From assembly GCA_030390025.1 (NCBI GenBank), contig JASTWF010000339.1, positions 62,001-126,000 of the forward strand: a DNA stretch of 64,000 bases, written 5' to 3'. Both the position numbers and the translations under genes were made by a program. Positions 1 through 64,000 of the stretch are shown piece after piece. Numbering within the stretch: the stretch's first letter is position 1; each line of letters opens with the position of its first letter. The stretch comes from Squalus acanthias (taxonomy: Eukaryota). The notes beneath the pieces were generated by a model. The model had not been told where the DNA came from. It saw only the letters and a program-made list of their open reading frames with translations, and did not search any database.

Positions 1-205
1 CCCCAGAGCGCTGTGGAGGCTCAGTCCTTGAGTATATTCAAGACAGAGATCGATAGATTTTTGAATATTAAGGGATATGGGGATAGTGCAGGAAAGTGGT
101 GATGAAGTAGAAGATCAGCCATGATCTTTCTGAATGGCGGAGCAGGCTCGAAGGGCCAAATGGCCTACTCCTGCACCTTGTAATTTTTTTATGTTCTTAT
201 GTTCT
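1..205 (+). mobile_element. CR1-type LINE 3' end
   Basis: ORF2 C-terminal remnant, then gatcagccatgatct...gaatggcggagcaggctcgaagggcc...ggcctactcctgc and a ttatgttc tail; same 3' UTR as the CR1 ending at about 7030. Confidence 0.8.
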
Positions 206-433
206 GACATTTCTACAGTGAACACTGCTGACCCCGAGAGTTCCTTCTGCTCCTAACACCTGGCAATGTTCCGGACTGTTCCCGTCTTCATTAATTGAGT
301 GAGGCTGCATAACTGATGGCAGGTCTCGTAACTGAATCACAAAGTTTTAATGATGCAGAGATGCCGGTGTTGGACTGGGGTGGACAAAAGTGAGAAGTCG
401 CACCAGGTTATAGTCCAACAGTTTTATTTGAAA

Positions 434-471
434 TCACAAGCTTTCGGAGCTGCTGCCCCTTCGTCAGGTGA
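434..471 (-). ncRNA. Minimal hammerhead ribozyme motif (mirror copy)
   Basis: Reverse complement of 666-703, in the left arm of the inverted repeat. Confidence 0.6.
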
Positions 472-665
472 AGTGAAGGAATACGAATCGGCAAAGCATA
501 TATAGACAGAGAACAATGCCTGTGTAGCGTACAATCTCAGACAACTACAGTTAATGTGTGTGATGAAAGGCAGTCAGAACGATTAACTGTAGTCGTCTGA
601 GATTGTACGCTACACAGGCATTGTTCTCTGTCTATATATGCTTTGCCGATTCGTATTCCTTCACT

Positions 666-703
666 TCACCTGACGAAGGGGCAGCAGCTCCGAAAGCTTG
701 TGA
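666..703 (+). ncRNA. Minimal type I hammerhead ribozyme motif
   Basis: TCAC-CTGACGA-A-GGGGC-AGCA-GCTCC-GAAA-GCTT-GTGA: stem I TCAC/GTGA, core CUGANGA and GAAA, stem II GGGGC/GCUCC, palindromic AAGCTT stem III. Confidence 0.65.
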
Positions 704-784
704 TTTCAAATAAAACTGTGGGACTATAACCTGGTGTTGTGCGACTTCTCACAAAGTTTTATGTTCAACATCCACTGTCAGCCT

Positions 785-3700
785 TTTTTTTCATTCGTTC
801 ATGGGATCTGGGCGTCGCTGTTATGCCAGCATTTATTGCCCATCCCTAATTGCCATCGAGAAGGTGGTGGTGAGCCGCCATCTTGAACTGCTACAGTCCT
901 GAGGAGACGGTATTCCCACAGTGCTGTTAGGGAGGGATTTCCAGGATTTTGACCCAGCCACGATGAAGGATCGGCGATATACTTCCAAGTCAGGATGCTT
1001 TGTGACTTGGAGGGGAACCTGGAGGTGGTGGTGTTCTCATGCGTTTGCGGCCCTTGTCCTTCTAGGTGATAGAGGTCGCGGGTTTAGAAGCCTTGGCGAG
1101 TTGCTGCAGTGCATCTTGTAGAAGGTCCACACTGCAGCCACGGTACGCCGGTGGTTGAGGGAGTGAATATACAAGGTGGTGAATGGGGTGCTAATCAAGC
1201 GGGCTGCTTTATCCTGGATGGTGTCGAGCTTCTTGAGTGTTGTTGGAGCTGCACTCATCCAGTCAAGTGGAGAGTATTCCATTACACTCCTGACTTGTGG
1301 AAAGTCTTTGGGGAGTCACTTGCAGCAGAATACCTAGCCCCTGACCTGCTCTTGTTGCCACAGTATTGATATGGCTGGTTTGTTAAGTTTCTGGTCAATG
1401 GTGATCCCCAGGATATTAATGGTGGCTGATTCGGCGATGGTAATGCCGTTGAATGTCAAGGAGCGGTGGTTAGGATCTCGCTTTTTGGAGATTGTCATTG
1501 CCTGGTACTTGTGTGGCGCGAATTTTACCTGCCATTTATCAGCACAAGCCTAAATGTCGTCCAGGTCTTGCTGCATGCGAACATGGACTGCTTCATTATC
1601 TGAGGAGTTGTGAATGGCACTGAACTCTGTGCAGTCATCAGCGAACATCCCCATTTCTGACCTTATGTTGGAGGGAAGGTCATTGATTAAGCAGCTGAAG
1701 ATGGCTGGGCCTAGGAAACTGCCATGAGAACTCCTGCAGCGATGTACTGGGACTCTGATGATTGACCTTCAATCACCACAACCATCTTCCTTTGTGCTGG
1801 TATGACTCCAGCCAGTGGAGAGTTTCCGCCCACCCCCGATTCCCATTGACTTCAGTTTTACTAGGGCTCCTTGATGCCACACTCGGTCAAATGCCGACTT
1901 GATTTCAAGGCCAGTCACTCTCACCTCACCTCTGGAATTCAGCTCCTTAGTCCATGATTGGACCAAGGCTGTAAGGGGGTCTGGAGCCGAGTGGTCCTGG
2001 CGGAACCCAGACTGGGCATCAGTGAGCAGGTTATTGATGAGTAAGTGCTGTTTGATAGCACTGTCGACGGAACCTTCCATCACTTTGCTGATGATTGAGA
2101 GTAGACTGATGGGGTGGTAATTGACCGGATTGGATTTGTCCTGCTTTTTTGTGGACAGGACATACCTGGACAGTTTTCTACATTTTCGGATAGATGCCAG
2201 TAGCTGTACTGGAACAGCTCGTCTAGAGGCACGGCTACTTCTGGAGCACAGGTCTTCAGCATGACAGCCGGGATGCTGTCGGGACCCACAGTCTTTGCTA
2301 TATCCAGTGCGCTCAGCCGTTTCTTGATATTACGTGAAGTCAATCGAATTAGCTTAAAACTGGCTTCTGTGGTGGTGGGGACCTCAGGAGGAGGCCGATA
2401 TGGATCATCCACTCGGCACTTCTGGCTGAAGATGGTTGCAAATGCTTCAGCCTTGTCTTTTGCACTCATGTGCTGGGCTCCACCATCATTGAGGATGGGC
2501 ATATTCTTGGAGCCTCCTCCTCCCGTTAGTTGTTTAATGGTCCACCACCATTCACGACTGCATGTGGCAGGACTGCAGAGCTTTGATCTGATCCGTAGAT
2601 TGTGGGATCTCTGTCTATAGCATGCTGCTTCCACTTTTTAGCATGCATGCTGTGTTGCAGCTTCCCCGGGTTGGCATCACATTTTAGGTACGCCTAGAGC
2701 TGCACCTGGCATGCTCTTCTGCACTCCTTATTGAAAAAGGGTTGGTCCCCTGGCCTGATGGTAATGGTAGAGTGAGGGTTATGCCGGGCCATGTGGTTAC
2801 AGATTGTGGTGGAATACAATTCTGCTGCTGCTGATGGCCCACAGCGCATCATGGATGCTCAGTTTTGATCTGCTAGATCCGTTCTGAATCTATCCCATTT
2901 AGCATTGTGGTAGTGCCACACAACCCGATGGAGGATGTGCTCAGTGTGAAGACGGGATTCGTTTCCACAATGACTGTACATTGGTCCCTGCTACCAATGC
3001 TGCCGTGGACAGATGCATCTGCGACAGGTAAATTGGTGATGACGAGGTCAAGTAGCTTTTTCCCTCATGTTGTTTATTCGACCACCATCCCAGGCCAGCT
3101 CGGTCAGTAGTGGTGCTACCGAGCCACTCTTGGTGATGGACTTTGAAGTCCCCCATCCAGAGTACATTCTGTGCCCTTACTACTCTCAGTGCTTCTTCCA
3201 AATGGTGTTCAATATGGAGGAGTACTGATTCATCAGCTGAGGGAGTGTGGTCGGTGGTAATCAGCAGGAGGTTTCTTTGCCCATGCATGACCTGAATCCA
3301 TGAGACTTCATGGGGTCCGGAGTCAATGTTGAGGACTCCCAGGACCAGTCCTTAGCGGCTGCATACGACTGTGCCACCACCCCTCGTGAGTCTGTCCTGC
3401 TGGTGGGACAGGACATACCCAGGGATGGTGATAGAGGGGTTTGGGACATTGGTTGAAAGATATGATTCTGTGAGTATGACTATGTCAGGCTGTTATTGGA
3501 CTAGTCTGCGGGACAGCTGTCCCAATTTTGGCACAAGTCCCCAGATGTTGCAGGGTGGACTGGGCTGGATTTGCCATTGTCGTGTCCACAGCCGGTGCCG
3601 CGTCCGGTTTAATTCTTATTATTTTTCACAGCGGTTTCTTTACACCTGAGTGACTTGCTCGGCCATTTCAGAGGGCAGTTAAGAGTCAACCACATTGCTG

Positions 3701-3945
3701 TGGGTCTGGAGTCACATATAGGCCAGACCGGGTAATAATGGCAGATTTCCTTCCCTAAAGGAAATTACAGCAATCCGGTAGTTTCATGGTCACCTTTACT
3801 GATACTAGCTTTCTATTCCAGATTTATTTAATTAACTGAATTGAAATCCCCCAGTTTCCGTGCTGAGATTTGAATATTCTCTGGATCATTAACCCAGGCC
3901 TCTGAATTACGAACCTAGTAACATTACCACTCCGCTACCGCTCCC
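785..3945 (-). mobile_element. Degenerate near-full-length non-LTR retrotransposon (CR1-group, here 'family B')
   Basis: Fragmented ORFs with APE-like (WMGDFKVHH) and RT motifs (GPDSIP, QSGFR, SAFDRVWH, MEYSPLDW); 3' tail cccatgaacgaat plus poly-A at about 785-810; homologous to 21885-25074. Confidence 0.85.
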
Positions 3946-3959
3946 GATCATTTATCCAG

Positions 3960-4250
3960 ACAGCGCTGTGCAGTGCTGAGCAAGTGCTGCATTGTAGGAG
4001 GTGCCTTTCATCGAATGAGGCCTCATGCTCTGCCACTTCCGGTGGTTCCGATGGACACCGAAGATCCCAGGTGACTATCAGAAGCAGAGCTCGGAGTTTT
4101 CACTGTGTCCTCGCAACATCCCCATCTCAAAGTCAGAAGCTCCAATTGTCCGTCCACCCCTAGTTGTTTGCGAATCTTTCGGCACAAGTTGACTTCCAAA
4201 AGTGAATAATTTTACAGTAATTCATCGGATGAGGGAGTTTTGGATCCTCC
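3960..4250 (+). mobile_element. Old Deu-SINE-like element
   Basis: tgcagtgctgag...gtgctgcattgtaggaggtgcc...aagatccca...gtgtcctcgcaacat resembles the Deu-SINE central domain (from recall); shared with the duplicate at about 21610-21870. Confidence 0.45.
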
Positions 4251-4448
4251 GCAGGTTCTCATCCTTTTTAAATGCACTTTTTCCTATTTTCTTGTTACTT
4301 TCCACTTTCATTGTCGGTTTCATATTTACCTTTCGAAAATATCTTCTCTACTGCTTTACTGATATGTTATTTCTTTGTCTATTTGATGTTCCCACGTTTG
4401 TTTGGAGGTATTTCCGATGCTCTCTTGTTCTCCAACAGAAGCAGGTGT

Positions 4449-6929
4449 CCAAACAGTAGTAGTGAGGTGGGGGAGGGTATGAAACAGGAAATCAGAGGTG
4501 CATGCAAAAAAGGCGCAGCAGTTATCATGGGTGACTTTAATATGCATATAGATTGGGCTACTCAAACTGGAAGCAATACGGTGGAGGAGGATTTCCTGGA
4601 GTGTTTAAGGGATGGTTTCCTAAACCAATATGTTGAGGAACCAACTAGAGGGGAGGCCATCCTGGACTGGGTGTTGTGTAATGAGGAAGGACTAATCAGC
4701 AATCTTGTGGTGCGAGGCCCCTTGGGGAAGAGTGACCATAGTATGGTGGAGTTCTACATTAGGATGGAGAAGGAAACAGTTAATTCAGAGACCATGGTCC
4801 AGAACTTAAATAAGGGCAACTTTGAGGGTATGAGGCGTGAATTGGCGAGGTTAGATTGGCAAGCGATATTTAAGGGGTTATCAGTGGAAGGGCAATGGCA
4901 GACATTTAGAGATCGCATGGATGAACTACAGCAATTGTACATCCCTGTCTGGCGTAAAAATAAAAAAGGGAAGGTGGCTCAACCATGGCTAACAAGGGAA
5001 ATCAGGGATAGTATTAAAAGCAAGGAAGTGGCATACAAATTGGCCAGAAGTAGCAGCAAACCCGGGGACAGGGAGAACTTTAAAACTCAGCAGAGGAGGA
5101 CGAAGGGTTTGATTAGGGCAGGGAAAATAAAATATGAAAGGAAGCTTGCGGAGAACATTAAAACAGACTGCAAAAGCTTCTATAAATATGTAAAAAGAAA
5201 GAGGTTAGTAAAAACAAACGTAGGTCCCCTGCAGTCAGAAACAGGGGAAGTCATAATGGGGAACAAAGAAATGGCTGATCAATTGAACAAGTACTTTGGT
5301 TCGGTGTTTACTGTGGAGGACACAAACAACCTTCCGGAAATAAAAGAGATCAAAGGATCTGGTAAGAGGGAGGAGCTGAGGGAAATCGTTATCAGTCGGG
5401 AAAAGGTGTTGGGGAAATTGATGGGACTGAAGGCTGATAAATCCCCAGGGCCTGATGGTCTGCATCCCAGAGTACTTAAGGAGGTGGCCTTGGAAATAGT
5501 GGATGCATTGACGATCATTTTCCAACATTCCTTAGACTCCGGATCAGTTCCGAAGGAGTGGAGGGTGGCTAATGTAACCCCTCTTTTTAAAAAAGGAGGG
5601 AGGGAGAAAGCAGGGAATTATAGACCGGTCAGCCTGACATCGGTGGTGGGTAAAATGATGGAATCAATTATTAAAGATGTCATAACAGACCATTTGGAAA
5701 GTGGCGACATGATAGGTCCAAGTCAGCATGGATTTGTGAAAGGGAAATCATGCTTGACAAATCTTCTGGAATTTTTTGAGGATGTTTCCAATAGGGTGGA
5801 CGGGGGGGAACCAGTAGATGTGTTGTATTTGGACTTTCAGAAGGCCTTCGACAAGGTCCCACACAAGAGATTGGTGTGCAAAGTTAAAGCACATGGGATT
5901 GGGGGTAATGTGTTGACGTGGATTGAGAACTGGTTGGCACACAGGAAACAAAGAGTAGGAGTAAATGGGTACTTTTCAGAATGGCAGGCAGTGACCAGCG
6001 GGGTACTGCAGGGTTCGGTGCTGGGGCCCCAGCTGTTTACATTATATATTAATGATTTGGACGAAGGGATTAATTGTAATATCTCCAAATTTGCGGATGA
6101 CACTAAATTGGGAGGCAGTGTGAACAATGAGGAGGATGCTAGGAGGCTACAGAGTGACTTGGACAGGTTGGGTGAATGGGCAAATGTATGGCAGATGAAG
6201 TACAATGTGGATAAATGTGAGGTTATCCACTTTGGTGGTAAAAATAGGGAGGCAGACTATTACCTGAATGGTGGCAGATTAGGGAAAGGGGAGGTCTAAC
6301 GAGACCTGGGCGTCATGGTACATCAGTCACTGAAGGTGGGAAGGCAAGTGCAGCAGGCAGTCAAGAAAGCAAATGGCATGATGGCCTTCATAGCAAGGGG
6401 ATTTGAGTACAGGAGTAGGGAGGTGATGCTACAGTTGTACAGGGCCTTGGTGAGGCCACACCTGGAGTATTGTGTGCAGTTTTGGTCTCCTAACTTGAGG
6501 AAGGACATTCTTGCTATTGAGGGAGTGCAACGAAGGTTCACTAGATTGATTCCTGGGATGTCCAGACTGACATATCAAGAAAGACTGGATCAACTGAACT
6601 TGTATCCTCTGGAGTTCAGAAGAATGAGGGGGGATCTTATAGAGACGTTTAAAATCCTGACTGGTTTAGACAAATTAGATGTGGGCAGAATGTTTCCAAT
6701 GTTAGGGAAAACTAAAACCAGGGGTCACAGTCTAAGGATAAAGGGGAAGCCATTTAAGACTGAGATGAGGAGGAATTTCTTCACCCAGAGAGTGGTGAAT
6801 CTGTGGAATTCTCTACCACAGAAGGTTGTTGAGGCCAGTTCGCTAAATATATTCAAAAGGGAGTTAGATATAATACTCACAACTAGGGGGATCAAGGGGT
6901 ATGGCGAGAAAGCAGGAATGGGGTACTGA
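4449..6929 (+). pseudogene. CR1 ORF2 (APE C-part + reverse transcriptase) with one in-frame stop
   Basis: MGDFN, SDH, KSPGPDG, YRPVSL, QHGF, DFQKAFD, QGSVLGP, KFADD motifs; ORFs 4272-6299 and 6315-6929 are in one frame, separated only by TAA at 6297-6299. Confidence 0.9.
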
Positions 6930-7030
6930 GGTAGCATGTTCAGCCATGAACGCATTAAATGGCGGTGCAGGCTCGAAGGACCGAATGGTCTACTCCTGCA
7001 CCTATTTTCTATGTTTCTATGTTTCTATGT
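4449..7030 (+). mobile_element. Young 5'-truncated CR1 LINE
   Basis: ORF2 from mid-endonuclease to the C-terminus, 3' UTR and (tttctatg)3 tail; absent from the paralogous intron, where gcaggtgcccacagc-gtaagcgatc is contiguous (about 21311-21335, - strand). Confidence 0.93.
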
Positions 7031-7139
7031 AAGCGATCCGTTTCCAACTCAGGATCACTTGTCAAAGCTGTAAATTTCACACTGAATCCTGTCAAACGGA
7101 TGATTTTGCTGGGATTCGGACCAGCAATATTCCTGTTCT

Positions 7140-7540
7140 CGCTCTCACACATATTCACTCTCTCTCCCTCTCTCTCACGCACATTCACTCTCTCTCCCTC
7201 TCTCTCACACACATTCACTCTCTCTCCCTCTCTCACACACATTCACTCTCTCTCCCTCTCTCTCACACACATTCACTCTCTCTCCCTCTCTCCCTCTCTC
7301 ACTCTCTACCTCTCTCTCACACACATTAACTCTCTCTCCCTCTCTCACGCACATTGACTCTCTCTCCCTCTCTCTCACACACATTAACTCTCTCCTTCTC
7401 TCTCACACACATTCACTCTCTCTCCCTCTCTCTCACACATTAACTCCCTCTCCCTCTCTCTCACACACATTCACTCTCTCTCCCTCTCTCACACACACAT
7501 TCACTCTCTCTCCCTCTCTCACATTCCCTCTCTCTCTCTG
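7140..7540 (+). repeat. About 30-bp CT-rich minisatellite (cacattcactctctctccctctctctcaca)n
   Basis: Directly visible; abuts the splice acceptor ttacag at 7541-7546. Confidence 0.9.
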
Positions 7541-7546
7541 TTACAG

Positions 7547-8457
7547 CTAACTTGGCAGTGATTGTGATCCTGTCCCGAGGAAGGTGCGGTCTCTCCAGAT
7601 GTGTCACTCGGTACCTGGTGTCCATGGCGGTGACGGATCTCCTGGTCATTATCACCGCTGTGATATTAAACCGGATTGCTGTTATTTATTTCCCATAAAG
7701 TTTCCTGTCCCTCACTCCGGTCTGTAGTCTCCGTTCTGCCCTAATCTATGCAGTCATAGACAGTTCTGTCTGGTTCACGGTCGCTTTCACCTTTGATCGA
7801 TTTGTGGCCAATCGTTGCCAGAAGCGGAAAACAAAATATTGCATCGGGAAAACGGTGGCGGGAGTTATAGGAAAGGTCTGTGCTCTGAGCTGCTTCAAAA
7901 ATACCTTCTTGTATTTTATATATGAACCTTTGTACACAATTAACAACATACCCTGGTTCTGCAGCATAAAATTAATATATTATACCTCACCTGCATGGAT
8001 CGTATTTGACTGGATTCACCACATTGTAACCCCGTGTCTCCAAATCATTCTGATTTTGCGGCTCAATGCTCTGACCGTCAGACACATTCTAGCGGCCAGT
8101 AGAGCCCGCAGGAGACTCCGAACCCACAGCAATGGGGATAATTAGAGTGACCCAGAGATGGAGAGCCGGAAAAGGTCCATCGTCTTACTCTTCTGTATCT
8201 CGGGCAATTTCAGCCTGTTACATGTGTTATTACTGAGAACTTTCCTCTATGTCCGGATTACGAACGTTACTTATAATAACTCAGGTTCCAATTTCAATGA
8301 ATCAACTTTTATTCTGGAGGAAAGCAGATATATGCTTCAGTTTTTGAGTTCCTGCATCAACCCGTTTATTTATGCAGGGACTCAGGGCAAATTCAGAGAG
8401 GAGTTAAAGAATGGGGTGAAATATCCTCTGAGTCTAATTGTTAAATCATTTAAATGA
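7547..8457 (+). pseudogene. GPR139-like class A GPCR, exon 2, pseudogene
   Basis: Acceptor AG 7545-7546, then NLAVIVILSRGRCG...FTFDRFVA...NPFIY; in-frame stops TAA 7696-7698 and TAG 8143-8145; exon 1 not in the window. Confidence 0.88.
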
Positions 8458-9429
8458 TGAAAATAGTAAAGTATAGCATGAATTGTACCTTATATTCCAT
8501 GCTGTGCTCTTCTTGTCCGTGTCAGACACGGCCTCCACTCCCAGATACACAGTCACTCACTCTAAGATCCTTACCCAATGTGAATTTAAGAATGTATGAG
8601 GAACACTGCATCAGCGCACAATTCAGTGTTGTAACCCGTTCTCAGTTAGTTTCCAGTTCTCTTGTCGGTGCTGACTCAGGCCTGGGACATTCCCACCAGC
8701 CACGAGGGCCCTGGAGTATCTTTACATTCATGGGGAGTCCGACCTCTGATCGGTGATTGGATATCAAGTTTAACTGTTTAATGAAGGGACCCAATGTCCC
8801 TCCTGGGAATGGTTTGCATCTTGAGGCTCGGATACGCTCTGAAATGGCAGCACGCGCTGTCCCCACGCATTGTTCTCCGCTCATTGGGCCCCGCCCCACA
8901 GCCGCACTCCTGTGTCCATAAACACAGGAACAGAGGAATTGCTGGAGGATAAAGACAAAGGACCATCCAGGTCACTTTCTGCTCTTTTCAATGTCCAATT
9001 GGGACGTCATCCCCAGTGTAATTAAACAAAATAAAATTAATCTAACGAACGTGCCCCCCTTTGTAAAGGGGCACAAACAATAATCAACAAAATCATACAA
9101 ATAGAAAACTTTGTAAATTAAATGAGAATATTATCTTCACTATCTTTTATACACTCAAGTCTAGTTCGCTTTTTACCATCCTGGTAGTCCCCCGATACAA
9201 TCATAATGGAGTTGTTGCCTAATCACAGAAATCAATCTCTGTCGAATAGTCTACAACAGACCCAGACATGAGGTGAGGAAAACCCCAGTGGTGGAGAGCT
9301 TCAGGAACCATAGGACCACAGTCACCTGTTCCTCCCGAGCACACTGCACTTACCACATGTCATGTCCCTAATTACTCACATACTGTGTCCCCAAGTGTTA
9401 TACTAGGAAGGATATCTATTTAATTTGCA

Positions 9430-11350
9430 TTTGAATGAATCAACACTAACTGCTTCCACCCTCTCCCTAGGGAGCCTGTCCATAGATTGACCACTCACTC
9501 ACTGAAATACTATTTCAGCAGATTGGGTTTGAATTGAGCCCCTTCAAGCGCAGGCCGTGTCCTATGGTACGACTGTCTGGACAAGGTGAAGTCGTGCTCG
9601 ACATTATCTGGTCCCTTTAGAATCCTAAAAACAGCAATCATATCTCCCCTCGACATTCTCTTTTCCAGGGAGAACTTGCTCAATGTACAGAATCGCTCCT
9701 CACAATCCAATCCCTCCATCCTCCAGTAATTCTCGTCACTCTCTTCCGTGTCCGTTCAATAGCTGCAATACCCTGTGGTGTCCAGAACTGTACACAGTAG
9801 TCTGAGCTCGGTTGCACCAATGATTTATAAAGTGGGGCAGGATTGCCTCCCTATCTCAGCACAATATTGACCGTTAATACAGCCCAACGCCTGATTTGCT
9901 TTACTCATTGTTGCGATAGTTTCAATTTATTGTCAATAAGACCCCCAGATCTCTTTCATTTTCTATGGAGATTAATTGTTTTCATTTAAGTGATTGTCCC
10001 TTCCTGGATTTTTTGTCTCCCTGTGACGCACTTTGCCTTTCTCTACATTGAATGACATCTGTCGCCTGTCTGCCCAATCCCCCAGTATTTAAATCATCCT
10101 GTAGTTTATCCTCTTCAGCTTTGCAGTCTGCCACATTCACCAGCTTTGTTTCATCTGAAACGTTGTGACTCCTAGTTCCAGATGATTGATAAAGATATTA
10201 AACAAAAGAGGTACAAGCAGATCTCTGTGGGACCCCACTGGTAACATTCTCCCAGGCCGATGACAATCCCTGTATCACCGCTCTCTGGGGTCTATCGGTG
10301 CACTAATTACACATCCCTTGTAAAATATTTCCACTGATTCTCACTATCTTTCTTTTCAGACCCATCCTTTCCAGAGGATGGGTATACAAAGCCTAACTGA
10401 AGCCAAGTACACCTCACCCACTGCCTCACCCCTGTCCAGCTCCTTTGTCACACCCTCAAAGAGAACTAGTGAACTATATCGGCAAGGCCTCCCCATCATG
10501 AACAGATACTGGTTAGATTTTAAGATGATGTTTCAATCCAGATGCTCCATGATCTTATCTTTAATCAGGGTTTCCATGACTTTACCCACAATGGACCTCT
10601 AACTCACTGGTCTGTAGTTTCCTGGGTCACTTTTGCCACCTTCTTTTTAGAATATAAGCTTAGCATCTGCCTTTCTCCAGTCCCCGGCACCTCTACAGCA
10701 TTCAATAATTTCTCCCAGATATATGCCCGAGTTCCTGCAATTTTCTCCCTTATCTCCACAAGGATCCTCGGATGAATCTTTCCCGGCCCCTGAGATTGAT
10801 TCATTTTAAGATTGCACAGCTATTCGTCAACCATGCTGGTGGTAATGTGAATAGTGTCACAACTTACATCTGCAAAACCCTCTATTTCCCATTTCCAGTT
10901 CAAATATATTACCACTTCTCTCCTTGGTAGAAACGGAGGCAAAATTCTTCTTTAGCCCTTGTGCAGCCTGTGTAGCGTCAGGTGTCAGGCCCTCACCCGA
11001 TCACACTGACAGTGGCCCACTCCTTCCATCGTTCCACCATTTTCTCTTAATGTAGCTAAAAAACACAAATTATTGACCTTCCCTTCGATTGCTATATTCA
11101 AATCGAAATTTTTCTTTGCCATCTTTATGCCCTTTTTACACTCCAGGCAAGCGTTTAGTGTTGAATCCATCTGCACGACTTATTGTGCTATCTAACAGTG
11201 TCGTCAGTAATCTTGGACAAATGCCTCTCTATTTGCCTCATCTCCAGGGATGCCTTTTGGTATTGAATCCAACTTAATTCTGTTCTATTTAATTCATGAC
11301 TTTAAATGCTTTATTTATTTCGTTGTACTCCTGTCAGCATAGCTTTCAGG
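9430..11350 (-). mobile_element. Old degenerate CR1-group LINE
   Basis: Remnants GPGKIHPRILVE (10604-10804) and LEKRMSRGDMIAVFRILKG (9510-9719). Confidence 0.7.
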
Positions 11351-11549
11351 GTCAGGGTTGCACGCAAGCCCTCCCAGCACATCAAGGTGCAGTCACTAGG
11401 GTGGTGTGTATATTTGTTGGTGGAAAGACAAATTCATTAATAATTGCAGACAATTATATAATTGATTATAACTTTTTGTCAACTACTCACTGACTTATAA
11501 TGTAAATTCATTAAATGCTTACATTAAATTCAGACAACATATGATTGAT

Positions 11550-12340
11550 TCGAATCTGTCTTCACAAAAGAGGCGAAATCTGCCAATGTCACGGTAAAGG
11601 AGGATGTTGGAGCAATTGTATCGGATAAAATAGGTAAATAAGTTGGCAGTGAACAAAGTAGAAAAGTCACCCGGTCCGGATGGGATGCATCCTAGTTTGT
11701 TGAGAGGAGTAGGCGTGGAAATAGCGGAGGCTCTGGTCACAATTTTTCAACCTTCCTTGGATACAGAAGAGTTCCTAGACGACTGGAGGTTTGCAAATGT
11801 TACACCCTGTTCAAGAAAGGGGAGAGGGATTTACCTGTAACTGCAGGTCTGTCAGCCTAACATCGGTGGCAGGAAAAGTTCTAGTGAGCAAAATCCGGGG
11901 CAAATTAATTGTCACTTGGAAGAACATGGGTTAATAAATGGCAGCCAACACGGATTTGTAAAAGGAAAATCGTGTCAGAATAACTTGATTGAGTAATTCG
12001 ATGAAATAACAGAGGGTTTATGGCGGTAGTGATGTTAGTGTGTATACGGACTTTCAAAAGGTGTTTGATGAAGTGCCATGTAATAGACTTGTTAGCAAAA
12101 TGGAAGTCCATGGGATTAATGAGGCAGTGCCAGCATGGATACAACATTGGTAAGGGACAGAAAGCAGAGAGTAGTGGTGAACAGGTTTGTTCAGACCAGA
12201 GGAAAGTATACAGTGGTGTCCCCCAGGGGTCCACTGCTCTTTTTGATATATATTAATGACCTGTACCTAGGAGCCATAATTTCAAATTTTGGAGATGGAA
12301 CAAAACTTCGAAATGTTGTAAATAATGTGGAGGATTGTGG
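11550..12340 (+). mobile_element. CR1 RT fragment
   Basis: KSPGPDGMHP, GVPQGS and LFLIYINDL...FGDGTKL remnants with frameshifts. Confidence 0.75.
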
Positions 12341-12504
12341 AGAGTTCCAGATTTTCACTACACTTTGTGTGAAGAAGTGGTTTCTGGCATCACCGCTGAA
12401 CGGTCAAACTCTAATTCTAATTTAAGCCCCGTTGTCCTGGACTCCACAACCAGAAGAAATGTTTTCTCGTTATTTACCCACTAAAATTCTTCAATCCTCC
12501 CTGG

Positions 12505-13040
12505 GTGGGTTCAGTTCTACACTCACTGGTTCCCCTCCCTCTCCTCCCCTGAAGGTGCTGACTCTGGCTGGGTTCAGTTCTACACTCACTGGTTCCCCTC
12601 ACTCTCCTCCCCTGAAGGTGCTGACTCTGGCTGGGTTCAGTTCCACACTCACTGGTTCACCTCCCTCTCCTCTCCTCTCCTCTCCTCCCCTGAAGGTGCT
12701 GACTCTGGCTGAGTTCAGTTCTACACTCACTGGCTCCCCTCCCTCTCCTCCCCTGAAGGTGCTGACTCTGGCTGGGTTCAGTTCTACACTCACTGGTTCC
12801 CCTCCCTCTCCTCCCCTGAAGGTGCTGACTCTGGCTGGGTTCAGTTCCACACTCACTGGTTCCCCTCCCTCTCCTCCCCTGAAGGTGCTGACTCAGGCTG
12901 GGTTCAGTTCCACACTCACTGGTTCCCCTCCCTCTCCTCCCCTGAAGGTGCTGACTCTGGCTGGGTTCAGTTCTACACTCACTGGTTCTCCTCCCTCTCC
13001 TCCCCTGAAGGTGCTGACTCTGGCTGGGTTCAGTTCTACA
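12505..13040 (+). repeat. 63-bp minisatellite (about 8 copies)
   Basis: Unit gggttcagttctacactcactggttcccctccctctcctcccctgaaggtgctgactctggct; same family inverted at 51488-51900. Confidence 0.95.
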
Positions 13041-14529
13041 TTCACAAAATAGAACTCCGTGTACAGAGTGATAACAGTGTGGTAATTTGGACAAGAAAGA
13101 GATTACAAGCAGGTAGAATGCGTTTGGAGCAAAGTTAATAACATAGCCTGAAACTCCAGCACTTAGTGTCATTAAACACCGTCACAAACGCTCAGCCACC
13201 CGTGAGAGAGACAGTTGGGTAAAGCCCTGAATAAAATAACACACTGGGACATATGTACATTGTTGAATTCATCAAGTACTGGACCGGTTACAAATTCTTC
13301 TTGGATACACCTTATCTGTCGTAAACTCTGATAATTCAACGTGTGAATATCTGGCAAGACTGCAACATTATATGATCTGACAGGAGGATCTCCAGTCTAG
13401 TTGCAGTGGGGCTGTGGATCTGAACAGCAATCCCCAGCCAGCCCTGCAGTGGAAATATAGAGAAATGAGCTGGGCTTGGACATACAAGATCAAAATCTCC
13501 AACTGAGACCAAATCAGGGAGCTTGGGAACTGTGAAGAGGACTGTAAGTGACTTCAGTGTAAATACACAGGTTAAAAAAATGGGGTGGGTAAATGATAGA
13601 TGAAATTTATGGCGGAGAAATGTGAGGAGATACATTTTGGGATGAAGCAAAAGGCGATAAAATGTAGAATAAATGCGAGACCTTTAAAAGGAGTAGAGGA
13701 GCAAAGAGACTTAGGTCTATAAGATTCTAGCTGATGCCGTGTCTTATTAATTGGCAGGATCAAGAGTCTAGTGTCAGCAACTTTAATACCTTATTAGAAT
13801 ATAAGATGAGCAGATTCTCTGCCCTCTACCGTACCTTACATTGATCCATCAATCAGAGTAAACTTGCAAGTCGATGTGTCCACAGTAACTTACACGAGGT
13901 CAGCCCGTTGGATGGAACCTCGGGCGCCCTGAGCTTGATCTCCGGTGTCTCCAGTCCCGACTGCCCCCTTACATTAGGATCCCCTCAGTTTTATACCCTG
14001 TAGTGATCCATCTCTGGAACCTGACTCTTCTTTGTCTTCTCAGCTGGGTTTTGGCAGGAAGCGAGGGAAAGACAGCTGGAACTTCTCTAATCTGTGATTT
14101 ACAAGGACACTTTCCCTGGTTCCCAGCAGTTACTTTTCTTCAGTATTTGTCTCAACATCCCTGAACTAACCTACCTATTGTTGATGGTGTTATTTCTTAT
14201 AGTTTCACAATTATAGCTATAAAGATGACACATTATAATCTAACGTATTCTATTACTCATTCTGGTTCAATCTTATATTGTGGTTACTAACAGACAAACA
14301 CTGTTCTTTCCCCTGATCTGATGAGAGTTTGCACCCAGTGGATTCAGTGGAATGGAATGTCTTATCAGTGTTGCCATGGCGACCTGTCTGCAGTGAAAGA
14401 CCAGTTTGAGTTCCTAACTCAGACTAAATTTCTCTTTCTCATAATAAACATACCAGAAATTTAATGACAGTGTATTTTAGCCATGTTGTTAATATCTCTA
14501 AAACCTACAAGGGGTTCAGATACACAAAC

Positions 14530-14890
14530 CTTTAAAAGTTGGAGGACATGTTGAGAATTCTGTTACTAAAGCAGACGGGATATTTGGCTTAATAAGTAAA
14601 GGTATAGAGTACGATAGCAAGGAAGTTATCCTAAACCTTAATAAATCACTGGTTCGGCCTCAGCTGGATTATTGTGTTCAATTCTGGGCACCACACTTTA
14701 AGAAGGATGTCAAGGACTTGGAGACGGTACAGACTGGATTTACTGGAATGGTACCGGGGATGAGTGACTGCAGTTACATAGAGAGACGGAGAAAGCTAGG
14801 GTTGTTCTCCACAGATCAAAACATGTTAAGGGGAAATTGAATAGAGGTATACACATCGAAAATGGGCTTCATATTGTAAATAAATGGGGC
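14530..14890 (+). mobile_element. CR1 ORF2 3' fragment
   Basis: tataaatcactggttcggcctcagctggattattgtgttcaattctgggcaccac reads YKSLVRPQLDYCVQFWAP, matching the CR1 at about 6440-6490. Confidence 0.75.
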
Positions 14891-14929
14891 ATTATGAGCA
14901 AAGAGTGTCTGATTGAAACTCTCTCGAGT

Positions 14930-15633
14930 CAGGTACTGCACGAGTTAGACACAGAGTAAAGCTTCCTCTACACTTTCCCAGCAAACACTCCCAGGGCAGG
15001 TACAGCACGGGTTAGATACAGAGTAAAGCTCGCTCTACACTGTCCCATCAAACACTCCCAGGGCAGGTACAGCACGGGTTAGACACAGAGTAAAGCTCCC
15101 TCTACACTGTCCCAGCAAACACTCCCAGGGCATGTATAGCACGGGTTAGATACAGAGTAAAGCTCCCTCTACACTGTCCCAGCAAACACTCGCGGGGCAG
15201 TTATAGCACGGGTTAGATACAGAGTAAAGCTCCCTCTATACTGTCCCATCAAAAACTCCCAGGGCAGGTACAGCACGGGTTAGATACAGAGTAAAGCTCC
15301 CTCTACACTGTCCCAGCAAACACTCCCGGGGCAGGTATAGCACGGGTTAGATACAGAGTAAAGGTCCCTCTGCACTGTGCCATCAAACACTCCCAGGGCA
15401 GGTACAGCAGAGGTTAGATACAGAGTAAAGCTCGCTCTACACTGTCCCATCAAACACTCCCAGGGCAGGTACAGCGTGGGTTAGATACAGAGTAAAGGTC
15501 CCTCTACACTGTCCCAGCAAACACTCCCGGGGCAGGTATAGCACGGGTTACATACAGAGTAAAGGTCCCTCTACACTGTCCCATCAAACAATCTCAGGGC
15601 AGGTACAACACGGGTATAGATACAGAGTAAAGC
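14930..15633 (-). repeat. 67-bp satellite, short array (about 10 copies)
   Basis: Unit gggcaggtacagcacgggttagatacagagtaaagctccctctacactgtcccatcaaacactccca, the reverse complement of the 53323-59760 unit. Confidence 0.95.
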
Positions 15634-16189
15634 ACAGTTCCCTGGCCACCGACTCTCTCCCTGGCCACTTTCTGAGGCTGAGCCAGTAAGTTTGCCACCT
15701 CGGCGTTCTATTTGACCCTGTTCTGAGCATTCGGTCACCTCGATAACCCGAGTCTGTCAGCGGAGAGAAAGCCCCGCAGCCTCCGCCCCGCTCCACATCC
15801 ACCGGTCCCGTGGGCCGTTATTCGTCCGCATCCCGTGTTTATTAAATCTGCCTCGTGTTTTTATTACCCCACTGCGCCCCGTTCTCTTCTACCAGTCCCG
15901 CTCCCGCCTCCTCTATTCCTTCTGCTGTCTTCCTCCAGAGAGCAGCCGCCGGCCGGCACTGCACATCCTCAGGACAGACACTGTCCAGGAACGAGCGTCT
16001 ATTTTAGATAGGGCGTATTCGATAACAAGGAGCATTCGAGGTAAGCAGAAGCGTCATTGAGTTTCTGAAGAATTCGGGGACAATCTGTTATTTTTCATTT
16101 ATCTACAGCCTGTAATTCAAATAATACAAGGGGTCCGAGCTCCCCGTACTGTCCAGAGTGCCTCTCCTAACCTTGGTATCCCAAAGCAA

Positions 16190-16640
16190 AACCCCTAAAC
16201 CTAACACGCTAACCCCAACCACTGACCCCCAAACTGTAACCATAACCCCGTAACCCCATGCCTAACTCGAACACCCTAAGTATAACAACCTAACCCCAAC
16301 CCCTAACCCTCAAACTGTAACCCTAACCCGGTAACACCACCCCAACTCTAACATCCTAACCATAACACCCACACCCCAACCCCTAACTCCCAAACTGTAA
16401 CCCTAACCCGGTAACACCACCCCTAACTCTAACATCCTAAATATAACACCCAACCTCCAACCCCTAACCCCCAAACTGTAACCCTCACCCCGTAACCCCG
16501 CCCCTAACTCTAACATCCTAACCATAACACCCTAGCCCTAACCGCTAACCGAAACTCCGTAACCACACCCCTAACTGTAACATTCGAACCATAACACCCT
16601 AACCACTACCCTAACCTAAACCCTAACCGTAAACTATAAA
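16190..16640 (+). repeat. Degenerate telomere-like (CCCTAA) tract with about 80-bp periodicity
   Basis: Many ccctaac motifs; aaactgtaac recurs at 16231, 16312, 16392 and 16473. Confidence 0.8.
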
Positions 16641-16802
16641 CTAATCACTAAGCTGCTGCTGTCTCAATAGTGACTGTGACATCACCGTGAGCACCGGAAG
16701 GCGGCGGTGCCAACAGTTAATATTATCTCCTCCCTTCACTTCCTGCTCCAAATGCACCTCTCTGAGCTTCAGCCGCTACATTCACCATTTACCTGTAATA
16801 TT

Positions 16803-17560
16803 GGCCCAGAAATTAGACTTCGATGGTTGCCGCGGGGGTAAGGTTCCGGCGCGATCTTACCTACCTGCCTTTATGTTTCGGGTCCACACGAACTTCGGGT
16901 CCCGGGACTCTCCCTGGTGCCGGCGCAGCAGTGTGTGCGTGTCCCAGAGGCGCAGTTAGTTCGATGCGACCTCTGGGATCAGGTGGGCCATGGAGAGCCA
17001 ATGGCAGCACACCATCTTTCATTCATAGATTTGACTGGAAGAGCTGTCAAAACTATGAATACAAATTGCCCCAAAAGAACAGCTAAACCTCAAATAAATT
17101 AAAAAAAATCCATCACATTAATAAAATAACTATAGTTAAATAAATTAACCACTTTAAACAAAAATTTAAATTTTTGAAAAAATTTAAATTCTTTTTAAAA
17201 GTTATAAAAATAAACTTACCTTTCTTTAAAGTCTCTAAAAAAGATAAACCTGTTGACATTTTTTTTAAATAATACTTAATTAACTACTTACCTTGTTAAA
17301 AGGGGGTCTTACGCCTGCTTTTTTCATGTGTAAAATCTTCAATACTTAACCTCGCGTTGAAACCTGAAAAAAAACTAAGTGCGCTGCGTGCGCACAGCCT
17401 GTAGCGCGCACGCGGTTCACTTAGGAACCGCCCCCTTCGCAATATCGGAAGTGCCGGTTTCCCGCGCATGCGCAGTGCATGCAGGAAACCGGCACTTCGG
17501 GACCGAATACGCGAGAGTACACAGTGCGTACTCTCCCGTATTCAGCCGAAGTTTTGTGCC
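16803..17560 (+). mobile_element. Non-autonomous DNA transposon (MITE-like)
   Basis: Imperfect TIRs GGCCCAGAAATT / AAGTTTTGTGCC, GC-rich ends and AT-rich centre; second copy inverted at 45484-46249 with different flanks. Confidence 0.8.
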
Positions 17561-18049
17561 AATATTATCTCCATTACAGGCTGCTGATATATAAAAACAT
17601 CATTTAAGAATGGTCTCCTCCTGGGCTGAATCATTCTCTGATTCTATGGTCGGAGCTGGAAATGGCGTCTGGCCGTGCCCAGAATACACCGGGCGGCAGA
17701 TTTTTCCCTCTCGATATCAATGGAGGTCTGGAGCGAGCGGGTTAATAAACCCCGAGAGTCACAGGTTTTACAAACACCGAGTGCGGCTCCAGGACCGAAT
17801 ATAAAACAGTGAGCATTATCCCCGCTTCCCGCATCCGCCGGTTTCTCCCGTCTCACTCTGGCCCAAAACTGATCTAAACAAACGGCAAACTCCGGGACAG
17901 ATAGAGCGGTTTCTGAACCCCGGGATTGCGGGTAATCCGGCGGCCATTAGTGATCGTTTATAGATTAATCTTTGTAAGAGGCTGTCACAGATTAGAATCA
18001 ACACGAGTAAAGATACTGTCAGCGACACGGGGCGCTGGGGGAAGGGGAT

Positions 18050-18213
18050 CTAAACCCCACTTCGGGCCGAGGGGTCCGGTCCCAACACGGGGCCGGGAGT
18101 TCAGTCCCCACAGTGGCCGGTGGTTCAGTCCCTACAGTGGCCGGTGGTTCGCTCCCTACAGGGGCCGGTGGTTCACTCCCGACAGGGACGGGGGTTCAGT
18201 CCCTACAGGGGCC
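18050..18213 (+). repeat. About 24-bp GC-rich tandem repeat
   Basis: tggccggtggttcagtccctacag-like units, about 6 copies, ending at the edge of the duplicated segment. Confidence 0.75.
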
Positions 18214-19158
18214 TGCAAATTAAATAGATATCATTCGTATAACACTTGGGGACACAGCATGTGAGTAATTAGAGACATGACATGTTTTAATTGCAGCGTG
18301 CTCGGGAGGAACAGGTGACTGTGGTCCTATGGTTCCTAAAGCTCTCCACCACTGTGGTTTTCCTCACCTCATGTCTGGGTCTGTTGTAGATTAATCGATA
18401 GAGATTGATTGCGTGATTAGTCAACAACTCCATTATCATTGTATCCGGGGACTAACAGGATGGTAGAAATCGAACTAGACTTGAGTGTATAAAAGATAGT
18501 GAAGGTAATATTCTCATTTAATTTGATCAGTTTCGAATTTGTATGATTTTGTTGATTATTGTTTTGCCCCTTTACAAAGTTCGTTCGATTAATTTTCTTT
18601 TGTTTAATGACACTGGGATGACGTCCCAATTGGCCATTGAAAAGAGCAGAAAGTGACCTGGATGGTCGTTTATCTTTATCCTCCAGCAATTCCTCTGTTC
18701 CTGTGTCTATGGACATAGGAGTGCGGCTGTGGGGCGGTGAGCGGAGACCAATGCGTGGGGCCAGCGCGTGCTCCCATTTCAGAGCGTATCCGACCCTCAA
18801 GATCCAAACCATTCCCAGGAGGGAAATTGGGCCCTTCATTGAACAGTTAAACTTGATATCCAATCATAGATCAGAGGTCGGACTCCACATGAATGTAGAG
18901 ATACTCCAGGGCGCTCGGGGCTAGTGCGAATGTACCAGGCCTGAGTCAGAACGACAAGAGATCTGGAAACTAACTGAGAACGGGTTACAACACTGAATTG
19001 TGCGCTGATGCAGTTTCCCTCAAACATTCTTAATTTCACATTGGGTAAGGATCTTCGAGTAAGTGACTGTGTATCTGGGAGGGGGGCGTGTCTGACAGGG
19101 ACAAGAAGACACAACATGGAATATAAGGTACAATTCATAATATACTTTATTATTTTCA

Positions 19159-20066
19159 TCATTTAACTAATTTAACAATTAGACTCATTGGATATTTCAC
19201 CCCATTCTTTAACTCCTCTCTGAATTTACTCTGGGTCCCTGCATAAATAAACGGGTTGATGCAGGAACTCAAAAGCTGAAGGATAAATCCGCTTTCATTC
19301 AGAATAAAATTTGATTGATTGATATTTGTACCTGAAAAATAAGTAAGTTTCGCAATCCGGACATAGAGGAATCTTATAAGAAACAACAACCATAACAGGA
19401 TGAAAATGCCCGAGATACAGAAGAGTAAGAGGATGGACTTTCTCCGCTTCTCCATCTCTGGGTCAATCTGATTCTCTCCATTGCTGTGGGCCCGGAGTCT
19501 CCTGCGGGCTCTACTGGCCGCTAAAATGTGTCTGACGGTAAGAGCATTGAGCAGCAAAATCAGAATTAATGGGAGACACGGGGATAAAATGCGATTAATC
19601 CAGTCATATGCGATCCATGCTAGTGAGGTATAAAATGTTGATGTTATGCTGCAGAACCAGGGATTATTGTTAATTGTGTACAACGGTTCATATATAAAAT
19701 ATAAGAAGGTAGCTTTCAAACAGTTTAAGACACAGACCGTTCCTTTAACCACCGCCGCCGTTTTATCGGTGCAATATTTTATTTTCAGCTTCTGGCAACA
19801 AATGGCGACAAATCGATCAAAGGTGAAAGCGACCGTTACCCAGACAGAACTGTCGGTGACTGCATAGATTAGGGCAAAACGGAGACTACAGACCGGAGTG
19901 ATAGACAGGAAACTAAACGGGAAATAAATACCACCAATCCGGTTAAATATCACAGCGGTGATAATGACCAGAAGATCCGTCATCGCCATGGATACCAGGT
20001 ACAGAGTGATACATCTGGAGAGACCGCACCTTCCTCGGAACAGGATCACAATCACTGCCAAGTTAG
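19159..20066 (-). CDS. GPR139-like class A GPCR, coding exon 2 (intact)
   Basis: Uninterrupted ORF with 7TM features, DRF and NPFIY motifs; acceptor ttacAG at 20068-20067; joins exon 1 in phase 1 (G|CT = Ala) to give 325 aa. Confidence 0.9.
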
Positions 20067-20073
20067 CTGTAAC

Positions 20074-21210
20074 AGAGAGAGAGAGAGAGAGAGAAATTGA
20101 GAGAGTGACAGAGAGTGAATGTGTGTGAGAGAGAGGGAGAGAGAGTGAATGTGTGTGAGAGAGAGGGAGAGCGAGTGAATGAATGAGAGAGGGAGAGAGA
20201 GTGAATGTGTGTGAGAGAGAGGGAGAGAGAGTGAATGTGTGTGAGAGAGAGGGAGAGAGAGTGAATGAGTGTGTGAGAGAGGGAGAGCGAGTGAATGAGT
20301 GTTAGAGAGAGTGAATGAGTGTGAGAGAGGGGGAGAGTGAATGTGTGTGAGAGAGAGGGAGAGAGAGTGAATGAGTGTGTGAGAGAGGGAGAGCGAGTGA
20401 ATGAGTGTTAGAGAGAGGGAGAGAGAGTGAGTGAGTGTTAGAGAGAGGGAGAGCGAGTGAATGAGTGTTAGAGAGAGGGCCAGAGAGTGAATGAGTGTGT
20501 GAGAGAGGGAGAGCGAGTGAATGAGTGTTAGAGAGAGGGAGAGAGAGTGAATGAGTGTTAGACAGAGGGCCAGAGAGTGAATGAGTGTGAGAGAGGGAGA
20601 GCGAGTGAATGAGTGTTAGAGAGAGGGAGAGAGAGTGAATGAGTGTGTGAGTGAGAGAGAGAGTGAATGTGTGTGAGAGAGAGGGAAAGAGATTGAATAT
20701 GTGTGAGAGAGAGGGAGAGAGAGTGAATGTGTGTGAGAGAGGGAGAGAGTATTAATGTGTCTGTGAGAGAGTGAGAGAAAGTGAATGTGTGTGAGAGAGA
20801 GGGAGAGAGAGTTAATGTGTGTGAGAGTGAGGGAGAGAGTGTGAATGCGTGTGTGAGAGAGGGAAAGAGATTGAATATGTGTGAGAGAGAGGGAGAGAGA
20901 GTGAATGTGTGTGAGAGAGAGGGAGAGAGAGTTAATGTGTCTGAGAGAGAGGGAAAGAGATTGAATATGTGTGAGAGAGAGGGAAAGAGATTGAATATGT
21001 GTGAGAGAGAGTGAGAGAGAGTTAATGTGTGTGAGAGAGAGGGAGAGAGAGTGAATGTGTGTGAGAGAGAGTGAGAGAGAGTTAATGTGTGTGAGAGAGA
21101 GGGAGAGAGAGTTAATGTGTGTGAGAGAGAGTTAATGTGTGTGTGAGAGAGAGAGAGAGAGTTAATGTGTGTGAGAGAGAGTGAGAGAGAGTAAATGTGT
21201 GTAAGAGCGA
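20074..21210 (-). repeat. About 30-bp CT-rich minisatellite, expanded copy
   Basis: (gagagagggagagagagtgaatgtgtgtga)n on the + strand; paralogue of 7140-7540. Confidence 0.9.
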
Positions 21211-21609
21211 GAACAGGAAAATTACTGGTCCGACTCCCAGCAAGATCATCCATTTGACAAGATTCAGTGTGAAATTTACAGCTTTGACAAGTGATCCTGA
21301 GTTGAAAACAGATCGCTTACGCTGTGGGCACCTGCTTCTGTGTTTAAAATAATCCTCCAGATTAAAAATAAGACAGGTCAATGACATCGGAATGTAAAAT
21401 AATATAATGAATCCTGCAGGAGAACAAGAGAGCCTCGGAAAGACCTGGAAACGAAAGCCGGAACAACAAATAGAGAAAAAAATAACATATCATGACGCAT
21501 TAGAGAAGATATTTTGAGAGTAAATATGAAACCGACAAAGAAAGTGGAAAGTAACAAGAAAATAGGACACAATGCATTTAAAACGGATTATGTCCTGCGG
21601 ACGACCCAA

Positions 21610-21870
21610 AACGCCCTCATCCGATGAATTACTGTAAAATTATTCACTTATGGAAGTCAACTTGTGCCAAAAGATTCGCAAACAGCTTCTGTTCTTTGAG
21701 GAGGGGATGTTGCGAGGACACAGTGAAAACTCCGAGCTCTGCTTCTGATAGTCACCTGGGATCTTCGGTGTCCATCGTAACCACCGGAAGTGGCAGAGGA
21801 TGAGGCCTCATTCGGTGAAAGGCAGCTCCTGCAATGTAACACTTGCTCAGCACTGCACAGCGCTGTCTGG
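21610..21870 (-). mobile_element. Deu-SINE-like element (duplicate of 3960-4250)
   Basis: Reverse-complement match to 3960-4250. Confidence 0.45.
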
Positions 21871-21884
21871 ATAAATGATCCCGA

Positions 21885-24800
21885 ACAGTAAGTAGTGGGA
21901 ATGTTATGGGCTAATGATCCAGAGACGTGAGTTGAAAACCCACCACGACAGCTGGGGAATTTAAATTCAATTAATTACATAAATCTGGAATAGAATGCTA
22001 GTATCAGTAAAGGTGACCAAGTAACAGATTGTTGTAACAACACATCTGGCTCACGAATGTATTTTAGGGAAGGAAATCTGCCATTATTACCTGTGCTGGC
22101 CTATCTGTGACTCCAGACCCACAGCAATGTGGTTGTCTCGTAACTTCCCTCTGAAATGGCTGAGCAAGCCACTCAGTTGAAAAAAAAACACTGCGCAAAT
22201 TAATAAGAATAAAACCGGACGCACCACGCAGCATCGACCTCGGCATCGGCTACGGACACCCAGCCCAGCCCAGTCGACCCTACATATTCCTCCTCATCAA
22301 CATCTGGGGACTTGTGCCAAAATTGAGACAGCTGTCCCACAGACTAGTCAAGCAACAGCCTGACATCGTCATACTCACCGAATCATACCTTTCAGCCAAT
22401 ATCCCAAATTCCCCAATGCCCCAAACTCCTCCATCACAATCCCTGGGAATGTCCTGTCCCACCAGCAGGACAGACCCACCAGGGTGGCGGCACAGTGGTA
22501 TACAGTTGGTAAGGATCCCACAAGATTGAAATCGGACCCCAGGGAGTCACATGGATTCAGGTCAGGCATGGACAATGAAACCTCCTTCAGATTACCACTT
22601 ATCACCCTCCCTCAGCTGATGAATCAGCACTCCTCCATGTTGAACAACACTTGGAAGAAGCTCTGAGAGTAGCAAGGGCACAGAATGTACTCTGGGTGGG
22701 GGACTTCAAACTCCATCACCAGGAGTGGCTCGGTAGCACCACTACATGAAGAATATAACTGCCAGTCTGGACTGCGACAGGTGGTGGGAGAACCAACACG
22801 AGAGAAAAACCTACTTGACCTCATCCTCACCAATCTACCTGTCGCAGATGCATCTGTCCATGAAAGCATTGGTAGCAGTGGTCACCGCACAGTCATTGTG
22901 GAGACGAAGTCCCGTCTTCACACTGAGGACACCCTCCATCGTGTTGTGTGGCATTATCACCGTGCTAAATGGAATAGATTCAGAACAGATCTAGCAGCTC
23001 AAAACTGGGCATCCATGAGGCGCTGTGGGCCATCAGCAGCAGCAGAATTGTATTCCACCTCAATCTGTAACCCCATGGCCCGGCATGTCCCTCAATCTAC
23101 CATTACCATCAAGCCAGGGGACCAACCCTGGTTTAATAAGGAGTGTAGAAGAGCATGCCAGGGGCAGCACCAGGCGTACCTAAAATGCGGTGCCAAGCTG
23201 GGGAAGCTGAAACACAGGACTACATGCATGCTAAAAAGCGGAAGCAGCATGCTATAGACAGAGCTAATGATCCCACAATCAACGGATCAGATCAAAGCTC
23301 TGCAGTCCTGCGACATCCAGTCTTGAATGGTGGTGGACTATTAAACAACTAAAGGGAGGAGGCGGCTCCATGAATATCCCCATTCTCAATGATGGTAGAG
23401 CCCAGCACGTGAGTGCAAAAGACAAAGCTGAAGCATTTGCAACCATCTTCAGCCAGAAGCGCCGAGTAGATTATCTATATCGGCCTCCTCCTGAGGTCCC
23501 CACCACCACAGAAGCAATTCTTCAGCCAATTCACTCCGCGTGATATCAAGAAACGGCTGAGCGCGGTGGATACATCAAAGGCTGTGGGTCCCGACAACAT
23601 CCCGGCTATCGTGCTGAAGACTTGTGCTCCAGAACTAGCCGCGCCTTTAGCGAAGCTGTTCCAGTACAGCTACAACACTGACATCTATCCGATAATGTGG
23701 AAAACTGCCCAGGTATGTCCTGTCCACAAAAAGCAGGATAAATCCAATCCGGCCAATTACTGCCCCATCAGTCTACGCTAAATCATCAGCAAAGTGATGG
23801 AAGGTGTCATCGACAGTGCTATCAAGCAGCACTTACTCACCAATAACTTGCTCACTGATGCCCATTTTGGGTTCCGCAAAGACTACTCGGCTCCCGACCT
23901 CATTACTGCCTTGGTCCAAACATGGACAAAGGAGCTGAATTCCAGAGGTGAGATGAGAGTGACTGCCCTTGACATCAAGGCAGCATTTGACCGAGTGTGG
24001 CACCAAGGAGCCCTAGTAAAACTTAAGTCAATGGGAATCAGGGGGAAGACTCTCCATTGGCTGGAGTCACTCCTAGCACAAAGGAAGATGGTTGTGGTAG
24101 TTGGAGGTCAATCATCACAGCCCAAGCATATCGCTGCAGGAGTTCCTCAGGGCAGTGTCGCAGGCCCAACCATCTTCAGCTGCTTCATCAATGACCTTCC
24201 CTCCAACATAAGGTCAGAAATGGGGATGTTCGCTGATGACTGCACAGTGTTCAGCGCCATTCACAACTCCTCAGACAATGAAGAAGTCCATGCCCACATG
24301 CAGCAAGACCTGGACGACGTTCAGGCTTGAGCTGATAAGTGGCAGGTAACATTCGCGCTACACAAGTGCCAGGCAATGATTATCTCCAACAATCGAGTGT
24401 CTAACCAACTCCCCTTGACATTCAACGGCAATACCATCGGGGAATCCACCACCATCAATATCCTGGGGGTGACCATTGACCAGAAACTTAACTGGACCGG
24501 CCAGAGAAATACTGTGGTAACAAGAGCAGGTCAGAGGTTGGTATTCTGCGGCGAGTGTCTCACCTCCTGATTCCCCAAAGACTTTCCATCATCTACAAGG
24601 CACAAGTCAGCAGTGTGATGGAATATTCGCCACTTGCCTGGATGAGTGCAGCTACAAAAACAGTCAAGAAGCTCGACACCATCCAAGACAAAGCAGCCTG
24701 CTTGATCCACCACATTAAACATTCATTCCCTCCCCCACCAGCGTAATGAGGCTTCTTTGGCAGCATCTCCGAAACCCGCGAACACTATCACCTAGAAGCA

Positions 24801-25074
24801 CAAGGGCAGCAGGGGCTTGGGAACACCACCACCTCCAAGGTCACCTCCAAGTCACACACCATCGTGACTTGGAAATATATCGCCGTTCCTTCATCGTCGC
24901 TGGGTCAAAATCCTGGAACTCCCTCCCGAACAGCACTGTGGGAGTACCATCACAACACGACTGCAGTGGTTCAAGAAGGCGGCTCACCACCACCTTCTCA
25001 AGGGCAACTAGGGATAGGCAATAAATGCTGGCCTTGCCAGTGACGCCCACATCCCATGAACGAATAAAAAAAAA
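21885..25074 (+). mobile_element. Family B non-LTR retrotransposon, near full length, degenerate
   Basis: PDIVILTESYL, LDLILTN, GPDNIP, DIKAAFDRVWH, GVPQGS, MFADD motifs; tail cccatgaacgaat(a)n; lies in the GPCR intron. Confidence 0.88.
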
Positions 25075-25159
25075 GTTTTAGAGTGGATATTGAACTTAAA
25101 CCTTTGTGACTCAGTTATGCAGCCTCACTCAATGATTGAAGACGGGAACTCCCGGGCTC

Positions 25160-28100
25160 AGCAGCGGTCAAATGCTCTTGTAATACAAGCCAACATACCA
25201 TTTGCTTTCCTAATTGCTTGCTGTACCTGCATGTTAACTTTCAGCGATTGGTGTACAAGAACACCCAGGTCCCTCTGAACACCAACATTTCCCAATCTTT
25301 CACCATTTAAAAAATGCTCTGCTTTTCTATTTTTCATACCAAAGTGGATAACTTCACGTTTCTCCACATTATATTCCATTTCCCATGTTCGTGCCCTTTC
25401 ACTTAGCCTGTCTATATCCTGCTTAAGCGTCTTTGCATCCTCCTCACATTCCCACCCAGCTTTGTATCATCGGGAAACTTGAATATATTAAATTTGATCC
25501 CCTCAACCAAATAATTGATGTAGATTTGGAAAAGCTGAGGCCAAAGCACTAGTTACAGTGGTCTGCCAACCTGAAAATGAACCGTTCATTCCTACTCTCT
25601 ATTTTCTGTCCGTTAACCAATCCACAATCCATGCTGATATATTACCCCCAATCCCGTGAGCCCTAATTTTGTTTAATAACCTCTTGTGTGGCACCTTATC
25701 GAATGCCTTCTGAAAATCCAAATCCATCATATCCACTGGTTGTCCTGTATCTATTCTACTCGTTACAACCTCAAAAAACAGATTTGTCAAACACGATTTC
25801 CCTATAATAAATCCGTGTTGAATCTATCATAAATCGTATTATTATTCTCTAATTGCCCTGTTACCACGTCCTTAATAATATATTCTAGCATTTCCCCTAC
25901 TACTGATGTCAGGCTAACTGATCTATAGTTCCCCGTTTTCTCTCTCCATCCTTTCTTAAATAGTGTGGTTCCATTTATACCTTCCAATCCACGGGAACCG
26001 TTCTAGAATCTATGGAATTTTGGAAAATGACAACCAATGCATCCACTATCTCTATAGCCACCTATTTTAGAACCCGAGGATGTAGGCCATCAGACCCTTG
26101 TTACATGCATCCTCTAATTTCCTGATTTATACTCTGCCCTACATTACAACTACTGTTTGGGGGCCTATAAACAGCTCCCACCAATGTTTTCTGCCACATG
26201 CTGTTTCTTAGCTCCGCCCAAAGAGGGCGGTCGAAGCATAGTTTTTGAATATTTGTTAGGCAGAGATAGATAGATTCTTGATCAGCAAGGGGGTGAAAGG
26301 TTATCGGGGGTAGACGGAAATGCGGAGTAATCAGATCAGCCATGATCTTATTGAATCTCGGAGCAGGGTCGACGGACCGAGTGGCCTACTCCTGCTCCTA
26401 ATTCGTATGTTCGTCTATTCGTAAAACTATCTTGCATACATTCCATGAATTCGTCCTCCACACTATTAATGCAAATTTGGTTTATAATGCTTTCTGCCCC
26501 TTGCTGTTTCTGAGCTCCACCCAAACTGATTCTACGTCTTGATTTTCGGAGCTCAGATCCTTTCTCTCTACTGTCTTCATCCCATCCTTTATTATCAGGG
26601 CTACCCTTCCTCATTTTCCACTTTGCCGATCTCTGCTAAATGTTAAGTACCCTGCAATATTTCGTTGCCAACCTTGGCCACTTTGCAACCACCTCTCCGT
26701 TATGGCTAATAGATCAAACTGGTTAAATTATTTTTGCGCTATTTTGTTGCGAATGCGTCGAGCATTCAGATAAAGTGCCTTTAACTTTGACTTATTTCTA
26801 TTTTTCCCTGAGCTCACCTTAGACACTGATGCCTTATTACCTTTGTTGCTCTCTCTTTCCCTTCCTGACCCACGCTGCTTATTTTTACCCAAAACTCTAC
26901 TCTGCTCTAGATCCTTGACATTTCTCTCACTGCTTTTAAACTTAATCTTTCCTGAATCCTACCACCCCCACCCTTTCATTAGTTTAAAGCCCTGTTTACT
27001 GCCCTAGTTATTCTGTTCACCAGGACATTGGTCCCAGCCTGGTTTTAGTGGAACCCGTCCCAGCGGAACAGCGCCCTCTTTCCCCAGTACTGGTGCCAGT
27101 GCCCCATGAATTGAAACCCCTTCTTTGAGCCACTCATTTAAACCTCGAATCTGTTTTTCCCTAAGCCAATTTGCGCGTGGCTCAGGTAACCATCCAGAGA
27201 TTATTAGCTTTGAGGTGCTGCTTTTTAATTTGAATTCTAGCTCCATAAACTGCCTTGGCAGGACTCCCTCATTACTTGTTCTACCTATGTCGTTGGATCC
27301 TACGTGGACCAGGACAACTGGATCCTCCCCCAACTACTCCAAGTTCTACCTATGTCGTTGGTTCCTACGTGGAGCACGACAACTGGATCCTCCCCCTCCT
27401 ACTCCAAGTTATTCTCCAGCCGCGAGGAGATGTCTTTACCCTGGCACCGGGCAGGCAACACAACCTTCGGTACTCTCGGTTGTGGCTGCAGAGAACAGTA
27501 TATATCCCCCTGACTATACTGTCCCCTACCACAACTACATTCACTATTACTCCCTCCACTTGAATGGCCTCCTTCATCATGGTGCCATGGTCATCTTGCT
27601 CCTCCATCATTCAGGCTTTTCCCTCGTCCACACAGGCAGCAAGGACCCCATATCTGTTGGACAAGGGCTAAGGCTGAGGCTCCTCCAGCACTGCATCTGA
27701 GGTCCCCTTACCTGCCTGAGTTTCAGTCACACCCTCCTGTCCCTGACCACTAACCAGACCTGTACCACTACCTAACCTAAGGGGTGTGACTGCCTCCTGG
27801 ATCATAGTGTCCAGATAACTCTCCCCATCCCTGATGTCCCGCAATGTCTGCACCTCAGACTCCAGCTGAAGAACTCTGAGCTGAAGTTCCTGGAGATGCA
27901 GGCACTTACTGCAAACGTGATTGTCCAGGTCCACAATGCTCTCCACAAACTACCACATGATGCAGTTGTGGCACACCACCTGCACTACCATCCCTATATG
28001 ACATTGTTTTATTTAATTAAATGTAATTACATTTGTATTTAGGTAACTTAGATTACAGTGTAATTTCTTGACCACGTACTTGGTCTAGATTAAGTTAAGG

Positions 28101-28600
28101 GAACTGCCATTAAATATCTACCTGTAACACAAATCACTACAAGTAGTGTAGGCAAAAAGCAACACCTCCTTCCCGCTCTTCTCCAATTTCCCACTCTTTC
28201 CATATTCACTCAATTTACAAGTGATTGCTCGGCTCCCCTGCTCCTGGTCATTAGCGCCTATTCAAGACAAACACTTAAAGCTGACTGACAGTTAACTGCC
28301 ACTGGCAACAGCTTCTGTTAACAACAGTTTTTAAAGTTATAAGTTAAAATCTAAATCTCAAACTAAATTTCACTTTTTACAGCTTCTATTTATCAAATAC
28401 TTACCAGATATTCCCACTCATTCCAAATTCCCAAATAAAAACTCTGTCCAAGTCCACTCCGTTTGATCCCGCTCTGTGCAGACCGCTCTGTGCTCTGCAG
28501 AAATGTTTACTTTTATACACTTGGAGCATCACCCAATTTACAAGTGATGTCTCAGCACCCCTGCTCCTGGTGATTGTTGCCTATTCAAGACAGCAGCAGA
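25160..28600 (-). mobile_element. CR1 LINE with ORF1 (zinc finger, leucine zipper, SGNH esterase) and partly deleted ORF2
   Basis: CSKCLHLQELQLRVLQLESEV, VVVGDSIVRG, VHVGSND; ORF2 remnants VYRPPNS and DFQKAFDKVPH; internal tandem duplication of about 65 bp at about 27278-27408. Confidence 0.85.
26220..26423 (+). mobile_element. Short CR1 3'-end insertion nested in CR1
   Basis: gatcagccatgatcttattgaat...ggcctactcctgctcctaattcgtatgttcgt tail, opposite to the host element. Confidence 0.75.
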
Positions 28601-28689
28601 TTGTGGAAGAGGGAACCAAGCTGAACCAGTGAGAGTCAGAGACTGAGACCAGAAAACTGCGCTGTGGGAGCTTGGGGAAAATACAGACA

Positions 28690-29172
28690 CAACAGAACTA
28701 AATGTGCACAGTGATAACAGTGTGATAATTCACCCACAGTGACAGTGTCAATAACACAATCGAACTACGTGTACACAGTGATAAAAGTGTGATAATTCAG
28801 CCACAGTGACAGTGTCAATAACACAATAGAACTCCATGTACACAGTGATAACAGTGTGATAATTCACCCATAATGACAGTGTCAGTAACACAATAGAACT
28901 CCATGTACACAGTGATAACAATGTGATAATTCACCCACAGTGACAGTGTCAATAATGCAATAGAGCTCCATGTACACAGTGATAAAAGTCTAATAATTCA
29001 CCCACAGTAACAGTGTCAATAACACAATAGAACTCCATGTACACAGTGATAACACTGTGATAATTCTCCCACAGTGACAGTGTCAGTAACACGATAGAAC
29101 CCCACGTGAACAGTGATAACAGTGTGATAATTCACCCACAGTTAAATACCAATAATACAATAGAAAGTATAT
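28690..29172 (+). repeat. 67-bp AT-rich minisatellite (variant L)
   Basis: Unit cacaatagaactccatgtacacagtgataacagtgtgataattcacccacagtgacagtgtcaataa; unrelated to the large 67-bp satellite. Confidence 0.9.
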
Positions 29173-29985
29173 GCTCACCATTATCATAGCGCTGATACAG
29201 CTCTTACCAAAATCACAAATTTCATCCGAAACTATCCCTCTCATCCTTCTCGAAATGCCTGCAGCCTTTGACACGGTTGACCACACCATCCTCCCCCATC
29301 TCCTCTCCTCCGTCATCCAGCTGGGTGCAACGACCCTGGAAGCCAGAGAATCGCCTGCAATGGCTTCTCTTCCCACTCCCGCACCATTACCTCTTGAATC
29401 CCTGATGGATCTATCCTTGGCCCCTCCTATTTCTCATCTACATGCGGCCCCTCAGCGATATCATCGGAAAACACAGCGTCAGGTTCCACATCTACGCTGA
29501 CGTCACCCAGCTCGACCTCACCATGACCTCTCCATTGTCTCTGGTTTGTCACACTGCTTGTCCTACCTCCATTACTGAATGAGCAGAAAGTTCCTCCAAC
29601 TAAATATTGGGTAGACCGAAGCCATTGTATTCGGTCCCTCCACAAACTCCATTTGCGAGCAAACTCCATCCCTCTCGCTGGGAATAGTCTGAAGCTAAAC
29701 CGAACAGTTCGCAACCTTGGCGTCCTATTTCACCAAAATCGAGTTTCCAACCACATATTCGCTCCGTCACCAAGTCCGTCTACTTCCACCTCCGTAACAT
29801 AACCGTCTCCACCCCTGCCTCTGCTCATAATTTGTTGAAACCCTCATCCATGCATTTGTTATTTCTAGAGTTGACTATTCCAATGCTCTCCTGGCCGGCC
29901 TCCCAACTTCCACCCTCCATAAACTTGAGCTCATCCAATTCTCTGCTGCCCTGTGTCCTAACTCGCACCAAGTCCCGTTCACCCC
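29173..29985 (+). mobile_element. L2-clade LINE RT fragment
   Basis: LILLEMPAAFDTVDHTIL (cf. L2 LLDLSAAFDTVDH), HIYADVTQL, SRVDYSNALL, TRTKSRSP. Confidence 0.8.
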
Positions 29986-30590
29986 ATCACAGTGAAATAC
30001 GAATAACACAATAGGAAATATATGTACACAGTTATAATAGTGATGATAATACCACTCACAGTGAAATACCAATAACAGAATAGGAAATATATGTACACAG
30101 TTATAATAGGGTGATAATACCAGTCACAGTGAAACACTAATAACACAAGAGGAAATATATGCACACAGTTATAATAGTGTGATAATACAACTCCGTGAAA
30201 TACCAATAACACAACAGGAAATATATGCACACAGTTATAATAGTGTGATAATGCCACTCACAGTGAAATACCAATAACACAATAGGAAATATATGTCCAC
30301 AGTTATAATAGTGTGATACCACTCACAGTGAAATACCAATAACACAATAGGAAATATATGTCCACAGTTATAATAGTGTGATACCACTAACAGTGAAATA
30401 CCAATAACACAATAGGAAATATATGTCCACAGTTATAATAGTGTGATACCACTCACAGTGAAATACCAATAACACAATAGGAAATATATGTCCACAGTTA
30501 TAATAGTGTGATACCACTCACAGTGAAATACCAATAACACAATAGGAAATATATGTCCACAGTTATAATAGTGTGATACCACTCACAGTG
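29986..30590 (+). repeat. 65/68-bp AT-rich minisatellite (variant R)
   Basis: Unit cacagtgaaataccaataacacaataggaaatatatgtccacagttataatagtgtgataccact; related to 28690-29172. Confidence 0.9.
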
Positions 30591-30948
30591 CAGCGACATC
30601 TACTGTTGAATTTCAATAAAACATCACTCGGATTAAATAGACTGGTACCGCTGAAGAGGTGGCTCTGTGGAAAACACATTCAAACAAATATTGCAGGACC
30701 AGGCACTCAAGTTAGGCAGTGATTCCGTTAAAGGGGAGAAATTATGTTGAGAAAGAGAAGAAATGATTGCGGTAAAGGGGGAGGAATTATACCGTCAAAG
30801 GGGGGAAATGCTTCTGTAAAAGTGATAAAATATACCGTGAAACGGCTGAAATTGCACAGTTGAAGGGGAGAAGCGTTCCCTGTAAATAGGTGCAGTGATA
30901 CAGTTAACCAATGATTCCCATAACTAGTAACTAACTCCAATACTTTAC

Positions 30949-31018
30949 CTGGAACGCCGATAGCTGCAATGACGGGATAGTAAATGGCAAACACCAGACC
31001 TTTTGGTATCCCGTGCAT
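30949..31018 (-). CDS. GPR139-like GPCR, coding exon 1
   Basis: ATG at 31018, MHGIPKGLVFAIYYPVIAAIGVP, then CAG|GTAAAG donor; 70 nt, phase 1, compatible with exon 2 at 20066; YY...GxP|AN matches the GPR139 TM1 pattern. Confidence 0.82.
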
Positions 31019-31069
31019 TTCTCTCAGAAGCTCTGAGCGCGCTCTGCACCACACTCACAGATTGTCACA

Positions 31070-31075
31070 TTTATA
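31070..31075 (-). promoter_or_regulatory. Candidate TATA box of the GPCR gene
   Basis: TATAAA on the minus strand about 52 bp upstream of the ATG. Confidence 0.5.
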
Positions 31076-31569
31076 CCTGATGTCAGGCTCCAGGGAGATA
31101 ATCAGATGGCTTGATCTTTTATATTAGTTACACTAATTGAAACAAACAGATTAGTGCAGCCGCTGCCAGGATGGTGTTTATGATTTGATGGAATGGAAAG
31201 TATTTAAATAACTCTGACCCGGCTCTGAAGTGAAATACCCAGAGATTACAGTATGATCCCGGGTAGATTCCTTCAGAAAATATAATAAAATCGTGAATAA
31301 GTGGTTGCGAAGGTGAAAGTGTGCCTTCTACGGGATGAATTCACAGGTCTAAACCCCTTAATGCTCAGTGAGGAGGTCTCAGCACACTCTATAATTGACC
31401 AGAGAAACTCTGGTCCTGCAGCCGGAAAACTCGGACAAGTTCTCGCTCCTGGTCATTATCCAGCTCCATCCGGGTAAGCACGGGTCACGTGTAGCTGCGT
31501 CCAACTCCCTCTGAAAGTGTGCATCCACTTTAACCAACTGTCTGTGTTTTTATTTGGACAGCTTCAGTA

Positions 31570-32830
31570 CAGAACGGTTTCAATCAGTGTGGACAGCTCG
31601 AGTTCAGCACAGTTACATTCCATGTGGACAGGTCCAGTTAGCACAGTTACATTCAGTGTGGAGAGTTCCAGTTCAGCACAGTTAGATTCAGTGTGGAGAG
31701 ATCCAGTTCAGCACAGTTACATTCAGTGTGGACAGGTCCAGTTCAGCATAGTTATATTCAGTGTGGACAGGTCCAGTTCAGCACAGTTACATTCAGTGTG
31801 GAGAGGTCCAGTTCAGCACAGTTACATTCAGTGTGGACAGGTCCAGTTCAGCACAGTTACATTCAGTGTGGACAGGTCCAGTTCAGCCCAGTTACATTCA
31901 GTGTGGAGAGATCCAGTTCAGCACAGTTACATTCAGTGTGGAGAGGTCCAGTTCAGCACAGTTACATTCAGTGTATACAGGTCCAGTTCAGCACAGTTAC
32001 ATTCAGTGTGGACAGGTCCAGTTCAGCACGGTTGCATTCAGTGTGGACAGGTCCAGTTCAGCACGCTTACACTGAGTGTGGACAGGTCCAGTTCAGCACA
32101 GTTACATTCAGTGTGGACATTTCCAGTTCAGCACCGTTACACTGAGTGTGGACATGTCCAGTTCAGCACAGTTACATTCAGTGTGGACAGGTCCAGTTCA
32201 GCACTCTTACATTCAGTGTGGACAGGTCCAGTTCAGCACGGTTACATTTAGTGTGGACAGGTCCAGTTCAACACATTTATATTCAGCGTGGGCAGGTCCT
32301 GTTCAACACAGTTATATTCAGTGTGGACAGGTCAATTACAGCACAGTTACATTCGGTGTGGACAGGTCAGTTTCAACATAGTTACATTCAGTGTGGACAG
32401 GTCCAGTTCAGCAATGTTATGTTCAGTGTGGACAAGTCCAGGTCAGCACGTTTGCATTAATTGTGGACATGTCCAGTTCAGCACGCTTACATTCATTGAG
32501 GACAGGACCAATTCAGCACAGTTACATTCAGTGTGGACAAGTCTAGTTCAGCGCAGTTACATTCAGTGTGTACAGGATCAGTTCAGCACAGTTACATTCA
32601 GTGTGGACAGTTCCAGTTCAGAAGAGTTACATTCAGTGTGGACAGGTCCAGTTCAGCACGGTTACATTCAGTGTGGACATGTCCAGTTCAGCACATTTAC
32701 ATTCAGTGTGGACAGGTCCAGTTCAGCACAATTATATTCATTGTGGACATGTCCAGTTCGGCGCAATTACATTCAGTGTGGACAGGTCCAGTTCAAAATA
32801 GTTACATTCAGTATAGGTCAGTTCAGCGTG
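31570..32830 (+). repeat. 35-bp minisatellite (about 35 copies)
   Basis: Unit gtgtggacaggtccagttcagcacagttacattca. Confidence 0.95.
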
Positions 32831-32900
32831 TTGAGTGGCCGTCTTAGTGGATCACTGTGGAAGTAACGGCTGCGATAATGCTGAAGTTGAAATTGAATCC

Positions 32901-32982
32901 ACAAGCTTTCGGAGCGCTCCGAAAGCTTGTAATTTCAAATAAAGCTGTTGGAGTATAACCTGGTGTTGTGCGACATATTCAC
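32901..32982 (+). mobile_element. Penelope-like pLTR remnant with 30-bp perfect palindrome
   Basis: acaagctttcggagc|gctccgaaagcttgt followed by aatttcaaataaagctgttggagtataacctggtgttgtgcgac, matching 687-745. Confidence 0.7.
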
Positions 32983-34177
32983 GAGTTAACAGAGACTGCC
33001 TGTCAGTGGCAGATAACAGTTAACAGCTTTAAGTGATTACCTGAATAGGGGGTAATTTCAGTGAGCAGTGAGTTCAGTGAGCACTTGTAGCCTGGGTGTG
33101 GCTCAAAAGGTATATAAAAGTAAACAGTAGTCTGCTGACGCAAAGAATGGTCGTACAGAGTTGTCATAAACTGAGTGCGTCATAAACAGAGTGTAAACTG
33201 GGAATTTGGTGAGAGTGGGAGTTCGGTGCAGAGGAGGAAGGAGGGGCTGGTTTTCCCTCCAATACTTGTAGTGGTTCGTGTTACCGGTGGCTATTTAATT
33301 TAATCTACCTATAGCTTAAACTAGATCAAGTAATTAGTTAGAAACGAAAAACTTTAAGCTGAGTTGATTAAATACGTAAAAAACAATTAATTCAATAAAT
33401 AAAACGAGGTTTGATAGTGATGGCTGTTCAGGAGGTGTGCCGCAACTGCAGCATGCGGGAGTTTGTGGGAGCATCGCGATCCCGGACAACTACATCTGCA
33501 GTAAGTGTCTGCATCTGGAGGAACTTCAGCTCAGAGTTGTTGAGCTGGACTCCGAGGTGCAGACATTGCGGGGCATCAGGGAGGGGCAGAGTTACCTGGA
33601 CACATTGATCCAGGAGGCAGTCACACCTCTTAGGATAGGAAGTGGTCATGGACAGGAGGGTGTGACTGCAAATCAGCCAGGTGAGGCGACCTCCAGGTGA
33701 AATGATGGAGGAGCCCCGGCCTTTGCCATTATCCAACAGGTTCGCATTTTTTGCGGTCTGTATGGATGAGGGAAATGTCTGCAGAGTGGATGAGCAAATT
33801 GACCACGGCACTGTGGTAAAGGAGGCCGTTCAAGTGGGGGAGTGAATAGAAATGTGGTCGTGGTAGGAGACAGTATAGTCAGGGGGATAGATACTGTTCT
33901 CTGCGACTGGGAGTTCCAAAGTTTTTGTTCCCTGCCAGGGTTAAGGATATCTCCTAACGGCCAGAGAAGAAATTGGAGTGGGATGGGGAGGATGCAGTTG
34001 TCATGGTCCACGAATGAACCAACAACACAGGTAGAACTAAGAATAAGGTTCTGCTGAGAGAGTTTGAGGAGCTAGGGTCCAAATTAATAAGCAGAACCTC
34101 AAAGGGTTAGGGTTAGGATTAGGATTATTACCTGAGCCTCATGCAAATTGGTATAGGATGAAACAGATCAGAGAGTT

Positions 34178-34346
34178 CCTTTATCCCCTCCCCCTTTTCC
34201 CAGCTTTACCCTGGCCTTAAATCTATTTGATTTCCAGCTCTTCCCAGTTCTGATGAAAGGTCATCGACCTGAAACGTCAACTCTCTTTCTCTCTCTACGG
34301 ATGCTGCCTGGCCTGCTGAGTTTTTCCAGCGTTTTCTGTTGTTATT
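34178..34346 (+). mobile_element. Short Penelope-like insertion in CR1 ORF1
   Basis: Flanked by 10-bp direct repeat TCAGAGAGTT (34168-34177 and 34347-34356); contains a hammerhead core and a gatgctgcctggcctgctgag...tccagc tail. Confidence 0.75.
34246..34282 (+). ncRNA. Minimal type I hammerhead ribozyme motif
   Basis: AGTT-CTGATGA-A-AGGTC-ATC-GACCT-GAAAC-GTC-AACT: canonical core, stem II AGGTC/GACCT, GUC cleavage triplet at 34276-34278, stem I AGTT/AACT. Confidence 0.75.
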
Positions 34347-34518
34347 TCAGAGAGTTAAATGCTTGGCTCAAATAGTAGTGTGGGAGACAGTCGTTTCGAT
34401 TCAGGGGCACTGGTACCAGTACTGGGGAAAGAGGGAGCTGCTCCGTTGTGACACGCTCCACTTAAACCGGGCTATGACCAATGTTCTGGTGAATCAAATA
34501 ACTAAGTCTGTTGATATA

Positions 34519-34655
34519 AGAACATAAGAAATAAGAAATAGGAGCAGGAGTAGGCCATTTGGCGCTTCAAGCCTGCTCTGCCATTCAATTTGATCGTGGC
34601 TGATCTTCTACCTCATCTCCACTTTCCTGCAATATTCCCATACCCCTTGATTCCA
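34519..34655 (-). mobile_element. CR1 3'-tail insertion
   Basis: aacataagaaataagaaataggagcaggagtaggcc...gctgatc is the reverse of the CR1 3' UTR. Confidence 0.75.
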
Positions 34656-36515
34656 TTAATAGGGCTTTAACCTAAAATGGGGTGGAGTCAATTGAAGGGA
34701 AATTTATAAATCTAAAGAGAAAAGGCAAGGCTGTAAAGCGATTTGTGTAAAGATACTTGGAGTGTGACAGGAAGGGACCGTGAGTTTAACGGTAATAGTG
34801 CATCAGAGAATAAGGCCAAATCAGGGAAAAATTGAAAATGTTATAATTAAATGCGCTTTATCTGAATGCACAAAGCATTCCTAACAAGATAGAGGAATTA
34901 ATGTCACAAATAGTGAAAAATGGATTTGATCGATAGCAATTACAAAGAACTGGTTGCATGGTGACCAAGGTAGGGTACCAAATATTCCGGTGTACTTGAC
35001 GTTTCGAAAAGAGAGACGAAATGGAAAAGGAATGGGTGTAGCCCTGATAATAAAGGGCGATATAAGAACAGTAGTAAGGAATGATCTTGCCTCGGAAGAG
35101 CAGGATGTAGAATCAGTGTGGGTGGAAATAAGAAATATCAAATGACGGAAACACACTGGTGGGGGTATTTTGTAGGCCCCTGGACAGTCGCTATACTGTT
35201 GCACAGAGTATTATTCAAGAAATAAGAGGAGCCTGTAACAAAGGTAATGGAATAATCGTGGGGGACTTTCATCTTCATATACACTGGACAAATCAAATTG
35301 GCAAAAGCAGTTTCGAGAACGTGTTCATGGAATGCGTTCGAGACACTTTCCTAGAAGAATACGTCGTGGAACCAACCAGGGAAGAGGTTATTTTAGGTCT
35401 TGTCTTGTGTAATGAGACAGCGTTAATTCATAATCTCATAGTAAGGGATCCTCTGTGGAAGAGTGATCATAATATAAAAAAAATCACATTGTGTTCAAGA
35501 GTGACGCACTTAAGTCTGAAACTAGAGTATTAATTTTAAATAAAGCCAATTACAAAGGTATGAGGGCAAGTTAACTATGGTAGATCGGAAAAATAGATTA
35601 AAGTTATGATGGTAGATATGCAATAGGGGAAATTTAAAGACATATTTCATAATTCTCAACGAATGTACATTTCATTGAGAAATAAAAACATCACAGGAAA
35701 AGAGATCCATCCGTGGCTAACTAATAATGTTAAGGATATTATTAGATCAAAAGAAGACGGTTCTAACGTTGCCAAGAAGAGTAGCAAGCCTGAAATTTGG
35801 GAGAGTTTTAAAAAAACAGCAAAGGATGACCAAAATTTGATAACATGGGAGAAAATAGCATGAGAATAAACTAGCAAATGATATCAAAACAGATTGTTAG
35901 AGCTTCTACAAGCATATAAAAAGGAAGAGAGTAGCGAAAGTAAACTTGGGTCTCTTAGAGGCTAAGACAGTAGAAATTATAATGAAGAACCAGGAAATGG
36001 CACAGACGTTAAACAAATATGTTGCACCTGTCTTCACAGCAACAGACACAGAAACATACCAGAAATAGTGGGGAGCCTATGGTGTATTGAGAGTGAGAAA
36101 CTTAAAGTAGTTAATATCAGTAAAGAAAAAGCACTGGTTAAATTAATGGAACTAAAATCCAACAAATTCTCTGGACCTAATGTTTACATCATAGGGTCCT
36201 CAAAGACGTCGCTGCAGAGATAGTGGATGCATTTGTATTGATCTTCCAAATTTCTCTAGATTCTGGAACGGACAGTAGAAAATGTAACACCGCTACTCAT
36301 GAAAGGAGGGAGAAAGAAAACAGGGAACTACAGACCAGTTAGCCTGACATCAGTCATCGGGAAAATGCTGGAATCCATTATTAAGGAAGTGGTAACAGAG
36401 CACTTAGAAAATCATAATATGATTTGGCAGAGTCAACATGGTTTTATGAAAGGGAAATCGTGTTTGACAAATCTATTAGATATTTTTGAGGACATAACTA
36501 GCAGGGTAGATAAAA

Positions 36516-37092
36516 CCTTCATCTAAGTCATTAATATAGATTGTACATAGCTGAGGGGCCAGAACTGATAATTGTGGCACTCCACTAGTAATAGCCTGCC
36601 AACCTGAAAACGACCAGTTTATGCCTTCACTTTGCTTTCTGTCTTTTAACCAATCCTCTATCCAGGCTAAAATATGAGGAGAGATTGAGATTGGGCCGAT
36701 ACTCTCTGGAGTTCGGAAGAATTAAAGGTAATCTCATTGAAAGATATAAGATTCTGAGGGGGCTTGACAGAGTAGATGCTGAGAAGTGCTTCCCCTGGTT
36801 GGAGAGTCTCGAACTAGGGGGCATATTTTCAGGATAAGGGGTCGGCCATTTATGACTGAGATGATGAGAAATTTCTTCACTCAGAGGGTTGGCAATCTTT
36901 GGAATTCTCTAGCCGAGAGGGCTGTGGATGCTCAGTCGTTAAGTATATTCAAGGCTGAGATCGATAGACTTTTTCGCTCAAAGGGAATCAAGGGATATGA
37001 TGATCGGGCGGGTAAGTGGCTTTGCGGTCGAAGATCAGCCATGATCTTTTTGAATGGCGAGGCAGGCTCGAGGGGCCGTATGGCCTACTCTT
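36516..37092. mobile_element. CR1 fragments: inverted RT piece (36516-36670, -) joined to a 3' end (36672-37092, +)
   Basis: The first part matches CR1 RT antisense (cf. 25495-25650); the second reads RTRGH...RNFFTQRV...WNSL plus 3' UTR. Confidence 0.75.
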
Positions 37093-38730
37093 ACATAGGA
37101 ACATAGGAACAGGGATAGGCCATTCAGCCCCTCGACCCTGCTCCGCCATTCAATGAGATCATGGCTGATCTACGACCTAACTCCATATACCCAACTTTGG
37201 TCCATATCCATTAATACCGTTGGTTAACAGAAAGCTATTAATCTCCGATTCAAAATTAACAATTGATCTATCATCCATTGCCATTTGCAGAAGAGAGTTC
37301 CAAACTTCTACCACCCGTTGTGTGTAGACGTGTTTCCTAATTCCACTCCTGAAAGGTCTGGCTCTAATTTTTAGACTATGCCCCCTAGTCCTAGAACCCC
37401 AACCAGCGGAAATAGTTTCTCTCTATCTACCTTATCTGTTTCCCTTAATATATTGAAAACCTCTATCAGATCACCCCTTAACCTTCTAAATTCTAGGAGA
37501 TACAACCCTAATTTGTGAAATCTCTCCTCGTAACTTAACCCTTGAAGTCCGGGTATCACTTTGGTAAACCTACGCTGCACTCCCTCCAAGGCCAATATAT
37601 CCTTCCTAAGGTGTGGTGCTCAGAACTACTTACAGTACTCCAGGTGTGGTCTAACCAGGGTTTTGTACAGCAACAGCATAACTTCTACCCCCTGTATTAA
37701 ACTCCTCTAGATATAAAGGCCAGCATTCCATTAGCCTATTGATTATTTTCTGTACCTGTTCGTGACAGTTTAATGATCTATGTGCATGGACCCCCAAGTC
37801 TCTTTGGACCACCACTGTTTTTAACTTTTCACCATTTAGAAAGTACCCTGTTCTATCCTTTTTAGGTCCAAAGTGGATGGCCTCACAGTTGCCTACATTG
37901 AAATCCAATTGCCACAGTTTTGCCCATTCACTTAATATGTCTATATCACTTTGTAATGTTATGCTTTCATCTACACTGCCTACAATGCCACCTATCTGTG
38001 TCATCAGCAAATTTGGAAATATGACTTTCTATGCCATCATCTAATTCGTTAATAAATACTGTGAATAGTTGAGGCCCCAACACAGATGCCTGCGGGACAC
38101 CACAAGTCACATCCTGCCCATTTGAGTACCTACCCATTATCCCTACTGCCTGTCTCCTGCCGCTCAGCCAATTTCCTAACCAGGTCAATAATTTGCCCTC
38201 AATTCCGTGGGCTTCCACCTTAGTTAACAGTCTCGTATGTGAGACTTTATCAAATGCCGTCTGGAAGTCCATATAAATAATATCCATAGACATTTCTCTG
38301 TTCACTACATTAGTTACCTCCTCAAAAAATTCACCCAGGTTTGTCAGGCATGACCTACCTTTCACATGCTGGCTCTTTCCATGATCAACTGAAAATTTTC
38401 GATGTGTTCAATCACCCTATCCTTAATTATAGACTCTAGCAATTTCCCGACAATGGATATTAGGCTAACTGGTCTATAATTCACAGGTATCCCTCTCTCG
38501 CCATTCTTAAATAGTGGAGTGACAAGCGCAATTTTCCAATCTAAAGGAACTGTTCCTGAATCGAGAGAGTTTGGAAGATTATAGTTCGGGCTTCTGCAAT
38601 GTGCTCACCTACTTCCTTTAAAATCCTGGGATGGAAACCATCTGGTCCTGGGGATTTATCACTCTTTAGTGCTATTATTTTCGTCATTACTATTATTTTA
38701 ATTACGTTAATTTTATTGAGTCCCTGTCCT
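37093..38730 (-). mobile_element. 5'-truncated CR1 LINE
   Basis: DFQTAFDKV, GVPQASVLGP, KFADD, LEGVQRRFT; acataggaacatagg tail at about 37093. Confidence 0.88.
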
Positions 38731-38734
38731 TACC

Positions 38735-39247
38735 AAAAGAAGGCTATACGTTCCTGAGAGGGACTGTACGAAGGTTCACTACACTGATTGCTGGGATGTG
38801 GGGATCGTCCTAGGAGGAGAGATTGAGTAGACTAGGCCTACATTTACTAGAGTTTAGAAGAATGTGAGATGATCTCATTGAAACATATATAACTCTTCAG
38901 GGGATTGACAGGCTAAATGCTGGAAGTATGCTTCCCTTGTCTGGGAGTCCAGAACTAGGGGTCACAGTCTCAGAATAAGGGGTCGGCCATTTGGGACAGG
39001 GATGAGGAGAAATTTCTTCACTCAAACGATTGTGAATCTTTGGAATTCCCTGCCCCAGAGACTGTGGATGCTCAGTCGTTGAGTATATTCAGAACTGAGA
39101 TTAATAGATTTTGGAGCACTATGGGAATCAAGGGATATGGGGATATGGCAGGAAAGTGGAGTTAAAGTAAAAGTTCAGCTATGGTCATATTGAATGGCGG
39201 GGCCGCCTCGTTAGGCCGAATGGCCTAATCCTGCTCCAAGTGTTCTT
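38735..39247 (+). mobile_element. CR1 3' fragment
   Basis: RRFTTLI...RTRGHSLRIRG...WNSL remnant and 3' UTR; tail interrupted by a MITE. Confidence 0.8.
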
Positions 39248-39433
39248 GGCCTAGAAATTCGTCTCAGGTGGTGGCGCAAAACGATCGGTACCGGATCGGC
39301 CGCCCGTTCTACGCATCTCCCGAATATCACTGGAACTGATGTGACCAAATGGAACTGAATATCAGGCCATAGAACGGACGGCCGATCTGATATCGTCTGT
39401 TTTGCGCCACCGTTCGAGACGAATTTCCAGGCC
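39248..39433. mobile_element. 186-bp MITE
   Basis: 18-bp TIRs GGCCTAGAAATTCGTCTC / GAGACGAATTTCCAGGCC (1 mismatch) plus inner ggtggcgcaaaac / gttttgcgccacc; sits within the CR1 tail (ttctt|...|tttatgttcttatt). Confidence 0.85.
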
Positions 39434-39594
39434 TTTATGTTCTTATTCATTACCTCCTCCTATATTGGTTTTCCCTCAGTTCCCGCACTTTGACCATGGT
39501 TTCTGCTGCATTATCTCCTCCAGTTCCAATCACATCATTCACGGCGTTAGCACAAAACAGATCAGACAGATCTTTGGGAAACATTCAAAGAAGT

Positions 39595-40360
39595 GACGAA
39601 GATTTCGCCCCCAGGAGGAAACAAGGGCCCGGATTGTCCGGGGCCTGTGGCTCACAAGTGCCCCACAACTTCTGGGTTTCCACATGCGATGTCCATGCGC
39701 GAAAACCGAACTTGCGATCTGTTAAGTTTCAGCTTGACAGACGGTATGAATCCAAAGGAAATGGACATTCGCTGGCACAAGGTTGCGCTGTTTGCTCAGC
39801 GAATGCCCACGACCCTCTTACGCCTGGTAAAAGCCGGGGGAAGGCCTTCCTTTACCAATGTAAGGGTTTAAATAAATGTGAAAAGAACATTTTTAACATG
39901 ATTTAAACATTCAAAAACCTTTAAAATTAGTTTAGGTTATTATTGGCATCTTTAAAAATGTTAACATTTATTTTTCAAAAAAAAATATTTTTGTTTTAAA
40001 TGTGTAATTAAATTGTGTTTTAATTAATTTTAAACATGTCATGTTTTATTTTTCTTTCAGTGGGGTGAAATGTCTTTTTTAGGGGAGTCCGATTATGTTT
40101 ATCGGGATTCCGGATGTAAATAAAATCCCAGGAAGCATGATGGGAATCCCCCTTTGTGATTGGTTGGGCCGGCCCACTTGTTCCCAGGGACGCTTGCGAA
40201 CCGCATGCACCTCTGAGACACGTGGGCCGTTTCGCAGGTGTACGCCTGCAGGCCCAGGAGCGCAAGAGTCTGAAGATACCGAGGTACCAGGTAGGTGCGT
40301 ATTTTCTTGCGGTTCGGAGGCATTCGCCCGCGGGAATCCTCCGACCGCAATTTCCAGCCC
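39595..40360. mobile_element. Probable MITE-like DNA transposon relic
   Basis: GC-rich ends, AT-rich centre, right end AATTTCCAGCCC like the other TIRs; left TIR unclear. Confidence 0.45.
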
Positions 40361-41713
40361 AAGAGTTTATAACACGGTGACTAAAATGGGTCACCATATA
40401 ATGGGACGTGAATCCTTCACCTGCTTGATTTGTGAGCTGAAACAGGAAATGTTTTGATATAATCTGTGGGAATGAGTTGTTCAGACTCAGTCTATTCCAG
40501 TTTGTTCTGTTGGTGAGTTTAAACCGGCTTCATATCCATTAAAATGGCCGCAAGGATCCAATCTCCCGTCAGTCCATCTTTAACCAGCAGTCGGTGCTGG
40601 CGCTCAGTGTTGGCGTTCCCAATAAGACCATCAGTTGTTCCCTCTTCTCACAGGAGACAATGGGGCGAACGCAGGGGAAAATCGGGCGTGGTGTGAAACG
40701 GGCGGTCAAATCAATACCGCCCGTTTTGCGCTCCGGCCCAAGACCAATTTCACCCAATGCTCTTTGTATCAAATTACTCTCAGTGTCTGGATCCAGTTAC
40801 ATTCTTTGCTGTTTCCATAGTCTTCTCTGTAAGACTGTGTTGGTGAAAGTCATTTCCGAGATTACCAATAACGTGTTGCAGCCACCCACAGATGGAGGCG
40901 GAATTCTGATTAACGCCTGACATTCCGCTGCTTCAATTCCGGCCGGATCATGATCCAGAACACACAGAATTACAGGGAGGTTACAGCAGGGAAACAGGCC
41001 ATTCGGATTCATTAGTCCAGTGTTGGTGTTCATCCTAATCCCATGTACCCGCCCTGTTCCCTGATCCCTTCATTCACTTTTCTTCAACCACCTCTCTAAC
41101 TTATTATCCAATATTAACACGGTCTCTGCTTCAGTCACTACCTCTGATAGTGAGTCACACAGTCTCACAATCATTTATGTAAAAAGTGCGCTCCAAGCTC
41201 TCTGTCCTAAACTAATTAATCTTATATCTGTTTCCCTAATCTCTAACTTGTTACTCTAACTATATAAAATGTGGTCCCTGCATTGTACTGACTCGCGGAC
41301 AGTCAGAGGCCTGTGTTTGGTGTTTACTGTTGACATTTGTACTGTATCATTGTTAATATTAATCTGATTCATGTTTGTAATTGTGAGAAAGTTTTCAAAG
41401 TAGCAATTACTTCAATTATTATGAATAACAGACATATTATCAAAGTTCCTGAATCAGTGACTTTAAACTAATGTGCCCGTGTGAATTAAAGCGATGCTAT
41501 CAGTGTTGGGAACTGGATCATTCATTGTTTTCTGTACCGAGAGTGAACCGGAAGCACTTTCAGGAAAGGTGTCGGATAGGTCAGATTCAGAATAGAACTC
41601 CAATTCATTGCAACGTCATGCACGCCGGAAGGGAAACTGTAGACTAAAACAATGATCCAGATTTACCATTGATTGGTCGAATCATTAATTACAAACACAC
41701 TCAGTTATAAACA

Positions 41714-41935
41714 GTGTCCTGGCCAATGTATAACACTCAACCAACATCACTAAAACAGATTAGCTGGTCATTATCACATTGCTGTTTGTTGGAGCTGGCT
41801 TTGCGCAAATTGGCTACCGCATGTCCTACATTACAACAGTGACTGCATTTCACTCGTACTTCATTGACTGTAAAGCGCTTTGGGATGTGCTGAAGTCGGG
41901 AATGTTGATATATGAATGCAAGAGTGTTTTTTCTT
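41714..41935 (+). mobile_element. Deu-SINE-like 3' half with L2-type tail
   Basis: gtgtcctggccaat...caaccaacatcactaaaacagat...cattgctgtttg...tgtaaagcgctttgggatg...atatgaatgcaag (family assignment from recall). Confidence 0.6.
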
Positions 41936-42356
41936 TTGAACAGCCGGAACTAGTTCTATAATTACTGGCAGTAAAGTGCGGCATTGGTTAATAAAGTATT
42001 AAAATATGAGCTCATCTCAGGGTATCGAGGTCTGATCAAGACCAGAAGTTGACGTTACTACCAATCATTTCAACCAATTGCTTTGCTTGGTAAACAAGGG
42101 CTCCGCTACTGATAATCTAATCTCGTGTACAGAAGAGTATCTTGGTTTCATAAATAGGGCAGCGCCGTGTTACCGAATTTCAAATCAATATGCATTAGCC
42201 ATAGAAACACTTAAATTTACAGAAGGGGAACATTCGGCCAATCGATATCTGTGCCGGATCGTTGATATGGAAAGATACAAATTTGCAATTATATAGCACC
42301 TGGGACGTGCTCATGATGTCCCAAAGCGAATAGTAGGATTAGTTTTGGATTGCTAG

Positions 42357-42675
42357 ATTAATCCAAAATTAATCCCACTGCCCCGCTTTCTCTCCATAGA
42401 CCTGCATCGATCAAATTCAATTCCCACTGCCCCGTTCTCGCCACGTTGCCCTGTATGAAAGCAAACATAATCCCATTGCCCCGCTCTCTCCACCACATAG
42501 CCCTGTACCAAACCCAAACTAATTCGACTGCCCCACGCTAACCCCACAGCCCTGTATCGATCCAAAACAATTCCCACTGCCCCATTCTTTCCCCGCAGCT
42601 CTGCATCAATCCCAATCTATTTCCACTGCCCCACTGTCTCTACATAGCCCTGTATCAGTCCCAAACTAATCCCAG
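42357..42675 (+). repeat. Degenerate tandem repeat, about 48-bp unit
   Basis: aatcccactgccccgctctctcc...atagccctgtatc units, about 6 copies. Confidence 0.75.
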
Positions 42676-42983
42676 TCAGAGGGACCATGAACTATGACGC
42701 TGCGCAGATACACCAGAGCAATGAGCTCCTCAACACTAGAAAAGGTGCAAATGATGAAATCAGAAATAGAAAATGACCAGCTATATTCCAACTTTAATAA
42801 ACAGTTACCAGTTGATACAAAGCATTAAAATCAGTTCATTCTTTCCATTGTCGTAGGGCGGGAAGTGGGAAAAGCAGGATTAGACAATGAGATCACGCTC
42901 TCATGACGATTCCCGACAGCAGCAGAGAAACTAAAAGTCCAACATCTGAACAACACTTGTCAAGTGAGTGAAAAATTACTGCT

Positions 42984-43740
42984 CACCTGTCAGTAAATTG
43001 GGATGTTTGAGTCTCTGGTGCAGGAAGGTCAGCTGTCTGTAAATTGGGATGTTTGTGTCTCTGGTACGGGAAGGTCACCTGTCAGTGAATTGGGGTGTTT
43101 GTGTCTCTGGTACAGGAATGTCAGCTGTCTGTAAATTGGGATGTTTGTGTCTCTGGTACGGGAATGTCAGCTGTCTGTAAATTGGGGTGTTTGTGTCTCT
43201 GGTACAGGAAGGTCACCTGTCAGTAAATTGGAATGTTTGTGTCTCTGGTACAGGAGGGTCACCTGTCAGTAAATTGGAATGTTTGTGTCACTGGTACAGG
43301 AAGGTCACCTGTCAGTAAATTGGGATGTTTGTGTCTCTGGTACGGGAAGGTCACCTGTCAGTGAATTGGGGTGTTTGTGTCTCTGGTACAGGAATGTCAG
43401 CTGTCTGTAAATTGGGATGTTTGTGTCTCTGGTACGGGAATGTCAGCTGTCTGTAAATTGGGGTGTTTGTGTCTCTGGTACAGGAAGGTCACCTGTCAGT
43501 AAATTGGAATGTTTGTGTCTCTGGTACAGGAGGGTCACCTGTCAGTAAATTGGAATGTTTGTGTCTCTTGTACAGGAAGTTACCCTGTCAGTAAATTGGG
43601 ATGTTTGTGTCTCTGGTACAGGAAGGTGACCTGTCAGTAAATTGGGATGTTTGTGTCACTGGTACAAGAAGTTCACCTGCCAGTAAATTGGGATGTTTGT
43701 GTTTCTGGGACAGGAAGTTCACCTGTCAGTAAATTGGGAT
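42984..43740 (+). repeat. 46-bp minisatellite (about 16 copies)
   Basis: Unit cctgtcagtaaattgggatgtttgtgtctctggtacaggaaggtca; the variant pattern repeats at 276 bp (6 units). Confidence 0.95.
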
Positions 43741-43966
43741 TAATGTTTTCCTGCCCCATTGCACAACACTACACTACTCATTTCAGTCTTTGAATCTTAT
43801 CTTTACACTAATATAGATAGTGATTTTTGTATGTCAACAAACAGGGAAATGTTCCCTGTTTACATCAATCCATTCCCAGCGGCGGAAAAAAAATGTTCTC
43901 CAAATGTAAAGCAGGCCAGATCAATTCGGATAATGCAGATTTCTTGCTGGAACTTATGTTTTTTCT

Positions 43967-44865
43967 TTATTTAATTAAATTACCTATTAGTTTGAGCGGA
44001 TATTGCACCATATTCTTTAACTCTTCCCTAAATTTGCTCTGTGTCACTGCATAAATAAATGTGTTTGTGCAGCAACTCAACAGCTGAAGCATTTGCACTT
44101 TCTCGGAGAATAAATTTGGGGTCACTGAAACCGTTGATTTTATAATCATTTGTAAATCGTTCATATAAGAATTGTACAACATACGTCATCCACAACAGGA
44201 TGAAACTGCCCGAGATGGTGAAGAGTAAAACGATGGACTTTTTCCGGCTCTCCATCTCTGGGTCACTCTGATTCTCGCCATTGCCGTGGGCCCGGAGTCT
44301 CCTGCGGGCTCTACTGGCCGCTAGAATGTATCTGACGGTCAGAGCATTGAGCAGCAAAATCAGAATGAATGGGAGACACGGGGTTAAAATGCGGTCACTC
44401 CATTGGAAAGCTTCCCGTACGGGTGAAGTATTATGGAGTTCCTTCAGTCTGCAATACCACGGGACATTGTTAATTATGATAATGGGTTCATGTATAAAGT
44501 ACCAGGGGATATCGATTAAACATCCCAGGGCACAGATCGTTCCTATTACAATGGCAGCCGTTCTCTTGGTGCAATATTTTGTTTTCAGCTTCTGGCAACA
44601 AATGGCCACAAATCGATCGAAGGTGAAAGCGACCGTTAACCAGACAGAACTGTCTCTGGCTGCATAGATTAACGTAATGCTGAGACTACATACGGGCGTG
44701 ATGGACAGGAAGCTACCTGGAAAATAAATAGCAGGAATCCGGTTTAATATCACAGCGTGATAATGACCAGGAGATCCGTCACCGCCATGGACACCAGGTA
44801 CCGAGTGATACATCTGGAGAGACCGCACCTTCCTCGGGACAGGATCACAATCGCCACTAAATTAA
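43967..44865 (-). pseudogene. GPR139-like GPCR exon 2, frameshifted pseudogene
   Basis: Acceptor ttacAG 44867-44866; NLVAIVILSRGRCG, FTFDRFVAICC, NTFIY; frameshifts near 44757 (1-nt loss in ACC GCT) and near 44095. Confidence 0.87.
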
Positions 44866-45483
44866 CTGTAAGAGAGAGAGAGAGAGAAAAGAGAAGTTAC
44901 AGAATAGACTCCCAGATGAAGTAATATATTGACCCGAATTCTATAAAGTTTCTGCAGATCAGACATGATCTCAAGGAATGACGGAACAGGCTCGAAGGGA
45001 AGAATGGCCAACTCCTGATCCAGCTTTGATATTATAGCGATGGGAAAAGATAAAAATCTCCAAGGTGGAGCTGAGACAGACCAGAGACCTCGGTTGAAAG
45101 AAAAATAATATTTAAACTAATCGGGGCACCAAATCCATTAAAATAAATGGAAAATTCAAATAGGTTAAAAGAGTCGATTGTGTCATGATGAATATAATAA
45201 ATCATTAAGTCATACATCCAGATGTAAGATAATGTATTAAAAACCACACAATCAACATAGTAACAGTAGCATAAAATTCAAAACAAAATTTAAATGAACA
45301 TTACACCAATGAAACAAAGTTTGTGGAGCCTTGTATTGATGTGACCCCCTGACAGGTCTCTCAATATATTAGAACCGCTTCACATTGATAGACCCGGCAG
45401 TGTGTATGTGCCAGGTCCCACAAACAGCAATGAAACCATTAATCAGTTAGTCTAGAAATGAGGACATTGGTTGAGAAAATAAT

Positions 45484-46249
45484 GGCCCGAAAATTAAACC
45501 TAATACGCGAGAGTACGCACTGTGTACTCTCGCGTATTAGGTCCCGAATTGCCGGTTTCCTGCATGCACTGCGCATGCGCGGGAAACCGGCACTTCGTGA
45601 ATTGCAAAGGGGGCGGTTCCTAAGTGAACCGCGTGCGCGCTACAGGTTGTGCGCACGCGGTGCACATAGTTTTTTTTTCAGGTTTGAACGCGCAGGTAAG
45701 TGGTGAAGATTTTACACATAAAGAAAGCAGGCGTAGGACCCCCTTTTAACAAGGTAAGTAGTTAATTAAGTGTTATTTTAAATTTTTTTCAACAGGTTTA
45801 TCTTTTTTAGAGACTTTAAAGAAAGGTAAGTTTATTTTTATAACTTTTCAAAAGATTTTAAATTTTTTTCAAAAATTTAATTTTTTGTTTAAAGTGGTTA
45901 ATTTATTTAACTATACTTATTTTATTAATGTGATGGTTTTTAAAAAAAATTTAATTGAGGTTTAGCTGTTCTTTTGGGGGCAAGTTGTATTCATAGTTTT
46001 GACAGGTCTCATGTCAAAACTATGAATGAAAGATGGTGTGCTGCCATTGGTGCTAACTGGCCCACGTGATCCCAGAGGTCGCATCGAACTAACTGCACCT
46101 CTGGGACATGCACACACTGCGCGCCGGCACCAGGGAGAGGCCCAGGAACTGAAGTTCGTGTGGGCCAAAAACTTAAAGGCAGGCACGGACTGCGATATCG
46201 CGGGGGATCCTTACCCCCGCGGCAACCATCGAAGTCCAATTTCTGGGCC
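45484..46249 (-). mobile_element. MITE-like element, second copy of 16803-17560
   Basis: TIRs GGCCCGAAAATT / AATTTCTGGGCC; full-length reverse-complement similarity. Confidence 0.82.
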
Positions 46250-46259
46250 ACTCTCCCGG

Positions 46260-46600
46260 GCACTAGGACCCGGTTGGGAACAGACACTGAAGCCCCGCCC
46301 ACTCTTTGTTCCTGACCAAGATGACCGCGCATGCGCTTTGCTATTCACTGAATCAAGATGGCGGCCGTTATCCTGGGCCCGAAGCTGAAACGCGGGACCT
46401 TCAGGTTATTATTCGGGGTTTGCGGCCTGCACCAGTTGTTCATGAAGCCTCCCCGCCCACTTTCTGGTCCATTACTCCGCTCCGTCGGTCCGCATCTTCG
46501 TGATTAAGCGAAGCTGGTCCGTGGCAGCCATCTCTCTAATTCCACGCACCGCGCATGCTCCAAACCCAGGCTGTCCTGCGCCTGCGCACTGGGCTCCTGT
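46260..46600. promoter_or_regulatory. CpG-island-like promoter candidate
   Basis: GC boxes (gccccgccc, ccccgccc), NRF1-like gcgcatgcgc at about 46327, YY1-like caagatggcggcc at about 46354. Confidence 0.5.
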
Positions 46601-46969
46601 AGTCTTGGTAATATTTTATTCAAAAACAATAATACCTGTACAATTCATCAATTACATAGTAAATCCATTACATTCATCCATCACAGTAAAAAATAAAGCC
46701 TTAAAAACAGCCTTATAGTTAATATAAATGCAATGATTAATTTTACAAATCATCAATAATCTTTACAGTACAAATACCTTTAAACAATACCACACAACTT
46801 TTTAGATTTAAAATAATAAATCTCAAAGTTAACTCCACATGAAACAAAAACCATTTCAACACCACAGTGTACAAACACATAGCACCATCATAATCCAATT
46901 AAATGCTACAGATAACACTTATTCCAATAAACCAAGAAAAAAAATCTGTTTTACGCCAGTCCTACTGGC

Positions 46970-47620
46970 ATTGTTCGTTCGATCATTCAAGTGTTCGTTC
47001 GTTCGATCGATCGAGCGTAAGTTCCAATATGTATGTATGAGTGCGTGCGTATCATTTGTCTAAGTGCGCGCCTGGGTGCGTTCGTTCGAATCGTTCGTTC
47101 CATCACTGCACAAGTGATCATTCGTTTGCTCGAGTGTAAGTTCCAATGTGCATGCTTGCGTTCGCTCGAATCGTTCGTTCGACCACTACCCCGTGAGGTC
47201 GTTCGTTTGATCGAGTGTAAGTTCCAATATGTATGTATGAATGCGTGCGTGCGTATCATTTGTCTAAGTGCGCGCCTGCGTGCGTTCGCTCGATTATCGT
47301 TCGTTTGATCGTTCACCACGCGATCATTCATTCGCTCGAGTGTAAGTTCCAATGTGCATGCTTGCATTCGCTCGAATCGTTCGTTCGACCACTACCCCAT
47401 GAGGTTGTTCGTTCGATCGAGTGTAAGTTCCAGTATGTATGTATGAATGCGTGTGTGCGTAGCATTTGTCTAAGTGCGTGCCTGCGTGCATTCACTCGAA
47501 TCGTTCGTTCTATCACTGCACAAGTGATCATTCGTTCGATCGAGTGTAAGTTCCAATATGCATGAATGCGTTCGTTCGAATCGTTCATCCGTTCGTTCAC
47601 TCAAGCGTCCGTTCATTCAA
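46970..47620 (+). repeat. CpG-rich dimeric tandem repeat (about 120 + about 81 bp subunits)
   Basis: taagttcca recurs with spacings alternating about 120 and about 81 bp; rich in ttcgttcg and gatcga. Confidence 0.85.
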
Positions 47621-47994
47621 TAAATTACCAATATTAATTTACTTTATCTTTTCAAACACACCAACACTAGACAATAACCTCAAAATAAATTCCTACATAA
47701 CCACCAATACATCACCATGTGCAAATTCCCACAGTCCTTATCAGAAAATCAATTAAGCTTCAAGTAAACTGCTTTCAAACAGAAAACCTGAAACCTTCCC
47801 AACAAAACAATTAAATACCAGTTCTACACCAGTCCTATTGGCAATCCATTAACTCATATCATTTGATGTTGTCGAACCATGTAAAGTCATAGTCCTTGTC
47901 CACAGTCTTCAGCCCTTCCATGGAAAAAGAAGCCATCCACTTCCTGAAATCCCATAAAAAGACCGAACACTCAAATCTTCTTCTGCTTGCTATG

Positions 47995-48415
47995 GAAGTG
48001 GTCCCTGGAATTGGTGTAACAGTGTAAGTGGTCCTAAGATTTGGTGTCACATTGTAAGTGGTCCCTGGATCTGGTGTCACAGTGTAACTGCTCCCTGGAA
48101 TTGGTGTAACAGTGTAAGAGGTCCCTAGATTTGGTGTCTAATTGTAAGTGCTCCCTGGAATTGATGTAACAGTGTAAGTGGTCCCTGGATTTGGTGTCTC
48201 AGTGTAAGTGGTCCCTGGATTTGGTGTCTCAGTGTAATTGGTCCCTGGATTTGGTGTCTGGGTGTAAGTGGTCCCTGGTTTTCGTGTCACACTGTAAGTG
48301 GTTCCTGGATTTGGTGTCTGTAATTGGTCCATGGATTTCATGTCTCATTGTAAGTGGTGCTTGGATTTGGAGCCACAGTGTTACTGTTCCTGGATTTGGT
48401 GTCTCAATGTAAGTG
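47995..48415 (+). repeat. 30-bp minisatellite (about 14 copies)
   Basis: Unit agtgtaagtggtccctggatttggtgtcac. Confidence 0.92.
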
Positions 48416-49419
48416 ACCCCCACACAGAGTGGGTTCCTACATGTGGCAGCCCATCTGGCGGGGCCCGCTGGTTCAGGATATAAAGAGACAGCGTGCTGTT
48501 CCTCCTCCCACTGCCTGGGGGAATGGGCCAGATATTTAAAGGGACAGGGACTCCCCTTTCTCTGTCTATTTATATTTAAAGGGACAGACCCGTTTATCTT
48601 GGAGTGTCGGCGGACTTCACTAACAGAGCTCCCATTAACAGTCGCTTCCTTCTGTACTGTGCAGTGATTGTAAACATGTCTGTTTCAGTGACTTGAGCCT
48701 TTCTAAAATGTCTCACTGTTTTTGATGATCCATTTGACTTGCTTGGTTAATTTTGAAAGACTTCAGAAATTTGCAGTGTGACGAAGGTTTCCTTTGAAGG
48801 TGGAGTAACATTTCTTTCAGAATGTTCTCTTCTAACCCTTCCCACCTCCACATTGGCCCCGCCCCACCACCACCTCCACTTTAAAACACTCGGCACTACT
48901 GACTGGGAAGGTCCAAAGTGCAGTCCTTGATCTGGGCTGTTAGTTGATCTCAGGCACGGCAACAGTTCAGGGGCCAGAATTGGCCTCAGCACCACTGGGC
49001 TAAATAAGAGTAAAAATCAGCCACTGCCCCTGCTCTTGATGGAGATCCAGTCACATCAACTGGGAAGTGTATGGATGTCAATTGAGGGCAGGATTGGACT
49101 CGGCTGTGATGCCTACCACAGGGGAAATGCTGCTGACACTCACTGAGTCGGCTGACGGTGAGGCACTAGAGGTTAACTAATGTCTGTGGAATTGCACCCA
49201 GCCAGATTCAGCGTCTTCTGGAGAGAAGGGGAGAAACAAAATCCCAGCCAGTGCAATGCATGTTGATTTTAGACAGTAAGGATGGAGGCAGAGTTTGTAG
49301 AATGGGGAATTTACAGCTTAGGAGGGGCAGGAGAGGACAGAACGTTCGATAGGAACTAGAATTGTCTGTTCTGACTTTCTATCCTGCACTTAAAGTAACA
49401 ACGTTTGTAAAGACCATTT

Positions 49420-50910
<1,491 letters not shown>

Positions 50911-51059
50911 GCAGGGGTCTGGATACTGTTATTAATCACATCCAGCACTGAACCATGGCAGAGTGCCCGTGCACTTGGGTTTCTGTGTGAATTATTGATG
51001 AATTCTCTCTCAATGGGGTCACAGAAATTCATTCTCCATTCACTAATTGGGTCTTTCAA

Positions 51060-51480
51060 TGTTCCCCAGCATGCCCCGCGGGGGAGAATGTGCCCCAACA
51101 CTCTGGAGGAGCCCAGTGCGCAGGCGCAGTGTCCGCCGGTATTTGGAGCATGCGCAGTGTCACTGTGATCAGAGCCGGGCGAGTGCGGAAAGGTCGGTGT
51201 CGCGATTTTTGCGCCGATTACGAATCAGCGGACGCAGGGAGGTAACGTACCCGGTGGGTGGGCTTCATAAACACCTGGTGTAGGCCGCAAGCCCCGACTG
51301 AGAACCTACGGGTACCGCGTTTGCAGCTCGGAGGCTTTTTCCCAGGAACTGTCCCGGGTTAACGGCGACCATCTTTGTAAAGGAAAGCTGAGGGTTTTAT
51401 GCGTCGCCATCTTGCTTCATCGAGCGGTAGAGCGCATGCGTGGCCATCTTTGTAAAGTAGCCTCCAGTGGACGTGGCTTC
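51060..51480 (+). promoter_or_regulatory. CpG-island promoter and non-coding exon 1 of ZNF gene B
   Basis: NRF1-like tgcgcaggcgca (51117-51128), gcatgcgca and gcgcatgcgt; YY1-like gccatctt twice; candidate donor GAG|GTAACG at 51242. Confidence 0.6.
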
Positions 51481-51487
51481 AGGGTCC

Positions 51488-51900
51488 CAGTGAGTGAACT
51501 GAACCCAGCCAGAGTCAGCACCTTCAGAGGAGGAGAGGGAGGGGAACCAGAGAGTGTAGAACTGAACCCAGCCAAAGTCAGCACCTTCAGGGGAGGAGAG
51601 AGAGGGAACCAGTGAGTGTAGAACTGAACCCAGCCAGAGTCAGCACCTTCAGGGGAGGAGAGGGAGGGCAACCAGAGAGTGTAGAACTGAACCCAGCCAA
51701 AGTCAGCACCTTCAGGGGAGGAGAGGGGAACCAGTGAGTGTAGAACTGAACCCAGCCAGAGTCAGCACCTTCAGGGGAGGAGAGGGAGGGGAACCAGCGA
51801 GTGTAGAACTGAACCCAGCCAGAGTCAGCACCTTCAGGGGAGGAGAGGGAGTGGAACCAGTGAATGTAGAACTGAACCCAGCCAGAGTCAGCGCCTTCAG
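51488..51900 (-). repeat. 63-bp minisatellite (about 6 copies) in the ZNF intron
   Basis: Reverse complement of the 12505-13040 unit. Confidence 0.93.
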
Positions 51901-52092
51901 CGAGAAGGAAAATGTGTTGGAGATGGTGCGATGCGTTTGGATTTCAGCACACGGAGGAGGGAGAGTATGTGGGACGGAGATTTTCAGCTTTGGGGGAACA
52001 AAAGAGGAAAGAATGTTCCATAGAAACTAGAATTGTCTGTTCTGAATTTCTATCCTCTACTTAGTGATGTCTTTTGTAAACTCCTTTTACAG

Positions 52093-52935
52093 GCTGTGAG
52101 AAGGGGAGGATTTACAGACAGGAAACTCAAACCAAACATCATTTTAAGATCTGACAGAGTCACTCCATTCATCAGGACCTGAATATCATCGGCCTTTGAA
52201 TGTGGAAGGAGAAATGTTTGTCTGTTTTGTCTGTGGGAAAAGATTTCAAAAATCAGTGTGACTGGAAAAGCACCGAGACACACACACCCGAGTGAGAGTG
52301 TTCCAGTGCACTGACTGTGGAAAGAGCTTTAACCAGTTACACAGCCTGAAAAAACATCGCATCGTTCACAGCGGGCAGAAACCGTACACGCGTTCTGTGT
52401 GTGGACGAGGTTTCAACTGATCGTCCAACCTGGAGAGACACAAGGACACCCGCACCACGGAGAATCCGTGGAAATGTGGGGACTGTGGGAAGGGATTCAA
52501 CGCAGTCACACTGGGGAGAGACTGTTCACCTGCTCTGTGTGTGGGAACAGATTCGCTCGGTCATCCCACCTGCTGACACACAAGTGACTTCACACTGGGG
52601 AGAGGCCGTTCACCTGCTCTGAGTGTGGGAAGGGATTCACTAACTCCTCCAGCCTCACTTCACACCAACGCGTTCACACTGATAAGAGACCTTTTAAATG
52701 TTCTGAGTGTGAGAAGAGCTTTAAAAGCACAAGGGATCTTCTGACACACCAGCGAGTTCACACTGGGGAGTGGCCGTTCACCTGTTCCGAGTGTGGGAAG
52801 GGATTCACTCAGCCATCCCAGCTGCTGAGACACCAGCGAGTTCACACTGGGGAGAGGCCGTTCACCTGTTCCGTATGTGGGAAGGGATTCGTTCAGTCAT
52901 CCACCCTGCTGAGACACCAGCGAGTTCACAAGTGA
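52093..52935 (+). pseudogene. C2H2 zinc-finger gene B, probable pseudogene
   Basis: Acceptor ccttttacAG 52091-52092; tandem fingers with HTGERPF linkers; TGA stops at 52259, about 52417 and 52585 and a frameshifting deletion at about 52500; four intact fingers 52588-52932; stop 52933-52935. Confidence 0.82.
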
Positions 52936-53322
52936 CTGCAGGGGTTAGATTCTGCTGTTTTTGCTGCTGTTAATCTCATCCAGGACTGAACCATGTTCAT
53001 TCTGACAGTTGGAGTTTGTTTCTGCTGATGTTAATAACCCCTCTAACTGGGCTGGAGTTTAATATTCTGGATATACGTCAAATAGATTAACTTTGTTTCC
53101 AACACACCGTGGGTCGAATCCTTGATTTCTCCAAGATAAGAGGAGACTAATTGATGTCCTGTTAATGACTGCTCCATTTTTGGGCCTTTTCTCTTTTCTA
53201 ACTCAAGAGTATTTCAGTTCTCACACCTTTAGTTACTCTCGTGCTCAAGCCCCAGCTCCCCAAACCTTCCAGAGTGCCTCTCCTAGCCTTGGTATCAAGC
53301 GAAGGTATCGGTAACATGTCCG

Positions 53323-56300
53323 TGTACCTGCCCTGGGAGTGTTTGATGGGACAGTATAGAGGGAGCTTTACTCTGTATCTAACCAGTGCTGTACCGGCCC
53401 TGGGAGTGTTTGATGGGACAGTATAGAGGGAGCTATACTCTGTAACTAACCCCTTCTATAACTGCCCTCGGAGTGTTTGATGGGACAGTATAGAGCGAGC
53501 TTTACTCTGCATGTAACCCGTGCTGTACCTACCCTGGGAGTGTTTGGTGGGACAATGTAGAGGGATCTTTACTCTGTATCTAACCCGTGCTGTACCTGGC
53601 CAAGGAGTGTTTGATGGGATAATGTAGAGGGAGTTTTATTCTGTATCTAACCTGTGCTGTGCCTGCCCTGGGAGTGTTTGATGGGACAGTACAGAGGAAG
53701 CTTTACTCTGTATCTAACCCGTGCTGTACCTGCCCTGTGAATGTTTGATAGGACAGTGTAGAGGGAGCTTTACTCTGCATCTAATCAGTGCTGTAGCTGC
53801 CCTGGGAGTGTTTGATGGGACAGTGTAGTGGGAGCTTCACTCCGCATCTAATCCGTGCTGTACCAGTCCTGGGAGTGTTTGATGGGATAGTGTTGATGGA
53901 GTTTTACTCTGTATCTAACCCGTGCTGTACCTGCCCGGGGAGTGTTTGATGAGACAGTCTCGAGTGAGTTTTACTATGTATCTAACCTGTGCTGTACCTG
54001 CCCTGGGAGTGTTTGATGGGACAGTATACAGCGATCTTTACTCTGCAGCTAACCCGTGCTGTACCTGCCCTGGGAGTGTTTGGTGGGACAGTGCAGGGGG
54101 AGCTTTACTCTGTATTTAACCCGTGCTGTACCAGCCCTGGGAGTGTTTGATGGGACAGTGTGGAGGGAGCTTTACTCTGTATCTAACCCGTGCTGTCCCT
54201 GCCCTGGAGTGTTTGATGGGACAGTGTAACGGGAGTTTTACTCTGCATGTAACCTGTGCTGTACCTGCCCTGGGAGTGTTTGATGGGACAGTGTAGAGGG
54301 AGCTTTGTGCTGTACCTGCCCTGGGAGTGTTTGATGCGACAGTATACAGCGATCTTTATTCTGTAGCTAACGCGTGCTGTACCTACCCTGGGAGTGTTTG
54401 GTGGGACAATGTACAGGGAGCTTTACTCTGTCTCTAACCCGTGCTGTACCTGCCCTGGGAGTGTTTGATGGGATAGTGCAAAGGGAGCTTTATTCTGTAT
54501 CTAACCCGTGCTGTACATGCCCTGGGAGTGTTTGATGGGATAGTGTAAAGGGAGTTTTACTCTGTATGTAATCCGCGCTGTACCTTCCCTGGGAGTGTTT
54601 TACAGGACAGTGTAGAGGGTGCTTTACTCTGTATCTAACCATGCTGTACCTGCTCGGGGAGTGTTTGATGGGACAGTATAGAGGGAGCTATACTCTGTAA
54701 CTAACCCCTTCTATAACTGCCCTCGGAGTGTTTGATGGGACAGTATTTCGCGAGCTTTACTCTGTATGTAACCCGTGCTGTACCTACCCTGGGAGTGTTT
54801 GGTGGGACAATGTAGAGGGATCTTTACTCTGTATCTAACCCGTGCTGTACCTGGCCCAGGAGTGTTTGATGGGATAATGTAGAGGGAGTTTTATTCTGTA
54901 TCTAACCTGTGCTGTGCCTGCCCTGGGAGTGTTTGATGGGACAGTATAGAGGAAGCTTTACTCTGTATCTAACCCGTGCTGTACCTGCCCTGTGAATGTT
55001 TGATGGGACAGTGTAGAGGGAGCTTTACTCTGCATCTAATCCGTGCTGTACCTGCCCTGGGAGTGTTTGATGGGACAGTGTAGTGGGAGCTTTACTCTGC
55101 ATCTAATCCGTGCTGTACCAGCCCTGGGAGTGTTTGATGGGACAGTGTAGAGGGAGCTTTGTGCTGTACCTGCCCTGGGAGTGTTTGATGGGACAGTATA
55201 CAGCGATCTTTACTCTGTAGCTAACCCGTGCTGTACCTACCCTGGGAGTGTTTTGTGGGACAATGTACAGGGAGCTTTACTCTGTCTCTAACCCGTGCTG
55301 TGCCTGCCCTGGGAGTGTTTGATGGGATAGTGTTGATGGAGTTTTACTCTGTATTTAACCCGTGCTGTACCTGCCCTGGGAGTGTTTGATGAGACAGTAT
55401 AGAGGGAGCTTAACTCTGTATCTAACCCGTGCTGTACCTGCCCTGGGAGTGTTTGATGGGACAGTGTAGAGGGAGCTTTACTCGGTATCTAAACCATGCT
55501 GTACGTGCCCTAGAAGTGTTTGATGGGATAGTGTAAAGGGAGCTTTACTCTGTATGTAACCCGCGCTGTACCTTCCCTGGGAGTGTTTGATGGGACAGTG
55601 CAGAGGGAGCTTTACTCTGTCTTTAACCCGTGCTGTAACTGCCCTGCGAGTGTTTGATGGGTCAGTATAGAGGGAGCTTTACTCTGGTACTAACCCCTGC
55701 TGTACCTGCCCTGGGAGTGTTTGATCGGACAGTGTAGAGGGAACTTTACTCTGTATCTAATCCGTGCTGTACCTGCCCTCGGAGTGTTTGATGGGACAGT
55801 ATTGAGCGAGCTTTACTCTGTATGTAACCCGTGCTGTACCTGCCCGGGGAGTGTTTGATGGGACAGTCTCGAGCGAGTTTTACTATGTATCTAACCCGTG
55901 CTGTACCTGCCCTGGGAGTGTTTTACAGGACAGTGCAGAGGGAGCTTTAATCTGTATCTAACCCGTGCTGTACCTGCCCTGTGAATGTTTGATGGGACAT
56001 TGTAGTGGGAGCTTTACTCTGTTTCTAACCCGTGCTGTACCTGCCCGGGGAGTGTTTGATGGGACAGTATCCAGCGAGTTTTACTCTGTATCTAACCCGT
56101 GCTGTAGCTGCCCTGGGAGTTTTGATGAGACAGTATAGAGGGAGCTTTACTCTGTATCTATACGTGCTGTACCTGCCCTGGGAGTGTTTGATGGGATAGT
56201 GTATAGGGAGCTTTACTCTGTATCTGACCCCACACTGTACCTTCCCTGGGAGTGTTTGAAGGGTCAGTGCAGGGGGAGCTTTACTCTGTATTTAACCCGT

Positions 56301-59300
56301 GCTGTTCCTGCCCTGGAAGTGTTTGATGGGACAGCCCAGAGGGAGCTTTACTCTGTATCTAACCCGTGATGTAACTGCCCTGGGAGTGTTTGACGGGACA
56401 GTAGAGAGGGAGCTTTACTCTGGATCTAACCCGTGCTGTACCTGCCCTGCGAGTGTTTTACAGGACAGTGTAGAGGGAGCTTTGCTCTGTATCTAACCAT
56501 GCTGTACCTGCTCGGGGACTGTTTGATCGGACAGTATAGAGGGAGCTATAATCTGTAAATAACCCCTGCTATAATTGCCCACGGAGTGTTTGATGGGACA
56601 GTATTTCGCGAGCTTTACTCTGTATGTAACCCGTGCTGTACCTGCCCTAGCAGTGTTTGATGGGATAATGTAGAGGGAGTTTTATTCTGTATCTAACCTG
56701 TGCTGTGCCTGCCCTGGGAGTGTTTGATGGGACAGTATAGAGGGAGCTTTACTCTGTACCTAACCCGTGCTGTACCTGCCCTGTGAATGTTTGATGGGAC
56801 AGTGTCGAGGGAGCTTTACTCTGTATCTAATCCGTGCTGTACCTGCCCTGTGAGTGTTTGATGGGACAGTGTAGTGGGAGCTTTACTCTGTATCAAATCC
56901 GTGCTGTACCAGCCCTGTGAGTGTTTGATGGGTTAGTGTAAAGGGAGCTTTACTCTGTATCTAACCTGTGCTGCACCTGCCCTGGGAGTGTTTGATGGGA
57001 CAGTGTAGAGGGAGCTTTACTCTGGATCTAACCCGTGCTGTACCTGCCCTGCGAGTGTTTTACAGGACAGTGTAGAGGGTGCTTTACTCTGTATCTAACC
57101 ATGCTGTACCTGCTCGGGGAGTGTTTGATGGGACAGTATAGAGGGAGCTATACTCTGTAACTAACCCCTTCTATAACTGCCCTCGGAGTGTTTGATGGGA
57201 CAGTATTTCGCGAGCTTTACTCTGTATGTAACCCGTGCTGTACCTACCCTGGGAGTGTTTGGTGGGACAATGTAGAGGGATCTTTACTCTGTATCTAACC
57301 CGTGCTGTACCTGGCCCAGGAGTGTTTGATGGGATAATGTAGAGGGAGTTTTATTCTGTATCTGACCTGTGCTGTGCCTGCCCTGGGAGTGTTTGATGGG
57401 ACAGTATAGAGGAAGCTTTACTCTGTATCTAACCCGTGCTGTACCTGCCCTGTGAATGTTTGATGGGACAGTGTAGTGGGAGCTTTACTCTGCATCTAAT
57501 CCGTGCTGTACCTGCCCTGGGAGTGTTTGATGGGACAGTGTAGTGGGAGCTTTACTCTGCATCTAATCCGTGCTGTACCAGCCCTGGGAGTGTTTGATGG
57601 GATAGTGTTGATGGAGTTTTACTCTGTATCTAACCCGTGCTGTACCTGCCCTGGGAGTGTTTGATGGGACAGTGTAGAGGGAGCTTTACTCTGTATCTAA
57701 CCCGTGCTGTCCCAGCCCTGGGAGTGTTTGCTGGGATAGTGTCGTTGAAGTTTTACTCTGTATCTAACCCGTGCTGTACCTGCCCGGGGAGTGTTTGATG
57801 GGACAGTCTCGAGCGAGTTTTACTATGTATCTAACCCGTGCTGTACCTCCCCTGGGCGTGTTTGATGGGACAGTGTAGAGGGAGCTTTACTCTGTATCTA
57901 ACCCGTGCTGTACCTGCCTTAGGAGTGTTTGATGGGACAGTGTAGAGGGATCTTTAATCTTTATCTAACCCATGCTGTACCTGCCCCAGGAGTGTTTGAT
58001 GGGACAGATTAGAGCGAGCTTTACTCGAAATCTAACCCATGCTGTACCTGCCCCAGGAGTGTTTGATGGGACAATGTAGAGGGAGCTTTACTCTGTATCT
58101 AACCCGTGCTGTACCTGCCCTGGGAGTGTTTGATGGGACAGTGTAGAGGGAGCTTTACTCTGTATTTAACCTGTGCAGTACCTGCCCTGGGAGTGTTTGA
58201 TGGGACAGTGTGGAGGGAGCTTTGTGCTGTACCTGCCCTGGGAGTGTTTGATGGGACAGTATACAGCGATCATTACTCTGTAGCTAACCCGTGCTGTACC
58301 TACCCTGGGAGTGTTTGGTGTGACAATGTACAGGGAGCTTTACTCTGTATTTAACCCGTGCTGCACCTGCCCTGGGATTGTTTGATGGGACAGTGTAGAG
58401 GGAGCTTTACTCTGTATCTAACCCGTGCTGTACCTGCCCTGGGAGTGTTTGATGGGACAGCACAGAGGGAGCTTTACTCTGTATCTAACCCGTGCTGTAC
58501 CTGCCCTTGGAGTGTTTGATGGGACAGTAGAGAGGGAGCTTTACTCTGGATCTAACCCATGCTGTGCCTGCCCTGCGAGTGTTTTACAGGACAGTGTAGA
58601 GGGTGCTTTACTCTGTATCTAACCATGCTGTACCTGCTCGGGGAGTGTTTGATGGGACACTGTAGTGGGAGCTTTACTCTGTATCTGATCCGTGCTGTAC
58701 CAGCCCTGGGAGTGTTTGATGGGACACTGTAGTGGGAGCTTTACTCTGTATCTGATCCGTGCTGTACCAGCCCTGGGAGTGTTTTACAGGACAGTGTAGA
58801 GGGAGCTTTACTCTGTATCTAACCCGTGCTGTACCTGCCCTGTGAATGTTTGATGGGACAGTGTAGTGGGAGCTTTACTCTGTATCTGACCCGTGCTGTA
58901 CCTGCCCGGGGAGTGTTTGACGGGACAGTATCCAGCGAGTTTTACTCTGTATCTAACCCGTGCTGTAGCTGCCCTGGGAGTTTTGATGAGACAGTATAGA
59001 GGGAGCTTTACTCTGTATCTAACCCGTGCTGTACCTGCCCTGGGAGTGTTTGATGGGATAGTGTATAGGGAGCTTTACTCTGTATGTAACCTTTGCTGTA
59101 CCTGCCCTGGGAGTGTTTGATGGGACAGTACAGAGGGAGCTTTGCTCTGTATCTGACCCCATACTGTACCTGCCCTGGGAGTGTTTGATGGGATAGTGTA
59201 AAGGGAGTTTTACTCTGTATGTGAACCGCGTTGTACCTTCCCTGGGAGTGTTTGATGGGACAGCACAGAGGGAGCTTTGCTCTGTATTTAACCCGTGCTG

Positions 59301-59760
59301 TACCTGCCCTGGGAGTGTTTGATGGGACAGCCCAGAGGGAGCTTTACTCTGTATCTAACCCGTGCTGTACCTGCCCTGGGAGTGTTTGACGGGACAGTAG
59401 AGAGGGAGCTTTGCTCTGGATCTAACCCGTGCTTTACCTGCCCTGCGAGTGTTTTACAGGACAGTGTAGAGGGAGCTTTACTCTGTATCTAACCATGCTG
59501 TACCTGCTCGGGGACTGTTTGATGGGACAGCATAGAGGGAGCTATAATCTGTAAATAACCCCTGCTATAACTGCCCTCGGAGTGTTTGATGGGACAGTAT
59601 TTCGCGAGCTTTACTCTGTATGTAACCCGTGCTGTACCTGCCCTAGCAGTGTTTGATGGGATAATGTAGAGGGAGTTTTATTCTGTATCTAACCTGCGCT
59701 GTGCCTGCCCTGGGAGTGTTTGATGGGACAGTATAGAGGGAGCTTTACTCTGTACCTAAC
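53323..59760 (+). repeat. 67-bp satellite array (about 6.4 kb)
   Basis: Unit tgggagtgtttgatgggacagtgtagagggagctttactctgtatctaacccgtgctgtacctgccc, with recurring variant blocks. Confidence 0.97.
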
Positions 59761-62572
59761 TTTCCTTTTCTGGGGGTCTGGGTTGTTTGCAGCGCACACA
59801 AGACAGTTTGCACAGAACTCGCGGACCTGTTCCCTGAGCCCTGGCCACCATCCCGCTTGCTCTACCCGTTGCCAGGTAACCTCGGGCCCGGGGTGCCCTG
59901 CCCCTGGTCCCTCGTGAGCCAACTGGAGGAATTCCCTCCTGTGCTGCTGCGGCACAACCCACTGCTCCTCGCGGAACAGCATGCCTTCCTTAACTGAGAG
60001 GGTTGCCGTACTGTACGGACCCTCTACCTGCTTCCCCTCAGCAATGGTTTTGAGGACTGCTTTTAGGGCGGGATCCTGGTTCTGGACGGTCTTAAGGTCT
60101 AGGGGCAATGCTACCCTGGGGTTCCCGGGATTCCCGTCCCTGCCTTGGATCGCTGCCATGGGTCTGGTCCCATAGGGGTCCCAGAAAATGCCGTTGCGGG
60201 CACCTTCCCTGGCTAGCGCATCCGCCTGCTGGTTGCCCTCCCCACGGGGCTCTGTGGAGGAGTGAGCTTTCACCTTATGGATGAAAATCTCCCCTTCCTC
60301 CCCTACTGCTGCTAGGATCTTTTTCAGCAAGGGCTTCACCGTTAAAGGTCGCCCGTCCGCGGAGGTGTATCCACGGCGGGACCAAATGGCCAGGTATTCC
60401 GTACACGAATTGCAGGTGAACATACTGTCCGAGCAAATCGTGTATGGGGTTGGGAAAATGTCTGGGTGGGTAACAACGTACACCACAGCAGACAGCTCAG
60501 CCTGCTGCGCGCTCATGGTGCTAGGGAGCTTGATCGCCAGGGCAAGGTTTGCCGCAGGGTCATAAACTCCACACCCCGTGAGTCGTTCGCCAGCAGATAC
60601 TGTGCTAGAACCATCAACATAAATCTCGCGCCCAGTGGGATGTATCCCGGCCCGCAAACCTATGTTGACGTCCCACACCCCTTCCACCGAACATCGGTGG
60701 GCTGTACCGGGGTATACCAAATTGGCCGCAACTGGGCTCGCAAAGACCTTTAACTCTAAGATCCATCTGGGAAAGAAGAAGGGTCCAGCGCGCAATACGC
60801 ACGCTGCTTACGGTCCCATCTTTAATCCTCCCATCTAGAAGCATCTTAGTTGGTGTGTGATGGGTGAGGAGAGTGATGGGAGAGAGCCCTGTGAAGATCG
60901 CTGATCTTTTCACAGCCCAATGCGTGGCTAAAAGGTGCCTTTCGCAATTGGAAAAACTTCTCTCCACATCCGTTAACACCCTGGACGAATAGACAACCGG
61001 CCTCAGCTTGCCGTGACGCTCTTGGAGCAGCACAGCGCTCAAGCTGTCCCCGCTGGCAGCTACCTCCAGGAAAAACTCCTTCCCCCCATCTATGGCCCCT
61101 AAAGCTGGCGCGGTCTGCAGATCCCTTTTTAACTTCTCGAAGGCTGCTTGGCAGCCCTCGTCCCAAGACAACTCCACTCCCTTATGGAGGAGTCGGAGGA
61201 GCGGCGCCGCTGTGGCCGCATAGTCTTCGATAAAATCCCTGCAGTAACCGGTCAGTCCCAAGAAGGACCTCACACCCCTTATGTTGTTAGGAATCGGTAA
61301 CTCTTGCACCGACTCCCTCCTAGCCTTATCTATGGCTCTTTCCCCAGCGCGAATGGTCAGCCCCAGGAATTTTACTTCCTGCTGACTGATACGTGCTTTC
61401 TTAGGGTTTACTTTAAAACCCTTTCTCGCTAGCAGCTCCAATAACTCGTCCAGCAGTGGTCCATGCTCCTCCCTTGAATCCGTAAATAGGAGCAAATCAT
61501 CCACGTACTGCACTATCTGATTGGGCTGACTAAACTCCTTTAAACTTCCTGCCATACACTGATGGAAAATACTGGGGCTATTGTGGAAACCCTGTGGCAG
61601 ACAGTTCCATGTGTACTGTTGTCCTTTGAAAGTAAAGGCAAACTTGTACTGGTCCTCTCGCCGCAGCGGGATGGACCAAAAACCGTTCGAGATATCCAGC
61701 ACCGTGAACGTGGTCGCGGACGCTGGGATACTCCCTATTAGGTCAGCAACTGCTGCTACCGTGGGTGCGCAGGCGGGAATGTTACTGTTAAGGACTCTGT
61801 AGTCCACCGTGGCCCTCCACGAATTATCCGGCTTCCTAACCGGCCATAATGGGGAGTTCACGTGTGTGGCTATCGGCCTCAACACGCCCTGCTGCACCAA
61901 GGAGGACATTGCTGTCTCCATATCGGGTTCTGCTTCTTTGGGGAAGTTATACTGTTTTTGGGGCCGGGTCATGGGGTCCCCATCTACGCTGACCTCAAAC
62001 CCGGTAACCCTCCCACAATCGTGCTTGTGGGTTGCAAACGCGTGCATATTATCTGACACGTACGTTTGCATGTCCGTTGGGACATCTGCGACCATAAGCC
62101 CGAGGTCGTAGCCTCCGGATGGCTGCATGGTACACAGGACCCCTGTTTCTTCCTCCCCCGGAATTACCACTACCTCGCCTTTTTCACTCTTAGCCCCCCA
62201 GAGACAATGATTTCTGAGGTCCACGAGGATCCCGTGTCCTGATAGGAGATCGGACCCGAGGATACCTCTTCCACCCCCCTCCTGCCATTCCATCAGTATG
62301 CACTTCCACTTGATGTGAAGTGCCCCCAAACGAATGGATAGTGGAAAGGAGAACGCGCCAGCCTGTTCTTTTCCCGTGAACCCCGCTAATGTGAATGGGA
62401 CCTTGGTAGATAGCGGTGAGTCAAAAGGGCTATCTGTATGAATCACGGTGCAAGAAGCTCCCGTGTCCAACAAATAACTACCCTTCTGTTTCTCTACCTC
62501 CATCTCCACCAAGGGTCGCTTCCACGCATCATAGCTGAGCGGACACAGGTAGACGGGCTGCGCGGGCTCTAG
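59761..62572 (-). pseudogene. pol: pol (protease, RT, tether, RNase H, integrase N-terminus)
   Basis: LLDTGA; NSPLWPVRKPD, LDISNGFW, LPQGF, YVDD; IYVDGS / QAEL / SDS / ADALA; HEGPGAGH...CANCLVC; one frameshift near 60730. Confidence 0.88.
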
Positions 62573-64000
62573 TCATTGGGTATGGTTAGACGGTCCTGCG
62601 GCACCTACGGGGCCGGTAGCAACCGCCACCTTTCCATGTGCACTCATGAAGTTGCGCATGGCTCCCAACACTGATTCGAGGTCGTTGGGAGGGGTGGGTG
62701 CACTAGCTTCCCTAGCAGAGACAGGCATCTAGGCTCGGGCTGCGGGATTTTTATCCCTGGAATTCTTCCAAGGGTTCCTGCAGTTCTCGCGCCAGTGCCC
62801 TGTCCTCCCACACCCGTAACAAGCATTATTTGCCTGCGGGGCGCGGTTACCCTCCTGATGCCACTCCCCTTGAGCCGGGGCTGCGGGTCGTACCTCATGT
62901 ACTTTTCCCTTAAGGGGACGTGTTCCCATACCCCTTATGTTGCGATATCCTATCGTGAGTCGATTCAAGACCGACTCTTCCGTAATGTTGGGGTCATTGG
63001 GATCAAACCACGCTTTTGCCTGCTCTCTGACGGCTGGTAAACTGTTGGCTACTATGCACCTAAGCCAATGATTTAAACCGGCGCCGTCCACATCGTCGCG
63101 CTCTGGCGCACCTGGACAGCTGCGCTGATATACTGGCCACAGCCTGTCGGCAAAAACCTTCGGGGGTTCTCCCTCCATCTGCACTGTCTGTCCCACTCTA
63201 GCAAACGGACCTTCATCGTCCGCCCCCAACACTTCTAGGACCTCATTTTTCAATGCCTCATAAGTCTTGGTTCCCCTCTTGCTCTCGTCCGAGAGACACT
63301 GAAGGATTGAACTGCCTAACGAAAACAACAGCATTTTTGCTGTTTCCCCATCATCGCAGCCGTTGATGGCTGCGGTTTGCTCAATTTCTCTGAAATGTAC
63401 GGAAGGGTCGTCTGACTCGGTCAGCTTCCGTACGTGATTTATCATAACTCTCAGCTGGTGTGAGCTGTGAGGCAACACAAGCTGGTTGAGGAGAACCCCT
63501 TCTTCCTCCCCGTTTCTGTTTGGGCCCCTTTTTATACCCGTAACCGGATACAACGGTCCCTTTTCCACTTCTCTCTCAGTGGGCTCTTTCGTTTCTTCCA
63601 CTACTTCCTCCCTTACCCAGGTTTCCGAATAGCTGGGTGGCGCGGAGGGCGCAGTGGCTAATACTTCCTTTGCTTTACTTGGTGGGGATTTCTGAAACTC
63701 CTCATTTACTAGCGGCTGGTGCGCTGACGGACTGATAAGGCACACCATGCCGTGCGCTTTGTTCACGGCCTTTTTGAGGTGCTCTATCTCCTGTTGGCAG
63801 GCGCTATGATCGGCCCCCTGAAACTTATCCTCAAGGGCCAACTTATATGCCGCCCTAACCCCCGTTAAGCTCTCTTCCTGGGTTCTTATCTGGGCAGCTT
63901 GGCGGGCACATCGTTCCTTTAGTCTGCCCTCACTTAACTTTGCCTCAGTGACCTGGCACTCGAGGTAATCTATCCTTGTTTTATGGTGACTGGTGATTTC
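62573..64000 (-). pseudogene. gag: gag (coiled-coil-like N-part, putative capsid region, CCHC knuckle)
   Basis: Frame open from the window end; CYGCGRTGHWRENC; internal TAG at 62729-62731, then open to TGA at 62573-62575. Confidence 0.8.

Follow-up and report, generated by a model that had tools for sequence, protein, structure and literature searches.

The window, 64,000 nt of animal DNA that is rich in repeats and includes satellites, receptor genes and the remnants of LINEs, carries a short non-coding insertion made of two inverted arms and bounded by a TSD (Table 1). The insertion measures 399-403 nt and holds no ORF, with stops in all three sense frames. Its arms pair 401-555 with 582-736 (155 nt) and, in addition, 390-403 with 739-752. 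When aligned, they are identical at 164 of 166 bases, the mismatches lying at 417/720 and 543/594, and there is one 5-nt gap on the left-arm side; the change at left-arm position 543 is of the CpG type. Each arm also contains promoter-like motifs, which point outwards from the centre. The original prediction described near-perfect arms of about 165 bp around a 26-nt spacer. The arms are as described, but the 26 nt that separate them (556-581) are not a neutral spacer, as 24 of these are element sequence (558-581). Nor do the arms fill the whole insertion: the original prediction missed a tail at 350-389, which is present on one arm only and finds no counterpart in the right arm.

Table 1. Features of the insertion and of related sites in the window (positions in nt, strand as read in the window)
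Feature	Position	Strand	Remarks
Left TSD copy	337-349	+	13 bp, 10/13 A/T
Tail, one arm only	350-389	-	40 nt; 44 nt if 749-752 is assigned to the target
Left arm, 5'-truncated pLTR copy	390-555	-	5 nt deleted at 403/404 in this copy only
Minimal type I hammerhead motif, left arm	434-471	-	mirror image of 666-703; cleavage site predicted after 438
Junction bases	556-557	.	2 nt unlike both the continuation of the arm and the upstream sequence of the family
Unpaired centre	558-581	+	24 nt of element sequence running on into the right arm
Right arm, pLTR copy without tail	582-752	+	one private change at 720 (G720)
TATA-like hexamer (633) and initiator-like pentamer (661)	633-665	+	mirror copy in left arm; putative basal promoter
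Minimal type I hammerhead motif, right arm	666-703	+	stem I 666-669/700-703; core 670-676, followed by an additional A677; stem II 678-682/687-691; then 692-695 and palindrome 695-698; cleavage site predicted after U699 (CUU)
Right TSD copy	749-761	+	first 4 nt double as element sequence (junction microhomology)
Receptor (7tm_1) copy	~7500-8500	+	no frame >148 aa within 7200-8700, plus strand
Receptor (7tm_1) copy	19162-20301	-	380-aa open frame
Uninterrupted paralogous site	25097-25109	-	12/13 identical to TSD, no insertion
Another fold-back piece of this pLTR family, shorter	32885-32974	.	spacerless, centred in stem II
Receptor (7tm_1) copy	44031-44861	-	

The predicted 13-bp flanking direct repeat is exact, 337-349 and 749-761 agreeing without a mismatch; for comparison, an exact 13-mer was common to 209 of 20,000 random pairs of 70-nt segments, in a window that is rich in tandem repeats. 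Long inverted arms, the lack of an ORF and a flanking direct repeat would also suit a DNA transposon derivative, such as a MITE or a fold-back element that ends in long inverted repeats. However, 40 unpaired nt lie between the left TSD and the arm, so the inverted repeats do not abut the TSD at both ends. In addition, the joints between arms differ between copies among those listed from public sequencing runs, the second copy in the window has another layout, and the hammerhead motif in the arms varies at 680 and 699 in ways that keep it valid. We consider an origin from a DNA transposon very improbable. An assembly or library artefact, for example a fold-back read, would agree with the fact that the whole stretch is spanned by no listed contig. 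Yet the arms differ by 2 bases and a 5-nt gap, the TSD is exact, and both flanks are collinear with a paralog, which makes an artefact barely credible.

This paralog provides a view of the site before insertion. At one mismatch or fewer, the TSD 13-mer occurs elsewhere in the window at 25097-25109 on the minus strand alone, confirming the single site without an insertion that had been noticed there, and placing it inside an old inverted duplication. The flanks, with the insertion cut out, align straight through this site, save for a 19-nt gap just upstream. In a chunked alignment the duplication is collinear (278-9429 against 25149-18214), with 11.8% and 9.5% substitutions in its two large blocks, and it spans a LINE, the LINE flank and a rhodopsin-family receptor gene. 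We also considered that the empty site might be a mere second copy of the adjacent LINE and rejected this, as the homology passes the LINE 3' end and at its other end reaches the receptor gene. The empty site is paralogous rather than allelic, being about 10-12% diverged and having 19 nt missing nearby; an empty-allele joint (349 to 762) was not among the 15 joints listed of 247. As the arms differ by 2 substitutions in 166 bases and the paralogs by about 10%, the duplication is probably far older than the insertion, barring later homogenisation of the arms, and it is in this relative sense that the predicted recent insertion stands. The locus is valuable because it shows the two junctions and the TSD alongside a paralog in the pre-insertion state, which bears on how Penelope elements form inverted ends and tails.

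What kind of element is this? We propose, with a probability of roughly 0.8, that it is a dead-on-arrival insertion of the pLTR, that is, the 3' end, of an endonuclease-bearing Penelope-like retrotransposon, consisting of two head-to-head 5'-truncated copies between the TSD copies. The locus has an inverted 5'-truncated copy (5' ends at 582 and 558 in right-arm numbering), a tail at one end only, a type I minimal hammerhead in the pLTR, an A/T-rich TSD, and a dispersed family with variable truncation. Membership in the Penelope-like group is thus suggested by non-coding features, and the origin first proposed for the insertion gains support from the hammerhead type, the tail, the TSD and the inverted truncated copies. 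No GIY-YIG match was found among the 20 window ORFs scanned of 50, and 4 of 4 pattern scans of metagenome, viral and prokaryote collections returned 0 loci, so that they linked no reverse transcriptase/GIY-YIG ORF to the family.

The accessible parts of published descriptions of Penelope-like elements contain close counterparts. One reports an inverted 5'-truncated copy with a tail of 30-40 bp, often at one end only, and terms the origin of the inverted ends and tails undefined (PMC8557442). Another, on rotifers, reports inverted pLTRs with TSDs of 8-10 bp, an optional 31-bp tail, and a pair of TATA and initiator-like motifs in the pLTR, and proposes self-priming (PMC3846280). Very short, 5'-truncated new insertions are also on record (PMC9977147). 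Like the complex insertions of the first two sources, the present one combines unequal head-to-head pLTR copies, a one-end tail, a TSD, TATA/initiator-like motifs and an A/T-rich target. It differs in that it comprises 399-403 nt without an ORF, has 24 unpaired central element bases where a palindrome is absent, and has a TSD of 13 bp as against 8-10 bp in the rotifer examples (PMC3846280). The layout is therefore already known for Penelope-like elements, and the insertion is a clean example rather than a new type of element. Retrozymes are more distant, as far as the accessible text of their description goes (bioRxiv 10.64898/2026.07.22.740005). The non-LTR retrozyme, with at least 2 head-to-tail units each carrying a type I hammerhead, is likewise non-coding, pLTR-derived and equipped with a type I motif, but here the copies are head-to-head and a tandem array over the element was not found. 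The LTR retrozyme has direct LTRs, a type III hammerhead and a 4-bp TSD, whereas here the repeats are inverted, the motif is of type I and the TSD is 13 bp long.

For the hammerhead motifs, we used a strict descriptor of the minimal hammerhead, which demands stems I and II of at least 4 bp, the conserved core, a palindromic insert and a valid triplet. In the window it matched at cores 670 (+) and 467 (-), plus one unrelated motif at 34250, and none of 300 dinucleotide-shuffled versions of the window gave a match. The hammerhead with palindromic stem III claimed for each arm is accordingly found in both arms and in 0/300 shuffles. The covariance-model check proposed for these motifs turned out differently: the Rfam models recognised no hammerhead family at E<=10, either on 1-3000 or on 640-740, and the missing helix III may explain this. 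Rfam microRNA matches were sub-threshold and due to the long hairpin, and were dismissed as artefacts. The unrelated motif (34246-34282, +) is a single minimal hammerhead of a different sequence family, with a GUC triplet and a palindromic stem III.

Both motifs resemble the minimal hammerheads of metazoan Penelope-like elements, as presented in the accessible part of PMC4209133, in their short stem I, the extra base between 9 and 10.1, the G10.1-C11.1 pair, the palindromic 15.2-16.2 and the lack of helix III; they differ in having a 5-bp stem II with one G-U pair and a CUU triplet. In the same source, paired motifs are reported on opposite strands at distances of 100-700 bp, and dimers showed low cleavage and single motifs none. 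A term search of one of its supplementary files gave no match to the family sequence. Its motif alignments, figures S1-S2 of PMC11167929, and other figures or supplements may already show the family or the layout.

Whether these motifs could act at this locus is a separate matter. The two hammerheads lie on opposite strands, and no RNA therefore bears both in sense; read-through from either side transcribes the antisense arm first. The RNA of the insert is predicted to fold at -324.6 kcal/mol (+) and -317.6 kcal/mol (-), which agrees with the long hairpin foreseen for a read-through RNA, if the locus is transcribed. In the same predicted folds the motif's own stems have a pairing probability of 0, and this, together with their opposite strands, argues against two ribozymes acting together. 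Read-through RNA would form a duplex of about 165 bp that conceals both hammerheads. Isolated 660-710 is predicted to fold as a hammerhead (stem II 0.99, stem I 0.85-0.96), while single-arm RNAs ending at 752 give hammerhead stem II only 0.02-0.08. An RNA start at 663 was considered as a means of rescuing the hammerhead fold and rejected, with stem II at 0.02 up to 752. A double-hammerhead dimer can be folded at -19.9 kcal/mol, compared with -22.4 for two monomers and -28.1 for another dimer, and is thus not the dimer that the models favour. RNA fold models leave out tertiary contacts and proteins, and with that proviso double-stranded RNA is the more likely effect of the locus than self-cleavage, if it has any. 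The hammerheads would be passengers of the pLTR that cannot pair up in cis here. In run X11, which is presumed to be RNA, the family sequence is present, with zero depth over 200-334. Tails like repeat 3' ends at 183-205 and 784-792 seem aimed at the insertion, and read-through from these neighbours is conceivable. If stubs of this kind were read through, the result would be long double-stranded RNA directed at their own family.

The wider family, a very abundant one, was visible in 4 public runs out of 20 listed, which we compared with positions 200-1000 at 90% likeness. Depth over the element far exceeded depth over the left flank in all four (in X1, 36,000-3.6 million against 146-2,084), although these values do not measure copy number. 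Fifteen contigs of X11 terminate at 350 with flanks that are unlike each other (agreement 0.44), and two flank-bearing records, X5-18 and X6-25, leave the element at 350 with 46 and 54 further letters; as contigs end there with unrelated flanks, 350 is the 3' end of the family. At the other end, records X1-4, X1-5 and X5-21 read from 558 into the right arm, and 15 X1 contigs extend upstream of 558 with one consensus. Since records cross 558 into the arm, 24 of the 26 nt taken for a spacer belong to the element, and the right copy reaches further at its 5' end than the left. The family also retains the 5 nt missing at 403/404, as shown by loose ends behind 403 in 4/4 runs.

Sequence variation in the family bears on its hammerhead. 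At position 680, a G to A change in 48-72% of depth restores a Watson-Crick pair, the U to C change at 699 leaves the triplet valid, and at the core positions no change of at least 5% is listed among contigs at least 90% alike. Such variation at 680 and 699, compatible with a valid motif, points to selection in the parent element and not in this copy. A different position is informative about the copy itself: G stands at 601 and at its mirror in both arms, where the family has C in 91-98% of depth in 4/4 runs. A G601 common to both arms fits a single donor locus or template.

Joints between arms offer a test of how far the inverted unit is itself a mobile entity, as the original prediction would have it. 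Fourteen of the 15 joints listed (247 in total) are arm-to-arm, and after two mirror pairs are merged 12 of them are distinct. None of the contigs listed crosses the 555/558 centre, although contigs of about 70-180 nt cannot show the absence of a second identical unit. A hairpin element in its own right, non-autonomous, mobilised in one piece by Penelope proteins and bearing a ribozyme on either strand, would account for a self-contained insertion bounded by a TSD, with two intact motifs, promoter-like motifs directed outward from the centre, and no core change of 5% or more listed among the contigs at least 90% alike. Such an element is nevertheless quite improbable in our view: there are 12 distinct joints among 14 listed, no listed piece spans this centre, the other copy in the window (32885-32974) differs in its centre, and read-through folding abolishes both motifs. 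That other copy is without the catalytic core, and a flanking repeat of at least 6 nt was not found around it. As far as the listed joints go, the inversion seems to have been rebuilt copy by copy, and the mobile unit in its own right gives way to a family that is repeatedly inverted.

The positions of the joints are not all alike. Seven of the 14 listed have one end at 663/664, where an initiator-like motif lies 30 nt below the TATA-like motif. As a lead only, 663/664 may be the pLTR transcription start, 3 bases before hammerhead stem I. Position 687 might have been a hot spot of inversion, and the additional G in front of 663/664 the copy of a cap; we rejected both ideas, as loop II variants in the family can account for them.

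An inverted insertion with two unequal copies could arise in at least two ways from the same Penelope-like element. First, both nicked target strands could prime cDNAs that are later joined, a mechanism that we hold to be somewhat better than an even bet. On the top strand, the left TSD runs straight into antisense element sequence that starts at the tail end; on the bottom strand, the right TSD runs into antisense sequence that starts at the tail-less end, with 4 nt common to the target. In this scheme the endonuclease would nick an A/T-rich target on each strand, with 13 nt between the nicks, and each nicked 3' end would prime cDNA on element RNA. One cDNA would begin at the distal start site (the tail end, 350) and the other at the proximal start site (~749-752), aided by the 4-nt microhomology. 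Both cDNAs would halt early, at 582 and 558 (right-arm numbering), and would be end-joined with 2 added bases. The accessible text on the Anolis Poseidon element PAc describes several of these abilities (PMC11167929): its protein cuts and extends both strands and prefers A/T-rich DNA, the tail is flanked by two start sites, priming occurs without homology, and the hammerhead is dispensable for insertion in vitro. On this reading the present insertion would be like PAc in its tail-flanking start sites, in the cutting and extension of both strands and in its A/T-rich target, and unlike it in the 4-nt microhomology at one junction and a core without a start codon. In that same text, as covered by a term search, inverted insertions are not discussed.

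Second, the same element could have been inverted by self-priming, or fold-back, of one strand; the endonuclease would then have trimmed the tail from one end, or the centre would have been lost in a subsequent deletion. Self-priming has been put forward for rotifer elements on the basis of palindromes where inverted copies meet, in the accessible part of PMC3846280, and would be in keeping with the spacerless palindrome at 32885-32974, centred in stem II, with the zero offset at joints 450>687 and 474>663, and with a G601 in both arms that fits one template. For the present insertion, one-strand fold-back fits less well, as the centre is without priming microhomology and the strand that is continuous through the centre begins without a tail; the tail sits on the would-be copy arm and not on the template. 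The 4-nt target microhomology at the tail-less end, moreover, suggests target priming there. Arm identity might itself stem from later conversion, and the centre was possibly reshaped after insertion, removing junction evidence. Overall, we regard fold-back of one strand as unlikely, if well worth keeping in mind.

A later rearrangement could also have produced the short centre. Long palindromes are unstable, and what is seen may be left over from an inverted Penelope insertion that was longer at first and then lost its middle. The two foreign central bases fit end-joining, and a small deletion has already occurred in the left arm. Few later changes are seen, however, with 2 substitutions in 166 aligned bases, and the family has many short inverted forms, so that this history seems to us improbable, though less so than a dedicated hairpin element. 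Twin priming of L1 gives a further point of reference. In L1, too, an inverted truncated insertion forms between TSDs and the second strand primes with microhomology, as proposed here, but each piece is copied from a separate part of a single RNA. In the present insertion both pieces copy the same stretch, and two RNAs or a tandem RNA would be needed (L1 twin priming as a comparison system is covered in the accessible part of PMC2837659).

Returning to two-strand priming, a wider form of the model, which we hold tentatively and at slightly less than even odds, is that fold-back stubs in general record two-strand priming from the start sites flanking the tail, with many of the shortest cDNAs running off at a pLTR transcription start near 663. 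If this is true, the inverted pLTR and the one-sided tail would arise in a single step, an origin that the cited papers, in their accessible parts, leave open, and counts of the many stubs that one assembly contains could serve to test the model. In searches of the main text of open papers on Penelope elements, a two-strand-priming origin of such stubs was not found stated.

The remainder of the window shows other repeats and genes. Within the inverted duplication that holds the LINE and receptor gene (278-9429/18214-25149; 9.5-11.8% substitutions), a second LINE at about 4434-7028 is present in the left copy only. A structure search with the receptor ORF gave no match at E<=1e-20. Further along, 59692-62572 (-) contains pol frames of LTR-retroelement type, with protease, RT, RNase H and an integrase zinc finger, and these frames adjoin a long tandem array at about 53300-59760.

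Follow-up and report, generated by a model that had tools for sequence, protein, structure and literature searches.

An intact two-exon receptor gene of Squalus acanthias and its GPR139-related family in cartilaginous fishes

Introduction

A stretch of 64,000 nucleotides from Squalus acanthias (contig JASTWF010000339.1 of assembly GCA_030390025.1, positions 62,001 to 126,000; hereafter the window) holds three related copies of a G protein-coupled receptor (GPCR) gene, here called A, B, and C, and raises the question of what kind of receptor they encode and what their divergence means. According to earlier work, OR, TAAR, and V1R genes are few in sharks and the V2R set is modest (PMC10116579), and GPCRs as a whole are relatively scarce (PMC8455134). 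The name that NCBI assigns automatically to the family of copy B is “probable GPR139”.

Results

The coding exons of copy B join to an open CDS of 978 nt without internal stops that encodes a class A GPCR of 325 aa, which agrees with the two-exon seven-helix gene of the original prediction (Table 1). Exon 2 scores 78.2 bits for Pfam 7tm_1 (curated cut-off 30.5), and the class A landmarks are present, i.e., N25 (N1.50), D54, DRF at 107-109, P189, and NPFIY at 294-298. Only 24 residues precede N1.50, in line with the predicted near-absence of an N-terminal ectodomain, though this feature is not diagnostic of receptor class because a single-copy amphibian relative (see below) has a short N-terminus too. 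The intron is as long (ca. 10.9 kb) and as repeat-filled as had been predicted, and its acceptor is the sole AG within the final 134 nt. Human GPR139 is likewise a two-exon gene with its intron in TM1. The exon junction of copy B is supported by agreement with independently annotated shark proteins: 77 of the 120 shark matches listed are 320-330 aa long, and 76 of these share the MH start and span the junction region. When four read runs were mapped to positions 19100-31500 at 80% likeness, repeats dominated the matches, and the 15 joints listed (of which there were 2903 more) did not include the one from 30949 to 20066; contigs from another organism's run cover 30989-31468 at ca. 85% identity.

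The predicted model of P0001, a relative 80% identical to copy B, has seven long helices plus H8 (mean pLDDT 72.5) and provided the helix boundaries, while hydropathy at a threshold of 1.6 recovered some helices only. Every match in a fold search with this model is a class A GPCR, though the method cannot discriminate among class A receptors. Membership in the OR, TAAR, V1R, or T2R families found no support, with 7tm_1 as the only Pfam match at E<=0.1 and none of these families near the top of the profile or fold matches. Copy B looks constrained by its pattern of substitutions, with 7 silent and 11 replacement changes on its branch compared to 3 and 17 on that of pseudogene A, and it departs from the family at 6 conserved sites (family median 5.5).

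Table 1. Features of the receptor cluster, in window positions
Feature	Position	Strand	Description
Copy B exon 1, coding part	30949..31018	-	70 nt; ATG, short N-terminus, most of TM1; ends at phase-1 GT donor
Copy B intron	20067..30948	-	10,882 nt, GT-AG, phase 1; LINE fragments and simple/tandem repeats throughout
Copy B exon 2	19159..20066	-	908 nt, open; from the last part of TM1 through helix 8 to the stop codon; Pfam 7tm_1
AATAAA, candidate polyadenylation signal	19146..19151	-	directly past the copy B stop
Two TATAAA boxes, candidate core promoter	31070..31123	-	57 and 105 nt 5' of the copy B ATG
35-bp tandem array	31555..32812		36 copies; adjoins the candidate promoter of copy B on its upstream side
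Copy A exon 2, pseudogene	7547..8457	+	inverted duplicate of B, 87.8% identical
Copy A intron	749..7546	+	homologous to the B intron (749-4433 at 82%, 7029-7539 at 86%); inserted LINE
Copy C exon 2, more distant pseudogene	43967..44865	-	frame broken by deletions

The other two copies are pseudogenes, as originally predicted. Copy A is interrupted by two in-frame stops, one at codon 74 (7696-7698) and one at codon 223 (8143-8145), while copy C has lost 1 nt near 44757, 2 nt near 44094, and, in frame, 6 nt in ECL3. A search for a second exon 1 found none in the window, and both copies are represented by exon 2 only; exon 1 of copy A would lie beyond the left edge, and that of copy C is absent from the 19 kb upstream of it. 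Besides retroelements, the window around the cluster contains a zinc-finger array that is broken, with repeat arrays on all sides and no adjoining immune genes.

The original prediction also contrasted nearly invariant intracellular parts of the three copies with strongly different extracellular ones. The ECL2 strings that it quoted are exact, and the inner half of the receptor indeed differs less than the outer half, both between B and A (29/154 versus 42/145 residues, p 0.04) and between B and C (31/155 versus 62/141, p 1e-5). However, “nearly invariant” overstates this, with ICL2 of B and A identical at 7/13 positions and copy B reading ILFRG, not ILSRG. Moreover, 4-fold silent sites between B and C also differ more often in the outer half (13/30 versus 9/54, p 0.01), and Ka/Ks among the three window copies is much the same for the inner (0.43) and the outer part (0.50); across these three DNA copies only, it ranges from 0.43 to 0.84 without a difference between the two sides. 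With Ka/Ks below 1 and the same on both sides, the three window copies do not show positive selection, and their inside/outside contrast alone is therefore no proof of it. Given these ratios and the higher silent divergence of the outer half, some of the contrast may stem from partial gene conversion. The 3' flanks of A and B are more alike (93%) than their exons (88%), but the greater divergence of the exons was not counted as evidence because 4-fold sites (12/97) likewise lie above the flank and divergence in the intron is higher still.

These observations would suit a quite improbable alternative in which the family arose mostly as a side effect of gene conversion and of duplication driven by repeats, its pocket relaxed after loss of the ancestral ligand and no new ligands gained. 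Two of three copies are broken, Ka/Ks is low and even, silent divergence varies along the gene, the A-B flank is more alike than the exons, and repeat arrays surround the copies. What speaks against such a history comes from the wider family, which has kept dozens upon dozens of intact full-length reading frames in sharks, rays, and chimaera, and from its predicted binding pocket.

Of 6948 candidates in a protein search for the copy B family, 2401 passed E<=0.001. The 120 top matches listed come from sharks without exception, and 83 of these 120 are distinct 90%-clusters of the horn shark, Heterodontus francisci, on five chromosomes, a set skewed toward the matches nearest copy B and toward this one species; further members occur in rays, skates, and Callorhinchus. 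With two of the three window copies broken, this is a large clustered repertoire that includes pseudogenes. In a tree of 54 proteins, built without true GPR139 or GPR142 sequences, the 34 chondrichthyan rows form one clade (95/84) whose sister is an amphibian and sturgeon gene (100/99), and the chondrichthyan family groups with its salamander, coelacanth, and amphioxus relatives against three invertebrate outgroups (100/99). The sister gene was matched once in each of 20 amphibian species and in sturgeon. The family likely multiplied in cartilaginous fishes from a single GPR139-related ancestor.

To compare pocket evolution, 31 predicted pocket sites, set by generic numbering rather than from a ligand-bound structure, were contrasted with 166 other helix sites. 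Among 77 shark paralogues, the mean-pair difference is about twice as high in the pocket (0.437) as at other helix sites (0.227), whereas among 22 amphibian orthologues the pocket is nearly fixed (0.014 versus 0.200). This contrast has a permutation p of 5e-5 and holds against outer-half sites alone, and the shark pocket sites are more variable than outer non-pocket sites (p 0.008), unlike what a by-product of duplication and conversion would predict. Horn shark alone gives the same picture (0.418 versus 0.200), with 48 distinct pockets in 49 proteins compared to 4 in the 22 amphibian orthologues. The five closest cross-species shark pairs retain their pocket (0.03-0.10 versus 0.11-0.13), which again argues against a by-product, as does a PHI-like test that found no recombination signal in the 49 horn-shark proteins, although this is a weak test. 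On the G-protein side, positions 3.49, 3.50, 3.54, 5.58, 5.61, 5.65, 6.36, and 6.37 are invariant in 72/72, and the TM3-ECL2 cysteine pair is invariant across the family. A pocket kept among orthologues and variable among paralogues is the pattern of contact sites in odorant receptors (PMC4598832). Since the predicted pocket is near-invariant in amphibian orthologues and hypervariable in shark paralogues, ligand diversification across the latter is well supported, and the expanded, ligand-diversified repertoire that had been proposed from three copies now has the family listing and the pocket comparison behind it.

The relation to GPR139 is distant. Copy B is ca. 22% identical to human GPR139, which ranks first among solved receptors for the family profile by a narrow margin only (55.5 bits versus 54.7 for TRHR). 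It comes clearly first for a profile of bony-vertebrate and amphioxus relatives (160 versus 98 bits) and leads the next best receptor for single relatives from salamander (53 versus 40), coelacanth (70 versus 44), and amphioxus (80 versus 54); GPR139 is hence the nearest solved human receptor of this wider group, marginally so for the shark profile. It ranks second in the fold search and 16th (E 0.0012) in a single-sequence PDB search, the top of which is held by designed repeat proteins that we took as chance matches. A search from an amphioxus relative scored 8000 candidates, and the 10 that it yielded include neither GPR139 nor GPR142. The label “GPR139-like” can therefore be kept in the sense of remote kinship, though not for GPR139 itself.

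Structurally, the family shares with GPR139 (PDB 7vug, 9m42) and GPR142 the class A fold and alignable TM1 and TM7 motifs. However, position 3.25, where the shark family has an invariant Cys paired with one in ECL2, aligns to a residue other than Cys in GPR139; Pro 6.50 is mostly lost in the shark family; and GPR139 is conserved as one brain receptor, as opposed to a fast-turnover multigene family. The amphibian/sturgeon gene (e.g., XP_031757816.1 of Xenopus tropicalis and XP_069092602.1 of Pleurodeles waltl, both “probable GPR139”), ca. 30% identical to copy B, resembles the shark family in its short N-terminus, cysteine pair, N5.58, and DPE motif in ICL3 but differs in keeping F3.33, W6.48, a basic 6.51, P6.50, and N7.39. 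Coelacanth and teleost relatives (P0224, P0233, P0254) may, by description rather than sequence match, be GPR210A/B, orphans placed under GPR139/GPR142 in coelacanth, gar, and fishes in a survey (Rinne et al. 2019, PMC6504862) whose accessible text includes no sharks and reports no expansion.

The original prediction referred to the response of mammalian GPR139 and GPR142 to aromatic amino acids. The GPR139 ligand residues E108, F109, H187, W241, R244, and N271 (PMC7318219) align to I90, Y91, N181, W249, F252, and F284 of copy B, so that the agonist pocket shared with GPR142 (E3.32, F3.33, H5.43, W6.48, R6.51, N7.38) reads I, Y, N, W, F, F. With five of six Trp/Phe-binding residues replaced, the analogy with aromatic amino acids fails for this gene. 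Copy B has Phe in place of both the basic residue at 6.51 and the Asn at 7.39 that GPR139 and the amphibian gene retain, so free Trp or Phe is unlikely to be its ligand. We thus regard as hardly credible that copy B could be a shark orthologue or recent duplicate of GPR139/GPR142 sensing L-Trp or L-Phe: its NCBI name and the first and second ranks of GPR139 by profile and fold are outweighed by the low identity, the poor single-sequence rank, the one ligand residue kept, and the existence of closer relatives in amphibians, sturgeon, coelacanth, and teleosts.

Discussion

We tentatively favor, at somewhat under even probability, that copy B belongs to a family expanded in cartilaginous fishes whose copies form an array of chemical sensors, each with different predicted ligands. 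Tandem and inverted duplication of the gene cassette would feed birth-and-death turnover, new copies would alter pocket residues in TM3, TM5, TM6, and TM7 and thereby the ligand, and the conserved cytoplasmic face would retain one shared signaling route, possibly Gq/11 or Gi/o; GPR139 coupling is reported as Gq/11. The most likely role would be for chemosensory cells of nose, taste buds, skin, or gut to detect chemicals from outside or from the gut lumen. Like odorant, TAAR, V1R, and T2R families, the shark family has clusters, pseudogenes, lineage-specific copies, a short N-terminus, and a pocket that orthologues share but paralogues do not, though it is of other ancestry (Pfam 7tm_1 only) and has a coding-region intron. 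A sensory role is nonetheless something that we only infer from sequences. The library of catshark brain and olfactory tissue has no GPCRs among its 50 most specific genes (PMC11979771), which is weak counter-evidence because single receptors are sparsely expressed.

Diversification of the pocket also fits immune receptors or receptors for endogenous ligands. Rodent formyl-peptide and Mas-related receptor expansions detect microbial or parasite products, and the shark copies could similarly be an array of innate-immune sensors on leukocytes or barrier epithelia. This is an unlikely though substantial alternative that predicts the same pocket signature as chemical sensing. According to the accessible text of the respective studies, sharks are without MAS1-type receptors, leaving that niche free (PMC8455134), and catshark nasal neurons are reported to rely mainly on V2R/OlfC (PMC10116579), which also favors it; the lack of any immune gene next to the cluster within the window does not.

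Alternatively, the paralogues could read diversified peptides or metabolites of the animal itself, e.g., in neuroendocrine, reproductive, or sperm signaling, which would be consistent with the descent of the GPR139 group from peptide receptors. The profile matches below GPR139 are peptide receptors (TRH, PrRP, CCK, neuromedin U), feature look-alikes include FMRFamide-receptor-like clusters, and the invariant TM3-ECL2 cysteine pair is that of peptide receptors. Yet we know of no matching ligand expansion, fast lineage-specific turnover with pseudogenes is atypical of hormone receptors, and the amphibian orthologue with its near-invariant pocket exemplifies what a one-ligand receptor looks like. 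We consider this improbable to much the same degree as a by-product of duplication.

Returning to chemical sensing, the stronger proposition that this is an unrecognized chondrichthyan chemosensory family of hundreds of genes, derived from a GPR139-related orphan that is single-copy in amphibians and sturgeon, appears rather unlikely on present sequence data, if far from negligible. Our literature search found no paper on the family, though the catshark expression supplement (PMC11979771) and bioRxiv supplements might list it. It is absent from 12 supplementary files of PMC12361510, one further file aside, a study that filtered out families of >100 copies, and the accessible part of the Squalomix preprint on tandem genes names SUCNR1, V2R, Pcdh, and others but not the chondrichthyan “GPR139” family.

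The automatic “GPR139” label hides the family, and surveys limited to the four known families would miss it. A repertoire of this size, its pocket evolving as in odorant receptors, would revise the picture of shark receptors no matter if its function lies in smell, taste, the gut, or immunity, and the near-invariant amphibian orthologue, e.g., in Xenopus, offers a tractable handle on the ancestral ligand. If the family is indeed chemosensory, it would outnumber the known smell receptors of sharks and overturn the view that they rely on a small V2R set.

An intact receptor gene between two broken paralogues

Copy B, the intact receptor gene under study, consists of two coding exons that join across a 10,882-nt phase 1 GT-AG intron into a stop-free frame of 325 aa. 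The acceptor is the sole AG within the intron's final 134 nt, and the predicted junction is supported by homology, with annotated shark proteins sharing the start and continuing through the junction region. The two-exon, intact receptor of the original prediction is thus upheld, as is its view that two of the three copies are pseudogenes, copy A carrying two stops and copy C two frameshifts. No exon 1 of either broken copy was found within the window.

Exon 2 of copy B matches Pfam 7tm_1 (78.2 bits), and the predicted model of P0001, an 80%-identical protein modelled in its place from 72 input sequences, reaches a mean pLDDT of 72.5, with seven helices plus helix 8. Own-branch changes, though small in number, comprise 7 silent and 11 replacement changes in copy B versus 3 and 17 in copy A. 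Copy B departs from the family at six conserved sites (family median 5.5; as many in 38 of 76 members). Because of this ratio and these ordinary departures, copy B looks like a working family member. Residue 131 (19744-19746, minus strand) is a Lys in the middle of TM4 where more than 90% of the family have Ile, which may reflect either genuine variation or an error in sequencing. The short N-terminus of the family is ancestral.

Identity between copies A and B is 93% in the 3' flanks, 88% in the exons and about 82% in the introns, a mosaic suggestive of gene conversion or of uneven constraint; the high flank identity may represent either a conserved 3' UTR or a conversion tract. A PHI-like test on 49 horn-shark proteins, a weak one, detected no recombination.

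Features of the window (window coordinates)
Feature	Coordinates	Strand	Remarks
Copy A	7547-8457	+	inverted duplicate
Copy B, coding exons	31018-30949 + 20066-19159	minus
Copy C	44865-43967	minus
3' flanks of A and B	A 8458-9429; B 18214-19158
Young LINE	4272-6929	+	in intron of pseudogene A; encodes endonuclease plus reverse transcriptase; one stop divides the frames (675 and 209 aa)
67-bp satellite, inverted second block	14930-15633		10 copies, between copies A and B
Telomere-like degenerate array	16194-16632		TAACCC-rich, between copies A and B
35-bp tandem array	31555-32812		36 copies, directly upstream of the receptor's candidate promoter
C2H2 zinc-finger array	52498-52930	+	about 5 fingers, repeating every 84 bp, with an in-frame stop; probable pseudogene fragment
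67-bp satellite	53323-59760		about 96 copies over 6.4 kb
LTR-type retroelement pol	59689-63040	minus	broken frames; protease, reverse transcriptase, RNase H-like domain, second RNase H, integrase zinc domain

A chondrichthyan family related to GPR139

Homologues of copy B at E<=0.001 numbered 2401 among 6948 candidates. Species were assigned for the best 120, all of them shark proteins (57-82% identity), so that the window itself is likely shark DNA. At least 83 are from Heterodontus francisci, where each forms its own 90% cluster and they spread over five chromosomes. In a profile search on 50% representatives, 133 reached E<=1e-30; its best 150 matches and the records of 30 proteins extended the family and its relatives to skates, rays and Callorhinchus, and then to salamander, coelacanth, teleosts, caecilian and amphioxus. 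A salamander protein used as query gave 25 matches among 1675 candidates (20 amphibians, one per species, one sturgeon and four chondrichthyan), with no amniote or teleost among them in this word-seeded search, which can miss matches.

In an IQ-TREE phylogeny of 54 proteins hand-picked from about 320, which contains no true GPR139 or GPR142 (returned by none of the searches), the 34 chondrichthyan proteins form one clade (95/84). Its sister is an amphibian-sturgeon orphan auto-named "probable GPR139" (100/99), with amphioxus and other bony-vertebrate orphans outside this grouping; a quick version of the tree had the same shape.

Exon 2 of copy B alone matches human GPR139 at E 0.0012, below other receptors. 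The shark family profile ranks GPR139 first (55.5 bits; TRHR 54.7), and non-shark relatives do so by wide margins. Because of these rankings the family appears, by transitive evidence, to belong within the wider GPR139-related group, and the label "GPR139-like" stands in that sense but not as GPR139 itself, which we rejected for copy B (about 22% identity, ligand residues mostly changed). Orthology to GPR139 is highly improbable: the six agonist-contacting residues reported for GPR139 (PMC7318219) align in copy B to I90, Y91, N181, W249, F252 and F284. The amphibian gene shares F3.33, W6.48, a basic residue at 6.51 and N7.39 with GPR139; nearly all shark copies have lost the basic 6.51 and N7.39. 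The name GPR210 was given to GPR139/142-like orphans of fishes and coelacanth by Rinne et al., who did not sample sharks (PMC6504862).

The ligand pocket varies among shark paralogues

Across 72 sequences, entropy was 1.28 at 31 pocket positions set by generic GPCR numbering, compared with 0.90 for helix positions of the outer half that lie off the pocket and 0.53 for those of the inner half, and G-protein-side positions were mostly invariant. Pairwise difference among 77 shark proteins (copy B and 76 of the 120 matches, 320-330 aa with MH start) was 0.437 in the pocket versus 0.227 elsewhere in the helices, while amphibian orthologues, used as a control because they are about equally diverged overall (76% vs 73% identity), gave 0.014 versus 0.200 (permutation p 5e-5). 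Extracellular loops exceeded intracellular ones in sharks (0.33 > 0.21), with the reverse in amphibians (0.18 < 0.35). Because the pocket is nearly invariant in amphibians, this comparison validates the predicted pocket assignment. The horn shark alone gave 0.418 versus 0.200, with 48 distinct pockets in 49 proteins. The amphibian-sturgeon orphan (P0216, P0301-P0320) has 4 pocket strings in 22 proteins and keeps several GPR139 ligand residues.

These contrasts support the expanded, ligand-diversified repertoire originally predicted, and a repertoire of some such kind is likely. The inside/outside contrast between the window copies fared less well: it is present, but four-fold silent sites in B or A versus C follow the same split (9/54 inside vs 13/30 outside, p 0.01), though not in the B-A comparison, and Ka/Ks does not differ across it. 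This speaks for a family that is mostly a by-product of duplication; we nevertheless consider that reading improbable, since shark pockets vary well above other helix sites and close cross-species pairs keep theirs (the five closest of 28 nearest pairs, with pockets mostly changed in more distant ones). Conservation among orthologues with variability among paralogues has been used for defining odorant-binding sites (PMC4598832), and the shark family shows this pattern of odorant receptors.

Copy B is an intact receptor of a birth-and-death cluster, with a constant cytoplasmic face and a variable pocket. Each paralogue would bind a different ligand, and all would signal via one common G-protein route. 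GPR139 couples mainly via Gq/11 (PMC7318219) and catshark nasal neurons contain TRPC2 and Go (PMC10116579), so that either route is plausible. For the family's role we tentatively favor sensing of external or luminal chemicals, although at somewhat less than even odds; immune sensing is unlikely, and responses of the paralogues to endogenous ligands are improbable.

The family's proteins are already public as automatic RefSeq models. We found no description of it in the mainly open-access literature and partly covered supplements, including the consulted parts of PMC8455134, PMC11979771, PMC12361510, PMC10116579, PMC6504862 and bioRxiv 10.1101/2025.06.08.657570. New here are the recognition of a sister gene in amphibians and sturgeon that is single-copy and a pocket test setting orthologues against paralogues, and this sister gene is a good target for deorphanisation in Xenopus.

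Follow-up and report, generated by a model that had tools for sequence, protein, structure and literature searches.

A truncated endogenous retrovirus from a multi-copy elasmobranch family, probably of the snakehead retrovirus-related class III group

Introduction

A tether followed by a second RNase H domain is the standard retroviral layout, common to all retroviruses. The described systems closest to the element analysed here are endogenous retroviruses (ERVs) related to the snakehead retrovirus (SnRV), the clade Huo of Xu et al. 2018, which is described as occurring in all major vertebrate lineages (PMC6001957). The Clade Huo labels in S2 Fig of PMC6001957 list An_an_ERV3, Ap_sp_ERV9, La_ch_ERV4 and Ca_mi_ERV1, all of them look-alikes of our element, around Snakehead_retrovirus, and the look-alike entries in its S1 Data come from eel, coelacanth, turtles and elephant shark. 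The entry ca_mi_ERV1 (PMC6001957) and CmiERV scaffold 2 of Han 2015 (PMC4422223) have LTR text in common, and CmiERV lineage I of the elephant shark is reported there to cluster with SnRV. In six chondrichthyan genomes, 2843 clade III RT loci have been counted (PMC11089739).

The element studied here lies at one end of the window, by which we mean the whole 64-kb stretch of DNA that was analysed. An initial annotation had read it as a young, basal, retrovirus-related lineage of a cartilaginous fish, comparable to lokiretroviruses (Loki) and Odin elements and distinct from ordinary Gypsy. We find that it is most probably an ordinary class III ERV, of a type published before from skates and elephant shark, and not a missing-link lineage. 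Its closest published counterpart is le_er_ERV4 of the S1 Data of PMC6001957, to which 121 of 138 RT residues are identical by eye (88%), placing both in the same narrow lineage; that entry consists of a 414-nt RT fragment only, so that gag, tether, RNase H and the gag/pol junction lie outside it.

Results

Layout of the element

The retroviral element fills the final 4240 bases of the window (59761-64000, minus strand), where Pfam matches and reading of the open frames give the gene order gag-(in-frame stop)-pro-RT-tether-RNase H-IN. This is the gag-pro-RT-RH-IN order of Retroviridae, with the full integrase (IN) seen in the relative P0001. The features of the element and of its 3' flank are:

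62573..64000 (-): gag, with its 5' end past the window; capsid region, N-terminal part coiled-coil-like by eye
about 62777-62824 (-): single CCHC knuckle in gag; Pfam E 0.011, under the curated cut-off
62569..62575 (-): natural gag stop TGA followed by CTAG, in frame with pol; putative readthrough site
62240..62524 (-): aspartic protease with DTG; Pfam RVP E 2.7e-4, gag-asp_proteas 8.3e-4
61217..61900 (-): RT core with YVDD, open frame; Pfam RVT_1 E 1.3e-36
60737..61171 (-): tether (connection), a Gypsy-type RNase H fold without the catalytic D, E, D; from Pfam, motifs and alignment
60729..60732 (-): frameshift lesion at the tether/RNase H boundary; P0001 is open there
60190..60633 (-): second RNase H with D-E-D-D and a KVxAH motif; Pfam RNase_H PF00075 E 3.6e-21
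59761..59955 (-): integrase zinc-binding domain (H2C2); Pfam Integrase_H2C2 E 3.6e-18
53323..59760 (.): 67-bp tandem satellite of about 96 units, abutting and cutting off the element

The Pfam scores of the RT, tether, RNase H and H2C2 domains are well past chance level. The window holds no env, LTR or PBS, the 5' end of the element lies beyond 64000 and its 3' end is missing, and no other pieces of the element were found elsewhere in the 64-kb window. Judged by comparison with a skate Gag (P0171), we estimate that the 5' part beyond the window end would comprise roughly 130 codons of gag together with the PBS and the 5' LTR.

Relatives were taken as the best 150 matches from a search of 1.84 billion representatives. 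The nearest among the matches listed is P0001, a protein of 1145 aa and 82% identity that carries both RNase H domains in one frame together with a full integrase, and the nearest named relatives among these best 150 matches are from bullfrog, Xenopus and coelacanth, at 42-52% identity. Relatives of the window element carry the automatic name NYNRIN-like.

State of the copy

The initial annotation had counted about two lesions in 4.2 kb, and this count is correct: a stop within gag at 62729-62731 and a frameshift near 60730, to which the 3' cut at 59761 has to be added. The gag frame holds two stops, a TAG at 62729-62731 and a TGA at 62573-62575. Because the Gag homologues P0171, from a skate, and P0172, from another contig, continue beyond the position of the first and end at that of the second, 62729-62731 is a lesion and 62573-62575 the natural end of gag; furthermore, at 62729-62731 every aligned contig differs from the window in four of four sequencing runs, and the TAG is thereby ruled out as the natural gag end. 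Near 60730, contigs in all four runs likewise differ from the window in length, showing that the frameshift is not common to all copies, and P0001 reads open across this position. It is due to this frameshift that the two RNase H domains of the window stand in different frames.

The integrase catalytic core and everything else 3' of the zinc domain are missing, with the satellite starting at 59760, while other copies run on into the rve integrase core, among them P0001, P0170 and a contig of run X10 that extends 643 letters past 59760. The element/satellite boundary at 59760/59761 may be either a real truncation or an assembly join. As neither a full Gag, nor a Pol with RNase H, nor an integrase core can be made from it, the window copy is a dead relic.

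Gag and the gag/pol junction

The Gag P0171 of the skate Rhinoraja longicauda measures 588 aa and is 56% identical over 98% of the query. Four loci of this Gag family are annotated in that species (P0171 and P0174-P0176), two of them of 588 aa, which suggests that the Rhinoraja longicauda genome holds little-damaged copies. The window Gag aligns with the SnRV Gag only near the knuckle. Its features in the ESM Atlas come closest to Gag of the Ty3/PEG10 type (score 0.93), which is a lead only, and single-sequence fold prediction of the capsid region was of low confidence (pLDDT 37).

At the junction, SnRV, too, carries a single in-frame stop, in the corresponding position ahead of the protease. 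UGA CUAG has been described as a readthrough-prone context (10.1101/2021.04.18.440353) and occurs in alphavirus readthrough sites; gamma- and epsilonretroviruses use readthrough, with UGA in three fish and frog retroviruses in other contexts (PMC13517186). The TGA-CTAG context of this lineage was not met in a narrow literature search, and no unusually stable RNA structure was found in the 116 nt 3' of the gag stop (z -0.22). XtERV-S, a class III element of Xenopus, resembles the window element in having gag and pol in frame across a TGA and in carrying a tether and RNase H, but it has YIDD and no zinc knuckle (PMC8278194), whereas the window has YVDD and one CCHC. Foamy viruses are described as lacking a Gag zinc knuckle and as having pol in a separate frame (PMC8278194), and ERV4 (Chong et al. 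2014) is tabulated without a Gag zinc finger (PMC4299795 Table 1). The window element differs from Spumaretrovirinae in its CCHC and in a pol that is in frame with gag, and from ERV4, which had no row in our trees, in its one CCHC.

Tether and second RNase H

The presence of two RNase H folds, on which the initial annotation was built, holds: a degenerate first fold (61171-60737, minus strand) carries EVAAS (61066-61052), RHLLA (60940-60926) and THH (60865-60857), and a D-E-D-D second fold (60633-60190, minus strand) carries YVDGS (60621-60607), QAEL (60504-60493), SDS (60432-60424) and ADALA (60225-60211). Pfam assigns RT_RNaseH_2 (E 7.7e-22) and RT_RNaseH (E 4.7e-18) to the tether, after RVT_1, and RNase_H and Integrase_H2C2 to the next frame. 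In the alignment, the catalytic sites of the first fold read A/H/H in the window versus D/E/D in nine of nine Gypsy controls, while the second RNase H retains D, E, D and D. The element thus has none of the three acids of the catalytic RNase H that directly follows RT in Gypsy, and its degenerate tether with a D-E-D-D second RNase H is the arrangement of Retroviridae. Across a 127-row comparison, 28 of the 35 rows with a second RNase H (many of them near-identical frog copies) keep no first-fold acid, seven keep one and none keeps more, and among the 92 rows that lack a second RNase H, 72 retain all three. The second RNase H matches solved structures (PDB) of human RNase H1 and of the gammaretroviral and foamy enzymes, with E values of about 1e-7 to 1e-8.

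The same dual arrangement is present in the snakehead retrovirus, in WEHV-1 and in one Loki-motif protein, and therefore it cannot separate a retrovirus from Loki; it sets the element apart from Gypsy and from nothing else. A tree of the RNase H (28 rows) left the window in an unresolved group and paired Loki with foamy at 95/92, not with the window, a pairing already given in PMC7947760.

RT placement

Tree rows were hand-picked, and Odin, fish foamy-like ERVs and ERV4 were not represented among them. The SnRV row, P0047, matches the SnRV row of Data Set S2 (PMC9040795) and a 10,688-nt viral contig at 99%; the seven Loki rows were labelled by motif match to the same Data Set S2, not by name. 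P0117 is named WEHV-1, close relatives carry names from bullfrog, Xenopus, coelacanth and turtle, and P0131, given an ERV-L-like label on motif grounds, is a long-branched protein from Polypterus. References for foamy (15 loci) and alpha/beta (13 loci) were taken from motif scans.

In the RT core tree (59 rows), Retroviridae including the window formed a clade at 99/93 with Loki as its sister; foamy branched first within it, leaving the non-foamy side at 93/90, and the window grouped with SnRV at 86/60. P0077, a look-alike of CmiERV (itself not in the trees), fell inside the window's 10-row group (88/93). Retroviridae including the window reached 100/100 in the RT+tether tree (52 rows, without class II), again with Loki as sister, and a quick mixture-model tree (77 rows, no foamy) recovered the retroviral side including the window at 98, with Loki in the same position. 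In both the RT core and the RT+tether trees, the Gypsy rows made up one side of a 100/98-99 branch excluding the window, and a foamy clade at 100/100 also excluded it; the window lay outside class I, class II and foamy in the trees sampled for each. The SnRV RT core is 46% identical to that of the window, above all 15 foamy (32-39%) and all 13 alpha/beta loci.

These trees bear directly on whether the element could be a Gypsy retrotransposon with an independently gained second RNase H. Such a gain has occurred in the plant Tat elements, which belong to Gypsy, and the H2C2-type integrase zinc domain and the Ty3-like Gag features would fit it. The approximately unbiased (AU) test on the RT core rejects grouping of the window pair with Gypsy, however (p 0.012), and the RT is closer to the solved structures of MLV-type (210 bits) and foamy (196) than to that of Ty3 (146), so that with the Gypsy branch excluding the window this reading is refuted by the RT trees as sampled and we give it practically no credence. 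The element is retrovirus-like and not ordinary Gypsy, as had been proposed from the initial annotation, and the check through RT phylogeny named there found the RT inside Retroviridae and in none of the Gypsy clades.

The reading towards which the initial annotation leaned, that a cartilaginous fish carries an element of lokiretrovirus or Odin type, fares differently. Loki and Odin share the tether and second RNase H with the window, the Loki-motif integrases resemble that of P0001 (see below), and such an element would be new, cartilaginous fish not being named among the Loki hosts in the text of PMC7947760. Against it, grouping of the window pair with Loki is rejected by the AU test on the RT core (p 0.021) and grouping with Loki is rejected on RT+tether (p 4e-5), the window RT lies outside the Loki clade, and its motif is PQGF, as in SnRV, versus PFGY in the Loki and Odin rows of Data Set S2 (PMC9040795). 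Loki further differs in its env, which is Mononegavirales F-like (PMC7947760, PMC9040795), versus a gamma-type env in the clade-mate CmiERV. An Odin RT would be sister to Loki; the comparison with Odin, made by eye against the Odin rows, and the tree position inside Retroviridae both speak against it. The reading is largely refuted and we regard it as highly improbable.

A place outside Retroviridae was not rejected on the RT core alone (AU p 0.127); on RT+tether it was rejected for the window pair (p 0.005) and borderline for the nine-row lineage (p 0.044). Of the term basal in the initial annotation, only a possible deep position inside Retroviridae stands, and a basal lineage outside the retroviruses is not supported. 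Within Retroviridae, the AU test rejected neither a 15-row group placed as sister of the remaining Retroviridae (p 0.355) nor the same group with SnRV (p 0.321).

Integrase

The integrase was compared through P0001 (residues 850-1087), whose identity is 43-49% with integrases of its own group, 43-45% with those of Loki, 32% with that of SnRV, 29-34% with class I-like, 31-33% with foamy and 23-34% with Gypsy integrases. An integrase tree placed the Loki IN beside the coelacanth P0080 at 97/81 and was otherwise unresolved, and as none of three constraints was rejected in the AU test (p 0.46-0.47) the integrase is uninformative on branching. Judged from sequence, the P0001 integrase is best read as a slowly changing type that it has in common with Loki, not as evidence of Loki membership. 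A Loki-like integrase of this lineage was not met in a narrow literature search.

Between the RNase H and the integrase, SnRV Pol (P0047 / L016) has an insert of about 180 residues with two H-x-T/S motifs, and the window's lineage is without it. From these motifs, we presume the insert to be like a 2H phosphoesterase.

The integrase identities, level between Loki and P0001's own group, together with the Loki IN beside P0080, bear on a further reading, in which the element is a true retrovirus and its wider group split off first within Retroviridae, as the sister of foamy viruses and orthoretroviruses together, with an ancestral tether and RNase H, a Loki/CGIN1-type integrase and a Ty3-like capsid. 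The Ty3/PEG10-like Gag features and the sister position left standing by the AU test, with the Retroviridae base a polytomy in the RT+tether tree, are consistent with it. Yet foamy comes first in the RT core tree, grouping with SnRV is equally unrejected, none of the integrase constraints is rejected, and short branches alone raise identity. We consider this reading unlikely.

Family, host and age

Sequence words of the stretch occur in 20 of 24 sequencing runs (10 studies, 7 organism codes), and in the aligned runs four of four cover 30 of 30 bins. The 85,581 aligned records of run X1 divide into 4,641 that are at least 99% alike, 17,829 at 95-99%, 49,093 at 90-95% and 14,018 below 90%. The element belongs to an elasmobranch family of many copies that have diverged to varying degrees. 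As to longer loci, an RT scan of viral contigs found none and a motif pattern gave 0 matches there; in metagenome contigs, the RT scan confirmed 0 of 74 candidates and the motif pattern found eight loci, none of them a relative by tblastn.

The cartilaginous-fish host named in the initial annotation is likely, inferred from the 88% RT match to le_er_ERV4, whose prefix we take to stand for the little skate, Leucoraja erinacea, and from the 56% match to the Rhinoraja longicauda Gag. The youth ascribed to the element from its few lesions is not shown. A datable LTR pair is missing from the window, and the majority of the related X1 contigs are 90-95% alike. Han 2015 takes an LTR divergence of 3.3% to mean 75 million years under an assumed shark rate (PMC4422223), and two lesions are consequently no sign of youth; we rejected the lesion count as an indicator of age.

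Loss of env is common among ERVs, and the family may have lost env and spread in the germ line like ERV-L, which would be compatible with a class III ERV and would explain the many copies. The many divergent copies in the aligned runs and the four Gag loci in Rhinoraja point in this direction, but the clade-mate CmiERV lineage I carries an env (PMC4422223). We hold such a loss to be possible, if somewhat doubtful.

Other features of the window

A long LINE-type ORF2 with endonuclease and RT motifs, presumably of CR1/L2 type, lies at 4272-6929 (-) and is split by one stop into 675 and 209 aa; further LINE fragments lie at 1769-3351, 22673-24330, 35132-35533, 37967-38407 and 49681-50227. Three related open reading frames at 19159-20301 (-), 7699-8145 (+) and 44028-44861 (-) are seven-helix-receptor-like with a DRF motif, and we take them to be GPR139/142-like; the first two make up an inverted repeat (81%, 7137-8274 / 19339-20476). 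The 67-bp satellite occurs twice in opposite orientation (53323-59760 and 14930-15633) and is highly abundant in the aligned runs. Directly ahead of its larger array stands a C2H2 zinc-finger repeat array with an 84-bp period and frame breaks (52300-52935, +), and 63-bp arrays at 12501-13045 and 51496-51900 are inverted copies of one another.

Discussion

The element is probably a defective, 3'-truncated class III ERV provirus of the SnRV-related group (clade Huo), one copy of a multi-copy elasmobranch family. Like the window, exogenous SnRV, a member of clade Huo, has a dual RNase H, a single CCHC and one in-frame gag/pol stop. It differs in that this stop is TAG, in the distant integrase with the long insert before it and in a Gag that is barely alignable. 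CmiERV scaffold 2 resembles the window by eye in its tether motifs, second RNase H, H2C2, single CCHC and in-frame TGA-C junction; CmiERV lineage I is nevertheless a distinct family, with LTRs and a gamma-type env (ISD, CX6CC) recognised by eye (PMC4422223). Several observations weigh against the assignment to the SnRV-related group: the grouping with SnRV reaches 86/60 only and SnRV joins the class I side (87/88) in the RT+tether tree, a place outside Retroviridae withstood the AU test on the RT core and was borderline for the nine-row lineage, the P0001 integrase is nearer to Loki than to SnRV, Gag matches SnRV at the knuckle only, le_er_ERV4 is absent from the extracted S2 Fig labels of PMC6001957, neither env nor LTR has been observed in this family, and the trees are without Odin, fish foamy-like ERV and ERV4 rows.

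In an intact family member of this class III ERV, going by established retrovirology, Gag would end at the TGA and a few ribosomes would read through to produce Gag-Pol, in which the tether would serve as a structural, non-catalytic connection domain, the second RNase H would degrade the RNA template and the integrase would insert the DNA. The ancestor would have had LTRs and a gamma-type env, judging solely from the clade-mate CmiERV.

A bolder version of the deep placement would see here a group of slow evolution that sits at the very base of Retroviridae and predates the split of the foamy viruses, with an ancestral integrase shared with Loki, maybe the donor of NYNRIN/CGIN1, and in elasmobranchs a large, recently active family with alphavirus-like UGA-CUAG readthrough. 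We think this rather improbable. Lokiretroviruses were inferred to have undergone integrase replacement (PMC7947760); if the integrase were instead ancestral and common to the root group and Loki, Loki would not have replaced it. Were the root-most position true, no living group would model the first retroviruses better, and the view of the Loki integrase replacement would change.

As a class III ERV, the element belongs to the commonest ERVs of cartilaginous fish (PMC11089739), and to a lineage sampled since 2018. What this copy adds is the anatomy of a lineage published as a short RT fragment: a one-knuckle Gag, a TGA-CTAG junction and, in the nearest relative, a Loki-like integrase.

Follow-up and report, generated by a model that had tools for sequence, protein, structure and literature searches.

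How would a retrovirus make Pol when gag and pol lie in one reading frame with a stop codon between them? The question is raised by an endogenous retrovirus at the end of a 64,000-nt stretch of Squalus acanthias DNA (hereafter the window), in which only a CAA-TGA-CTAG junction separates the two genes. An earlier note had claimed both the common frame and the junction ACC CAA TGA CTA GAG CCC, and both are confirmed on the minus strand, with the TGA at 62575-62573 and the CTAG at 62572-62569. Counted from 64000, the gag frame meets a TAG at 62731, the TGA at 62575 and its next stop only at 60616; 3' of the TGA it continues as LEPAQPVYLCPL...LLDTGA, with Pfam matches to RVP, RVT_1 and RT_RNaseH_2. 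The features that bear on the question are as follows.

62576..64000, minus strand: gag, 3' 475 codons, with one TAG inside and the 5' end beyond the window (frame, relatives)
62780..62821, minus strand: single CCHC zinc knuckle (CX2CX4HX4C) of nucleocapsid, 68 codons before the TGA (sequence)
62729..62731, minus strand: TAG nonsense codon private to the window copy (contigs of 4/4 runs; Gag alignment)
62576..62728, minus strand: 51-codon Gag tail after the knuckle, with a helix ...MRNFMSAHGKVAVATG and a terminal Gln (alignment with P0283, P0284, P0287 and P0288)
62573..62575, minus strand: gag stop TGA, the putative readthrough site, with CAA before it (sequence, gag-relative alignment)
62569..62572, minus strand: CTAG, type II / OPRL1-type readthrough context (sequence; PMC13517186, PMC4132726)
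62354..62564, minus strand: predicted extended rod hairpin, about +12 to +222 where the U of UGA is +1 (folding prediction only)
62535..62536, minus strand: best candidate splice acceptor AG near the junction, pyrimidine fraction 0.72, a value reached by 4 of 178 provirus YAG sites
62459..62467, minus strand: protease active-site DTG, its D being codon 36 after the stop (sequence, Pfam)
60750..62572, minus strand: first part of pol in the gag frame, with protease, reverse transcriptase (QYVDD) and tether RNase H (Pfam)
60734..60768, minus strand: pol frame break in the window copy, across which P0001 is open (tblastn of P0001)
59761..60768, minus strand: second part of pol, with the second RNase H and the integrase zinc-binding domain (Pfam)
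53323..59760, no strand assigned: 67-nt tandem satellite that adjoins and truncates integrase (sequence)

The Pfam domains (RVP, RVT_1, RT_RNaseH_2, RNase_H and Integrase_H2C2) follow the order PR-RT-tether-RNase H-IN, with dual RNase H, as expected of Retroviridae. The window copy is dead: integrase is cut at 59761 and its core is absent from the second part of pol. No second copy of the element lies within the 64-kb window. The stop between same-frame gag and pol also accounts for the way automatic annotation divides such elements, with gag as one gene and pol cut short as 'NYNRIN-like'.

The end of gag in relatives and sequencing runs

That the TGA is the true end of gag in this family, and not a lesion of one copy, is supported by six related Gag proteins (P0283-P0288). 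Four of them, three of which come from a skate, extend past the place of the TAG and finish in ...PQ, which aligns with HTQ-stop in the window; the other two end before the knuckle, and none of the six continues into protease. Relatives that pass the TAG have 48-56% identity to the window, and window gag is 48-57% identical to P0283-P0285. The skate and Logan relatives were compared as proteins, a comparison that bears on the place of the Gag end and not on stop identity or 3' context. The 51-codon tail is conserved in the relatives; furthermore, the knuckle lies 68 codons before the stop in the window, in P0284 and in a snakehead retrovirus-like viral contig (L006), and 58 codons before it in P0283.

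Contigs assembled from four sequencing runs bear on both stops. The TAG at 62729-62731 had been read earlier as a later nonsense mutation, and so it proves: none of the contig depth in any of the four runs (8, 21, 13 and 3 contigs) matches the window throughout this codon, and the Gag relatives read past it. No indels occur between 62300 and 63000 in the contigs of the four runs, and the common gag-pol frame is thus not an artefact of one copy. At the TGA (62573-62575), no difference appears among the 40 of 104 differences listed, each of which reaches at least 50% in some run; their ranking suggests that the remaining 64 are minority variants. Conservation of the CTAG likewise rests on contigs of the window's own family, for the same 40 of 104 differences. 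Contigs of diverged subfamilies from three DNA runs (2, 6 and 2 contigs) match the window on the pol side as far as 62576; their gag sides diverge, and the loose ends there, read by eye, keep the gag frame open and the A before the stop. Between 62513 and 62582 none of the 40 listed differences falls where four were expected; we leave this low density 3' of the stop out as support, owing to protein constraint, a repeat filter at 62483-62510 and the unlisted differences.

Readthrough at the UGA and its rivals

The TGA is followed by CTA, and thus has the type II context of Beier and Grimm, UGA then CUA or CGG. Among the 2399 TGA trinucleotides on both strands of the 64-kb window, CTAG follows in two and CTA or CGG in 33, and P(CTAG) calculated from provirus base composition is 0.004; with such low odds, TGA-CTAG is unlikely to stand by chance at the sole stop on the gag-pro border. 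UGA-CUAG supports readthrough in HEK293T reporters, with a purine preferred at -1 (PMC4132726), at a basal rate of at least ~1.3% (PMC13517186). By analogy with such known cases, the context very probably gives readthrough of a few per cent at this junction.

The codons that follow the stop point the same way. The distance from the stop to the xxDTG protease motif is 34 codons in the window vs 25-39 in the 16 retroviral loci listed. The Pfam RVP match begins at codon 17 after the stop and the first in-frame Met is codon 24; before this Met stands an (A/C)PL...RP stretch common to P0005, P0006, P0121 and L006. That conserved residues of the protease N-terminus precede the first Met implies that the codons right after the TGA are translated.

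Taken from the sequence and from analogy, the family's Pol is in all probability made by UGA readthrough at the end of gag. The window copy would be a dead member of a high-copy endogenous retrovirus family of cartilaginous fish whose active members translated one unspliced gag-pol message. Most ribosomes would halt at the UGA after the Gag tail and release Gag, and a minority would decode it with a near-cognate tRNA, yielding an in-frame Gag-Pro-Pol.

Foamy viruses make Pol from a spliced RNA. A comparable spliced RNA that skips the TGA, or a separate start of pol in the foamy style (mechanism in PMC8278194), is highly unlikely here. In its favour are the deep position of the lineage, close to foamy-like and snakehead-like viruses, and a pyrimidine-rich CAG 37 nt past the stop (62536-62535), which ranks in the top 4 of 178 YAG sites. 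Against it, the pol of foamy viruses starts by itself in a separate frame, but window gag and pol share one frame and a readthrough context; splicing to this acceptor would lose the conserved CPL stretch, the next AUG beyond the acceptor is in the wrong frame, and the in-frame Met24 lies within the protease domain. Furthermore, window Gag carries a CCHC knuckle that foamy-like Gag does not (PMC5210030), and no splice joint is seen among 39 contigs of one run presumed to be RNA, a weak point.

Still less likely is it that the TGA is an inherited nonsense mutation in a once-fused gag-pol, in a family that spread with helper enzymes, and followed by CTAG by chance. Fused gag-pol is indeed annotated in 10 of 24 lokiretrovirus consensuses (PMC7947760). 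Against this, relatives with no more than 48-56% identity share the place of the Gag end, a homologue (P0001) retains a 1145-aa open pol starting just past the junction, and a chance CTAG has the probability given above (0.004). That ribosomes make Pol by re-initiating, or initiating internally, at an in-frame AUG (62503) is scarcely credible: a Met stands near the same place in the window and P0001, but it is absent there in P0005, P0006, P0121, L006, L002 and L003, starting at it would lose the first protease strand (the Pfam match begins 7 codons earlier), and Pol without a Gag fusion needs another packaging route.

To find a stimulatory structure for UGA readthrough, the earlier note had proposed folding the 100 nt downstream; at that length the fold is not significant, nor is it at 50, 70, 133 or 146 nt (z -0.9 to +1.3), and what stands of the proposal is a predicted hairpin of ~210 nt that begins about 8 nt after the stop. 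The 230-nt fold, a length picked after inspection of the results, has -100.7 kcal/mol and z -6.35, with none of 200 shuffles as stable. A 200-nt segment at the TGA ranks first of 41 along the provirus and first of 16 along pol under a protein-preserving null (z -3.96). Fold z-scores along the provirus skew negative in 40 of 41 segments, with two others at -4.6; the private TAG also gives a long stem in two of three contexts, and 2-4 of the 134 control positions equal the TGA stem in score. The register of the lowest pairs varies with context, and +16..+24 with +208..+217 is stable in all three. Six variants at paired sites are found among the 40 of 104 differences listed: four keep the pair, two break it and none is two-sided. 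A simple H-type pseudoknot at the junction is not favoured, its one weak candidate having 11 pairs with 5 G-C vs 12 pairs with 10 G-C in MoMLV (L012), whose pseudoknot our folding method does not recover as significant. The chances are about even that the predicted hairpin would raise the readthrough rate, as stem-loops do in VEEV and Sindbis virus.

Placement and comparison with known systems

In a 55-row RT tree built without class II and ERV-L rows, the window RT groups with retroviruses, not Ty3/gypsy (branch 99/98), and its best PDB matches are MLV and foamy RT at 1e-61 to 1e-54 vs Ty3 at 1e-42. Class I rows form a 100/99 branch that excludes it, placing it outside the gamma- and epsilonretroviruses by RT. 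Their in-frame gag stop between knuckle and protease is present; the element works like them in this respect, and membership is not implied. Lokiretrovirus membership is rejected on RT motifs (PLSRWPM and CPFGY.NSP in lokiretroviruses vs PACAPTV and LPQGFHNSP in the window) and on the tree (100/99 and 99/98), whose loki rows were recognised by motif only. Lokiretroviruses also have a paramyxovirus-F-like Env; the window contains no env, the 5' end of the element running off it and the 3' end being cut by the satellite. Foamy or foamy-like membership is rejected on the CCHC knuckle (62821-62780) and the shared gag-pol frame. In the careful RT tree the basal region gives no starred set beyond P0001 and no supported grouping with snakehead retrovirus. 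Judged by its sequence, the element belongs neither to class I nor to the lokiretroviruses and is a retrovirus that branches deep. Scans of metagenome and viral contigs with single proteins returned no relative; alignment scans returned 5 and 13 loci, of which none belongs to the family of the window element.

A UGA at the end of gag is not new in itself, as SSSV (UGAAGA), ZFERV (UGACGA) and RMEV (UGAAGU; PMC13517186) and XtERV-S (PMC8278194) show. All four resemble the window in their UGA gag stop, in-frame pol and presumed readthrough. They differ in that none of the three listed hexamers is UGA-CUA, the XtERV-S context lying outside this comparison, and an SSSV-like locus (L015) falls in class I, far from the window element. 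The novelty that the earlier note had implied therefore narrows: retroviral UGA stops were already reported, and it is the type II UGA-CUA context that a 2026 review does not list for retroviruses (PMC13517186). Nor did we find UGA-CUA described at the gag-pol junction of any retrovirus or lokiretrovirus, in a search whose term searches covered the accessible text of PMC7947760, PMC9040795, PMC8922424, PMC13524379 and PMC12440569 and which most subscription papers and Repbase lay outside; TGACTAG is absent from the elephant-shark ERV supplement.

MoMLV shares the in-frame stop between Gag knuckle and protease DTG and a structure from +12, but uses UAG-GGA (type III) and a 50-nt H-type pseudoknot where the window has UGA-CUAG (type II) and a predicted ~210-nt hairpin (PMC13517186); the window RT also lies outside the class I clade of gammaretroviruses. 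The best match among viral contigs, the snakehead-like L006 (E 4e-94), shares the single knuckle 68 codons before the stop and a deep-branching RT. Its junction is UAGGGC, as listed for SnRV (PMC13517186), vs UGA-CUAG in the window; its RT is only 43% identical, without supported grouping, and its Gag has no significant match to window Gag beyond the knuckle. Snakehead retrovirus has been placed in a clade, Huo (Xu et al., 2018, PMC6001957), and a CmiERV lineage I has been described (PMC4422223).

The signal type is known above all from alphaviruses, an unrelated virus family. The nsP3/nsP4 opal codon is UGA-CUA in SINV, with a 177-nt stem-loop from +16, and UGA-CGG in VEEV, with a 126-nt stem-loop from +12 (PMC3159437, PMC13517186). 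The window shares the type II context and, by prediction, a long 3' stem-loop that follows a spacer of ~8 nt and would control polymerase level; the 8-nt spacer is also that of tobraviruses and MuLV (PMC13517186, PMC3159437). Alphavirus stems are backed by mutagenesis and covariation, whereas the window hairpin is a prediction only. Among retroviruses, detailed dissection of readthrough is limited to the gammaretroviral UAG/pseudoknot, and cis-elements of fish retroviruses are described as unclear (PMC13517186); a retroviral junction with the type II signal of alphaviruses and vertebrate genes, together with a predicted long hairpin, is testable in simple reporters.

Lokiretroviruses (Wang and Han, PMC7947760) share the dual RNase H. 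Read by eye, 6 of their 24 consensuses have CTA directly after the gag TGA and pol in the gag frame (CTAG in Ofa, Cne, Pyo and Sau; CTAA in Dcl and Lro), and Loki-Pfl has CGA-CTA at the equivalent place; the main text of that paper, as available, gave no match for readthrough or stop codon. It is possible, if doubtful, that the ancestors of retroviruses expressed pol by type II readthrough, with UGA-CUA and a long 3' hairpin; it is likelier that lineages converged on a context that is short and strong. Were ancestry true, type II would survive in lokiretroviruses, which are sister to retroviruses, and in the deep-branching lineage of cartilaginous fish described here; some loki lineages, such as Loki-Pfl, would switch to a sense codon in the manner of alphaviruses, and the gammaretroviral UAG/pseudoknot, frameshifting and foamy splicing would be derived. 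Together with the loki TGA-CTA junctions, the window junction opens the control of the Gag to Gag-Pol ratio in the earliest retroviruses to comparative test.

The junction and the end of gag

Read on the minus strand, gag and pol meet at ACC CAA TGA CTA GAG CCC, which confirms the earlier reading of gag and pol as one frame with TGA-CTAG between them; protease, RT and tether RNase H are encoded in frame downstream of the TGA. CTAG directly follows 2 of the 2399 TGA trinucleotides in the window (expectation from base composition, 0.004). The features, the first five read from the sequence, are:

64000 to TAG 62731-62729, minus strand: gag frame, open from the window edge
62731-62729, minus strand: TAG stop inside gag
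51 codons, minus strand: gag stretch between TAG and TGA
62575-62573, minus strand: TGA, gag stop
652 codons, minus strand: open frame 3' of the TGA
60768-60734, minus strand: frame break in pol
60768-59761, minus strand: second frame, with second RNase H and integrase zinc-binding domain

We aligned contigs from four public runs (four samples, four studies) to window 62300-63000; one of the runs, X1, may be where the window comes from. All contig depth differs from the window within the TAG codon in 4/4 runs (8, 21, 13 and 3 contigs), so the TAG is private to this copy, the later change that the earlier note had suspected; four of six Gag relatives likewise read past it. No indels are listed among these contigs in 62300-63000, which makes the shared gag-pol frame a family trait. 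None of the 40 listed difference rows, of 104, falls at the TGA (62573-62575), and since every one reaches 50% in some run, any TGA variant outside those 40 would probably be a minority. Diverged-subfamily contigs from three DNA runs match the window as far as 62576 and depart from it beyond that point, in gag; by visual inspection their gag frame stays open and the A before the stop is kept.

Among six related Gag proteins (P0283-P0288), four retain past the TAG place a conserved tail (MRxxMxAxGK...) whose terminal PQ lines up with the HTQ-stop of the window, two stop before the knuckle, and none continues into protease. Three of these four are near-identical skate copies, so the four count as two independent lineages, compared at the protein level. 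Knuckle and stop are 68 codons apart in the window, in P0284 and in the snakehead-like locus L006. With four of six relatives finishing at the aligned place and none entering protease, the TGA is supported as the family's gag end.

The window Gag also carries APSAPPSY (63620-63660, minus strand), which we take to be overlapping PSAP- and PPxY-like late-domain motifs; by eye, PSAP stands just before the stop in two of three diverged-subfamily tails. Low-depth contigs from one run, X1, are deletion variants across or near the junction, skipping 339 nt (62421-62761) or 81 nt (62679-62761).

State and placement of the element

The window copy is dead, given its private TAG, frame break and integrase truncation, a 67-nt satellite cutting it off inside integrase. 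That array (~96 units, window 53323-59760) adjoins integrase, and its unit recurs in a second, inverted array 38-42 kb off (14930-15633); 84-nt tandem units coding C2H2 zinc fingers (HTGERPF linker) lie beside the first array at 52498-52930, and a degenerate, interstitial, telomere-like (CCCTAA)-like array lies at 16194-16550. The family is high-copy: in DNA runs its contig depths add up to between thousands and hundreds of thousands, a measure of depth and not of copy number.

The nearest Pol protein is P0001 (83%), followed by frog and coelacanth 'NYNRIN-like' models (44-46%); Gag relatives include copies in the skate Rhinoraja longicauda (56%), and the shark Heptranchias perlo has an RT fragment at 66% identity. 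In an RT tree of 55 rows, hand-picked out of 274 whose RT coverage was sufficient, plus the YCDD retroviral loci L002 and L003, and with no class II/ERV-L rows, the window falls on the retrovirus side (99/98), outside class I (100/99) and outside rows with lokiretrovirus motifs (100/99), in a basal region without resolved branching, where L006 lies too. Its RT motifs are unlike those of lokiretroviruses. The element is a deep-branching retrovirus, neither class I nor lokiretrovirus. A grouping with the frog and coelacanth rows in a quicker tree (SH-aLRT 97) was lost in the careful one.

The route to Pol and known stop contexts

The xxDTG motif follows the stop at a distance of 34 codons, against 25-39 in the 16 retroviral loci listed, whose stops are 15 TAG and one TGA, with no TGA-CTA (two pairs are duplicates and the L014 frame is broken; L005 and L018 yielded no protease). 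The Pfam protease match starts at codon 17 after the TGA, and the first Met (codon 24) comes after a conserved (A/C)PL...RP stretch, so the codons right after the TGA are translated. Splicing is a possible route, with a candidate acceptor CAG at 62536-62535, and would lose conserved residues; a foamy-style version also sits poorly with the CCHC knuckle of the window Gag, which foamy-like Gag lacks according to the accessible text of PMC5210030. Re-initiation at Met24 would leave unexplained the translated, conserved protease codons before it. A single frameshift is unable to join two genes in the same frame. UGA-CUAG is leaky by experiment, with a purine at -1 favoured (PMC4132726, accessible portion). 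Given the spacing, the translated protease codons, the excluded frameshift, the residues lost to splicing and this leaky context, we infer that UGA readthrough is the best explanation for pol expression, and a very probable one; both predictions of the earlier note, a private TAG and a TGA ending gag, held.

The available text of an August 2026 review (PMC13517186) gives UAGGGA, UAGGAU, UAGGGC, UGAAGA, UGACGA and UGAAGU as retroviral contexts and assigns UGACUA to alphaviruses and triatoviruses; XtERV-S also has an in-frame TGA, seen without its 3' context (PMC8278194, in part). UGA at a retroviral junction is therefore not new; type II UGA-CUA is absent from the retroviral list in that text. 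We found no literature report of UGA-CUA in a retrovirus; subscription papers, Repbase and some supplements may hold one.

In the part seen of the PMC7947760 supplement, with frames read by eye, 6/24 lokiretrovirus consensuses have a gag TGA then CTA in frame with annotated pol (CTAG in Ofa, Cne, Pyo and Sau; CTAA in Dcl and Lro), a tally that leaves out 6/24 without gag annotation. Gag ends in TGA in Bsp, its 3' context not directly visible, and in TAA in Tfu; ten of 24 are annotated as fused gag-pol, one of which, Pfl, has CGA-CTA at the equivalent place. None of the terms readthrough, stop codon and frameshift occurs in the main text of that paper, as far as accessible. An ancestral role of type II readthrough in retroviruses seems unlikely.

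Separately, a dual-RNase-H retrovirus (RT motif YCDD; L003:2915, L004:2467) has the junction TAG CAA TTA; this is exactly the nonamer of type I (TMV-like) readthrough, a context stated in the review's available text as not present in animal viruses. A related YCDD retrovirus (L002:1280, same as L001:159) has in-frame TAG CGC CAG, outside the three listed context types.

The predicted hairpin and comparison with known systems

Folding downstream of the TGA, a check that the earlier note had proposed for 100 nt, gave results that varied with length: folds up to ~150 nt showed nothing remarkable, whereas longer ones predict a single hairpin shaped like a rod (z -4.68 at 206 nt; z -6.35 at 230 nt, 0/200 shuffles as good), the fold length having been picked after inspection of results. 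The 200-nt stretch at the TGA takes rank 1/41 along the provirus and 1/16 along pol under a protein-keeping null. Nearly everywhere along the provirus, folds beat their shuffles; a long stem is likewise predicted at the private TAG in 2/3 folding contexts, and the TGA's score is matched at 2-4 of 134 control positions. Six listed variants fall at paired places: four keep pairing, two break it and none is two-sided. On these models, the predicted hairpin has an even chance of being functional.

In the SSSV-like locus L015 (UGA AGA; 2912-3094), a long-range stem pairing +5 to +22 with +166 to +182 is stable in 3/3 folding contexts; the SSSV cis-element is called unclear in the review text available (PMC13517186).

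In a 500-nt context an 8-nt spacer separates the stop from the window's predicted stem, which starts at +12 (+1 being the U of UGA) and has +208 to +222 as its other arm; this matches the geometry reported for alphaviruses in the accessible parts of PMC3159437 and PMC13517186 (VEEV, +12, 126 nt; Sindbis virus, +16, 177 nt). The element would work as gammaretroviruses do, by gag-pol readthrough, but with a signal of the alphavirus type.
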